DNA of 64,000 bases from Neoechinorhynchus agilis. Taxonomy: Eukaryota; Animalia; Acanthocephala. Location of the stretch: assembly GCA_051530055.1 (NCBI GenBank), contig CM121342.1, positions 1,212,797 to 1,276,796 of the forward strand, in the 5' to 3' direction. The notes under the pieces were generated by a model that saw only the letters and a program-made list of their open reading frames with translations, was not told the DNA's origin and searched no databases. Made by a program: the position numbers and the translations under genes. This document shows positions 1 to 64,000 of this stretch, piece by piece (position 1 is the first letter of the stretch; each line of letters opens with the position of its first letter).

Positions 1-965
1 GACTCTTTCTATTGATGGGCCGTTTTAATTGCATTTATGGTTTGGTATGAAATTGAATTACACGTAAATTTTACTATGCAACACTTTAAGTTCTTTCAAA
101 TGTTCTGCTGCTTGCTCATTATATGGGGAAAATCGTGGTAATTCCAGCATCAATCAGTTCGGTCTTAGACATAATGATAAGCAGCATTAACGCTACGTGA
201 CATATCAAATATCTTCAAATACGAAATATACCGGCGCAGTGAGGATAATTGCTGTCTTGTTCAAAGAAACATCGCGTCTGTCGCAAAATGTTTATAAAGC
301 CAGTATTAGTGGGAGAAAACATTTTTATCCCCCGATCACTATAAGTGCCGATTTGGTTAGCGTTTTAGTTAGTTGGAATTCAAGATACGATTTCGTTACT
401 TAGAAAACCATCCCGTAATCTGGGTTGAAACCCTCTCGTTAAATTCACACTTTTAGTTATTCTGTCATGACCTGAGGTTATACAGTATTTGGCGAAATTT
501 GGATTTTAACTTTATCTTTTTCTAAACTTGCATTGTGTCTTATTCTGTCGTGACTTAGGATAATGCAGTATTTGCAGTAAATTAAACATCGAATTTTACG
601 ATCTCTCCATAAACATCGAGTTGTAAAAGAAGTACTTGTTGTCACCTTTCCAGTTAAAACTCCTTTCTATGCGTTATAAATGAAAAATTGAATCTCAGAA
701 TGGTTAGCGAAGCATTTACTAATTTTTTAACAACTTAGCTTATTATACAATTTCAGCATAGTTGGGTGCATAATTATCTATAAATTTCATAGTTTATAGT
801 TAGTTGTATTTGGAGAAAAGGTCGAATTTTTAACTAAAGATATTGCTCACTATCTCAGTCGCAGAAAGAGAACTTTCGAATATAGGTGAAAGCGATTCGT
901 CTAGCCATTCACAAAAAATAAGCGATAAAGAAACTGCTAAACATTGATGTAAAAGCCAACAACGT

Positions 966-1693
966 TCACTGAGAGATTAGCTCGACTTTCTGTCTAGCCT
1001 TGTCCATGAACTTTTCGATGTTAGCTTTATATAAAAATTCCCCCCCCCAGTAATGTTTGAGTCTTCGATACGGATAGTTTTATTTTGGCGACAATTGCTT
1101 CAACATCATTTGCAAATTTGATGTGTTCCACAGTACTTGTTACCCGTTCATTCTAGAATTCACGGATGTGATTCATAACACTTCAAACAGAAGGCTTTAT
1201 AACATAAGTCTTTTGCAAATCAGTTCCATCCAGACAATTGCAACGGTAACCTCTAAATACTTAGAGATAGAAATAGTGTAAGTCAATAAATCATGGAGAT
1301 TATGAACAGATAAGTAAACTGATCTTGATGCCTGTGATTTCATCCACAAAAATATACGCACATAATCTCTTCGTCTTATTGTACCCTGTGAAAGTTGTCA
1401 TCAATTTCGTGCCAGATACTAGATCCGCCTTCTCAAAATTCCATACACCTACTTTCTCATTTAGGTTTGACGATGGCTATTTGGCACGGTTATGAGCGGA
1501 AAAGCCCTTACGTCGATTCAAGAGCCTATTTAATTGGTGCATCATCAACAAATAAAACTAAATGGTAACTATGTACTTCATTAAATTTTAAATGGCACTC
1601 ACGAACCATTACCGTTTTCACGGCCTCAAATCCACCCTTTGTCTCATTAATGTCAAGCATAAGCAGGGTTTCGTCGAACCAAATACCGACTTG
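966..1693 (-). CDS. 3' part of an unidentified multi-exon gene (5' exons probably within ~1.7-2.5 kb)
   Basis: Phase-consistent exons 1693-1613 (QVGIWFDETLLMLDINETKGGFEAVKT), 1557-1512 (FYLLMMHQLNRLLNR) and 1448-~1320 (RVWNFEKADLVSGTKLMTTFTGYNKTKRLCAYIFVDEITGIKI), joined by 55- and 63-nt GT..AG introns. The C-terminal segment (...KTQTLLGG/EFLYKANIEKFMDKARQKVELISQ*) is in frame only if the C9 run at 1040-1048 is C8. No family recognised. Confidence 0.4.
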
Positions 1694-2744
1694 CTGCGAG
1701 AAAAACACATTATCCTATCTTACAAAAAATGAGACACCACTCATGTAACACTAATGTCTGAAAATTTCAATAAAGACATCTAATACTCTGTTTTCCCGTC
1801 TAAACATGATATCCTCCTTTTACTATGTTATATGTGCTTATTGTTGAACGCGATAGCCGTGAATGACCACTCGCCCAAGCAATGCATATTCTGAGGACCA
1901 CTGGCTGTCAGTCAAACATCGCAGCTTATGGAGGATATCTTGTTAATGCTCGAAAAACTACACCTCACGCTAGGTGAGCAAGCACACTTTTGAACATATC
2001 CTACTCAAGTACCCTTTTTGAATTCGCTTATGTACCACACTCAGCGCTTCTTCGTTCATCCAAATCGATATTTATCGGGGTAAAATGCCTATTAGACATG
2101 TTGATAGTACATCGGAGAATTTTCGTGAGCAATCACGTCTATATCGTCTCTACGAATGTGATAAGCTTTCGGTGGGTGTGGCATTCTTCACGAAAAAACC
2201 AATCTGAACACTAATACGAATTTTTTTGTCAATCTTAGTAACACAAAAAGTATTTGAAGCAACGGCTATGATAAACCTGTCCCGTGGGGATTGGGGGAGT
2301 GCTGTGAGCTTTAGGTGAGGTGCTAGATAAATCACTTGGGCGTTCTTTTCTAAGACACAGTCTACTTTCTTGAAAGACGATCCAGGATGGTGTTTTATTC
2401 CGTTTAATAAACCGTAATTGCTCTTTAGCTCGTAAAGATGCTCGAAAGGGGTTCGAAATCATCTTTTGCCAGGCCAACAAGGTGAATATTTCCAGGAACA
2501 GAATTGGTCTTTAATCTACCCATATTTCTCTGAACTAGGTTTGAAAATGAGAAATCATCGACTTCAATTGATTAAGTATTAATGAAATTACTATCTGTTG
2601 CATTTTTCTTGGTATTTTTTCTCTACGTATTTTATATGGCAATGTCCCATAAAAAATCATATACCTCATGAGGTGTCAACCACACTATTCTTCGAAATAT
2701 GCCACTTACCTGTCTTTCACACTTCAGCCCTATAATACTGAAGC

Positions 2745-2807
2745 TTTTTTATAGCGAATTATAATAATTGATTTATTTATTCGATAATTATAATTCGCTA
2801 TAAAAAA
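2745..2807. repeat. Perfect 21-bp inverted repeat with 21-nt loop
   Basis: ttttttatagcgaattataat (2745-2765) and its exact reverse complement (2787-2807). The 12-mer aatactgaagct occurs on both sides (2734-2745, 2829-2840). Confidence 0.85.
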
Positions 2808-5800
2808 GGAAATGATGAACATCTTTACAATACTGAAGCTCCTCTTCTATAAAGTTGCTTAAAATATAATATAATGTTTCAACAAATACTTTATCTATAT
2901 TTATCCTTCTTCAAGCATGTCCCCCAAAAAATCAACAAAGTCGTTAAATCTTTAAGCTGTTAATGAAGAGAGCGAAAGGTTCCAAGTTATCTTGAATTTC
3001 AAAAACGATAATGAGTCATTTTTGTTAGAGTCCTTTGTTTAAATAAATAACAAAGAAATTGAAAACAAATTTAAAATATTATGAAGTCGAAATTTTGACC
3101 GAAAAGCTTGCTCCTTTCGTTTTTAATTCTTACTTTCTGCAAAACACAAAAAACCGAAGATGTTTTTACATGGCTTATATACGTGAGCATACATGTATTT
3201 GCATCCCAAATATATTTGGTGCGGACGTGATTTACCTATTCACAAACATCACATCGTTGCTATTTCAATCATTTAAAAGGTTGGCTGGAGGACATAGATC
3301 GGCTTTTGTACATTTTTGTCAGAATTCAATAGTATTGAAATTATGCTAATCGATTTTATTTAAGTAACCGCCAGATTTAACACTTGAATGCCTCGAACAC
3401 CGACTATTCCGAGGTTTTATAAGGTCTCCCGAAAGCGGTTATCGATCAGTTAACAAACTGGAACCCTACAAGCAATTTTAACTTGCATTTCACGAGCGTT
3501 TTGAAAATTCTGTCATCTTTTGAATTTCAAAGAGGAAATTTTATGAGCAAGGGTACCGTCTGGGTAACTTACTACCACTTCGATTTCAGTGTACCACAAG
3601 TCGCCATCATATAAGATTTCATTGTCGCGTATCTTGAAGCTGTTAAACACAACATCTTCTTTACTAGATCTGCTTACCAATCGTCAATGCTACAAAGTTT
3701 GAATTTTTTTAGGGTTAGATAAAATCGAGTACGTTCAGTGCTCAAATGAATTTTGACAATCTTTTATCTGGGATTATCGTCGCTACAATTCGAAGCTTGT
3801 TTTATGTCTTTGAAAAGCGCACCAAGAAATGTCGCAGTATGATTGCGATTGTTTCCTATAGTATGCGCACGAGAAACTAAAGCCTTAATAAGTTCTCCTA
3901 TTGAAAATATATCTTTAACTCACTTAAGACTTTCCTAAGTACGATTTCCGAAACATGAGACAAAACTGCGAGGAACCTACGTTTTCTTGTTTTTGACACA
4001 ATGATTTTGTTAATCCTGACTGCATAGATCAAGTCAAAACTTTCAATCGGTTAAACAATCAAAAAATATGAATAGAAGGTCATTTTACCTTGTTGGTGTA
4101 GATAGATACCATTCAGTGTGAACTACATTTAGATCAGTTCATAAAATTCTTAATCTTCGGACTTTTCCAAGTCATCGCATGATTTTTGTCCCTTTTTTAT
4201 CCAGTGCAATTTTTATTTCAATTTCACGAAATTCTCTTTTGACATAGTGTGCGCTTTTGTTTCAAGGCAACTATCAACTTGCCTTTAATAACCAACTTAT
4301 GTAATTGCTTAGTTTATTTTCATTACCATAAAACTCCAAATGTTTATTTTAAGTATTTATATCATCGTTGAAAAACATTTTTGCTGGGCAAAAACCACCT
4401 TACTATTTAATGTGCAACTTGAAGAACTTTTGAGAAACAAAACGGCTGCTTTAATTTTTCATGCTCCACAGAAAATCTTAATCCTTTGGGCACATATGAT
4501 TTTGCTACCAGCCGGCGCACGAGTATTATGGAAATTTTAAATTAGAACTAAAATTAAATTCGTAATCTAAACCCTTTGTGCAACCTTCCGTTACGTATAT
4601 GGATTTCCGATAAATATATACGCTCGATGGCTATGGTGACTCTATTAGCTTCCATTTTTGTGTACCCCTTTAAGTCTCCTACAATTTCCTATGTAAATAG
4701 TCTTGTAGGTTTCTTGTCCAAATATACTGATGAACTTATGCTCCTTTTATGAAATTTCACAAATCTAAATAATCGCATCGCACATTCAGACTCTTAATGG
4801 TACGCCAAAGATCTCATAAAATCACTGCTCTTAATTTATGATTCTGCTTAAATATATTTATTCCATTCTACTGATGTACACCATCTTTTGAATATCCCAA
4901 GGGTTTTTTCACGCTATATTTGTATAGAAGGAATGCAGTTTTCGATTTTAATTAGATTTGTTGCTCCACACTGTGAATGTGACTTATAATCTCCAATCAA
5001 GATTCTTTTTGTATACTTTTTGGATGCTAAATAGAGTTTAGACTAAAATAGTTGGTTTTTGTGCTTCGATTTGTCTCGTTAGACTGCCGAAGCACCTTGC
5101 CATTTCCTCAACTGAATATGAGAAGGCCTCACTTTAAATCCTACCGTGCTTTTTATAGCCAAAATGTCGGAACGAGTTAGGTTTAAACAAGGAGAGAGAT
5201 CGGATTCGCAAGCTTGTCAAACGAAGGTTACACTGTTCAAATAATCAATTCTTCGGTCTGGAAAGTCTTGAAAAATTTCACTAAAAAATAGTTGCGATTT
5301 CTAAATTTATCGTAGAAAATAATTATTGATAATTCGCAGCACCATTGTTACCTTCGCTCTTTTAGCACAAATTTACCGATTTCCTTATTTCGTAAACTAA
5401 CGTTTGGATGAACGGCGCTCATTTGCATTGCGATTAAAGCATTTTTCTTAATAAAGTCATATTGTATTTTTCATTAAGAAATACCGATTCACTTAATGCG
5501 AGCAACCGATTCTTGATGACCCTCTCACGACACCCAGGAGACTTTCTTTGAATTATAAGCCTACCGTTTATTCGTACATCGTTGACAGAGTAATGATACC
5601 GTAAGCGTCAAATTTGACTTAAAATTTCCGTTGCAGTGATTCTAAAATACATCGGTACTTGGGAATTTCTGTTAAACGCAATCCCACGTAAATTCCTGCA
5701 TACAGCCCGTGAGTTCGTCCTTCGTACTTATTCTCTAATCTATAATTTCTCAGATGGAATGCGAACTTTAAGGAGCCAGCGTATGTTTATTAACGTTTAC

Positions 5801-8327
5801 TCATTCGGCAAATCACGGTACTTTGTTCGTTCTGTTGTGCTATCATTTTCGAAAAATTCTAAAATGTGCTGGAAAATACGTTTTGTCGACTAATGGGGAT
5901 ATTATCTTTCTAAAAAATGTGCACAATAGTAATAATATCTGCTTTATCGCTCCAGTTTCATTTTTAAAACGCCATCCGTTTGCTTTGATGTAAAAGCGAT
6001 ACCACAAAAATTATTTCGCTCATTTCTTTAGGCTTATCAAAAAACCAGTTTAGCCAATCAAGATAATTTCTTAGGAATTGACGTGTAAATTTAATTACAA
6101 CTTACAGAATTGCAAATCCCAGCTATATTAATTGATGATTTTTGAAATCCTTTACTGAGTGAACAAGCAAATATCGACAATCTCAACTCACAAAACGCTC
6201 ATGTACCCATTTTTTATCCATATTATTAGCCTTTTTAAAAGTCGTATAAGTGCCGCATTAATCACCTGAAAATCACCTCGGCGAAATAATTAATGATTGA
6301 TTACTTCATATTTGCTTTGGTAAAAATGCTTTATTAAAGAAAGGAGTGGAGCTCTTTAAATTATTTTTACATGTTTCGGCGTATTAAGAATGTTTCAATG
6401 TTAATTACAAGCAGCATCTCAAGTATGGAAAATTTATACTAAGATAATTGCGAAATTATACTGTAATCTTCTCTAAAAAATTAAACTTGGAATTTTCATT
6501 GGAAATATTAATTTAGATTTTCAAGAATAGTAAATTCGTTGAGTTTCCCTGAAAATTGTTTTAATCAACATTGACAGTTTGTGTTTTATTATTCACGTGT
6601 AATCTAAACAAAGACAAAAGGATTGACTTCGAATAATTATGAAAAAATATCGCTGAAAGTTGCACAGTTTAAATTTACCTAAACTTATTTTATAACAGTC
6701 ATTAATGTCGCATTTTCCCCTCGACGTTCGGTTTTCCATTATAAAATTTGCCGTCTACTTTTACAATACGGTTATGTATGGACTAGTTCCAATTATTGGC
6801 CAATTCGAACTCCGGGGGCATTAGAGGAATTGGGAATTTATACGATGCAACTGCGATAGATCTAATACCTGAAAGCATTACTTAGGATTTATCTCACGAT
6901 GCCTAAAGCGATGTCTCTTTATTTTGAGACGTAAAAACAATCCAAGAATAAAGCACTTCATTGAAACATTGCAATTATTGTTGGAAGACAGATCCGAAAT
7001 ATACTGATGAAATCGACATTTCGCCCTTTTGTTTGTCAGTACAACCACCCGAACTGCCGAGAAACATAGAAATGGATATCTGAATTACAGCTCTAAATAT
7101 CAATCTTGCAAACAGTTGATGGAGATGAATATTATTAAGGAAATTCGGTACTTGTTTTTCGTCGTTGGAATATGTTGTGGCGTTTTTGGATTTTATGGAT
7201 CTCTAGTTTTCTGCTTTTATCCTAGGAAAATACGTGAATAGCGACTCATACCTCGTTGCTAAAAGTGTGTTCATGGGTTTATTATGGCAGAGCAGAATAC
7301 CGAGTAAAAGCGTGTTGCTAGGACTTGTAATGAATCTAAGTGGTTTCCAGTGTTACTCGTGTTGCTTCTTAAATTTAGTTTTAGTAAGAACCAGAATTTG
7401 TGTCCTCTGTAGTTAATAGATTCTCAAAGTCGACATTGTCAACTGCTTAAAAGTTTGTCTTTTTCGGCTTACTATTAAGCCAAGCAAAACACCTTCGATT
7501 CTGAAAATGTTTGCTTGAGATTCCATTTTTTTAGAAAGATTAAAATACAAAAAAATCATTGCGATTTATTCAATTTAAATAGCTTTATAATATTTAAAAG
7601 AGAATAAATGGGAGCGTTGATCATCTGAATTGGATGTATAAAAGTTCACGAGCCACTTGTTAAATTTGATCTTAAATTTATTGATACATCTAAAGATAAA
7701 AAAATTAACTTTAAAAAAAGAGAATAGTGAATATATGGGTCGCTAGTTTTCAAAAACCTTATTATTTTTGCTGCTTGTAAACTCGAATAAAAGTTAAGAA
7801 ATTTTATTTGAGTAAGGAATCCAGAAAATAATTTAAGCTTAGAGCCTATCACAGATTACTCATGTTTAAAAATATTGTTTGAAAACCTCATTAAACTTTA
7901 ATTTCAGTTATAATAAAGCTTCAAACGGATTTATTTCTAATTTTCGTTCTTAAATAAACATTGGAAAAATCCTCAGGATTGGTAATTTAGGGTTCGCCGT
8001 ATATTTAGGCATTAGATTTATACAAACGTTCAATCATTAAAATCAGGTCCACGAAAATTGCTATTCTAGATGTGTCAGTCATTTACGATTTTTTTTGTCT
8101 TAATGTATTCTTAATAAGTAGAGTCAATGGACAAAAACTTTTTTTCAAACGTAAATTTATAAAAAAATATTTTACTTTGAATGTAACAATTTGTTGAATT
8201 CTTTTTATGGGAAAAATTATACCTGATTTTAAAAATCACATGTTGTTTAGAAATTTTTGATTATCTGCTTAGGGTTAAAAATTTATTCTTAAAGGATGCT
8301 ACAATTCAATTTTTAGGTTCAATAAGA

Positions 8328-8669
8328 TTATTCAATGTTGCCTAAAAGCTTTCCGGTTCTCGACATAATTTTTACAAATTTTTTATCCCCGCCTAACTCG
8401 AAGAGAATAAATGGATCTGCATTCTCACTGTCAATTCGAAGCGAAAGCCCTACTGTGCTCCCGCACATGCAATTTTTATTGCGCGTAAATTGATTTTCTT
8501 TGATTATAATGACGATGCTAGAGTGCGACTGGCGGGTAGTTGCATCCGTAAAAGAGTCCGATACTTTATTTACTGGTCGGTTGATGTTTATTTCGATGGC
8601 ATTTCTCGCTACTAGTCCATCAAGGTAATTCCCTCCCATATATTTCATACAAGGACTTTTCGAATTCAT
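8328..8669 (-). CDS. Hypothetical 113-aa ORF, head-to-head with the Kv gene
   Basis: ATG-initiated ORF with mixed composition; no motif recognised. An ORF of this length could arise about once by chance in a window this size. Confidence 0.3.
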   Translation of the reverse strand: MNSKSPCMKYMGGNYLDGLVARNAIEININRPVNKVSDSFTDATTRQSHSSIVIIIKENQFTRNKNCMCGSTVGLSLRIDSENADPFILFELGGDKKFVKIMSRTGKLLGNIE

Positions 8670-8962
8670 TTACAAATGGAAAAACGGCTAACATATTACC
8701 TCGTATTAGTTTAATTAGAAGTTCCTAGGGCGGCGAAGTGGCTCATTACACTCTTGAATAAAATAGGAAGCTCACAACTTCCTCTTATGGTTTTTTATCT
8801 GTAGGCCTGTTATAATTTACACACTCATATATTACTCACTTTCTTCAATGATCATTTAGTCGTCTGAAGGACGATAATGAACAAGCGAGACATGTTATAA
8901 ATGTACACAAGCATAGACCATCCGATAGTATCGGTTCATCTTCGATCTCTTCCAAAAACAAA

Positions 8963-11523
8963 ATGATCTCGAAAAATATAAAAATCGTTAAAATTCCGGA
9001 TACTTTAAACAAAGACTTACTACGGACAAGCAATGCTTTACAACCATCCGCATATTCCATCAGTCCCAACGATATGAACTCAATTGATAAACGGGGATCT
9101 GGCTGTAGTGTCAGGTCGTCATTTCGACGGTCCGAACCAACTGCATTTCTTGAGTTTGATGATTCAGATGACATGAGTGAATGTAGGCGAATTGTAATTA
9201 ATGTTGGTGGAGTACGGCACGAGACGAACAAAGAAACACTATTACGGCATCCCAATACGCCTCTTGCGGAATTGGCGAGGCAACACACCGATTCCCGTGT
9301 AGAATATTTTATCGATAGACATCCTACTGTTTTCTCGAGTGTACTAAACTACTATCGATCAAGTAAGTGTGACTGCTGAAGACTGAATATCAGAGCTTTG
9401 TTTAGACGAACTGCATGTCCCTTTGGATATTTGTGGAGCCCTCATGAGGCGCGAGTTAGAATATTGGGGAATCAGTGAAGATTTGATCGAACCATGCTGC
9501 TGGACTAGTTATAGCGCTTTCAAGGTATACTTCCTAATCACCTAGCCATTTTATTGCATGTATTGTAGGAGGCACAAAGAACGTTAGCCGATTTGGATTT
9601 GGACATTGAGTTCAATGCAGATAGGCCTGATCCCATGTTAGAGATTCCTGAGAATGAAGGAAAATTGGCTTCCTTTAGACGCAAACTTTGGTATATGCTA
9701 GAAGAGCCGTATTCCTCAAATACAGCAAAGGTTCGCACAAGTTTAGGATGCAAAATCCACATGAGACTTCTCTTTCAAAATTGGTAATTCTCGTATTGTC
9801 TCATGAGGATGCCAAAGTTTCCTAAAAACCATATATGAAGCCTACAGCTTCCCTTAGGCGATATATCCTTTATTTGGAATTTTGCAACATCGTCATTTTT
9901 GTTCTAGGATTTCCACTAATGCGAGCTCTGGTAATACTTATCAATATGAAACTTGTTCCGATAAAAGCAGAACAGGTTATACTAATTCTAGTTCAAAATA
10001 AAATAGCAATGATTATCCGTTGGGTAAACAGTGAAGTTTCTATTCCGAAAACCAGTGCACTTTTTTAAATTAGCTAAAATTAAACGGTCGTCAATATGCA
10101 ATGAATCATAGTGATTTTATCTAGGATAAAGATCTTTTCCGTGCATATAAATAGCCTAGCAAATAAAAAAATGCGCACCAAAATCTAATGATGAATTTTG
10201 GCACTAACCTTTTTTGAAGCTATCTTGAAAAGAAGCTAATTGGATTTATCGTACTTATGAATTTTTAATTAGAATTCATAGGGAATAAACACACGTGAAA
10301 TAAACTTTTATTCGAATATATTTATGCAATATGAATTTTTAAGTACGCTGCGTAAAGCTCAAGAAAAACATATCAGTTTGTGCCAAATTTGCGATTTTTT
10401 AATTCGAATATTTAACATTAAATTTCTGTTTATAGAGCTAAATTTTCAAATTAAGTTTTTCATTTTGTGTTCGGTTCATTTTTGATGTGAGTTTTTAGCC
10501 AAAATTTGTTTAAAACCTACGCTTAACCTTTTATCCGAATCGTGTGTGTAGATATTCACATTTGTGACTTTTGGATTCATCATAGCATCAATATCTGGAA
10601 TGATTTTGGAAACTCACGACTACTTCAAAGTCAACGACACGAGATATCCATACAATCATACGAAACCGAATCCGTTTGCGAATGTATCAAGTGCCGTGCA
10701 AAATCGGTCACAAATCGTGGTAAAGCGACCTCACCCGGCGCTTGAATACCTGGACTACGCATGTACTCTATACTTTAGCATAGAATTCCTGACTCGATTC
10801 AGCGTATCATATGACAAGAAGCAATTCTGGAAGTCGGCATTGAACATTATTGACTTTGTGTCTCTGATGCCACTATACCTGGTGATATTGCTGGATTTGT
10901 TCATCTTCCGAAATCCAGGTGAAACATTGAAGAGCCATTCTCACATGCACGCGGCGTCCTTATTAAAAGTAGTGCTGATCTTACGCGTGGTGCGAGTCCT
11001 ACGATTGTTCAAACTCATGAAGCAATATACCGCACTTAAGATCCTCGTGTATGCCGTTAAAGCAAGCTTCAAGGAGTTGCTCATGCTAGCGATATTTATG
11101 GTGTTGTTTGTTATCTTTTTTGCTACATTCATCTACCATGTTGAGCGAGATCGACGAATAACGTCTATTCCAATGGGTGCTTGGTGGGCCATTATAACAA
11201 TGACAACCGTGGGTTATGGTGATGTGTATCCTGAAACGGGATTGGGATACGTGTGTGGAGCACTATGTGGAGTTTGCGGAGTTCTCGTGGTAGCACTCAC
11301 CATTCCTATTATCTCAAACAACTTTACTCTCTTCTACTCACATGCGCAATCTCGGTCAAAACTGAACAGAACACAAAGAAGACTTTTTATCAAAAAACAA
11401 AAGGAAAGACAGTTCAGGAGACGTCTTCTTAGACAAGACAGACGACCAACCGACCTTAACAGGAAAGATTCAAACAATTCTCAAGCACTTAAAATTGTTG
11501 TTAGCGAAGATTCTAATGTTTAA
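8963..11523 (+). CDS. Shaw: Voltage-gated potassium channel, Shaw/Kv3-like (4 exons: 8963-9362, 9406-9524, 9569-9730, 10552-11523)
   Basis: T1/BTB domain (IVINVGGVRHET...YFIDRHP; after splicing ELHVPLDICGALMRRELEYWGISEDLIEPCCW, with the Kv3-type EPCCW), S4 ILRVVRVLRLFKL and pore WWAIITMTTVGYGDVYP. Introns of 43, 44 and 821 nt are GT..AG and keep the frame. Confidence 0.95.
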
Positions 11524-12681
11524 GAAAATAACCATACACAAACGGAGAACGAAATTTTGTTGCTCTGTAAAAATGTAAAACATTGACTAATTTTTTATTG
11601 TTTGCTCTTTTAACGTCTATGGAAATATAAGGCATAATCTTTTGTTAATTTAAAATGTGGTGAATTCTCTAATTTGCACCTAGCAATCTTGAAACAGAAA
11701 AGGTTGCCTATATTTCGTTGTATCTCTTTCAAACGATACATTTTCTCGAATTGCTCAAAATAGTGTAATAAAAGAAAAGCATTGCGGTAATACGAGAATA
11801 TCATAGACAAACATTTACGAACCTAAAATCATGACACTGAACACATTTAATGAAAAATCAACATTAAGAAAGCAATTATATCATCGGTCAAATTATTGTA
11901 CAAGGCGACAAGCAAGGAGCTGGTAATAGTTTGTAAATATTTTGGTCTCTATACCTGGCCACTAAAAAATGAATCGCTCACACTCGATTTCACAACCGAT
12001 CAAAAGGTTTCGCACACAGCTTAACAAATAAAATCGAAGTGATTTTTACTTTAGGTACAATGAGTGTCATCGTTAAATTATTATTTTAACGAAACGGACC
12101 GTATTAGCATTTTAGGGTTGGCGTTGTCGGCCAAATCGTGTTTAACTGTTTTGCAAACGATTCTTTAAATGTAGTCTCAGTTTGTCTCAATCGTCACCTA
12201 AATTCCTTATGGATGAATACAGTATATTCATGAAGTGCTATCTATCGCCTTTTTAGTAAGTAATTTAGGATTGGGCATCGAAGATCGATGAACAATAACG
12301 CGTTTAAATTTTTATCTAGGAACCAACGAATAAGTTTGCCTTTCCTTTGTCCGAACGTTTACAAGCCGCGTTGCAATGTCTGTCGATCATACGATGAATA
12401 ATAAAATGCATCTTTAATTCAAATTAAAGCTGTAAAAACGGTAATGGACCAAAAAAGATAAATTTGATGTAAATCTAAAAAGTACTTCATAAAAGAATTT
12501 TTTTATTTTTTGAAGTCTAGTCAGCCGGCCAGCTGATAATTTTCCTTGGGCACACAGCCCACCGATCTGGTTGATCGACTGAAAAGTTACCGGCTGGCTA
12601 GATTTAAAAAAATAGAAAAATTCAATTGGCCCAGAATTAAAAAAAATCAAAACTGGCAGAGTTTGTACATTCCGTAGTTGT

Positions 12682-12990
12682 GCCGAGGTGGTCCAGTGGA
12701 CTAGAGCTCTTGATTCCCGTTTGGGTCAAAGGGTTAAATGTCAATTTCTGCCGATGACTCATAACCAAAAAGGACGTAATACTGTTGAAGGGAGGAGGAA
12801 ACTCACTGATGAATCCTGCCTCATCGGGAGGTATCTGAGGATCCGGACGGGGATGTACAAACCCATTACCGTATGGTCATGGGTATTAAGTGTGATTTTA
12901 TGCGCTTCCCTGAACCAGATCGGTGGGCTGTGTACTCAAGCAAAATCATCAGCCGTGAGGCCACACAAAGATACTGAAAAGAAATTTATT
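12682..12990 (+). mobile_element. Possible tRNA-derived SINE
   Basis: 5' end GCCGAGGTGGTCCAGTGGACTAGAGC resembles a tRNA 5' half/A-box, followed by a degenerate B-box-like GGTTAAATGTC, a GC-richer body and an A-rich end. About 42 bp of its 3' part (12911-12953) recurs inverted at 12532-12573. Confidence 0.35.
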
Positions 12991-13131
12991 GACATATACA
13001 ACGGAAAGGACTTTCAAATTTTAAAATCCAATGATGTCGCATTCCCAAGATACAGAAAGACGACAGTCTAAGATAGATGTTGATAAAACCGTTACCTAGT
13101 ATTTTGATGCAACATTAAAAACTTAGAAGCA

Positions 13132-13170
13132 ATATCTGGAGAGGTGGATTTTGTCCACGAAATATTATAT
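13132..13170 (+). ncRNA. Minimal hammerhead ribozyme motif with core A6>G change (probably inactive)
   Basis: ATAT-CTGGAGA-G-GTGGA-ttttg-TCCAC-GAAA-TA-TT-ATAT: perfect 4-bp stem I and 5-bp stem II; core CUGGAGA instead of CUGANGA. Confidence 0.6.
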
Positions 13171-13766
13171 AACATGAATACGTCTCAGGGCTTGAACCGC
13201 TCTACAAGAATATCTTTCCACCCGATTGTGATCATGCATGAAATTTCAAAATAAAAATCATGATTTTCCCGTAAAGACGGACGAAGAACAAAAACATTTT
13301 TTACCTTGCGACTTCTGAAACGAGCAATTTAACCATTCGAAACATTAAATAGATGAACTAATACAGCGAGTTTTTAAAAATCAGTATATATTTTTTAAAT
13401 TTGCGAACATTTATTAGTTGATGTTAGTAAGTAGAAGCGTACAATCGAAATTTTTCGTGTAAACCTTGACATATGGTAGCTCATATTTAATTGATTATTC
13501 CCTCTAAAAACTCACTGCAATGAAATAATTTCGATCGCTACGGCAATTTATTTACGGAATATTTCTAAAAATTAAACCGCCTGTTCAGAAGCTAGTAAGT
13601 TAAATATGTCATCTTTATTAGATTCTATTGACGTTTATTCTGTTTACAAAATGAGTTGCATTTCTACAATGAGCAGGACTCCAACCTCAACGGCTTAATC
13701 GGGGAATCCATTATTTAAGTAAATCAAAATGTCGATATGAGAGAAAGTACCGGAGTATATGATTAA

Positions 13767-13955
13767 GATTATTGTTTAGAAGTTTTCACTCGGTAAATAA
13801 TTTTTTATTAAAAACCTTTTGAACACCGTCGAGTTCATCATCAGTTTTCTTGTAATGCAGGTTTTCTTACAAGAAAACTAATGATGAACTTGACGAGGTT
13901 CGAAACGTCTGTAATAGAAAATTATTTTCCGGGTGAAGACTTCTAAACAATAATC
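13767..13955. repeat. ~90-bp-arm imperfect palindrome; each arm carries a degenerate hammerhead
   Basis: Arms 13767-13854 and 13868-13955 are reverse complements with a 13-nt spacer. Minus-strand core 13844-13817: CTGATGA-T-GAAC..GTTC-AAAA. Plus-strand core 13878-13909: CTAATGA-T-GAAC..GTTC-GAAACGTC. Confidence 0.75.
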
Positions 13956-14144
13956 CTTAAGTAGATCAAGTCCGATAATTTAAGGGAAATCTTTTAGTTC
14001 TATGTATTCAAGTTCAAACTAGTTAGGAAATTGGGAAAATATGTTCTACGGATAAATTGTCGGCCAAACTACAAAAAGTACTTATAATTATGGCTACATT
14101 TTCGGTGAGAATAATCCCGGTCATTACATATTTTATTTATTCGA

Positions 14145-14179
14145 AATATTTCGCGAGGCATCCTCGCCTCTTCAGTCAT
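14145..14179 (-). ncRNA. Minimal hammerhead ribozyme (PLE-associated type), intact core
   Basis: Minus strand reads ATGA-CTGAAGA-G-GCGAGG-atg-CCTCGC-GAAA-TA-TT-TCGA (core 14175-14149): perfect 6-bp stem II, palindromic ATAT at helix III, 3-bp stem I. Confidence 0.75.
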
Positions 14180-14199
14180 TGTTAAAGTGTTTTATTCGC

Positions 14200-14440
14200 A
14201 CTATTCGCACCAATAAAACTTACTGAAAATGGACACCTCCTCGGCTATATTCAACCACGCATGGGAGCACGACCACAAAATCAACTTTACCGGGGCAAAA
14301 ATATTACCCTTACTATCCCAACATCGAACCTCCGCCCTACACAAGCTCGGGGGAAGGAAAATCGGATTTCTTCCCACGGACATGACGCACTCGGGCACCC
14401 TAGTCGACGCAACACTATAAACCACTAACCACACATCACC
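14200..14440 (+). mobile_element. Penelope-like element fragment (C-terminus of GIY-YIG endonuclease)
   Basis: ORF 14229-14420 contains SSAIFNHAWEHDHKINFTGAKIL, the typical PLE endonuclease tail; flanked by outward-facing hammerheads. Confidence 0.8.
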
Positions 14441-14451
14441 CTCAAAAATAA

Positions 14452-14489
14452 TTTACTGAAGAGGGAACTCAGGTTTCGAAATATTTAAT
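14452..14489 (+). ncRNA. Minimal hammerhead ribozyme, intact core
   Basis: TTTA-CTGAAGA-G-GGAAC-tcag-GTTTC-GAAA-TA-TT-TAAT (core 14456-14481). Both stems differ in sequence from the 14149 copy but still pair. Confidence 0.75.
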
Positions 14490-15233
14490 TCAATAATTAA
14501 TGTTAAATTCTCGGGGTGGTGACAGCTCACCGAAGACCAAAAATAAAAATATTTTAGCGATGCATCTCGGGTGTTAAGGACCGACCAAATACCTTTCGAT
14601 GAACCTTTTTTTGCTATAAATCAATTTTATTAATTTAATTTTTTTAGACAAACACATTTTCGTTTGAGGATTGAATTGTTCATTTTTTAAGGCGGAAAAA
14701 TTGAAGGAATAATAACACATTTATTTGTATTGGGTCGTCATGAACACCGGAATTTGCAGGAAATTGATTTCGGTACTTCTTTAAGATTCATGCAGAGATT
14801 TGAAGAATTTTTGTTCTAAGGTACGTTTAATGTGGTTGGTAAAATTGTTTTGGGTCGGTTAGTTGATATTGGTCTATTTTGACTTTGTTAGTTGTTGTTT
14901 TCTGTCATTTCCTCCGAATCAATTCGCATTTGAAGGATTGAGCAGTAAAGAAGAAAGAGCGGAAATAGAGCGCTGTGCGAGGAACTGAATAATGGAAAAT
15001 GTTGAGGCGAAGAGTTAGTCTGCTGTGTTTTTCATCAAAAACATCTTTAATAAATACGTACAAGATTGTGTGCAACTCTCAAATACCGGATTTAATAAAT
15101 CCCTTCAATTTTTGCGCCATAAAAACACGGTTTTCAACTTTTTTCCCGACGAGGACATTTTCGCATTTCGCTTGCTTCTTCCGTGCATAACGAAAAGACT
15201 AGAGCGCGCTTTCATTTTTAATGACGTCACTGA

Positions 15234-15788
15234 ATGATTGTTCTCAGAACTGGAGCAGTTGCTGTACGGCAGTTAAGAGTGCATCGGTCCGGAATAACCG
15301 CATTGCGATTGGCATCGACCAGCGGATTTGGTATAAAACAAGCTTACAAACTCTACGGAAAGTGGTTAATTGTGGTCCATGGTGTCACAAGTGCTGGATG
15401 GCTTGCTTTAGTCTCATCTGCGGTTTATATGTGAGTTGGGCAGGAATTCCACACATCCAGCTCACTTCCTTTTTGATCAAAAAGGGGTTTGACGTTCGAC
15501 ACCGTATTAAGTCGACTCCAGAAATGGAACTTTATAAGCGATACAAGAGCACAAAAGTGGATCGAAAAAGTCGAGGACACAAAACCTTCAGACGTTGCTC
15601 GATTTCTGCGAATTGATCGATTAATTAAGCATCCGGAGGACAAATTATTCGAATTGGACCGTAAAGTAAGCACAAATACCTTGATTAACATTGGAACGGT
15701 GCTTGCGTTCATCAAAATGATTGGACCTGTGCGATATGCGACTACCATTGGAGTTACACATTCAATCGTTAAACGATTACCGAAATAA
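15234..15788 (+). CDS. FAM210: FAM210/DUF1279 mitochondrial protein, 166 aa (exons 15234-15430, 15485-15788)
   Basis: IKQAYKLYGKWLIVVHGVTSAGW and LAFIKMIGPVRYATTIGVT match the two FAM210 family motifs. Arg-rich, acid-free N-terminus resembles a mitochondrial presequence. The 54-nt GTGAGT..AAAAG intron is phase 2/2. Confidence 0.9.
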
Positions 15789-16423
15789 ATGTCCACTTCA
15801 ACTTACATCGCATCATTACGATTCGAATTCGATAGATCTAAGATAGCGGTTGTTTTAGTTTCCCTTTTAAAGGTTGAACTTACGCTTTTCCAGAAAAATT
15901 CCGTACGATCGGCTCACACTCTACCGAATTTTCTGCAACTTTTTTCGTTAGAAAGTCAGATTTAGCAATCGATTTTTTCTTTTGAAACATTAGCTTTCAA
16001 TATTTTCTTTGCTCGTCTAAACAGGTAATGAAAAAAATAGTGCATATTTCATACAACATTGTGGTAAGTGGAAAAGTAATAGAAAGGGGGCTTTAAATAA
16101 ATTTTCTTGTGAACATTTAATTCTTGCTTTTTTCTGAGTGGAACGTGCCAAAATTGATACTGCTATATTGACCAATGGAGCGATTGGATGACTGTTCTTG
16201 AAACAAATAAAATAATCTGTTGCCTGTATTTGAACGATTTATTTCAACAATTATCCATGCTAACGAACCATGAAAGGAAAGAGATCATGCTCTCTAAATA
16301 AGTTTTAAAATATCGTCATTAAACTACATCGATTTTGTTTCGAAACCATTACGCGATTAAGGCTATAAAAAATGTAAGTGTATTAAAGTCGACTGAAGAG
16401 CACATTCGCCACTTATTTCCACT

Positions 16424-17074
16424 ATGCGGCCTCTGATCATTTTGTTTATTCTTTATGCAATACAAGAATGCCTCGCTTCATCAAAGACAGAATCCTTGAT
16501 CCAATCTCGAATCATCGCTGCAGTGAACTCAATCTTTCTTTTAATCTTACTCATGTTTGTTATTTGTTCCACTATTCAATACGAAAATCGACCTGGAATC
16601 AGTGTCGGTGAATCAGGTGATTGGGAGATTCGTGGAATTGAAAACTTTCATTCATTTGTCAATGAAATGAAAGAAGATGAAACGTTCATTAAGGAGTCAA
16701 AACCAATATTCGTTTGGTTTTATGAAGGGAAGAGTCCATCTGGTGATTTTGACGATGTATACAGTGATATCAAGCGTAAATGCAGCGAACGAGCCTTCTG
16801 TAACCTTGTTCAACTTATAAGGACAGACGTAGACTTGTTGTTTAAAGGCAGGAAATTTGAAGATACAACTATTGATGATGTTCCGGCTGGATCGATTTTA
16901 GTGTTAATGCCATTACATCACAAGAAGGGAGACGGTAAAGTCGTGGCTGAATTCTCGGAAACTACCGAAGTACGATACTTGCGAGCATATGATCAAACGA
17001 ACCTGGTTGAAGCATTGAAATACTATAGTGCCGAGTACGCCCAAAATATGTGGAAGAGGGGTGACATGGGATAG
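16424..17074 (+). CDS. 216-aa hypothetical protein: signal peptide, TM helix, possible degenerate thioredoxin-like fold
   Basis: ATG ORF starting MRPLIILFILYAIQECLA; second hydrophobic segment IIAAVNSIFLLILLMFVICS; KPIFVWFY resembles a Trx beta strand but there is no CxxC. Confidence 0.65.
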   Translation: MRPLIILFILYAIQECLASSKTESLIQSRIIAAVNSIFLLILLMFVICSTIQYENRPGISVGESGDWEIRGIENFHSFVNEMKEDETFIKESKPIFVWFYEGKSPSGDFDDVYSDIKRKCSERAFCNLVQLIRTDVDLLFKGRKFEDTTIDDVPAGSILVLMPLHHKKGDGKVVAEFSETTEVRYLRAYDQTNLVEALKYYSAEYAQNMWKRGDMG

Positions 17075-17300
17075 GATTAAAAAAAGTTGCCCACACTTTA
17101 CCACATATACTATGGAAAACTTTTAGTTAATACATAATAGGCCAATGATTGTGTGTAGTCCCGTGTGTTTCTGCATTCGCTTGTGTTTATGTGCCTTCCC
17201 GTTGTTGTTTACACGTTTGCTTGTCTAAATGAAATTGCACGCATACGGGAATATGCGGGCGTCAACATTTCACAGAATGCGTTCAAACGCGATTTTGCGT

Positions 17301-17545
17301 TCAAATGTTCGTGCATATTCATTTTCTACTCGAGTTGTGCGTTTGTTTACACTTGTCTTTTCACTCGTTTGTTTTCTTTGATAAGTGCCATTGCATTCAC
17401 ATGTTCGTGCATATTCATTTTCTACTCGAGTTGTGCGTTTGTTTACACTTGTCTTTTCACTCGTTTGTTTTCTTTGATAAGTGCCTTTGCATTCACATGT
17501 TCGTGCATATTCATTTTCTACTCGAGTTGTGTGTTTGTTTGTTTT
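17301..17545. repeat. 96-bp tandem repeat (~2.5 copies) in a TG-rich low-complexity tract (~17150-17760)
   Basis: atgttcgtgcatattc recurs at 17305, 17401 and 17497. Confidence 0.9.
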
Positions 17546-17762
17546 GGTTTGCACTTGTTTTTGCATTGGTTTGTTTTGTTTGATAAGTGCCATTGCGCTC
17601 GTATGTATTGTTGTGCGCGCGTGCAATTGTTTGTATACATATGCACAAGTATTCATTTGTTTTTGTTGACTTTTTTGTTTGCATGCGCAAAACTTGTTTG
17701 TCCGCATGTATTCATTTGCATAACAACATTCACGTTTGTAAATCACATCGAAAAAATCCATC

Positions 17763-18765
17763 GGTAAAGATAATCCCGGTTAAAAATCATTTTATCATTA
17801 GGAAATATTCCGACAAAAGGGAAACATCGGCTCATCAATCATCTAAAAAGGTTTTTGGTTATTATTACTTCTATGTTTTGTCTAATAGTCTCGGGTTGAC
17901 GGGTTTGCTACTTCTAACAAGGTTCGTGGACCGTGTGCCCGCTCGGAAATCCTGCACTGAATAGTGTGTTCTATTGATTTTTACTACGTCATTAGCAGGT
18001 AGTTTTACGCTGAAATTCGCCTTATTGCATTTCATTTTATTAGCCGCAGAGATGTGTGCGAGGCCTCAAGAACGAGACGTTTTCCAAGATTTGGCTCCTT
18101 CTCAATCAAATCCGCCCCATCGAAATCTATGCGATATTGCATAGTTTCCTGGTGGTTTGAAATGGCGGATGTTGAGTGAGTCTCTTCGGAATGCCCTGCA
18201 TTGTTTGACCGATGTACACCTTGGCAAATTGAGTGCACTGTATTTTATAAACATCCTGCAAGTCGGATCATTGTTCAACATCTTCTTAAACGTGTTAGCG
18301 AGGGTGATACCTTTATTGATGTACAATCGAACACCAACCCTTGTCTTAATAATGGAATGGATGATGTCTTTTGTTACATCGATAACGAATTCAACTCTTT
18401 TGAATTTATAGGACTCTGCGATCGGTTTTGTGTTTCGTGTTCAATAATTGCACCTCTTAATACCGCAGTCAATTATCCATTTGGGGTATCGTCTTATTCT
18501 CAGTTCCTGGGCGATACTATTACTTTTCTTAATCCACGCAAATTTGGTGAATGACATAAGAAAGGCTCTCCAGAAATACGAAGTTACCTCGGAGATCTTG
18601 TGCCTCATTGGTTGATGACTGAACCAGTGCGGTGGTCCCCAAGGCACGTGGGGCTTGCGTAACAATAACCAAAAACCTTTTTAGATGATTATAAGGCGAG
18701 ATTTCCTCGTGAAGTATTTCAGAACAATAAAATGATTTTTAACCGGGATTATCTTCACCACAGGT
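17763..18765 (-). mobile_element. Truncated Penelope-like element bounded by ~100-bp inverted termini containing decayed hammerheads
   Basis: Minus strand encodes VYKIQCTQFAKVYIGQT..RLTQH (GIY-YIG) and SAISNHQETMQYRIDFDGADLIEKEPNLGKRLVLEASH. Termini 17763-17863 and 18664-18765 are reverse complements, including a perfect 26-mer atcatctaaaaaggtttttggttatt. Confidence 0.85.
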
Positions 18766-19453
18766 CAAAATTCACGTCTGTGTATTTAGACATGTTTTTT
18801 ATTATGTAAATGGACGTTGGCCTTGTATTTTGTGTTCGTTTGGCTCATAAAATGGACATCGAGATCGGCCCAAAACCTTTCTGAAAGCCGAAGATACCGA
18901 GAGGTCTATTAAACACTCGGAGAGGAGCATCCGAGATTGTATCTTCGCCCATGATCCACTAGGCTCACATTTAGTAATCATTCATGGAGGTAGATAAACG
19001 TGTGTCGGGATTGTCCTTAAAGAATATTTCAGAATTAGATAAGTGAGTGGGAACATATGAACAATAAAACGAGCTCACATCCATCCTACCCAGTTACTTG
19101 AACGACTCCTTTGAAATCCAACCTGATGAGCAAAATTCGCGAAAATGCCCATTTTGTATCGATCCAAGCAAGGCAGAGCGTCGCGTTATTTTCGACCAAT
19201 TCACACTGCTCACCCATGTTCTCCCATTTCTTTGCAAATACAAGCCAAAATGAGATAGAAAAATCAATGCACATGCTAGATATTTCGATTGATTTCTCAA
19301 AAAGATCGTTCCAAATATTTAAAATATTTATGGTTTAATAACAAAATGTTGGTGGCCTTTTTAGTGTATCTGACACTGAACCGAAATTAGGATGACTTAG
19401 GTTAGCACCCAAAACTAATGTATTTATTGATCATAATCCGAAACTTTCGAAGG

Positions 19454-20689
19454 TCATTCTTGCTTAAGTCTGAAGGCTGGCAGACGAACAACGCTGTAGA
19501 CGAGGTTATCTTGACTCGGATCAAATGTTAAAAATAGCAGAATGGACGATATAAGGACGAAAAGAAAAACGACACTGGACCAGAAAATCAAATGGAACAC
19601 AATCGGATAACTTTCGTGGGTAAAGTATTGAGTATTCGTCTCAGACCATTCCCGTTTCACTCGGATTTGTTGCGCCAACTGTTCGACTGACAATATCATG
19701 CACATGGAATCCGATCCCAAATAATTCTCACAAACCTAAGAAGACAATTTGTAATTATCGACAAATTGTGCTAACCTGCTGAACGACGGTTTCTATTTTT
19801 GTGTTAAATTGATTTTGGGTCATTTTGGCTGGCTTATTCCATGCCAGAAACAAAGCAAATTCATTTTTAGTCTATATTAAACAAATCGGAGTACGCAATC
19901 TTAAATTTGTAGCCGTAAGACAAAAATAAGAGTAACTATTGAATTTTCGGCTGAAACAACAACGATGATTTATTCGAAGAAACTTCGGAGGAGTATCAGT
20001 GTTTATTTCAGTCTGCCATTTACCATTCGATCCGTTCCATCTCGCTCCAGCCGAGCGATGAAGCCCAAGCACGAGAGATGGAACGGAAAGCACTAAGAAA
20101 TGCTTCAAGGAAAATTAGGCGTTTTTCATTGTGAAAAATTTGATTTATAAATATTAATTTTCAATTCGCGAAATAAAGACCAACTGACCGCTGGAATTCG
20201 ATTGAGAACATTAATTATCGATTTGTTGGATACTTTAACCTGACCGAGAAATTTGTTAAAACATCTTTTGAATTCGCACGAGGACTCACGTTCGGATCAA
20301 TAGTTTCGACTTTTGTGTTCGTCACTCTAAGTGACACGTCATCGATCAACCTCGAGATGAATGATTTTTTAAAAAAAGATGATTTATACGATTGAACCAT
20401 GACGAAAATCCATCGAACTGCTTTACGAGTCAACAGATCGTTAGAATAAAGAACCGGATTGCCGTTAAAGTGTTCACTCTGAGCTATAATTCAGTACGAC
20501 CGGTTTTTAAAGCTGCTCTCTAAATACCTGATCGAGTAAATGGTTTATCGTAAGAAGCAGATCGTATGCTGATGCTGACTGATTATTGGATTTTGACAAG
20601 TTCTCAGGTAAATGGATCAATTCGAATGGAGGTGATGACGAAGCTGCGGTAAAAACCGCAATGAAAATCGCAAATAGGCATCGAAACAT
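19454..20689 (-). CDS. ATP6AP2: V-ATPase accessory protein / (pro)renin receptor, multi-exon; middle exons only partly resolved
   Basis: Signal peptide MFRCLFAIFIAVFTAASS. C-terminus ..IRVKR (furin site)..YPIVFHLIFWSSVVFLFVLISSILLFLTFDPSQDNLVYSVV..KQE* matches the ATP6AP2 TM and DPGYDSIIY-type tail. Phase-0 introns 20527-20479 (49 nt), 20289-20240 (50 nt) and 19775-19736 (40 nt). Confidence 0.85.
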
Positions 20690-20822
20690 TTTGTGAACTT
20701 CTTATTGACTTTTCTTCAATAAGTCTACGCCGTTCTTTCAGGGCTCTAGAAAGTATAAACCATGCTTTCTCAAAAAATTTACGGAGATGTTTGAAAATTG
20801 AAATGTTCATAAGTAGGTTGTC

Positions 20823-21165
20823 TTATGTGGCGAAGAAAAATTAAAATATTCTTGTTCAGCGGTTTAATCACCGAGACGTATTCATGTTATTTAATATTTC
20901 GCCGCTCAACAAGACTATCTTTCCACCCGAATTTGATCTTGCATGAAAAAAATTGAAATGATTTTATTTCAAAATCCGATTGATTTCGACGATTCACAAT
21001 CTTGTACGCGTTTATCAAAGTTGCTTGTACGTTTTAAAATGTGTGACGAGCAGATATTAAAGTCAAATCATTTTAATTTCTTTTCTAAATTTTTTTGAAG
21101 TGGAAACTTTAATCATAAATGCCATGAAATCACTAACACCACCGCTTTTAATTTCTTCGCCATAA
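20823..21165. mobile_element. Small non-coding element with ~20-bp terminal inverted repeats, related to 13160-13250
   Basis: ttatgtggcgaagaaaaattaaaa (20823-20846) vs ttttaatttcttcgccataa (21146-21165). The interior shares ctttccacccga..gcatgaaa with ~13215 and an inverted copy of cgaaatattatataacatgaatacgtctc (~13158). Confidence 0.45.
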
Positions 21166-21758
21166 AACGACCATTTACGGAAAGACTTTTTCCGTATGGC
21201 TTAAAATCTGACCTAAAACGACGGTGACGATATTGCAAGAAAGATTATAGGCTATTTTTATATTAAACAAGCGCTTATTAAGTTTTATAAAAATTCAAAT
21301 TATGAAGGAAAGTCTTTGAGCCGAAGCAATCGTAAGTTTTGAAGATGAAAGCATTAATTTTATCTGAAGAAAAGTCTCTATTTAAAATTCAGGCGATTTC
21401 TTGCAATTTTATATCGCGATTCGATGTTTGGATCTTTTTTAAGTATTTTAGATTGAGCATTCTAAATATTTTCGTTAGTTCAAGAAAAAGAATGTATAAA
21501 TTTCGATTGATTGTGTCAGAGTCATTTTATTGAAATTTTTTGTAAGTGATATGGTGAAAGTGAAATAAAGTTAAAAAAGAATTAATATTTCGTCCTCGTT
21601 TGTAAGTTTATACAAAGGATAAAAATGTTATATCATTTCTTAAATTTATTTCGCCTTTACCAACAGCATTTCTTTCAAATAACCAAACAACGATTGATTT
21701 CTATCACACACACAAAAAAAACAACATCGTTATATCGCGCGACTAACTGACGATTCGC

Positions 21759-22113
21759 TTATTCTCCGAATTCAAACCAAGGTCTCATCGCTCTTACTTC
21801 TCTTGTTCTTCCTTTTCCCTTGTAAAACCGTGATTCCAATCCGTGGTAGTAGGGCCAATTCTTCTCATAAGTCTCATCCAGAAGTGGATTTCTGTAATAA
21901 TGCCCAAACTGATAGCCACGTATTGGAAGCACAAACGGGATTTGCTGGGGAAAATCAATACTTAAAAATAAGACAAATCGGCCCGTCCTACCTCTAATTC
22001 AGACGCATCTTTAGGCAATCGAGAATATCGGGAACAAACTACCGTAATTAATGACAACAATAGTAATATTGATCTAAATGATATATAGAAGGTGAGCGAA
22101 AAGAGAACTCCAT
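21759..22113 (-). CDS. 90-aa small secreted protein / candidate peptide precursor (exons 22113-22109, 22073-21992, 21944-21759)
   Basis: Spliced product MESILLLLSLITVVCSRYSRLPKDASELEQIPFVLPIRGYQFGHYYRNPLLDETYEKNWPYYHGLESRFYKGKGRTREVRAMRPWFEFGE*. The 35-nt (phase 2) and 47-nt (phase 0, GTAGGA..CCCCAG) introns are both phase-consistent; clear signal peptide. Confidence 0.65.
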
Positions 22114-23520
22114 TTTCTCCCGATTTAACGATGTACGTCGAGATCCGCAATAAAAATACAAGATGGGAGGCTCTTTAAACTAACCTTTTCATCTGATCCA
22201 TATTGAAAAACAAGTTGGAGTTGAAAATTCTCAATTTATTTCTCCGAGTGTTTGCATATCTTAACGAATTTATCCATATTCATGCAGCCATTTCACACTT
22301 GTCTGCTTAAGGAACTTTAATTTGAGTTAAGAAACAAGTTATTCACAAGGGACCTTTCATAAGTTTCCAAATGGATGTGACAAAAAAGTATCGGTAAATA
22401 CGAACGATGAAGTTTTAAGAGGCGTTAATCGGAAAAGTCTATAAAACATTGACTTCTCAGAGACGCAAACTCGAATATAACTTATCAATAATTCTTGAGA
22501 TAACCTAATCAGATCTATGGTGTAGAAGACGCAAAACAATTTGACTGTAAAATTCATTGTAATCTTTCCGTCTAAGTGTCACGGAAATTCAAATTTTTTT
22601 GCAAGGATTCAACCTACTCCTAAAGAGTTGATCATCACATTTGTTGCACTTTTTTAATTATGTTAAAAGTAGCATTAATCAATAGATTGCGACTTATTGA
22701 AATTGTGCAAGAGTGGAAGTCAAGAGAACCAGTTACGATTGAAAATTAAGGAATTATGGTTGATTAATTACGCGAATCCTTAACGAACAAGTCAATGTGA
22801 TTAAGATTTATGTTAAGATGAATAATCGATTTAACCAAAATCGTATTCAATTCTTAAAATCTTTTATTAAACCACAATTTTAACGATAGAACTTAATGTC
22901 AAGATATTTGATAATTTAGTTGAAGATTCGATGAACGTCTGATGGATGTGAGATTTGGTATAAAAAGTTTATGTGTTAATTTATAAAGGATAACGATGAA
23001 ATAATCCCATCTCTATAAATATTGATCTCCCGAATCGTTCAAAGCTCTCGTCTTATAAAAAATCGATGAGAAGAAAGCACAATAATTTTTTTGAATCAGA
23101 CCTTTGTATAGAAACTAAGTAATCAGATAAGATATTTGTAAACTAAACAATATAGTTCTAAATGTTATATAAATAATAGAAATTATCATCTTCTATATAA
23201 AGTGTAACACCGAATCCTAGTTGATTCACATATTATTAATGGATTTTGTTCTGGAGGATACTCAGAAAATATATTTCACAGCTTCAGAAAATGGATTAAG
23301 ATCATGGATATTATTTCTATTACGCCGTAATCCTAACGCTCGCTGGCAATGGTACGGCTAGTGCTCAAAGCTCGAACAATATTGCTTCCAAGAACTGTAA
23401 AACATTTTATTGTCCACTTTTGCTTTATCATTTCGTTTAATATTATTCGAGTATTGTTCATTCGAAGAACGTTTACATACGACTAACAAATACCATATCG
23501 AGAGAAAATCCATCGGGATG

Positions 23521-23956
23521 GTAAATTTTGACTTGTGGTGAAGATAATCACCCGGTTACACGAACTCACATCTTTAAAAACTTACAAGCAATGATTGAGA
23601 AGGTGAGGTTTCCTCTTTCGAAATATTTCCTAACAACAAAATATAATTTTGGTGAACATAATCCCGGTAATAGTATATTTGATTTATTGGAAATATTTCG
23701 CGAGGTAACCTCGCCTCGTCAGTCATCAAAAAATGAGGTTTACACATTACGGTTTTAAGCTCAAGTGTGCAGAATCGAGCTTAAACCGTAAGATGAGGCG
23801 AGGTTACCTCGCGAAATATTTCCAATAAATCAGATATACTATTACCGGGAGTATTTTCACCAAAACTATACTTTGACCTACCAGAAGGATTTTCTATCGA
23901 TAATAATAAAATGATTTCTAACCCGGTGATTATCTTCACCACAAGTCAAATTTTAC
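23521..23956. mobile_element. ~436-bp nested palindromic non-coding element carrying two outward-facing hammerhead motifs
   Basis: Outer IR 23521-23558/~23919-23956, middle ~72-bp IR 23649-23720/23792-23863, inner IR ttacggttttaagctc/gagcttaaaccgtaa. Minus core 23722-23696 CTGACGA-G-GCGAGG-tta-CCTCGC-GAAA; the plus copy at 23792 lacks the initial CT. Confidence 0.85.
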
Positions 23957-24170
23957 CAAATATAAACAAATTGATTCGACACGTTTGGCGATTTATTTGC
24001 TCAATATGGCTCATCTAAATCCTCTTCTTCATCATCATCGTGAAATCAACGATGAATAGAATTGCGTATATTTTATTTTACATTATCGCGGTCTTAGAAA
24101 TATCAGTCTTTACCACACAAGAAATTACATGATAACTTTACAGGTCAATAGGTGTATTTTTATGTGAAAA

Positions 24171-24395
24171 ATGCCGTTTTATTCTCATTTAGCCAACAGC
24201 TCCACTGTATCACTGCTGAATATGGACAAAAAAGACGATTTGCTTCCGATTGATTTACTGGAGAGAATAGATAACGACAACAAGACAAAACAAGATATTA
24301 AAACAAACGACGAAGGGTTAGGCCCTTCGTTGATCATTCTTGGAGCCCTCAGTTGCCTGACATTGCTGCTTTTCCGTTATTTCAAAGCTCCGTAG
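24171..24395 (+). CDS. 74-aa ORF with C-terminal TM helix (tail-anchor-like), possibly a terminal exon
   Basis: Ends SLIILGALSCLTLLLFRYFKAP*; candidate splice acceptors lie just upstream (ctttacag, tcaatag). Confidence 0.3.
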   Translation: MPFYSHLANSSTVSLLNMDKKDDLLPIDLLERIDNDNKTKQDIKTNDEGLGPSLIILGALSCLTLLLFRYFKAP

Positions 24396-24694
24396 GGAGG
24401 AAAATATTTCTGTTGATCCACTGCTGAACATTTAGGTAATGTAGTAGTTCCGATTGAATATGCATTATCGATCAATGCATTGTGAGACCTATAGTTACGA
24501 GCGTAAGATACGATTAGAAATTTAACTTGATGAGAAAGTTGTTTCCAATAACCATAAATGATACAATTGATTGATAAACACACGTATGAGACCAGATTAG
24601 TATTTTATTTAAACATTGAATAATAATTTCTGGAATATAGAAGAGCCAAACAATCACCAATGTGATCAAGAGAAAATCCTTTGTGATAGTAGAA

Positions 24695-24840
24695 TTGGAG
24701 TTGTGGTGAACATTATCCCCCGCCCGGATTAAACAAGTATTTTATTGAAATATTTTGAAAGAGGAAGCCTCACCTCATTTACTCACGAAATATTTCAATA
24801 AAATATGTTTTATTCGTGATTATTATCATGGCAACTCCAA
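24695..24840. repeat. Decayed palindrome of the same hammerhead-bearing family
   Basis: Outer IR ttggagttg/caactccaa, inner IR gtattttattgaaatattt/aaatatttcaataaaata; the cctcacctcat remnant matches the family motif cctcgcctcatcag. Confidence 0.6.
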
Positions 24841-26189
24841 TCACTAATACGAGTTTCTATGTTCTTGAAAATTCCTGTATTTCTCGATTCCAAGTGGGTA
24901 CAAAATTTGAATTTAATCGTTTTCAATGCACTGGAGATGATTACGAAGTTCAAATAAAATTCGAGCGATTGAACTAATGAATCTACGGGTATGAATGGGA
25001 AGAGGGTCGGTCCATTCGGATCCCCAGTATTCGCCTCCCTTTATACCTACGAAACCTGAGCAAATAATTTCAGAATTCACATTGCACCTAAATTAATTTT
25101 TCTAGCACTAAGCGCACTAAGCGCACTAAAAAGAGGAGTCCACATTGTATTCACTGTTAAAACGTATCTTAAATAAACGACGCGCAATCGCTAGTCTCCT
25201 TTACATTAGCAAAATCATAAAAAATGGCAGCCTGCAAAATTTAAGTGCATGATACCTAACGAATCACGAGTAGGTCGAAAAATGACTCCAATAATCGGTG
25301 AACATCTAATTTTGGAACAATTGTATTATATCTGTCCAAAATTCTAAAGGACGGTTAATGCCATTCTTTGATCAGTTGTATAAGACATAACGAAATCGAG
25401 TTAGCAGGTTTCTGGTTATAGTCAACGAATTCCGCATTTTCTTTTCTTTTATTCAATAGGAAGAAATATGTGACCCCTTGACAACTCAACTCTTCGACGT
25501 GCTTATTTTTATTTAAGATTGCCAACTAAGAATTCAAAGCATTTTAAATACTTCAAAAGGGCAAAATCTTTTCTTTCTAAATCTATTATTTTTAAATAGT
25601 GTTTTAATATATATGCTCACTGATTTCTCCACCTAAAACGCTCTTCTTTTGTGTGAATTTCTTAGAAATAATCCGAAGGCTAATTTCTATTTAACCATTA
25701 TACGTCCATTCGTGAAATTATTTAATGTTTGATTGGATAATTAAACCGAATTCATCACTTTTTAGGTGGAAACAGAGTATCATAATTCTTGTGGGAAGGA
25801 TTTTCTTTGGCAAATGATAAAGTAGTACAATTGTTCTCACACATTTAGGTGGAATAAATTACCGTTTATTTTTAACATGTAGATGATTGTTATGAACTTT
25901 TGAATAAATGTGCGCAACCAGCAATCCAAATTAAAAGAATCGTAAGAAATGAAAGTTATCCAAGCGTTTTCGATGGCCTAAATTTTATGAGAAGCCTCTT
26001 CGTTATAAAACAAGTAAGTGTAACTCGAAGAATAACAACAGTACAAAGCTGACGAAGAGTTTTAAAAGTTCTATATAGAAATAATCATGTATGATAATAC
26101 ATTGGTCGACTGTACGACCATGGCAACGATGTTACCTTATCATTGCCGTTAAAATCCTTTAATTGCCTTCAAAATATCATTGGAGAATT

Positions 26190-27119
26190 ATGGCGTCTCG
26201 AACAATCACAGCGGAAAACTACAAATATTATTCCTGCGAGCAAAGGGATATCCCCGATTTACAAGTTTTATCGATCGACGCAACCATAAGAGACCAACCG
26301 ACTCGAATAGACGAAATATTCTGCCGTTCATGTCTTGTTTACGCGACACCGGTTTTTAAAGCGGAAGCTCATATTTTATTTCCCCCGATTGAAGATGATA
26401 CCCACTGGAGGATCGGATTTATTCAAGCATGTAACCGCATGCAATTTGATATATTTTATGGCAAAAGTGGAGTTTCTAGCTGGGAGTTTCCGATAATGAA
26501 ATCAGGCGAACGAAGTATGATAAACGATTCCGATTCGCGAAACTTTCCTTTTTATGACGCGTTGTCATCCAGTCGAGACCTCAGAGGGCCAATTAATACC
26601 AGCACTCAAATTTATCTTCGATTAACCGACCATTTCAATCCATACGTCCCGTGGAAGTCTGTGCGTATGAACGGTATTTGCCACGATTTGACATTTCTTC
26701 AAAGAGATCAATCCTTTCTTGTCTGGTTAGTAGCACTGAATCTAACAACTCGGAAATTGGTAGTGATTAAGACGATTAGTTGGGAAATGCATGTACGGAT
26801 CAGTGTTGATACCCGACGTCGAATTGGAAGCCGAGCAGTTCTCGTTAGTAATCCAAAACCCGTGGAACCTACTATTTTCTTTTATAATGTGCCAATACCT
26901 TTTGAGGTGCTATATCCACCAACTGCTAATTCTGCACAAGTCTTAACGTGGAGAGGAAATGATGGAACAGTTAGGTTATTGGTACCGCCTAAATTTTACG
27001 ATGAAAGGGAGAATAGACAATATAGTCTAAGGGATCAGATTACGACCGAAGAAAGCAGTGATGGGGACTATGAATTAAATGATGATCGTAGTTGCGTTAG
27101 CTCAGCTAGTGACTTTTAA
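26190..27119 (+). CDS. FAM78: FAM78-family protein, 309 aa, single exon
   Basis: WRIGFIQACNRMQFDIFYGKSGVSSWEFP..INDSDSRNFPFY matches the FAM78A/B core (W.VGWIQAC..MEF...YG..G.SSWE.P...ISDSDG.NYPWY). The first in-frame ATG is at 26190; the track start is a TTG. Confidence 0.9.
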   Translation: MASRTITAENYKYYSCEQRDIPDLQVLSIDATIRDQPTRIDEIFCRSCLVYATPVFKAEAHILFPPIEDDTHWRIGFIQACNRMQFDIFYGKSGVSSWEFPIMKSGERSMINDSDSRNFPFYDALSSSRDLRGPINTSTQIYLRLTDHFNPYVPWKSVRMNGICHDLTFLQRDQSFLVWLVALNLTTRKLVVIKTISWEMHVRISVDTRRRIGSRAVLVSNPKPVEPTIFFYNVPIPFEVLYPPTANSAQVLTWRGNDGTVRLLVPPKFYDERENRQYSLRDQITTEESSDGDYELNDDRSCVSSASDF

Positions 27120-28359
27120 ATAAAATCGCAACATGTTTATAATCAACATACGAGCTGACCCATATTTAACCACTTTTTTATTGAGTTATTCAACTAAAAT
27201 TTGACAGCGATCATCATTATGCTTTTGGTTTTTAGTTAAACGATCACAAATCTGCTAAACATGTACTGAATATCCGCTGAGAAATAAAGCGCGTACATCT
27301 CGTATCATAAATTTTCAGCGTTTTTCAAATTTTTTTAAAAACATAAAAAATTGTATGAATAATAAACTTTCAATGTTTCGATTTATCGCGTCCATAAATA
27401 ACCGATTTGGGTCAAGGAAGTGGATAAAATAACATAATATCAAGAACCGTACAGTTAAGAGTTTGTGCGCATCCCTCCGAATGGGTCACACCCAGGTACT
27501 AAATATACTTTTATTGATGAACTTGGTACGTGGCAAATTTTGATCATTTTAGAATCCCAACGGTCATAGTGCGCTTCAAAATCGAAGTCTAGACTAGAAG
27601 TCCTGATAAATGTTTTCAAATGCATTCAGCAGAGAACTGGGCAAGGATAAAAACTGAAAATTAGAAGTTACGATTTGTAAGTTGCAAGCATAATCGAAAT
27701 ATCCTTGGAAAATACGATATTATCCGGCTTATGATTTGGCAATCGTTGCGATACAATTCAAGAAAGTCATAAACGATAACAATGCATTTGGAGCGCTTGC
27801 AATGGGCATTTTCCAGTAACGAATTTGTGAAAGCTAAAATATATCAACGCTGACATAAAAGTATTTTTGTTCAATATAAAATAAATTAAGTAAAAAAGAA
27901 TAAAAACGCGATTAAATACTAAAAACGGAAACCCATTTTTGTATTATTGATCCGATTATCGAGCGATCTCTCTGGAATTATTCAATGATTGAATCAAATT
28001 ACTAATGGCGAACGATACACAAAATACCATTCTCAAATACGATAAATCAATAGAACCCAATTAAAATGTCAACCAAATCGATTTTGCGCGTCATCACGTG
28101 TGATAGTGTGTTTGTGGTGATTTGTTTTTTTACGTTGTTTAAACAATAAAATAGTCAGACTGATGATGAGCCACCTTGGCGAATATGCGCCGAAAATGCA
28201 ATCTAACTTTAAAGTTGCAATTGAAGAATTTTCAATTATCAATGATCTTCTGTTCTTTTAATTCAGATTCACACGAATTCCTCGAAACGAAAAATGAGTG
28301 CTAAAGTACTAAAACAACTCTTAAATCCATGGGAATTTGCTGGAGCTAAGGTAGAGATT

Positions 28360-28468
28360 TACGGCCCGAAACAATTTCCTAACAAAGCCTTAGGACCACA
28401 CAAGAACGTTTTCGTACGGCCCGAAACAATTTCCTAACAAAGCCTTAGGAACACACAAGAACGTTTTC
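28360..28468. repeat. 55-bp tandem duplication (2 copies, 1 mismatch)
   Basis: tacggcccgaaacaatttcc.. starts at 28360 and 28415. Confidence 0.9.
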
Positions 28469-28514
28469 TTTTCGCTTTTAAATGTCTGTTGAGCATGAAT
28501 TTCCACCCGTTTAA

Positions 28515-29427
28515 ATGCCTTTGAAAATTAAATTCACTTGCTTGGAACTAAAAATCAAAACATGGGTTCAAGAGTACAAGCGAATGCGAGGCGATGAATT
28601 CTACTGCGATTCGTTCACGTTTTCGAAGTTTCATAATTTACAGAAATTAGCTGGTGTTGAAAGAACCTACCAGATATTTGCACCATTAGAGAACAACCAT
28701 AAAGTATCAGCTGGATCGATTGTAATTCTAAATTCAAGTAAAAAGGACAGACTATTTATTGATAGCTTTTAAGATGTCAATGTTTTGATAGATTTCTAGA
28801 AAGATAAAATTGCAATTTGATATCGGATTGCACTTTAATTTTTTTCTCAGATAAAGCACCGTCGTTGATAGTAGCCAGCTTAATTTTCTTTTTGAAATTG
28901 GGCATTATCTCATTACACAACGATTTTCAACTGCAAGGAAGTGTCGTCGTCTCCGGTTGCACAAGACCGATAGCAGAAAACGCTGTAATCCACAACTCTC
29001 ATTCATCAGTACTAATTTGAAAAAAACAAAAACCCCAAAAAATCCTAACCGAGATTCCAAATGAATATCTTAATATTGCATTGAGAGCTCTGAGTGGCAA
29101 ATACAAAAAATGGATGGTTTTAATACCCACGAAGAAATATACCGAAAATTTATGCAAAATCTGACACAGGTACAAATGGATTACTCGTTCAAATATCCGA
29201 TAAAAGTTCTACGACATCTTAAAGGCTGGTTTGAACGGAATGCCCTAATTTCGGTTGATGGCAATTTGTTTTGGCTGAAGTATTGCGTCTCTAATCGATA
29301 TGTTATACCGCGTTGGGTTCAAAAGCGATTACTTTTCCAGCAGACAGTTTGCGATTGCACTGGCGATAAACTAGATGTTCCGAAAGCTATTTTAAGTTCC
29401 AGTGGCGATCTCATGAAGATCTATTAA
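28515..29427 (+). mobile_element. Highly decayed Ty3/Gypsy pol remnant (RNase H and RH-IN linker)
   Basis: KLGIISLH...RPIA resembles RNase H LGAVL..RPIAY; KGWFERNALISVDGNLFW..RYVIPRWVQKRLL resembles the Gypsy linker (GW..R.ELSV.DG.L.W..RVVIP..LR..LL). Confidence 0.45.
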
Positions 29428-29522
29428 ATTAACAGTAAGAATAAGCTGATCGTAGACGTTAAATCAATGCAAATTTCTAAAAAGCTCCGACTCAATAATT
29501 GTTCTCTGTGGTTTCCGATCAT

Positions 29523-29836
29523 CCTCGTCGCCAAGCGCTACCATTTTCTAACGAAAAACACACGGTCACACGCGCTCCACTCCATTCACTTAAATAAACA
29601 CACGATGACGTTCAGCCTTTAAGCGTCAAACGTCACTGTGAATGTAACATCTTCTTCCCCTTTACGATTATTGCTCGATATCGTACTATGGATTTGTTCT
29701 TTAGCCTTTCGCTTCTTCTGGGCTCCTGTGCTTCTGCTTGAGATTTCGATTGATCAAAACTGAGTGCCATATCGGCTTTTTCATTTTGTCGCGCTTCTTG
29801 GGAATTGCTTATCCTATGATTCTCCTCACCAGTCAC
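29523..29836 (-). mobile_element. Ty3/Gypsy 3' end: integrase tail, polypurine tract and LTR start, followed by a PBS-like motif
   Basis: EPRRSERLKNK..VRY is the typical integrase tail. AAAGGGGAAGAAGA (29663-29650) is immediately followed by TGTTACA (29649-29643); TGGCGACGAGG at 29533-29523. Confidence 0.7.
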
Positions 29837-30998
29837 CTCTTCCTTTCGATTCGTCCTCTTCTCATCCTAAGAATGACCCAAAACATCGGTAATCGTCGTT
29901 CAATCGAACGCAATGGAACTTGCACCCCAACGATAGAAAGAGCCGACATGGAAGAATCAAAAAGCGACGTTGTTGGGACACTTGGTCGCCACAAGGCAGT
30001 TCTTTCCGTGTTGTAACTTTTCTGAAACCTCTTGCTTAAAACTCGTACAATTCAAGAGTATCGAAAAGCGAAACTTTCATTGTCTTATTCGTATGAAAGT
30101 CAAGTAATTGTTTGCACTTTCGCTCTATGCTGAGATTGCCTTAGGACAGGGTATCGCACAGAAAAACAGAATTTCTGGAATACGATCCAAAAGAGTTCGG
30201 ACAACTGCGTGAAATACAGTTTATACTCCTGCACCAGAAAAGCATGCGCCTGTTGCTGCCATTTTCGTTGTGTCGTGTCAACGATTCAACCTTGAATCAA
30301 CGAAATAGTGCAAAGGACTCGAGCTCAGCCGTCAAACTAATCAGGAGATGATCGTGATGGAAAATAAGGCAAGGTACTGTTCTCTTTCGCTTCTTTTATC
30401 GCTTCTTTTTTGTAATATGTGCTTAAACTATCAAACAGGAATGACATTTTTATCCCAAGAATGTATTGGTTTTCTAAGGTGGGGTTGTCATCCCAAACAA
30501 AGTTTAGGTCGTGACCATAAAATAGTTGAAAACTACTAATCTGAGGGATGCATTGGTGGCACTGTGGGGTTTTCTCGGTTATCCTTTATCTTCCAATTTG
30601 CTGCACTCAAGAATTCGTTCAACGGGTGCCATTAAAGTCGAAAGGTCTGCAGTTTGTCTGATTTCGCACTGAGCAACGTTCATGAGAATAATCACATAGC
30701 ACAATTAAAGGCCGATCTGATATTTAGGAATATAAAGATTGTGGAAGCGACCGTTATGAAAACGGCAGAAAATATTTATAATCGTACTTGGAATCATCTT
30801 TGAGTAACAAGGTATAAGTTGTCATTACCTTTGAACTATAAGCGAAGTATTGTTTGAAGCATCCGCTAACCAGCACAACATCATCCTGAAGCCATTCGTT
30901 TTATTTGATTAGATAAACAAGTTTAATAAACTGACGAACAATATCGCACCCTTTGCCATCTGCTACAAACTTCATATTTATGCAAATTTATTCAATTC

Positions 30999-32891
30999 TT
31001 AAAACCAATCGCCACGGCAACTCTTGATTTGCTCGAGCCTTGAACACTTTCGCTTAAGGTCATTTACAGTGTTCAACATCTGTTGTTTTTCTGCGTCAAT
31101 GTTTTCGTTCAATGAATTGAGATTCCAGCTCAGGTGATCCAATTGAACGTCGTAGTCCTTATCGTTGGGATCAAACTCATAATGTGACTTCACTTCGTGG
31201 CAAAATATCTGCTTATATTCGGAAAAATCTTCAAGCAAAACTTGAAGATCCTTTCTTGAAAGACAATAAACCTCAGAAAACCCTGCACTCTTCATGCTTT
31301 CTTGCATTCGCACGTTCGAAATGAATGACTTTGAGTCATATTTAAGGCACTCACTTCCAAAATGTTCTCCTTTTGAGACAATGAGTACTTTTGCGCTTTC
31401 GTCCGCAGGTCTGAACAGCGCTCCTTTGGCTACAATGAACATTTTATGACTAACGTCGTTTTTTCGATAGACGTAATCTCCTGGAGCAAACATAATTGGC
31501 TTTAGATAAGTCGTAACCTCATCAAGAAATGGCGGATCGCATTTCTGGAAACATGGAACCGTTGAAAGTTTATCTCGATGAAGTTCAGAACACAATTCTT
31601 TCAAAAGCTCGCATCCGAGAAGGGATGGCACCTTCAGTTCATCGAACACATCCACGTTCGTTTGGACATAAGAAAGCCAATCAATTACTCGTTTACGGAG
31701 CCGATTGTCAACTTGATGGAACTCCATGTACCTTTTTACTTCGTCACATTTCTGTTGAATATTAGAACGTCTATAGTTTAAAGCTCCGACGATGTTTGTA
31801 AAGGTTCCGATTATTGCTGCAAAGAAAAGAAACGCGAATATGCTGTTCACGAGATGGATGAAGTGTTCGAGGTCATTTTGGGGTCCCGTAAAATCACCGA
31901 CGTTCGTGATCATCATCGTTGCCCAGTAGATTGAATAAAAGTATCGCATGCTGAAAGGCGAACAATGAAATATACACTTTAAATTTCTTGCTTTCGTGAA
32001 ATGTTTAATTTCTCTCACTAAGAAAGATGTAATCGACGAATGTTACAAAAACTCAACTACCGTTTCATAACTAAATATCTGCTTACCTAAACGTCTCGTA
32101 CTCGGTTCCATTCGGATAAACCCACTCATCTCTACCGAATCCAACATATTTGCTAATGGAAAAATAAAGACACCCGTTCCAATGAATAACGAGAAGACAC
32201 AGCGTCACAGTTGAACAAATCTTCCAATAGAGAGATTTAGGGGAAATGGTGTCTAATGAGCGTCCGATTCTGGATATCCGATACGCTTTGAGCAGTCGGT
32301 TGATTCTGACCATTGGATTGTACCGTAATGTTGGGAAAATATAAAGGATTTCGGTTGGTAAAAGACTTATCAAATCGATGACGAATAAGGCTGACGAAAA
32401 GTACATTTTTCGAATTTGTTTCTTGTTCACGACCGGAATGCCGTCTTCGTCGTAATGAACTAAAGTTAATCGATTTCAATGAGTGTTTTTTTTTCGAAGA
32501 CGAACCTTGTCGAGAGAGTGCGAAGGAGTCGAGGGCGTAAACGAAATCAGCCACAAAATCCAATAGAATTAAATACCAAAATGTAGGAAATGCTTTATCG
32601 GCGAACGCTCCTCTCGCAGGTACCATTATGAAGTTGTAGCCAATGAACAAAACTACGATTATAAGGCGACCAACACTCACATCGTCGGCTGAAAGCATTT
32701 CTCGTTCGAGCGAGTTGTTGGGGGGAACCAAGATGCATAAAGTTTGATCGCCAAGGAAACACCATTTTTCGGGTAGAGAAAGTGTTTCGATTCAGTTGAA
32801 TGTAGAAACTGGTTGGGACTCTAGTCGATGAGAATAATTCAGAGCGATTGAAACGATACTGAAAAAACTTCGAAAATGGAGGTTTTACCAT
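30999..32891 (-). CDS. CNG: Cyclic-nucleotide-gated channel subunit (CNGA-like); 5' end uncertain
   Basis: S1-S4 (FIGYNFIMVPARGAF; IDLISLLPTEILY; VRINRLLKAYR), S5 LLVIHWNGCLYF, pore YSIYWATMMITNVGD, C-linker, CNBD (FAPGDYVYRKNDVSHKMFIVAKG) and coiled-coil tail. Introns 32505-32460 (46 nt, phase 1) and 32086-31951 (136 nt, phase 2) restore the frame. Confidence 0.92.
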
Positions 32892-33263
32892 TCACCGGAC
32901 TCCGTCGTAAATTTCAATTAAATCAGCTTAAAATCGCCATATATTCATTTTACATCTAGAAATGGAAAATCAATCACCCATTTTCCATTGTGGTGTTGAT
33001 TCTAAAATCCAAACGGATAAAACGACGCCGCATTTCTCATGGTCAATAAGATCGCTAAACTTGTTAAAATATATTCTTCGGTGATTACAAAAATAAAAAC
33101 TGATTTATTGATCTCAATATTTCGTCCGTCTCGTCGAACTTCTTCAGATTGCCTGTAAGTTTTCTCAACTGTGAACAACTTGTTTAAATCTGCATTTTGC
33201 TGTCATATAAAATGGAAGAAATTAATGTCTTTATGAAACGGTCTAGATTTTGTTTAGCGTAGA

Positions 33264-33855
33264 ATGGAAAAGGTCCACAGAGAACATTTCAAAGTATATT
33301 TCCAATCTGATGCAAGTCTGATTGGTTCCAGGAATCTTAAAACAGTTCTGATTGATGCTCTGATGTCCTGCAAACGTCGCGCCGACGTTTGTATCCACAT
33401 TTTTACCGATTTTGAGATCGCCAATATTCTAAAGGACTTGGCAGCCAATGGAAGGAACGTACGAGTTTTGTTTGATATGACAGTGATTGTCTTTTCTATC
33501 AGTTGATCTTCAAAAAAGGACAATCTTGCTGATTACAACACATCCCCAGGGATCCAAGATGGATTTTCTTAAGAGTTCTTCACTATGCCAAGTAAGAATG
33601 TTGAGTGAACCTGAAAAGGAGGGTATGATGCATCATAAGTTTACTATAATTGATTCCGATCAAGTTTTGGCGGGCTCAGCGAACTACACTAATCGAGCTT
33701 TAGGATTTAGTAAAGGTAATTGTGAAAATCGAACTTTCAAGTTCCTCAATCATGAAAACATTCTTTGGATTTCCAAGAAGGAGATTGTAGAGGATTATTG
33801 TGCAGAATTCAATCGCCTCTGGGAAAAGGCCGGTGATAAAACTGCTTCCTTGTAA
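33264..33855 (+). CDS. PLD6: Single-HKD phospholipase D-family nuclease, PLD6/Zucchini/Nuc-like (exons 33264-33482, 33550-33855)
   Basis: MHHKFTIIDSDQVLAGSAN fits HxK(x4)D(x6)GSxN; also VRVLFD, HENILWI and EFNRLWE as in PLD6. A 67-nt phase-0 intron joins the two track ORFs. Confidence 0.85.
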
Positions 33856-35006
33856 AAGAGAAATAAAATACGTTTGGTTTTTGTGAAATTAATTTTTTGT
33901 GTCTATTTCATTTAATGATATTCCATATCCTTCTTTTTTCCGGTTAGTCCCTCAATTTTATGGATATTGCAATAGAAAACAAAAAATGCCAACTAATAAT
34001 TTAAGCAATAAATTAGTACATTCTCAATAGAACGATTTTTCTGTTATTGTAAGACAATGAATAGCAAAAATAATTGCCAATATGTTTCGTAGGTTCTAAC
34101 AGTTTTCAAAAGTGAATGCTTAAGTTTATTTCGTTATCATTCTTTAATGAAATCATTGTGCTCAATTGAGAGAAAAGTATAAAATGCTTAAAATTTTACG
34201 CGTTTATCTGCTCAAATTTCTAAGATAGAGTTTAGCCACGACTGCGCGATACGTAATCCCAAGAAAGCCCTGAGTAATGTCCGTAACATAAATTTGGAGA
34301 AAAAATAACGGCATAATCTCGATAAGTAACAAGGAACCGGTCATAAATTGAAAAATTGAAGACGAAAAAAACATCAAAGAGCGCAAAGTTCTCCTAGAAC
34401 AGGTTTTAGAAATAAATTCTAAGCGGCATAAAAGATTAAAGGATTTTTCCCAAAATGAATATCGATTTTAAAAATAATCTCGGAAGCACTCTTTTGTGAT
34501 ATTGATAATTTAGTGAAGCCAAAACGTCAAATAGACAATTGAGAACCATTCAATTATTCACATTGCCTAGCGTTTTAAGTAACGTGATTAATAAACATCG
34601 TGCAGTGGAATATCAATCAGCGAAAAATTTGTTTTATTAGTGTTTACAATAAACAGAATTTCGAAGTATGTAGTGGTATAAATGCTTTATTATTGCCGAT
34701 TTTTTCGTAAAACGTTTGGTTGAAACATTTCCTAAGTATTGCGAGATTATGAAAAATTCACAAAAGTCATAGCTTTCATTTTCTTAACTTTAAATCGCTT
34801 GTTTTCTATGCCTGTTAAAGGTTTTATTAAACTAAAAATATCCACATAATAATTTTTCGCTTAAAAATTTGTATTTTATTCAAAGGTAGAATTTCTTTTA
34901 CCTGATTATCGTAGCTTAATTCAAATAAAGTCACGGGGAAAATTTTAATAATTTTTATTTTCAACAATTGCGTTTCGGCATTTTCGTCGATTTTGCCAGT
35001 ACTTAC

Positions 35007-35266
35007 ATTAGATTATAGAGATCAATATCCGACTCCCTTTATCTTCATGCAAAATTATTGCTTACCCAATCGTTAGTAATTCGTTCACGCTGATAAGATA
35101 TCGGCTAACATTGATATCAATTTATACAGTTCACCAATTAGATTATAGAGATCAATATCCGACCGCCTTTATCTTCATGCAAAATTATTGCTTACCCAAT
35201 CGTTAGTAATTCGTTCACGCTGATAAGATATCGGCTAACATTGATATCAATTTATACAGTTCACCA
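35007..35266. repeat. 130-bp tandem duplication (2 copies, ~2 mismatches)
   Basis: attagattatagagatc starts at 35007 and 35137. Confidence 0.92.
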
Positions 35267-35380
35267 AACGCAATGATTTTCACACATCCATTACCGATAA
35301 TAATCATATCAAGATGCTTCGGAATAATAAATATCTAATGGTTTTTGAACATAATCCAGGTTAAAGCATAATCAATTATT

Positions 35381-35421
35381 ATGAAATATTTCGAAAGAAG
35401 AAACCTCGCCTCATCAGTCAT
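35381..35421 (-). ncRNA. Minimal hammerhead ribozyme at the 3' end of a PLE copy
   Basis: ATGA-CTGATGA-G-GCGAGG-ttt-CTTCTTTC-GAAA-TA-TT-TCAT: intact core, perfect 4-bp stem I, weakened stem II. Confidence 0.65.
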
Positions 35422-35519
35422 CTAAGAAAAGGTTTATGTGATAGTTCTCTTCTATTTGTTTGGTCCTGTGAGCTCGCATTAACAGGTACACCATATGTAA
35501 GGTTGAGGTTCATGATGTT

Positions 35520-36240
35520 GGCCGCAGAGATGTGTAAGGTCTAAAGCACAAGACGTCTTCCAAGATTTGGCTCCTTCTCAATCAAATCCGCCCCATCGAA
35601 ATCTATGCGATATTGCATAGTTTCCTGGTGGTTTGAAATGGCGGATGTTGAGTGAGTCTCTTCGGAATGCCCTGCATTGTTTGACCGATGTACACCTTGT
35701 CAAATTGAGTGCACTGTATTTTATAAACATCCTGCAAGTCGGATCATTGTTCAACATCTTCTTAAACGTGTTAGCGAGGGTGATACCTTTATTGATGTAC
35801 AATCGAACACCAACCCTTGTCTTAATAATGGAATGGATGATGTCTTTTGTTACATCGATAACGAATTCAACTCTTTTGAATTTATAGGACTATGCGATCG
35901 TTTTTGTGTTTCGTGTTCAATAATTGCACCTCTTAATACCGCAGTCAATTATCCATTTGGGGTATCGTCTTATTCTCAGTTCCTGGGCGATACTATCACT
36001 TTTCTTAATCACCGCAACTCGAGTGGACCATTGTGAAAATCCTCATGGCACGTACGGCTTGCGAAACCACACATACCGCCACCACCGATTTTCATCCTTA
36101 TGCTATAAAGAAAGTCGACTCCCAATCACGCATATAGATGTCAGCTGAGGTCGGAGCTGATGGCGATTAGATGGCTACCCAATGGTGCACGAGTACGACT
36201 GCTTTTGAATTCGATGGGACATTTTAAGATCGAAAACGCT
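35520..36240 (-). mobile_element. 5'-truncated Penelope-like element with a short 5' inversion
   Basis: About 455 bp nearly identical to ~18080-18535 (GIY-YIG VYKIQCTQFDKVYIGQT). The minus-strand RT remnant VAI*SPSAPTSADIYMRDWE starts at ~36180; plus-strand CTSTTAFEFDGTF starts at 36186. Confidence 0.85.
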
Positions 36241-36592
36241 GAACTGTGCAGGGAATACGAGCGGACATATTCTAGCCCCGACCTTACTAATCGTGTACCT
36301 GTTAACTCAAGCTGGCAAGATCAAACAAATAAAAATAGAACTACTACACCAACTAAGGGAGCTTTAACCGGGATTATGTTCACCACCACCATTCAATATT
36401 ACTGGTATCGATGAATGCGAAGATATTGAAATCAACTGTTATTTCCGACCTAATTCATTTAAGTGCGATCGAACAATAGCCACGTATTTAGATCATTCCC
36501 TTGATGTAACATTCATTGTTCTTAAATACATTCTCCCCGCATTTGCGAAAATAATTTCAATAATAAATTCAGTACTGATTTTTACATTTTAG

Positions 36593-36952
36593 ATTGCAAT
36601 GAAAAATATACCAGATAAAAATTCGAAGCAAAAACCGGAAAAAACTGAAGACACAATTAACGTCCTACCATCTTGCTGGTCTCAATTAAGCAGGATTGCT
36701 GGTGGGAATCTCATGTCTTTAATACTTGACGAAAGCTTTCCCATGGACCCACAAATCACATTTTCGCAACTGTCCGAGCCGCCACTTGATCCGGAGCCAA
36801 TGACACAAGATGAGCTGTTGAAGGAGTTAAGAGTTTTCGTAGATAAAAAATATGAACGCAAAATGAAATCAAAGCCTATTTCTAATGCCCAAAAGGAAAC
36901 TGCTAATAATATAATGAAAAAAAGTGCTCCACCCGAAAGTAAAACTGATTAG
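36593..36952 (+). CDS. Hypothetical charged/Pro-rich protein, ~117-119 aa (possibly a terminal exon)
   Basis: Open frame preceded by the strong acceptor ttttacattttag (36592); protein-like composition; no family recognised. Confidence 0.45.
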   Translation: MAMKNIPDKNSKQKPEKTEDTINVLPSCWSQLSRIAGGNLMSLILDESFPMDPQITFSQLSEPPLDPEPMTQDELLKELRVFVDKKYERKMKSKPISNAQKETANNIMKKSAPPESKTD

Positions 36953-37123
36953 ACCATGTTTGACACTGCCATGTTAAGACATAAATTATAATTCCTAATA
37001 AAACGATTTTTAACAATTGTAAAAGTATTTCGGACGAAGAAGAGGATGCATCGAGACTCCTCACCGTACTGCCCGGAGCAAAGACAACTGCAGCCGACTA
37101 TGCTGACATTCTCGGGTCTCCAA

Positions 37124-40100
37124 AGCCATTGATCCCATCGCAGCCGCAAATAAAACCACAAGTTTCTACTCAAATTCTCGTTTTTTAATACATGATTTTA
37201 AGCGGTAACCAATCAAACTGTCAAAGTTTATAACAGATGTGCAAGTCAAATTGAAAAGTCAGACAAGAACAAATTTACAATAATTATTCCTTTCCGTCGG
37301 CTCCTTTAAGACATCGAACTACTTTTTTTATAGCCATTTTTTAGCATTATCCATATCCTTTATAGACCATTGATGACGGTCCTGATTGAACGTAAATTGA
37401 AAAATTTCATTAAATGAAAATATCGATTATTCTCCCTTTTAAACCTATTTAGTTTGATGTTTGTGATCCTCTATCGCCCTTTTGTCCTTAGCTTCCAATG
37501 TTTTATTGAATTCTATCCATAAAACAGCAACAGCACTATAATATAATCCTTGCAGCATTAAAGAAACAAACGATAATTTCCTCGGCTGTCAAATGAAAAA
37601 TTCAACCTCAAGCCATTGATCCTATCGCAGCCGCAAATAAAACCACAAGTTTCTACTCAAATTCTCGTTTATTAATACATTATTTTAAGCGGTAACCAAT
37701 CAAACTGTCAAAGTTTATAACAGATGTGCAAGTCAAATTGAAAAGTAAGACAAGAACAAGTTTACAATAATTATTCCTTTCCGTCGGCTCCTTTAAGATA
37801 TCGAACTACTTTTTTTATAGCCATTTTTTAGCATTATCCATATCCTTTATAGACCATTGATGACGGTCCTGATTGAACGTAAATTGAAAAATTTCATCAA
37901 ATGAAAATATCGATTGTTCTCCCTTTTCAACCTATTTCATTTGATGTTTGTGATCCTCTATCGCCCTTCTGTCCTTAGCTTCCAATGTTTTATTCAATTC
38001 TATCCATAAAACAGCAACAGCACTATAATATAATCCTTGCAGCATCAAAGAAACAAACGATCATTTCCTCGGCTGTCAAATGAAGAATTCAACTTCAAGC
38101 CATTGATCCTATCGCAGCCGCAAATAAAACCATAAATTTCTACTCAAATTCTCGTTTTTTAATACATGATTTTAAGCAGTAACCAATCAAACTGTAAAAG
38201 TTTATAACAGATGTGCAAGTCAAATTGAAAAGTCTGACAAGAACAAATTTACAATCATTATTCCTTTCCGCCGGCTCCTTTAAGATATCGAACTACATTT
38301 TTTATAGCCATTTTTTAGCATTATCCATATCCTTTATAGACCATTAATGATGGTCTTGATTGAACGTAAATTGAAAAATTTAATTAAATGAAAATATCGA
38401 TTGTTCTCCCTTTTCAACCTATTTCATTTGATGTTTGTGATCCTCATCGCCCTTTTGTCCTTAGCTTCCAATGTTTTATTGAATTCTATCAATAAAACAG
38501 CAACAGCACTATAATATAATCCTTGCAGCATCAAAGAAACAAACGATCATTTCCTCGGCTGTCAAATGAAGAATTCAACTTCAAGCCATTGATCCTATCG
38601 CAACCGCAAATAAAACCATAAGTTTCTACTCAAATTCTCGTTTTTTAATACATGATTTTAAGCGGTAACCAATCAAACTGTCAAAGTTTATAACAGATGT
38701 GCAAGTCAAATTGAAAAGTCAGAAAAGAACAAATTTACAATAATTATTCCTTTCCGTCGGCACCTTTAAGATATCGAACTACTTTTTTCATAGCAATTTT
38801 TTAGCACTATCCATATCCTTTATAGACCATTGATGACGGTCCTGATTGAACGTAAATTGAAAAATTTCGTTAAATAAAAATATCGATTGTTTTCCCTTTT
38901 CAACCTATTTCATTTGATGTTTGTGATCCTCTATCGCCCTTTTGTCCTTAGCTTCCAATGTTTTATTGAATTCTATCCATAAAACAGCAACAGCACTACA
39001 ATATAATCCTTGCAGCATCAAAGAAACAAACGATCATTTCCTCGGCTGTCAAATGAAGAATTCAACTTCAAGCCATTGATCCTATCGCAGCCGCAAATAA
39101 AATCACAAGTTTCTACTCAAATTCTCGTTTTTTAATACATGATTTTAAGCAGTAACCAATCAAACTGTCAAAGTTTATAACAGATGTGCAAGTCAAATTG
39201 AAAAGTCAGACAAGAACAAATTTACAATAATTATTCCTTTCCGCCGGCTCCTTTAAGATATCGAACTACTTTTTTTACAGCAATTTTTTAGCATTATCAT
39301 TATCCCTTATAGACCATTGATGACGGTTCTGATTGAACGTAAATTGAAAAATTTAATTAAATGAAAATATCGATTGTTCTCCCTTTTCAACCTATTTCAT
39401 TTGATGTTTGTGATCCTCTATCGCCCTTTTGTCCTTAGCTTCCAATGTTTTATTGAATTCCATCAATAAAACAGCAACAGCACTATAATATAATCCTTGC
39501 AGCATCAAAGAAACAAACGATCATTTCCTCGGCTGTCAAATAAAGAATTCAACTTCAAGCCATTGATCCTATCGCAGCCGCAAATAAAACCATAAATTTC
39601 TACTCAAATTCTCGTTTTTTAATACATGATTTTAAGCGGTAACCAATCAAACTGTCAAAGTTTATAACAGATGTGCAAGTCAAATTGAAAAGTCAGACAA
39701 GAACAAATTTACAATAATTATTCCTTTCCGTCGGCTCCTTTAAGATATCGAACTACTTTTTTCATAGCAATTTTTTAGCACTATCCATATCCTTTATAGA
39801 CCATTGATGACGGTCCTGATTGAACGTAAATTTAAAAATTTCATTAAATAAAAATATCGACTGTTCTCCCTTTTCAACCTATTTCATTTGATGTTTGTGA
39901 TCCTCTATCGCCCTTTTGTCCTTAGCTTCCAATGTTTTATTCAATTCCATCCATAAAACAGCAACAGCAGTATAATATAATCCTTCCAACATCAAAGAAA
40001 CAAACGATCATTTCCTCGGCTGTCAAATGAAGAATTCAACCTCAAGCCATTGATCCTATCGCAGCAGCAAATAAAACCACAAGTTTCTACTCAAATTCTC

Positions 40101-43100
40101 GTTTTTTTAATACATGATTTTAAGCAGTAACCAATCAAACTGTCAAAGTTTATAACAGATGTGCAAGTCAAATTGAAAAGTCAGACAAGAACAAATTTAC
40201 AATAATTATTCCTTTCCGTCGGCTCCTTTAAGATATCGAACTACTTTTTTTACAGCAATTTTTTAGCATTATCATTATCCCTTATAGACCATTGGATGAC
40301 GGTTCTGATTGAACGTAAATTGAAAAATTTAATTAAATGAAAATATCGACTTTTCTCCCCTTTCAACCTATTTCATTTGATGTTTGTGATCCTCTATCGC
40401 CCTTTTGTCCTTAGCTTCCAATGTTTTATTGAATTCCATCAATAAAACAGCAACAGCACTATAATATAATCCTTGTAGCATCAAAGAAACAAACGATCAT
40501 TTCCTCGGCTGTCAAATAAAGAATTCAACTTCAAGCCATTGATCCTATCGCAGCCGCAAATAAAACCATAAATTTCTACTCAAATTCTCGTTTTTTAATA
40601 CATGATTTTAAGCGGTAACCAATCAAACTGTCAAAGTTTATAACAGATGTGCAAGTCAAATTGAAAAGTCAGACAAGAACAAATTTACAATAATTATTCC
40701 TTTCCGTCGCCTCCTTTAAGATATCGAACTACTTTTTTTATAGCCATTTTTTAGCATTATCCATATCCTTTATAGACCATTGATGACGGTCCTGATTGAA
40801 CGTAAATTGAAAAATTTCCTCAAATGAAAATATCGATTGTTCTCCCTTTTCAACCTATTTCATTTGATGTTTGTGATCCTCTATCGCCTTTCTGTCCTTA
40901 GCTTCCAATGTTTTATTCAATTCTATCCATAAAACAGCAACAGCACTATAATATAATCCTTGCAGCATCAAAGAAACAAACGATCATTTCCTCGGCTGTC
41001 AAATGAAGAATTCAACATCAGGCCATTGATCCTATCGCAGCCGCAAATAAAACCAAAAATTTCTACTCAAATTCTCGTTTTTTAATACATGATTTTTAGC
41101 AGTAACCAATCAAACTGTCAAAGTTTATAACAGATGTGCAAGTCAATTGAAAAGTCAGACAGCAACAAATTTACAATAATTATTCCTTTCCGTCGGCTCC
41201 TTTAAGATATCGAACTACTTTTTTCATAGCAATTTTTTAGCACTATCCATATCCTTTATAGACCATTGATGACGGTCCTATTTGAACGTAAATTGAAAAA
41301 TTTCATTAAATGAAAATATCGATTGTTTTCCCTTTTCAACCTATTTCATTTGATGTTTGTGATCCTCTATCGCCCTTTTGTCCTTAGCTTCCAATGTTTT
41401 ATTCAATTCTATCCATAAAACAGCAACAGCACTATAATATAATCCTTGGTAGTGACCAAAAAGAAACAAAACGATCATTTCCTCGGCTGTCAAATGAAGA
41501 ATTCAACTTCAAGCCATTGATCCTATCGCAGCCGCAAATAAAACCATAAGTTTCTACTCAAATTCTCGTTTTTTAATACATGATTTTAAGTGGTAACCAA
41601 TCAAACTGTCAAAGTTTATAACAGATGTGCAAGTCATATTGAAAAGTCAGACAAGAACAAATTTACAATAATTATTCCTTTCCCTCGGTTCCTTTAAGAT
41701 ATCGAACTACTTTTTTTATAGCCATTTTTTACCATTATCCATATCCTTTATAGACCATTGGTTATGGTCCTGATTGAACGCAAATTGAAAAATTTAACTA
41801 AATGAAAATATCGATTGTTCTCCCTCAGCATCAAAGAAATAAACGATCATTTCCTCGGCAGTCAAATGAAGAATTCAACTTCAAGCCATTGATCCTATCG
41901 CAGCCGCAAATAAAACCATAAATTTCTACTCAAATTCTCGTTTTTTAATACATGATTTTAAGCAGTAACCAATCAGACTGTCAAAGTCTATAACAGATGT
42001 GCAAGTCAATTTGAAAAGTCAGACAAGAACAAATTTACAATAATTATTCCTTTCCGTCGGCTCCTTTAAGATATCGAACTACTTTTTTTATAGCCATTTT
42101 TTAGCATTATCCATATCGTTTATAGACCATTGATGACAGTCCTGATTGAACGTAAATTGAAAAATTTAATTAAATGAAAATATAGATTGTTCTCTTTTTT
42201 CAACCTATTTCATTTGATGTTTGTGATCCTCTATCGCCCTTTTGTCCTTAGCTCTCAATGTTTTATTCAATTCTATCCATAAAACAGCAACAGCACTATA
42301 ATATAATCCTTGCAGCATCAAAGAAACAAACGATCATTTCCTCGGCTGTCAAATGAAGAGTTCAACTTCATGTCATGGATTCTATCGCAGCCGCAAATAA
42401 AACCATAAGTTTCTACTCAAATTTTCGCTTTTTAATACATGATTTTAAGCGGTAACCAATCAAACTGTCAAAGTTTATAACAGATGTGCAAGTCAAATTG
42501 AAATGTCAGACAAGAACAAATTTACAATAATTATTCCTTTCCGTCGGCTCCTTTAAGATATCGAACTACTTTTTTTATAGCCATTTTTTACCATTATCCA
42601 TATTATTTATAGACCATTGATGATGGTCCTGATTGAACGTAAATTGAAAAATTTAACTAAATGAAAATATCGATTGTTCTCCCTCAGCATCAAAGGAACA
42701 AACGATCATTTCCTCGGCTGTCAAATGAAGAATTCAACTTCAAGCCATTGATCCTATCGCAGCCGCAAATAAAACCATAAATTTCTACTCAAATTCTCGT
42801 TTTTTAATACATGATTTTAAGCAGTAACCAATCAAACTGTCAAAGTTTATAACAGATGTGCAAGTCAAATTGAAAAGTCAGACAAGAACAAATTTACAAT
42901 AATTATTCCTTTCCGTCGGCACCTTTAAGATGTCGAACTACATTATTTATAGCCATTTTTTTAGCATTATCCATATCCTTTATAGACCATTGATGATGGT
43001 CCTGATTGAACATAAATTGAAAAATTTAACTAAATGAAAATATCGACTGTTCTCCCTTTTCAACCTATTTCATTTAATGTTTGTGATCCTCTATACCCTT

Positions 43101-43435
43101 TTGTCCTTAGCTTCCAATGTTTTATTCAATTCTATCCATAAAACAGCAACAGCACTATAATAAAATCCTTGCAGCATCAAATAAACAAACCATCATTTCC
43201 TCGGCTGTCAAATGAAGAATTCAACTTCAAGTCATTGATCCTATCGCAGCCGCAAATAAAACCATAAATTTCTACTCAAATTCTCGTTTTTTAATACATG
43301 ATTTTAAGCGGTAACCAATCAAACTGTCAAAGTTTAAACAGATGTGCAAGTCAAATTGAAAAGTCAGACAACAACAAATTTACAATAATTATTCCTTTCC
43401 GTCGGCTCCTTTAAAATATCGTACTACTTTTTTGT
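37124..43435. repeat. 487-bp satellite array: 11 full units, 2 deleted 372-bp units and a partial unit
   Basis: Unit marker agccattgat (with variants) at 37124, 37611, 38098, 38584, 39071, 39558, 40045, 40534, 41021, 41512, 41884, 42371, 42743 and 43230. Confidence 0.97.
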
Positions 43436-43830
43436 AGATTTTTTAGAATGAGCCGCATTATTTATAGACAATCAATGGCTGTACTTATGGAATGCAAATT
43501 AGAAAATTTAATCAAGAGAATATAAGGATCGTACGTTTAATGCGGTATGATGAAAAAGTAGGTCCTTTAATCTCGATATTGCTTGCGGCGTTCGAAAGTC
43601 TACCAAGTCGACATCGCAAAATGTCTGGTTGGAAGCACATCGAACATATTAACTCCGCATTTGATACAGAATGGGTACAAGACTTTCTCGAGAACAGACA
43701 CAAGACTTCGTGTCGTCGTGAGTGATGGTGGCATCCGTATTTTGCCAAAGATTCCTATAGGGCGCTAAAGAGCAATGAGTGGGAGACCTCTTCTATATAA
43801 AAAACCGTGAAACTTCTGTTAGATCTGAAT

Positions 43831-44193
43831 TCACATTGAGATTCTGATAAAACCTGATGGGGCTGCACGGTGAGCCGATTCAGGAGGATACTCAAAGGAA
43901 CCTTTCCTGGTGAGACAACAGAGAGATGGATCGATAATTTCCAGGGATGCCATGGTCGCCTTTTTTATGTTGGCATTTCGGAAGTCAGTATGCGAGCAAT
44001 TTTCTCTAGACAGTTGGGCAAAACGTCCCTTCAAGCGTTGACGGATCATCGCAGATTTTGTTCTCGCTGGCCTGTGAATATCACGGGTCTCTACATGGAA
44101 GTCGTAGATTTTGGATCTTCTCGTCGTTGTTGTCGAACCAGTCTTCGAGACGCCTATTTTTTCAGAACGATCCAGTCGAGTCGTCGGCCACAA
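43831..44193 (-). pseudogene. Internally deleted paralogue of the 50.7-51.1 kb sequence
   Basis: Shares ..SKIYDFH..PARTK..AMIRQRLKGRFAQLSRENCSHT..DFRNAN with the 50637-51199 region but lacks three internal segments (~41, 24 and 99 nt). Confidence 0.7.
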
Positions 44194-45416
44194 GAGAATC
44201 CTCGAAAGGAGATTTCAATTTTTTCACAAGTCGTCAATTTTGAATTTCTAAAGTTCGTTATACTGCAACGCTTTTCGTGCTTACTCTGAATGATAGTCGA
44301 TTACGGTATAATTTAACGATGACGTCATCTCCGAATAAAATTCTTTCCGATTTTATACAATACAATAACTGGTTTTCATCCTAATTATTCAGCTTGGGAG
44401 CAATTTCGCTCTGTTCGTCGGTAAAGTGAGCGGTTATGTGGATAGTTTGTGTGGCAAAAGCGTTTACCTGTTTTGCTGCGATTGCCATCACGTTTAAGTT
44501 TGCAAATTTTGATTGTTTTGCCAAGGGACGAAGTATTGTGACTTAATAATTTAGCTCAAAGTTTAAATTCCTTAATGGATGTTTAATAATAATGACACAT
44601 TTTATTCATTTTTCTGTTTAAGAAATTAGACTGATGTACCTTTGGTTTCCGTATTTTTGTTGGTGTGTCCGTTCGGGTCACGATGTCATGCCTGGGGATG
44701 TCCGGTCATTTTGCTTGATCGTTTTGGTTGCTTCGATTTCTATTCTAAAATTTCCAAATCTCAATAAGACAATTCGCTGACGTTGAAGAGCTATTTGTTT
44801 GTTCCGTCAAATTTCCCGTTTTCTCTGTTTGCAACGAAACCCGGTTGATATTTTTCCGACCTGCGATTGGAATCTATGATTTCTTTATGTTTTTTGTTGT
44901 GGCGGCTTTTCTTATTATTGGAGGTTTTTAAATTCACTAATATATTACTTTTCTATTTGAGAAGTTCTGTACTCGGATAATGATTTCCATTTTTAGAAGA
45001 TTGCTCTTGAATCTCGGATCAATTATTCGCTCTTTATAACTTGAGTATCCGCCCCATTTATCTTTAATATTTTTTGAGTTCCTTGGCACGGTAGCTTTGA
45101 GATTTGAACTTTGTTCAGGACGCTGGACAACTTTACTAATTCTACTATTGACATTTTGATGAAGGCTGTTTAAAAATACAAATTCACAACACTGGCATTA
45201 TTCGCGTTCTGCATAAATATTTGCTAGCATCAAATACTTGTTGTTGATAACAATAATATTTTCTGTTTTGCAAGCTATCTCAATTCTTCGTAGATACATT
45301 CACCGACTACTGCCTTTATCTTCGAAGAAAAACGTTGGATGTTCGAGGAACGCTCTCTAATGCTAAATTTTCTGTCGAGCGTTGTTGCGAATAACTTACC
45401 TTATTAAAAATTATTA

Positions 45417-45842
45417 TTGTTTAATTTAACGTCGATTGGACTTTGTATAGCTGATAAAATAATCGGTTATTGTTCAAAGTCAACAAACGATCGAATAGTT
45501 TGTGTCAACGTCGAAATTGGAACTTGTCAAGAAGCAAAGCAATGGAAAGGCACGACTTTTACAACTTTTGCAACACCAATGCTCAACCAAATCTTGGGCA
45601 CCCGCATTCATGTGAAAGCCAGAACCCAATTCCCAGATCAAATCTTACCTCTTGACCGTTCTGATATTGTCGTCGGCCTGGCAGATTCAATTACAATGAA
45701 ACACCTGCCAATATCCGGAGTATCGACTGCAATCAGGGAGGTTATTTGCCTAACAGTTCGGGCTCCTTTTGTGGAACCAAGCACAAAAGATCGCAGTAAC
45801 AACCGCATCCTAGAGCCTCCTCAAAGGGGTTCGACGTCCTAA
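45417..45842 (+). CDS. Questionable 141-codon ORF (TTG start), duplicated at 54966-55391
   Basis: Open in both duplicates (1 nonsynonymous and 1 synonymous difference seen); no recognisable motif; may be a shadow ORF. Confidence 0.25.
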   Translation: MFNLTSIGLCIADKIIGYCSKSTNDRIVCVNVEIGTCQEAKQWKGTTFTTFATPMLNQILGTRIHVKARTQFPDQILPLDRSDIVVGLADSITMKHLPISGVSTAIREVICLTVRAPFVEPSTKDRSNNRILEPPQRGSTS

Positions 45843-45938
45843 ATCCTCATTAGAATATTCTTTACATGGTCAGTTATTAACCGAGGTATTTACACACTGC
45901 AATATCCTCGATCCTTCTATGACGATTAAACGTAGTTG

Positions 45939-48900
45939 TCGTTTCCGAATCGAAATGTATCCTTTCCCGATCATATCGACTAATGATATTGTATTGGAAA
46001 TCCAATATTTCATTACACGGCTCTCTGCTGAAACGACCACGACTCTATTACCGACAATTGCCGCACCGAGACGTCAAATGAGATCGACAGCGTGAGAATC
46101 TTCGAATAACATTAGAATTAAATTATTAAAATCCGATTATAGTAGAAGCCCGGGGCCATTGACTATGTTCGTTCTCTTGGTCATCTTTAAGCCTTTCCAA
46201 TTCATCAATTGAACTGTCCCAACCATCTCTATCTTCTACGTCACCAGTTCCCGCGCTTCGTTTTCGAATGTTCTTTGATCTCGGTGATTTATGTTCGTTC
46301 TCTTCGTCATCTTTCAGGACTCCAAATTCATCAATTGAACTTCCCTAATCGCTTTAATCCTCTTCATCAGCATTTCACGCAGCTCATTTGCGAATTTCAT
46401 TCAATCTCTGTGATTTATATTCGTGCTCGCCGTCATTTTTAAGCGTTCCCAAGGCATCAAATAAACTTCTTCAAGCATCTTGATTATCATCGTCAATTAT
46501 TACTGTGTTTCGTTCTTTGATTCCTTTTATCCTCTGGATTTCATGTTTAGTCCTCGTTTCCGAATCGAAATGTGTCCTTTCCCGATCATATCGACTAATG
46601 ATATTGTATTGGAAATCCAATATTTCATTACACGGCTCTCTGCTGAAACGACCACGACTCTATCACCGACAATTGCCTCACCCAGACGTCAAATGAGAGC
46701 GTCAGCGTGAGAATCTTCGAATAACATTAGAATTAAATTATTAAAATCCGATTATAGTAGAAGCCCGGGGCCATTGACTATGTTCGTTCTCTTGGTCATC
46801 TTTAAGCCTTTCCAATTCATCAATTGAACTGCCCCAACCATCTCTATCTTCTACGTCACCAGTTCCCGCGCTTCGTTTTCGAATGTTCTTTGATCTCGGT
46901 GATTTATGTTCGTTCTCTTCGTCATCTTTCGGAACTCCAAATTCATCAATTGAACTTCCCTAATCGCTTTAATCCTCTTCATCAGCATTTCACGCAGCTC
47001 GTTTGAGAATTTCATTCAATCTCTGTGATTTATATTCGTGCTCGCCGTCATTTTTAAGCGTTCCCAAAGCATCAAATAAACTTCTACAAACGTCTTGATT
47101 ATCATCGTCAAATATTACTGTGTTTCGTTCTTTGATTCGCGCATCCTCTGGTTTCATGTTTAGTCCTCGCATCCGAATCGAAATGTGTCCTTTCCCGATC
47201 ATATCGACTAATGATGTTGTATTGGAAATCGTCTTCATTACACGGCTCTCCAACTCGAGATTTACTCTACACTTCGGTGTCATTTTTAGAAGTTCGCCAC
47301 TCTGCTGAAACGTCCACGACTCTATCACCGACAATTGCTGCAACGGGACGTCAATTGAGATCGCCAGCGTGAGAATCTTCGAATAACATTAGAATTAAAT
47401 TATTAAAATCCGATTATAGTAGAAGCCCGGGGCCATTGACTATGTTCGTTCTCTTGGTCATCTTTAAGCCTTTCCAATTCATCAATTGAACTGCCCCAAC
47501 CATCTCTATCTTCTACGTCACCAGTTCCCGCGCTTCGTTTTCGAATGTTCTTTGATATCGGTGATTTATGTTCGTTCTCTTCGTCATCTTTCAGGACTCC
47601 AAATTCATCAATTGAACTTCCCTAATCGCTATAATCCTCTTCATCATAATTTCACGCAGCTCGTTTGCGAATTTCATTCAATCTCTGTGATTTATATTCG
47701 TGCTCGCCGTCATTTTTAAGCGTTCCCAAGGCATCAAATAAACTTCTTCAAGCATCTTGATTATCATCGTCAATTATTACTGTGTTTCGTTCTTTGATTC
47801 CTTTTATCATCTGGATTTCATGTTTAGTCCCCGTTTCCGAATCGAAATGTGTCCTTTCCCGATCATATCGACTAATGATATTGTATTGGAAATCCAATAT
47901 TTCATTACACGGCTCTCCAACTCGAGATTTACTCTACACTTCGTTGTCATTTTTAGAAGTTCGCCACTCTGCTGAAACGTCCACGACTCTATCACCGACA
48001 ATTACCGCACCGAGACGTCAAATGAGATCGTCAGCGTGAGAATCTTCGAATAACATTAGAATTAAATTATTAAAATCCGATTATAGTAGAAGCCCGGGGC
48101 CATTGACTATGTTCGATCTCTTGGTCATCTTTAAGCCTTTCCAATTCATCAATTGAACTGCCCCAACGATCTCTATCTTCTACGTCAACTGTTCCCGCGC
48201 TTCGTTTTCGAATGTTCTTTGATCTCGGTGATTTATGTTCGTTCTCTTCGTCATCTTTCAGGACTCCAAATTCATCAATTGAACTTCCCTAATCGCTTTA
48301 ATCCTCTTCATCAAAATTTCACGCAGCTCGTTTGCGAATTTCATTCAATCTCTGTGATTTATATTCGTGCTCGCCGTCATTTTTAAGCGTTCCCAAGGCA
48401 TCAAATAAACTTCTTCAAGCATCTTGATTATCATCGTCAACTATTGCTGTGTTTCGTTCTTTGATTCCTTTTATCCTCTTGATTTCATGTTTAGTCCTCG
48501 TTTCCGAATCGAAATGTGTCCTTTCCCGATCATATCGACTAATGATATTGTATTGGAAATCCAATATTTCATTACACGGCTCTCCAACTCGAGATTTACC
48601 CTACACTTCGGTGTCATTTTTAGAAGTTCGCCACTCTGCTGAAACGTCCACGACTCTATCACCGACAATTGCCTCACCCAGACGTCAAATGAGATCGTCA
48701 GCGTGAGAATCTTCGAATAACATTGGAATTAAATTATTAAAATCCGATTATAGTAGAAGCCCGGGGCCATTGACTATGTTCGTTCTCTTGGTCATCTTTA
48801 AGCCTTTCCAATTCATCAATTGAACTGCCCCAACCATCTCTATCTTCTACGTCACCAGTTCCCGCGCTTCGTTTTCGAATGTTCTTTGATCTCGGTGATT

Positions 48901-49826
48901 TATGTTCGTTCTCTTCGTCATCTTTCAGGACTCCAAATTCATCAATTGAACTTCCCTAATCGCTATAATCCTCTTCATCAAAATTTCACGCAGCTCGTTT
49001 GCGAATTTCATTCAATCTCTGTGATTTATATTCGTGCTCGCCGTCATTTTTAAGCGTTCCCAAGGCATCAAATAAACTTCTTCAAGCATCTTGATTATCA
49101 TCGTCAATTATTATTGTGTTTCGTTCCTTGATTCCTTTTATCCTCTGGATTTCATGTTTAGTCCCCGTTTCTGAATCGAAATGTGTCCTTTCCCGATCAT
49201 ATGGACTAATGATATTGTATTGGAAATCCAATATTTCATTACACGGCTCTCCAACTCGAGATTTACTCTACACTTCGGTGTCATTTTTAGAAGTTCGCCA
49301 CTCTGCTGAAACGTCCACGACTCTATCACCGGCAATTGCTGCACCGAGACGTCAAACGAGATCGTCAGCGTGAGAATCTTCGAATAACATTAGAATTAAA
49401 TTATTAAAATCCGATTATAGTAGAAGCCCGGGGCCATTGACTATGTTCGTTCTCTTGGTCATCTTTAAGCCTTTCCAATTCATCAATTGAACTGCCCCAG
49501 CCATCTCTATCTTTTACGTCAACAGTTCCCGCGCTTCGTTTTCGAATGTTCCTTGATCTCGGTGATTTATGTTCGTTCTCTTCGTCATCTTTCAGGACTC
49601 CAAATTCATCATTTGAACTCCCCTAATCGCTTTAATTCTCTTCATCAGCATTTCACGCAGCTCGGTTGCTAATTTCATTCAATCTCTGTGATTTATATTC
49701 GTGCTCGCCGTCATTTTTAAGCGTTCCCAAGGCATCAAATAAACTTCTTTAAGCGTCTTGATTATCATCGTCAACTATTACTGTTTTTCGTTCTTTGATT
49801 CCTTTTATCCTCTGGATTTCATGTTT
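45939..49826 (-). repeat. 667-bp tandem array A (~5.9 units), derived from a coding sequence
   Basis: Marker gaatcttcga at 46096, 46711, 47373, 48040, 48707 and 49374. The leftmost units share a 52-bp deletion. Each unit holds a 217-codon minus-strand fossil frame. Confidence 0.97.
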
Positions 49827-50636
49827 AATCTTAATGAAATATTGTGGTACATTCAAATGGATGTTAAGTAAATAATTAAAAATTGGTCAATGTCTTCATG
49901 ATTAGAGAAAATAAATGTGAGCTCATAAGAAAAATCGATTCAACGGATTGTATGTGATTTTAGTCTTTCAGTCATGTTAGGAAAATGCTTTTTATTTCCA
50001 GAGATAAAGTTATAAATGTCAATAAAAATTTTGTTTGTACTTTTATGCTTAATTTCGCAAAGATCGATTTCATTAAAATTTCAGGCGTAATAGTTCAACC
50101 CTCACAATGTCCAAATTATGACGCAGAAAGACGGAAATTTTGTAGGAAAAAGGTACTGGGTGTTATCCCCGAAAATTTTAGATTAGGAATTCCGATGGCA
50201 ATTTGTTCTAAATTTAAGAAGTTTTAGCCATTGACCCAACATCAAATCAACTGGTAATCGAATCTATTTGTGATGACGATCAACAAAGAAGGGAATATCG
50301 ACGGTGATGTTCTAATTTTTTTATCCGTTCGTCCGATAAACTGTCGAGAGGCATCTTGATTTATGCAAAGCAATGAAAAGATCCTGAAATATTATCATTT
50401 TAGTCAAAAGAAGTTGATGTTGCATTTGCGGAGATGCAAAATTATTACGTTCCGGATCATCTACAAAGGGAAATATTGGCAGTGAAATTCAATTGATTGG
50501 ACTTATTGGTTGATAATCAATATCGATTGGAAATGGGGGAGATTAATGATAGCACCTTTTATTTTGAGAGTGGAAAATACAAGCCACCGGATTAAGCACC
50601 TCGGGTATCAAGATAATCTTGTAAGCTTTGGGTGGG

Positions 50637-51647
50637 TTATTCTATCTTCGTAGCTAATAAACCTTCAGTCGTAAGGTTGTTGTTTTCCGCACTTTCATCC
50701 GAATCGATAAGCATGTTGGCATTTCGAAAGTCGGCATTGGCCGAGCGTGCCACTCGGGATGCTCTGTTGTTGCTGAGTTGCTTGAAGGATTTGGTGAGCT
50801 CCTTATAACTTTGGGGATCCATAGTTGTGCAGGTATGCGAGCAATTTTCTCTAGACAGTTGGGCAAAACGTCCCTTCAAGCGTTGACGGATCATGGCATA
50901 AACCTACACTTCCCTAAGAGTGCATTTTGTTCTTGCCGGGCTGTGAGTATCACGGGTAGCGGCATGGAAGTCGTAGATTTTGGATCTTCTGGTCGTTGTT
51001 GTCGAATCAGTCTTCGAGACGCCTCTTGACGAAGCCGAGTTCCGTCTATGCGGCTGCGCGAACAACGGTTTTCAGGGTGATCCAGTCGGATAGTCGGACA
51101 CAAGATAGTCTTTGTGGTCGAATCAAACTTCCATAGAGGAAACGTCGTGGTTTGGACTTGACATGTTGAGCATTGGGAAGGATTTTGCAAAAACTTCAAT
51201 CCTTCACTCTCGTAATGGCGTAGTCGGGGAGATACCAGTGATCCCAGCTCGGATGTATCCGAGAGGTGGAAAAGGGCATTAGTGATAAATAGTCCATTTT
51301 CGGCACGAGAAATAGATTGCCAATTGCATTTCCTTTTTCAATTTCATGCTTTCCGATGTTCCACGTTTCGTATTTTTACCCGACTCGGGCATTGAAATCG
51401 TCCAGAGTGAGGAGTTTGAGCCAGTTTGTCGGTGTTGAATTCCGATGTTGGTGAGTCTTTGTTTAATGTCACGGACGACGGTGCTCCTGATAACAAAATC
51501 AACTCGCCTGATAGCTTCGTAATCTCATTTGGGTCAAGTTTCTCTCATCTTAGACCTTAAAATAATTCTCAAATTTGCCAAATCATCATTCGTATTATTG
51601 TAGTCATCGAAATTCCTCTTTGAAGCTTCATGAAATTCTGTTGTCAT
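50637..51647 (-). pseudogene. Disrupted or unresolved multi-exon gene with a GATA-type zinc-finger-like segment
   Basis: CSTC-x20(QVQTTTFPLWKFDSTTKTIL)-CPTI resembles GATA C-x2-C-x17-20-C-x2-C with the PLW motif, but the 4th Cys is missing. Frameshifts and an in-frame TAG separate the pieces; candidate ATG at 51647. Confidence 0.35.
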
Positions 51648-51690
51648 AGCGATCGAAACGCAATCGTAAAGATTTAACTCTTTAGATCAG

Positions 51691-52533
51691 ATGTACTGTG
51701 ATCAGATTATTGAGGGAAAATTAGTCCTCTGCCCTTGGGATATCGACGAATTGACCAAGATTTTATTGGAAGCTCCACAAGAGACATCGAAGATTGTCAT
51801 ATTCGTGAAAGGTTATTCTGTAATATCTCAAATAGTCATTCGAGATCTAAAGACGCCTGTAATAATTTGCGTCGATGTAGAAATAGTACGCGAGGCTACT
51901 AAGAAGTTCCATATAAAGAAGTTTCCAACTGTTGTTTCGATGTGCTGCGGTAGAGAAACTGCCCGTTTCACAGGAATGAAACCTCGCCCGTATTATGAAA
52001 GATTTCTTAATGAGTATTTCAGGAAATCAAATGTATGTGCACCACACAATGTAATCGAAATCACGGTCATGTCCATGATTACTAATCTTATGGACGATCT
52101 AAGTTCAAAAAAACCATTACTTGTCGTTGATTTCTACTCTGATTGGTGCCAATTCTGCTCAATGATGAGTGTTGTTCTTGAAGATTTGTCCATCGAACGG
52201 CAAGATGTTATGTTCTGTAAATTGAATGTTGATTTACCTCTGGGTTCTCTAATGGCCAAAAAGCTCGGCATTTTTTCTCTACCAACCATCGATCTAATTA
52301 CCAATAGGAGTCTAATGCCTAAGGGAAAAAATTTACGTATTCTTCGCTTCCCGGGAAAAGAAGTCCCTTATGTTAGGGTAGCGAGCCGCACTGGATATCA
52401 AACGAAGGCTGAGTTAAGTTCATGCATCGACGAGGCAATTGAACAGATTCGGAATAGGAGCAAAATTGGTAGATTAGTTTGTAACGTGATGCGTTCCTTT
52501 GAAAGACTAAGTGTCTGGTTGTCACATAAATAA
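51691..52533 (+). CDS. 280-aa protein with two thioredoxin folds (second has WCQFC)
   Basis: LLVVDFYSDWCQFC..FCKLNVD..LGIFSLPT is a canonical Trx layout. The N-terminal domain (..KKFHIKKFPTVV..ETARFTG) is Trx-like without CxxC. Confidence 0.88.
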   Translation: MYCDQIIEGKLVLCPWDIDELTKILLEAPQETSKIVIFVKGYSVISQIVIRDLKTPVIICVDVEIVREATKKFHIKKFPTVVSMCCGRETARFTGMKPRPYYERFLNEYFRKSNVCAPHNVIEITVMSMITNLMDDLSSKKPLLVVDFYSDWCQFCSMMSVVLEDLSIERQDVMFCKLNVDLPLGSLMAKKLGIFSLPTIDLITNRSLMPKGKNLRILRFPGKEVPYVRVASRTGYQTKAELSSCIDEAIEQIRNRSKIGRLVCNVMRSFERLSVWLSHK

Positions 52534-53899
52534 ACTTCCATTCTTTGTTCGTCTATAATTTCGGTTCTTAAATATTACTGGCAAGCCGGTTCTATTATCG
52601 GTGTTGCTTCATGCCAATAAGGAAAACTAAAAAGCCGAGTAAGGGATGTAATAATCTGAATTTAATTTTAATTCTTATATTAAGCTACAGCCTGTAATTA
52701 CTGCTCGTTCATTTGCTCCAATGGGTGCATTTTCCATCAAATTCACTTTGATTATTTAATTTCCGAAAGTTTAGTTTGACGAACATCCAGGAAATAAAGA
52801 CCTGCTTCTCGGAATGTAAAAAGTGCCATTCCACTTCCGCTTTTCAAACATAGGATCTCTACAATGATCGTGAAATAAAAGTTAATAATTGCCGTAAAAA
52901 TTTCATTAGCGTACATGGGGATTCGAAGCTCGAACGAAATTTGTTTTGGAACAGATTGAATACTGTTAATCTATGCGAATTTTTGTCTCCGATCGTGGAA
53001 AATAGCAGTTGCCAAAGTTATATTCAAAGGTTAGAAGATGACGAACACATTAGAATGTGCTAAAAAGCTTTCTTCTAATTCGAAAGCTTTCAATTTAAGG
53101 ACTATGTAAGCAAAGCTTATATAAAATTTTATCTATCCGTGGCCGACTGATTTCTGTTTTAGTTCATTGAAAGATATTGAATGATATTCGATTTCCTTTC
53201 ACTGTAGTGTAATCTCTTAAAAAATTTAACCCCATTTTAAAGCACGCGTAGAACGCCTTTATTTAAAAATCCCTCTATGGAATCGGAAATTTCGATAAAA
53301 ACATTGGCGAAGTATTTCACGTTTTACGAATTTCAATGACAATGATTATGCGAGATTAAAAGTTAGGACTCTATTAACATTAAGTATTTACACGAATTGT
53401 GTTTTTCCGATAAAGTTTGATCCTGCAAAAAATGCACTTCCCTTCTTGTTGTATTCTTTTATTTTAAACAACATTTAAAAAAACTCTAATTGAATTATTC
53501 GGTATTTTGTGGTAGCTTTTAAGCATTGTTTGCAAAAATATTTTTTTCGTTATATTGCATTTTTAGAGATCACTGCTCAAATCGCAGTTAAATCGCTTTC
53601 TTGATTTTTAATTGGTTACACATTTGTCACGTTTTTATGGCTACGAATAGGCGTTTATCTAAGCGATTAATGTTAAATTGCCCATTATTTTTTTATAACG
53701 TTTTTCGATTGTTTGGCACGGCGTTCTGTGCTTATGTGTGAAATTGAGCAAATATTATTTCGTTTCATGATCTTGGTCATTTAACTATGCTGAGATGGTT
53801 AAATGCGAATTTAGAACATGTCGAGAATTAAAAGAGGTTCAAACAATTAAAACGTTAACAAATGTGTGTGCAAGCACTGGAACATGCGATTTGCCGGTG

Positions 53900-56800
53900 G
53901 TTTTTGTGGTGGCTTTTCTTATTATTGGAGACGATCGCATGACTTACAATGTAATGATTTTGATTGCAACTGATCACCTTTGTGAACTTCTATCCCTTTA
54001 TAGTCGACACTGCAAGGCATTTTACTTGCTTCAACATGAATCTCGTTTGCTTTTCTTAACATCTTTTTAAATTCACTAATATATTACTTTTCTATTTGAG
54101 AAGTTCTGTACTCGGATAATGATTTCCATTTTTAGAAGATTGCTCTTGAATCTCGGATCAATTATTCGCTCTTTATAACTTGAGTATCCGCCCCATTTAT
54201 CTTTAATATTTTTTGAGTTCCTTGGCACGGTAGCTTTGAGATTTGAACTTTGTTCAGGACGCTGGACAACTTTACTAATTCTACTATTGACATTTTGATG
54301 AAGGCTGTTTAAAAATACGAATGCTGATTGTTTAGACTTCTCCTATTAAAATGATCATCAATTTGATTATTATTAAATAGTCGCTTCCGACTAAGTATTG
54401 ATAAGGGTTCTTGTATTTCTTAATCTCGTAATTGGATTGACGGGAACGAGATAGATGCAAGGTTGTACGTCTTGTCATTGGAGCCGTACTTATCCTTCTG
54501 CTTTGTTCTCGAACTACGTCAACTCTTTGTGCCATAGCCTTGAGGTTGCCTTGCTTCATATAATCCTTGACTTTGGAAAGCTAGAAAATCGGATTAAAAT
54601 TGATTTATTTTCCTAACTTCAAATTTCTACGTTTATTAGAAAAAAATATATTAAAATCAAAAATAATTGAAAACCTATTAGCTAACAAGACGCTTAAAAG
54701 CTGTCAAAATATTGATATTTGTCGCAACAAATTCACAACACTGGCATTATTCGCGTTCTGCATAAATATTTGCTAGCATCAAATACTTGTTGTTGATAAC
54801 AATAATATTTTCTGTTTTGCAAGCTATCTCAATTCTTCGTAGATACATTCACCGACTACTGCCTTTATCTTCGAAGAAAAACGATGGATGTTCGAGGAAC
54901 GCTCTCTAATGCTAAATTTTCTGTCGAGCGTTGTTGCGAATAACTTACCTTATTAAAAATTATTATTGTTTAATTTAACGTCGATTGGACTTTGTATAGC
55001 TGATAAAATAATCGGTTATTGTTCAAAGTCAACAAACGATCGAATAGCTTGTGTCAACGTCGAAATTGGAACTTGTCAAGAAGCAAAGCAATGGAAAGGC
55101 ACGACTTTTACAACTTTTGCAACACCAATGCTCAACCAAATCTTGGGCACCCGCATTCATGTGAAAGCAAGAACCCAATTCCCAGATCAAATCTTACCTC
55201 TTGACCGTTCTGATATTGTCGTCGGCCTGGCAGATTCAATTACAATGAAACACCTGCCAATATCCGGAGTATCGACTGCAATCAGGGAGGTTATTTGCCT
55301 AACAGTTCGGGCTCCTTTTGTGGAACCAAGCACAAAAGATCGCAGTAACAACCGCATCCTAGAGCCTCCTCAAAGGGGTTCGACGTCCTAAATCCTCATT
55401 AGAATATTCTTTACATGGTCAGTTATTAACCGAGGTATTTACACACTGCAATATCCTCGATCCTTCTATGACGATTAAACGTAGTTGTCGTTTCCGAATC
55501 GAAATGTATCCTTTCCCGATCATATCGACTAATGATATTGTATTGGAAATCCAATATTTCATTACACGGCTCTCTGCTGAAACGACCACGACTCAATTAC
55601 CGACAATTGCCGCACCGAGACGTCAAATGAGATCGTCAGCGTGAGAATCTTCGAATAACATTAGAATTAAATTATTAAAATCCGACTATAGTAGAAGCCC
55701 GGGGCCATTGACTATGTTCGTTCTCTTCGTCATCTTTAAGCCTTTCCAATTCATCAATTGAACTGCCCCAACCATCTCTATCTTCTACGTCAACAGTTCC
55801 CGCGCTTCGTTTTCGAATGTTCCTTGATCTCGGTGATTTATGTTCGTTCTCTTCGTCATCTTTCAGGACTCCAAATTCATCAATTGAACTTCCCTAATCG
55901 CTATAATCCTCTTCATCAGCATTTCACGCAGCTCGTTTGCGAATTTCATTCAATCTCTATGATTTATATTCGTGCTCGCCGTCATTTTTAAGCGTTCCCA
56001 AGGCATCAAATAAACTTCTTCAAGCATCTTGATTATCATCGTCAATTATTACTGTGTTTCGTTCTTTGATTCCCTTTATCCTCTGGATTTCATGTTTAGT
56101 CCTCGTTTCCGAATCGAAATGTGTCCTTTCCCGATCATATCGACTAATGATATTGTATTGGAAATCCAATATTTCATTACACGGCTCTCCAACTCGAGAT
56201 TTACTCTACACTTCGGTGTCATTTTTAGAATTTCGCCACTCTGCTGAAACGTCCACGACTCTATCACCGACAATTGCTGCACCGAGACGTCAAACGAGAT
56301 CGTCAGCGTGAGAATCTTCGAATAACATTAGAATTAAATTATTAAAATCCGATTATAGTAGAAGCCCGGGGCCATTGACTATGTTCGTTCTCTTGGTCAT
56401 CTTTAAGCTCTTCAATCATCAATCGAAACTCGCCCCAGCCACCTCTATCTTTACGCCGGCCAGCTCCCGCGCTTCGTTTTCGAAACGTTCCTTGATCTCG
56501 GTGATTTATGTTCGTTCTCTTCGTCATCTTTCAGACTCAAATTCATCAATTGAACTTCCCTAATCGCTTAAATCCTTTCATCTGCATTTCACGCAGCTCG
56601 TTTGCGAATTTCCGTTCAATCTCTGTGATTTATATTCGTGCTGTCATTTTTAAGCGTTCCTAAGGCATCAAATAAACTTCTTCAAGCGTCTTGATTATCA
56701 ATCATTACTGTGTTTCGTTCTTTGATTCCTTTTATCCTCTGGATTTCATGTTTAGTCCCCGTTTCCGAATCGAAATGTGTCCTTTAGCGATCATATCGAC

Positions 56801-59800
56801 TAATGATATTGTATTGGAAATCCAATATTTCATTACACGGCTCTCCAACTCGAGATTTACACTACACTTCGGTGTCATTTTTAGAAGTTCGCCACTCTGC
56901 TGAAACGTCCACCACTCTATCACCGACAATTGCTGCACCGAGACGTCAAACGAGATCGTCAGCGTGAGAATCTTCGAATAACATTAGAATTAAATTATTA
57001 AAATAGGATTATAGTAGAAGCCCGGGGCCATTGACTATGTTCGTTTTCTTGGTCATCTTTAAGCCTTTCCAATTCATCAATTGAACTGCCCCAACCATCT
57101 CTATCTTTTACGTCAACAGTTCCCGCGCTTCGTTTTCGAATGTTCTTTGATCTCGGTGATTTATGTTCGTTCTCTTCGTCATCTTTCAGGACTCTAAATT
57201 CATCAATTGAACTTCATTAATCGCTTTAATCCTCTTCATCTGCATTTCACGCAGCTCGTTTGCGAATTTCATTCAATCTCTGTGATTTATATTCGTGCTC
57301 GCCGTCATTTTTAAGCGTTCCCAAGGCATCAAATAAACTTCTTCAAGCGTCTTGATTATCATCGTCAACTATTACTGTGTTTCGTTCTTTGATTCTTTTT
57401 ATCCTCTTTTCATGTTTAGTCCTCGTTTCCGAACTGAAACGTGCCCTTTCCCGATCATATCGATCATCGATATTGTATTGGAAATCCAAACATTTCATTA
57501 CACGGCACTCCAACTCGAGATTTACTCTACACTTCGGTGTCATTTTTAGAAGTTCGCCACTCTGCTGAAACGTCCACGACTCTATCACCGACAATTGCTG
57601 CACCGAGACGTCAAATGAGATCGTCAGCGTGAGAATCTTCGACTAACATTAGAATTAAATTATTAAAATCCGATTATGGTAGAAGCCCGGGGCCATTGAC
57701 TATGTTCGTTTTCTTGGTCATCTTTAAGCCTTTCCAATTCATCAATTGAACTGCCCCAACCACCTCTATCTTCTACGTCAACAGTTCCCGCGCTTCGTTT
57801 TCGAATGTTCTTTGATCTCGGTGATTTATGTTCGTTCTCTTCGTCATCTTTCAGGACTCTAAATTCATCAATTGAACTTCCCTAATCGCTTTAATCCTTT
57901 TCATCTGCATTTCACGCAGCTCGTTTGCGAATTTCATTCAATCTCTGTGATTTATATTCGTGCTCGCCGTCATTTTTAAGCGTTCCCAAGGCATCAAATA
58001 AACTTCTTCAAGCGTCTTGATTATCATCGTCAACTATTACTGTGTTTCGTTCTTTGATTCCTTTTATCCTCTGGACTTCATGTTTAGTCCTCGTTTCCGA
58101 ATCGAAATGTGTCAATTCCCGATCATATCGACTAATGATATTGTATTGGAAATTCAATATTTCATTACACGGCTCTCCAACTCGAGATTTACTCTACACT
58201 TCGGTGTCCTTTTTAGAAGTTCGCCACTCTGCTGAAACGTCCACGACTCTATCACCGACAATTGCTGCACCGAGACGTCAAACGAGATCGTCAGCGTGAG
58301 AATCTTCGAATAACATTAGAATTAAATTATTAAAATCCGATTATAGTAGAAGCCCGGGGCCATTGACTATGTTCGTTCTCTTGGTCATCTTTAAGCCTTT
58401 CCAATTCATCAATTGAACTGCCCCAGCCATCTATTTCTTTTACGTCAACAGTTCCCGCGCTTCGTTTTCGAATGTTCCTTGATCTCGGTGATTTATGTTG
58501 GTTCTCTTCGTCATCTTTCAGGACTCCAAATTCATCAATTGAACTTCCCTAATCGCTATAATCCTCTTCATCTGCATTTCACGCAGCTCGTTTGCGAATT
58601 TCATTCAATCTCTGTGATTTATATTCGTGCTCGCCGTCATTTTTAAGCGTTCCCAAGGCATCAAATAAACTTCTTCAAGCGTCCTGATTATCATCTTCAA
58701 CTATTACTGTGTTTCGTTCTTTGATTCCTTTTATCCTCTGGATTTCATGTTTAGTCCTCGTTTCCGAATCGAAATGTGCCTTTCCTCGATCATATCGATT
58801 TCATCGATATTGTATTGGAAATCCAATATTTCATTACACGGTTCTCCAACTCGAGATTTACTCTACACTTCGGTGTCATTTTTAGAAGTTCGCCACTCTG
58901 CTGAAACGTCCGCGACTCTATCACCGACAATTGCCTCACCCAGACGTCAAATGAGATCGTCAGCGTGAGAATCTTCGAATAACATTAGAATTAAATTATT
59001 AAAATCCGCTGATTATGGTGAAGCTCGGGGCCATTGACTATGTCGTTCTCTTTGTCATCTTTAAGCCTTTCCCAATTCATCAATTGAACTGCCTCAACCA
59101 TCTCTATCATCTACGTCAACAGTTCCCGCGCTTCGTTTTCGAATGTTCTTTGATCTCGGTGATTTATGTTCGTTCTCTTCGTCATCTTTCAGATCAAATT
59201 CATCAATTGAACTTCCCTAATCGCTTTAATCTCTTCATCTGCATTTCACGCAGCTCGTTTGCGAATTTCATTCAATCTCTGTGATTTATGTTCGTGCTCG
59301 CCGCCATTTTTAAGCGTTCCCAAGGCATCAAATAAACTTCTTCAAGCGTCTTGATTATCATCGTCAACTATTACTGTGTTTCGTTCTTTGATTCCTTTTA
59401 TCCTCTTGATTTCATGTTTAGTCCTCGTTTCCGAATCGAAATGTGCCCTTTCCCGATCATATCGACTAATGATATCGTATTGGAAATCCAATATTTCATT
59501 ACACGGCTCTCCAACTCGAGATTTACTCTACACTTCGGTGTCATTTTTAGAAGTTCGCCACTCTGCTGAAACGTCCACGACTCTATCACCGACAATTGCT
59601 GCACCGAGACGTCAAACGAGATCGTCAGCGTGAGAATCTTCGAATAACATTAGAATTAAATTATTAAAATCCGATTATGGTAGAAGCCCGGGGCCATTGA
59701 CTATGTTCGTTCTGTTGGTCATCTTTAAGCCTTTCCAATTCATCAATTGAACTTCCCCAGCAATCTCTATCTTTTACGTCAACAGTTCCCGCGCTTCGTT

Positions 59801-62150
59801 TTCGAATGTTCTTTGATCTCGGTGATTTATGTTCGTTCTCTTCGTCATCTTTCAGGACTCCAAATTCATCAATTGAACTTCCCTAATCGCTATAATCCTC
59901 TTCATCAGCATTTCACGCAGCTCGTTTGCGAATTTCATTCAATCTCTGTGATTTATATTCGTGCTCGCCGTCATTTTTAAGCGTTCCCAAGGCATCAAAT
60001 AAACTTCTTCAAGCATCTTGATTATATCGTCAATTATTACTGTGTTTCGTTCTTTGATTCCTTTTATCCTCTGGATTTCATGTTTAGTCCTCGTTTCTGA
60101 ATCGAAATGTGTCCTATCTCGACCATATCGACTAATGATATTGTATTGCAAATCCAACATTTGATTACACGGTTCTCAAACTCGAGATTTATTCAATACT
60201 TCGGTGTCATTTTTAGAAGTTCGCAACACTGCTGAAACGTCCACGACTCTATCATGGACTATTGCCTCATCGAGACGTCAAACGAGATCGTCAGCGTGAG
60301 AATCTTCGAATAACATTAGAAATAAATTATTAAAATCCGATTATAGTAGAAGCTCGGGGCCATTGACTATGTTCGTTCTCTTTGTCATCTTTTAAGCCTT
60401 CACCCATCAATTGAACTGCCCCAGCCATCTCTATCTTTTACGTCAACAGTTCCCGCGCTTCGTTTTCGAATGTTCCTTGATCTCGGTGATTTATGTTCGT
60501 TCTCTTCGTCATCTTTCAGGACTCCAAATTCATCAATTGAACTTCCCTAATCGCCTTAATCCTCTTCATCTGCATTTCACGCAGCTCGTTTGCGAATTTC
60601 ATTCAATCTCTGTGATTTATATTCGTGCTCGCCGTCATTTTAAAGCGTTCCCAAGGCATCAATAAACTTCTTCGTCTTGATTATCATCGTCAATTATTAC
60701 TGTGTTTCGTTCTTTGATTCTCTTTATCCTCTGGATTCTGGCGTTTGGGTCCTCGTTTCCGAATCGAAATGTGTCCTTTCCGATCATATCGACTAATGAT
60801 ATTGTATTGGAAATCCAATATTTCATTACACGGCTCTCCAACTCGAGATTTACTCTACACTTCGGTGTCATTTTTAGAAGTTGGCCACTCTGCTGAAACG
60901 TCCACCACTCTATCACCGACAATTGCTGCACCGAGACGTCAAACGAGATCGTCAGCGTGAGAATCTTCGAATAACATTAGAATTAAATTATTAAAATAGG
61001 ATTATAGTAGAAGCCCGGGGCCATTGACTATGTTCGTTTTCTTGGTCATCTTTAAGCCTTTCCAATTCATCAATTGAACTGCCCCAACCATCTCTATCTT
61101 CTACGTCAACAGTTCCCGCGCTTCGTTTTCGAATGTTCCTTGATCTCGGTGATTTATGTTCGTTCTCTTCGTCATCTTTCAGGACTCCAAATTCATCAAT
61201 TGAACTTCCCTAATCGCTTTAATCCTCTTCATCAAAATTTCACGCAGCTCGTTTGCGAATTTCTAATCTTAATGAAATATTGTGGTAAATTCAAATGGAT
61301 GTTAAGTAAATAATTAAAAATTAGTCCATATCATCATGATTAGAGAAAACAAATGTGAGCTCATAAGAAAAATCGATTCAACGGATTGCATGGGATTTTA
61401 GTCTTTCAGTCATGTTATGAATATGCTTTTTATTTCTAGAGATAAAGTTATAAATGTCAATAAAAATTTTGTTTGTACTTTTATGCCTAATTTCGCAAAG
61501 ATCGATTTCATTAAAATTTCAGGTGTAATAGTTCAAATCTCACAATGTCCAAATTATGACGCGGAAAGACGGAAATTTTGCAGGAAAAAGGTACTGGGTG
61601 TTATCCCCGAAAATTTTAGATTAGGAATTCCGATGGCAATTTGCTCTAAATTTAAGAAGTTTTAGCCATTGACCCAACATCAAATCAACTGTTAATCGAA
61701 TCTATTTGTGATGACGATCAACAAAAAAGCGATTATCGATGGTGATGTTCTAATTTTTGTCCGTTCGGAAGATTAGCTGTCGAGAGGCATCTTGATTTAT
61801 GCAAAGCAATGAAAAGATCCTGAAATATTATCATTCTAGTCAAAAGAAGTTGATGTTGCATTTGCGGAGATGCAAAATTATTACGTTCCGGATCATCTAC
61901 AAAGGGAAATATTGGCAGTGAAATTCAATTGATTGGACTTATTGGTTTATAATCAATATCGATTGGAAATGAGGGAGATTAATGATAGCCCCTTTTATTT
62001 TGAGAGTGGAAAATACAAGCCACCGGATTAAGCACCTCGGGTATCAAGATAATCTTGTAAGCGTTGGGTGGGTTATTCTATCTTCGTAGCTGATAAACCT
62101 TCAGTCGTAAGGTTGTTGTTTTCCGCACTTTCATCCGAATCGATAAGCAT
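53900..62150. repeat. Segmental duplication, copy B
   Basis: See copy A; ends at ..gaatcgataagcat (62150), inside the 3' end of the 50637-type frame. Confidence 0.95.
55488..61262 (-). repeat. 667-bp tandem array B (~8.7 units)
   Basis: Marker at 55645, 56312, 56968, 57633, 58300, 58969, 59634, 60300 and 60961 (spacings 656-669). Confidence 0.97.
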
Positions 62151-62158
62151 TTGGACGT

Positions 62159-62386
62159 TTAAGCGGTGGGGCAGAAAGAGCGGAGATGGAACGCTCCAGG
62201 AAAATGTTTAAAAGAATGAGTTAGAGAACAGCACATTGTGGGACATCGTTGTTGATAGCTGGGGTGTTCGAAGCAATGCTCCCTATTTCTATAATTTGTA
62301 ATTCTCAATGGCGAATTGTAACACACTCGAGATTTCTTGAACTCTTCATTGCGAATTTTCAAGGCCTCAGCCTCTTTGTCAAGCAT
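62159..62386 (-). mobile_element. Possible decayed LTR-retrotransposon Gag zinc-knuckle region
   Basis: RNEEFKKSRVCYNS..C..RCPTMC resembles BEL/Gypsy gag R..F.K..RLCFNC knuckles, but the Cys pattern is incomplete. Confidence 0.3.
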
Positions 62387-62439
62387 CTAAAAATGGATGT
62401 GGTGGGGGTTCGGGTGAGCGGGACTGTCGACTCCCGAGG

Positions 62440-62895
62440 TGATGTTTCACCCCCGACGCAACAGACCCTTGGAGATTCCTCGTCGTAAGTGTTCCCTTCC
62501 ACCGTGTCCTCCGTGCCAATGAGCGAAGCCTCTTTTATCAACCTTTGTTCAATCACGCTATCAACAACGACCACAGAATCGATTTTGAAAACGCGTGTAC
62601 AAGTTGCTTGACTCTTTTTCGCATTCCCTGTTTTGTTTGTCCAACATAGACCTGGTCACAATCCTTACAGGGTATCGAATATACCACGCATCAATTTTCC
62701 ATAAGCTGTGATGGTTTCACTTTCAATATCCCGCTATGCCAAGAAATTGTTCAACCTAGGATGTCAAAGATGGAAACAGCCGACGCATGATAATCGATTG
62801 TTCAATTGGTCGAGTATACTCGAGCATCATACGTTAAGGATAACCCGCCATTCGTTTAAGCAATCGGAAAATACGATTCTCGCAACTTCCTTTGG
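62440..62895 (-). mobile_element. Penelope-like element thumb and GIY-YIG endonuclease remnant
   Basis: RIFRLLKRMAGYP; CVVYSIPCKDCDQVYVGQTKQGMRKRVKQ; QRLIKEASLI. Confidence 0.9.
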
Positions 62896-63178
62896 ACGGC
62901 AGATTCACGGCGCTATTTACGAATGTACCGATAAAGGAAACAACTATCTTGGCCGTGGATTTACTTTCGAAACGATGTTTGGATCCCAAGCTGGATATGG
63001 ATGATTGGTTAGTACTGATTGATCATTGCACGACGTGTTCTCATTCGAAGGAAAATTCTACGACTAGACGAACGGATTTGTAATGGGATCACCGTTAGGA
63101 CCAGCGTTGGCCAACATCTATATGATCGAATATGAGAAGCAACTGAGGTTGAAGTTTCCTGTAATTCTCTACTGTACC
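62892..63178 (+). mobile_element. Penelope-like reverse transcriptase remnant (inverted relative to the adjacent endonuclease)
   Basis: FTALFTNVPIKET..DDWLVLIDHCTT..FEGKFY..GFVMGSPLGPALANIYMIEYE, with a frameshift and a stop. Confidence 0.9.
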
Positions 63179-63179
63179 G

Positions 63180-64000
63180 GTCAAGTCGACATGGATGCGT
63201 TTACAGAGTCTAATCAAAGGCACCTCCTGAATCTTGGGCCGTAATGCTTGACATTTTCCATACGTCCTAACATCATGGTCGATGTCTTTATCCATCTACG
63301 GCCCTTTTGAAACCACAATCCGTTGCAACCACATCAAAATACGGTTTTCCACTGACACCTCTAACCTTCGGTAGAAATATGGCCATAATTCTTTACCCAA
63401 CGTGCTTGGCCATCCTGATATGACGAATTCTTTTATCCCACTCAGCTCCTTGTCTTTTTTAAAAGTTAGTACTAAAGCCTCAGTGGTAATGTTAAAACGC
63501 TCTTTCTGCTCCTCCTGGATCACATGGATAAGGTCTTCTGATTGTTCGTTACTCGATGCCTTCTAATCGGCCATTCTCGATAATGTATCTGATACGTTGT
63601 TATCGTATCCCCGTATGTGGATAATTCGATTCTGCTGTTCGTCATTTTGGAAAGATCGCGATCATTCGCGAAGATGAACTGCAACGGTTTGTGATCGGTC
63701 TTCAGAGTGGACAGCCTGCCGAACAAATATTGACGGAAACGCTCCGCTTCAAATACTATTGCTAGTGCTTAGCGTTCAATTGGTGCATGATGCTCTCAGA
63801 CTCTTTTAACAGCCTTGACGCATCTTCAAACATCAGTACCAACGGTAAGTCCGTAGAATATGGGATCAATAGTTCTAGATTCTCGTTCACTCTTACTATC
63901 TTGGCCGGAATATCAAGACCCATCTCGATGATCCATGGGAGCCCGAACAATGGCATATCTATTCCCGGTACCCTTGTTACTCGCATTCGTCGTGTGACTG
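63180..64000 (-). mobile_element. Decayed Ty3/Gypsy pol (protease tail, RNase H end, linker, integrase Zn finger)
   Basis: PGIDMPLFGLPWI; TLKTDHKPLQFIF; KEFVISGWPS..PYFYRRLEVSVENRILMW..RIVV; MDKDIDHDVRTYGKCQ..KRIHVDLTG. Confidence 0.9.

Follow-up and report, generated by a model that had tools for sequence, protein, structure and literature searches.

The 64-kb stretch of Neoechinorhynchus agilis contig CM121342.1 analysed here (64,000 nucleotides, hereafter the window, from a genome of 46 Mb) contains about 10 kb of a 667-bp satellite, read in minus-strand sense; in addition, there is one single-copy relative at a paralogous locus, L004. An earlier note, made from the letters of this DNA, had treated positions 45939-61262 as one satellite array; instead, there are two arrays with 5.65 kb of non-satellite DNA between them (Table 1), both of them in locus L001 (41691-62533 of the window). 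A Kv-channel exon in the window matches N. agilis ACOME3_004878 with 100% identity. The assembly is an Illumina and Nanopore R9.4 hybrid of pooled worms, in which array copy number and some of the indels could be assembly errors.

Table 1. Coordinates of the satellite arrays and of the features associated with them (positions in the window).
Feature	Position	Strand	Remarks
Duplicated segment, copy 1 (5.8 kb)	44925-50719		array block 1 and both flanks
Duplicated segment, copy 2 (8.1 kb)	54064-62154		contains array block 2
Array block 1	45934-49826	-	exactly six 667-bp units in true duplication phase
Array block 2	55483-61263	-	~8.7 units; 3′ breakpoint identical to that of block 1
3′ flank of block 1	45479-45933	-	contiguous with last partial unit
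End of upstream flank still aligning to parent-type genes	49827-49843	-	last ~13-17 nt
Gene-derived part of a representative unit	48070-48493	-	monomer nt 244-667, codons 78-217 and TAA
Part of the unit with no gene homology	48494-48736	-	monomer nt 1-243
Internal 126-bp subrepeats in one unit	48108-48388	-	TRF: 2.2 copies, 76% matches
Non-satellite unique DNA between the arrays (5.65 kb)	49831-55481		two gene models inside
128-aa gene model	50595-51029	+	between the two arrays
Thioredoxin-like gene ACOME3_004888	51691-52533	+	between the two arrays
Gene model ACOME3_004889 (KAL7669943.1), 66 aa	56998-57217	-	inside array, frame of the earlier note
Second gene model, 113 aa	57343-57742	-	crosses a unit junction in the array

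Each array sits in one copy of a duplicated segment, and the two copies are 99.6% identical in their left flanks and 95.7% identical in their right flanks, with a 404-bp insertion at 54323-54726 in the second. When cut in the phase of the earlier note, block 1 consists of five full units and two partial ones. In the true duplication phase (monomer nt 244-667 followed by nt 1-243) the monomer position at which it begins is also the one at which it ends, and once known deletions are allowed for, its length is exactly 6 x 667; a 52-nt deletion is found in its two 3′-most units. The 5′-most unit of block 2 is cut by a deletion of ~150 nt where it meets the same upstream flank as block 1.

In the unit at 48723-48070 (minus strand) an ATG is followed by 217 codons and a TAA, with six internal stops, as the earlier note had described, and the 13-nt spacer ahead of the next ATG, TAATTTAATTC(T/C)A, opens with a second TAA and has no AG acceptor. 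All units have 5-7 internal stops, most of them common to nearly all units, and the reported opening of some of them in single copies was confirmed, five units having TAT instead of TAA at stop 5, with TGT in place of TGA in the unit at 46741-47402 and TTG in place of TAG in the unit at 59664-60329. TGA, TAG and TAA are all present within the frame; alternative genetic codes gave no consistent lengthening of open reading frames in the window, where the real exons are open under the standard code. The spacer, the ATG (48723-48721), codons 1-77 and stops 1-2 belong to monomer nt 1-243. The remainder of the monomer, which holds stops 3-6, is made up of a QRIKGI..NT segment, ~3.3 diverged in-frame subrepeats of 126 bp (42 codons), a C-terminal end and the stop. 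The subrepeat structure is present in every unit, and identity among the diverged subrepeats of the monomer is ~74%, compared with 92-98% between whole units arranged head-to-tail (13 full and several partial ones).

The poverty of stops had been offered as a sign of coding ancestry, and the ~15 stops estimated as the expectation agree with shuffled sequences (14.3 ± 3.5 per frame). The consensus has 34, 7 and 9 stops in its minus-strand frames and 10, 6 and 9 in its plus-strand frames, and with dinucleotide shuffles the probability of seven or fewer was 0.019 for one frame and 0.069 for the best of three, i.e., the count is within chance, and one plus-strand frame has only six. The codon-phase periodicity of the unit, on the other hand, exceeds chance and is on par with real exons: its three-base chi2 of 41-43 is the highest in the window, compared with 31-34 for real exons and a background median of 7.5, and the neighbouring 487-bp satellite has no such periodicity. 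The signal comes mainly from nt 245-667 (chi2 29.3, top 0.3% of background). For nt 14-244 the chi2 of 13.2 is reached by 8% of background windows, and the +1 frame has no stops over 83 codons, compared with two stops in the frame of the earlier note. Because this stretch is periodic in register and has one stop-free frame, it might also descend from an unrecognised coding sequence. For the monomer itself, periodicity and homology to N. agilis genes show a coding origin.

This homology was found by a profile search (hmmsearch) of a 72-aa stop-free piece of the monomer against 1.84 billion proteins. The matches were N. agilis proteins only, i.e., ACOME3_005090 (E 2.9e-17), ACOME3_010578 (2.4e-10), ACOME3_006325 (2.4e-6) and the array's own gene model. 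The homologues are ACOME3_010578, ACOME3_006325, a third paralogue and the fragment ACOME3_005090. Monomer and gene repeats share ~70% identity over 220-230 nt, and the similarity at the DNA level reaches beyond the query into the QRIKGI..NT segment (81.5% over 65 nt); the homology has an E value of 1e-27 in nhmmer and of 2e-22 in BLASTP. The family proteins have an N-terminal region of ~240 aa followed by acidic/basic repeats of 126 bp (42 aa), which are in frame in all members. They have no known domain, and there were no homologues outside N. agilis among the 1.84 billion proteins; the family is lineage-specific and fast-evolving. It is also under constraint, with dN/dS of 0.22-0.37 (p 0.0002-0.035) in the N-terminal exons of three paralogues. 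Proteins of the parent type have a length of 370-477 aa, and the match is limited to their C-terminal part, corresponding to ~130 residues (aa 78-207) of the monomer, with which nt 244-667 are colinear from the QRIKGI segment through the 42-aa repeats to the C-terminal end. Where the monomer has stops 3-6, sister subrepeat B and the genes have the codons TGG, GGA, AGA/GAA and TGG, and a single base separates each of these four shared stops from sense in the paralogues. The proposal that a coding sequence was pseudogenised in the monomer and later tandemly amplified is supported by this homology and by the position of these stops. Apparently intact homologues are present in the same genome, but not every family member is clean: gene A shows a 1-nt frame problem and, in its repeats, a premature stop, and gene B has lost its frame in the repeats, so that an “intact parent” can be spoken of only with qualification. 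No intact gene was found that would be the exact parent copy, with nt 1-243 following its stop.

The further proposal that the monomer is the fossil of a complete ATG-to-TAA frame is not supported, as only the C-terminal part matches and codons 1-77 have no match in the genes. No counterpart of nt 1-243, with its ATG, codons 1-77 and stops 1-2, exists in the gene loci. No gene similarity was seen more than 13 nt upstream of the array, so that no more than a 3′ fragment of the gene was present at the locus. The duplication junction, GAGGACT|AAACATG, falls between codons 77 and 78. In L004, which is itself degenerate, the end of the unit is followed by its start and then by the same 3′ flank as in the arrays, and the stretch of codons 1-77 therefore lies downstream of the unit's TAA. 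The 3′ flank of block 1 is 87% identical to L004 (10809-11357) and, being common to both, was part of the ancestral module; the upstream flank of the arrays is absent from L004. This order and the exact breakpoints place the origin of nt 1-243 on the 3′ side of the fragment's stop, which makes the apparent ATG-to-TAA frame chimeric, with the duplication junction inside it.

The units themselves drift neutrally. The comparison of substitutions by codon position suggested in the earlier note gave 50/58/54 variable columns, i.e., no bias; 39 synonymous changes were observed against 42.1 expected under neutrality, stop codons were gained eight times and lost four times, and frameshifting indels are present in seven of the 13 full units. 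The arrays thus combine colinear homology to a gene family, disabling mutations and neutral copies, as opposed to the constraint on the family.

These observations suggest the following origin, to which we would assign a probability of about 0.8: the satellite derives from a gene fragment, namely a dead 3′ gene end and the DNA adjoining it downstream. The locus would have contained part of one family member, a 3′ fragment spanning the QRIKGI segment, ~3.3 repeats and the stop, together with the DNA following its stop codon. A 667-bp piece, made up of this fragment and 243 nt lying downstream of it, would then have been duplicated in tandem at the junction given above, and the copies presumably multiplied by unequal exchange or slippage, before a local duplication of the array and its flanks gave rise to the two blocks. 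The four stops of the gene-derived part would have arisen by single-base changes during neutral drift, with indels shifting the frame in half of the units. The ATG-to-TAA frame would be a by-product, in which the last 140 codons keep the old frame and its codon periodicity and the first 77 are formerly downstream DNA that is stop-poor in phase by chance.

Other explanations were considered. A purine-rich satellite could have a stop-poor frame by chance, with no coding ancestry. This would fit the stop counts, which are not significant and are as low as 6-10 in five of the six frames, as well as the lack of any match in Pfam and in a first, word-indexed protein search. The latter negative is unreliable because the collection contained the annotated product of the array itself and this search did not recover it either, and the exhaustive HMMER search did give homologues, with which the DNA level agrees even outside the query. 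The exon-like periodicity, absent from the neighbouring satellite, and the stops lying one step from paralogue sense codons likewise argue against chance, which is refuted for nt 244-667 and barely credible overall. The complete small gene of 217 codons, pseudogenised and amplified whole, that the earlier note had proposed would account for an ATG placed 13 nt past the previous stop, for the double TAA at the end and for the periodicity of the entire unit in one register. It is nevertheless very unlikely, given that the homologous proteins are far longer and match codons 78-207 only, that codons 1-77 come after rather than before the stop in L004, that the junction separates codons 77 and 78, and that nt 14-244 have their stop-free frame in another register. 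The direction could also be the reverse, i.e., the non-coding 126-bp repeats would be older and the genes would have gained them by exonisation. The gene-to-satellite direction is read without outgroup polarisation, in a family that evolves fast and has no homologues outside N. agilis, but the reverse is improbable: the monomer also has the non-repeated QRIKGI..NT segment and the C-terminal end in gene order, its stops fall on positions that are sense codons both in the genes and in sister subrepeats, and 126 is a multiple of three, the repeats being in frame in every family member.

Protein might still be made from the units if their stops were read through or edited, if the code were a variant one, or by way of tiny introns or of transcripts that are polycistronic and trans-spliced. 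Two gene models on the sense strand lie in the array, one of them in the proposed frame, and the BRAKER annotation drew on RNA-seq hints. Yet all three stop codons occur in frame, alternative codes lengthen no frames elsewhere in the window, 667 is not a multiple of three, and the spacer has no acceptor. Read-through and editing, already held to be less likely in the earlier note, are disfavoured by the frameshifts, the lack of codon-position bias and synonymous changes at the neutral expectation, and continued expression is hardly to be believed; absence of a present function seems the better reading. The model ACOME3_004889 requires a 19-nt “intron” to avoid a stop and spans one unit only; because of this intron, an annotation artefact caused by coding-like composition is the probable explanation. 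Alternatively, the arrays could be tandem repeats from the interior of a transposable element with a captured gene fragment, transposition having led to three dispersed copies, and the module (gene fragment, nt 1-243 and ~450 nt of flank) is indeed present at three loci on one chromosome. However, neither inverted nor direct terminal repeats were found where the duplicated segment ends, the open reading frames of the flanks have no transposase or other Pfam match, and the upstream flank is missing from L004, all of which makes this quite unlikely.

In macrosatellites such as D4Z4/DUX4 and RS447/USP17, units of 3-5 kb each contain an intact and expressed ORF. The N. agilis satellite resembles them in that each tandem unit seems to hold a start-to-stop frame, but this frame has six stops, is chimeric and drifts neutrally, and no intact ORF is conserved among the units, given the stops, frameshifts and absence of codon-position bias. 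Tandemly duplicated unprocessed pseudogene fragments share with it paralogue homology, disabling mutations, a neutral pattern and local duplication breakpoints; in contrast to these, the copies in the arrays number 6 and 9, lie head-to-tail and show concerted similarity, and this amplification makes them satellite-like rather than a single duplicate. Satellites can be built from shorter subrepeats or seeded by rDNA spacers or transposable elements (reviewed in PMC5615363). Here, as in the former, a 126-bp repeat was absorbed into a longer homogenisation unit of 667 bp, but the seed was a coding minisatellite at a gene 3′ end with the sequence downstream of it. The Su(Ste)/crystal repeats of Drosophila melanogaster, Y-linked and present in hundreds of copies, silence Stellate through antisense transcripts and piRNAs (PMC7874207, PMC13643785). 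As in that system, tandem degenerate units are homologous to a gene family of the same genome and protein coding is no longer needed; in contrast to the hundreds of longer Su(Ste) units, there are ~15 units of 667 bp, made of a gene 3′ end and downstream DNA. N. agilis has PIWI proteins and ping-pong piRNAs, and small-RNA data have been published (PMC12256650). By analogy, the two arrays might conceivably be a small-RNA source, with transcripts of the dead repeats processed into piRNAs or siRNAs and the fast-evolving parent family (ACOME3_010578, ACOME3_006325 and relatives) regulated by these, which we consider very unlikely; if true, a syndermatan parasite would have a gene-targeting piRNA cluster that arose from the 3′ end of the gene itself.

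The origin of a satellite can seldom be traced to the base. Here the seed, the exact duplication junction, the single-copy (n = 1) paralogous state and the later segmental duplication are all visible, and the case, ordinary though well resolved and changing no general principle, can serve in teaching as a compact illustration of the change from a coding minisatellite to a non-coding satellite of longer period. It also shows how a satellite can come to resemble an ORF, through inherited codon periodicity and a chimera across the junction. In addition, an orphan repeat-protein family has been described, and two probably spurious N. agilis gene models, ACOME3_004889 and its neighbour, have been flagged.

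The 667-bp repeat, which the earlier note had taken for a single array at 45939-61262, was resolved by Tandem Repeats Finder and by a BLAST search of one unit against the window into two blocks with 5.65 kb of non-repeat DNA between them. Each block lies, together with its flanks, in one copy of a duplicated segment, the two copies being 99.6% identical in the left flank and 95.7% in the right, with a 404-bp insertion at 54323-54726 in copy 2. Block 2 has the same flanks as block 1, with a deletion of ~150 nt at its 5′ junction. The units are 92-98% identical to one another, positional orthology between the blocks is not clear, and every unit contains ~2.2-3.3 diverged copies of a 126-bp (42-codon) subrepeat. 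Transposon termini were looked for around the duplicated segment and none were found, and Rfam and tRNA scans of the whole window returned nothing. This is a MaSuRCA hybrid assembly, made from Illumina and Nanopore R9.4 reads of pooled worms, so the array copy number and some of the indels may be imprecise; the stops common to all units are untouched by this caveat.

Arrays, gene models and related loci (window coordinates unless a locus is named)
Feature	Coordinates	Strand	Remarks
Locus L001	41691-62533		CM121342.1:1254487-1275329
Duplicated segment, copy 1	44925-50719		houses block 1
Array block 1	45934-49826	minus-strand sense	
Duplicated segment, copy 2	54064-62154		houses block 2
Array block 2	55483-61263	minus-strand sense	
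Thioredoxin-like gene ACOME3_004888	51691-52533	+	between arrays; Pfam Thioredoxin, E 1.7e-14
ACOME3_004889 (KAL7669943.1), 66 aa	56998-57217	-	annotated inside block 2, in the ATG-to-TAA frame
Second small gene model	57343-57742	-	annotated inside block 2
Shaw-type voltage-gated K+ channel, large exon	10552-11520	+	Ion_trans, E 2.6e-38
ORF, weak cyclic-nucleotide-binding domain match	31002-32042	-	25.7 bits, under Pfam cut-off
Region of ACOME3_010578 (gene A)	L002 10001-11845		
Third paralogue	L002 19974-21185		

The unit at 48723-48070 (minus) does read, as had been reported, from an ATG through 217 codons with six internal stops to a TAA, followed by a 13-nt spacer, and the open variants listed at some of these stops are real in the comparison of units. 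The expectation of ~15 stops also agreed with 5000 dinucleotide-preserving shuffles, which gave 14.3 +/- 3.5 per frame. The low stop count is nevertheless unremarkable as a signal, i.e., the best of three frames has seven or fewer in 6.9% of the shuffles. What distinguishes the repeat is how its stops are distributed over the consensus frames (minus 34/7/9, plus 10/6/9), one frame absorbing 34 of them, which indicates a strong 3-base periodicity. The base-by-phase chi-square of a unit is 41-43, the top value in the window (background median 7.5) and above the 34 of the Kv channel and the 31 of the cNMP-binding ORF, both of them genuine exons. The last 140 codons reach 29.3, in the top 0.3% of the background, and the first 77 only 13.2, a value matched by 8% of background windows and not significant alone; among these first codons the +1 frame is free of stops and the ATG-to-TAA frame has two.

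The origin of the periodicity became apparent from a family of N. agilis genes. A Pfam search with the consensus translation gave no match, and the X-masked consensus had no hit at E<=1 in a word-indexed search of proteins; the latter proved to be a false negative rather than evidence of absence, since it also missed ACOME3_004889, the array's own 66-aa product, in the same collection. HMMER, run exhaustively over 1.84 billion representatives with a profile of a 72-aa stop-free piece aligned from 11 units, recovered that product (97% identical, E 2.5e-40) and matched ACOME3_005090 (70 aa, E 2.9e-17), ACOME3_010578 (374 aa, E 2.4e-10) and ACOME3_006325 (477 aa, E 2.4e-6), all accepted matches being N. 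agilis proteins. Two of the six matches, P0125 and P0127, are bacterial surface-repeat proteins and were rejected as spurious matches of composition or repeats. The relationship also holds for the whole consensus against ACOME3_010578 (BLASTP, 2e-22) and between monomer and genes at the nucleotide level (nhmmer, E 1e-27), and it extends beyond the profile query, the monomer's "EIQRIKGIKERNTVII" aligning to "EPQRIKGITKQNTATV" in the genes with 81.5% identity over 65 nt. The parent-type genes themselves contain in-frame 126-bp repeats (4.7 copies at 89% in L002 11100-11694), to which the monomer repeats are ~70% identical over 220-230 nt. Where the monomer has stops 3-6, both the sister subrepeat B and the genes have sense codons (TGA/TGG (W), TGA/GGA (G), TAA/AGA or GAA, TAG/TGG (W)), each a single-base change away.

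No Pfam or PDB relative of the parent family was found. The N-terminal exons of its three paralogues are open, and dN/dS on ungapped codon blocks is 0.22-0.37 (binomial p 0.0002-0.035), which places the family under protein constraint, now or recently. The homologues that had been called for thus exist, although some of them are imperfect. ACOME3_010578 is terminated by a stop within its 126-bp repeats, past which the frame stays open for ~190 more codons, a stretch that the annotation treats as another gene, of 140 aa; ACOME3_010578 also has a one-base frame problem near L002 10322 that is bridged by a short "intron"; these defects reflect either a decaying gene or assembly errors. Gene B of the family loses its frame inside its repeats.

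Homology to the genes is confined to monomer nt 244-667 (codons 78-207, on to the stop). The remainder, nt 1-243, comprises the spacer, the ATG, codons 1-77 and stops 1-2, and has no match in the gene loci. It matches, at 90%, positions 10704-10901 of L004, a single-copy relative of the module on the same chromosome, 0.94 Mb from the arrays. There, the counterpart of nt 1-243 directly follows the end of the unit (monomer 620-667, including TTTTAATAA) and then enters a flank sharing 87% identity with the one at the arrays' 3′ end. The upstream flank passes into the array at ...CATTAAGATT/AAACATGAAATCC, unit into unit at ...GAGGACT/AAACATGAAATCC and the array into its downstream flank at ...GACAACT/ACGTTTAATCG, the counterpart in L004 being ...GAGGACT/ACGTTGAATCG. 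From these exact breakpoints, block 1 starts and ends at one monomer position, and its length is accounted for exactly by 6 x 667 nt once the known deletions (52 + 52 + 5 nt) are subtracted. What was amplified is therefore [nt 244-667][nt 1-243], a gene 3′ fragment with the 243 nt after its stop codon, and L004 is organised like the un-amplified (n = 1) state. Gene similarity gives out 13 nt before the array, and a search of the DNA upstream of the arrays for remnants of the parent N-terminus was negative even at E = 10, so the progenitor was already a 3′ fragment here.

The proposal of a coding segment that was pseudogenised and then amplified accordingly stands as to coding origin, on the homology and on stops 3-6, but not as to a complete fossil ORF. 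The last 140 codons inherit an old reading frame and are the source of the periodicity. The first 77 are formerly downstream DNA, and the duplication junction falls inside the frame, between codons 77 and 78, which makes both the ATG and the complete ATG-to-TAA span incidental. Monomer nt 1-243 may carry a coding ancestry of its own that has gone unrecognised; for the alternative open frame of nt 14-263, searches of Pfam and PDB gave no relative.

Whether the units are still read through, recoded or maintained as a working gene array can be judged from their substitutions. The codon-position check proposed in the earlier note gave a neutral pattern, with 50/58/54 variable columns by codon position and 39 synonymous changes where neutrality predicts 42.1. 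Stops were gained eight times and lost four times, 7 of the 13 full units carry frameshifting indels, the monomer length of 667 is not divisible by three, and no alternative genetic code helps the frame. A functional, recoded or read-through array is very unlikely on these grounds, and protein-level selection on the units is now absent. Nor is there a third-position excess among subrepeats A/B/C (11/14/13) or between the monomer and L004 over nt 48-245 (3/8/9), hence no sign of past selection in these comparisons.

The 667-bp repeat is thus a piece of an unprocessed pseudogene, amplified in tandem and behaving as a small satellite. Like Su(Ste) (PMC7874207, PMC13643785), the arrays consist of gene-derived repeats, whereas ORF-bearing macrosatellites are defined by an intact ORF, which these units do not have. 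Any sequence can seed a satellite, and satellites have often grown out of shorter subrepeats (PMC5615363); the repeat illustrates both. Small RNAs from the arrays against the parent family would be a further, improbable parallel to Su(Ste). PIWI proteins and ping-pong piRNAs are present in N. agilis, for which small-RNA data (PMC12256650) and stranded RNA-seq (PMC12690905) have been published.

The unit at 59664-60329 shares with L004 10704-10901 variants of the 5′ part that occur in no other unit (RLDEAIVHD, AVLRTS, EVLNKSRV*EPCNQMLDLQ), including the open TTG at stop 2, either as retained ancestral states or through gene conversion across 0.94 Mb. The L004 relative is bracketed by 1.5-kb direct duplicates (3007-4522 and 17861-19371; 96.6% identical, ~14.9 kb apart), each with an internal 246-bp x2 repeat and a gene model of ~235 aa.

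Both gene models within the satellite are probably spurious. ACOME3_004889, which was rebuilt exactly with a 19-nt "intron" that jumps a stop, looks like an ab initio artefact of coding-like composition. The thioredoxin-like ORF is uninterrupted over 280 aa and the annotated product has 257 aa (92% identity), so that some open frame is removed as an intron in the annotation; on account of this splicing, an exact look-up of the 280-aa ORF matched no record. The Kv-channel exon matches N. agilis ACOME3_004878, which lies on a 16.4-Mb chromosome, with 100% identity. A second, unrelated satellite at 37123-42194 (487-bp unit, ~9.6 copies, 95% identity), overlapped by a 372-bp-period call at 41460-42194, has a strongly negative GC skew and is without codon-phase periodicity (chi-square ~5-13). 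Local tandem duplications of 97-98% identity were seen at 17295-17540 (96 bp x2.6), 28360-28468 (55 bp x2) and 35007-35267 (130 bp x2). In L002, a 91-bp tandem repeat at 4749-7369 (28.9 copies, 86% matches) lies inside the span of a PBC-homeobox gene model and also shows higher-order periods of 271 and 362 bp.
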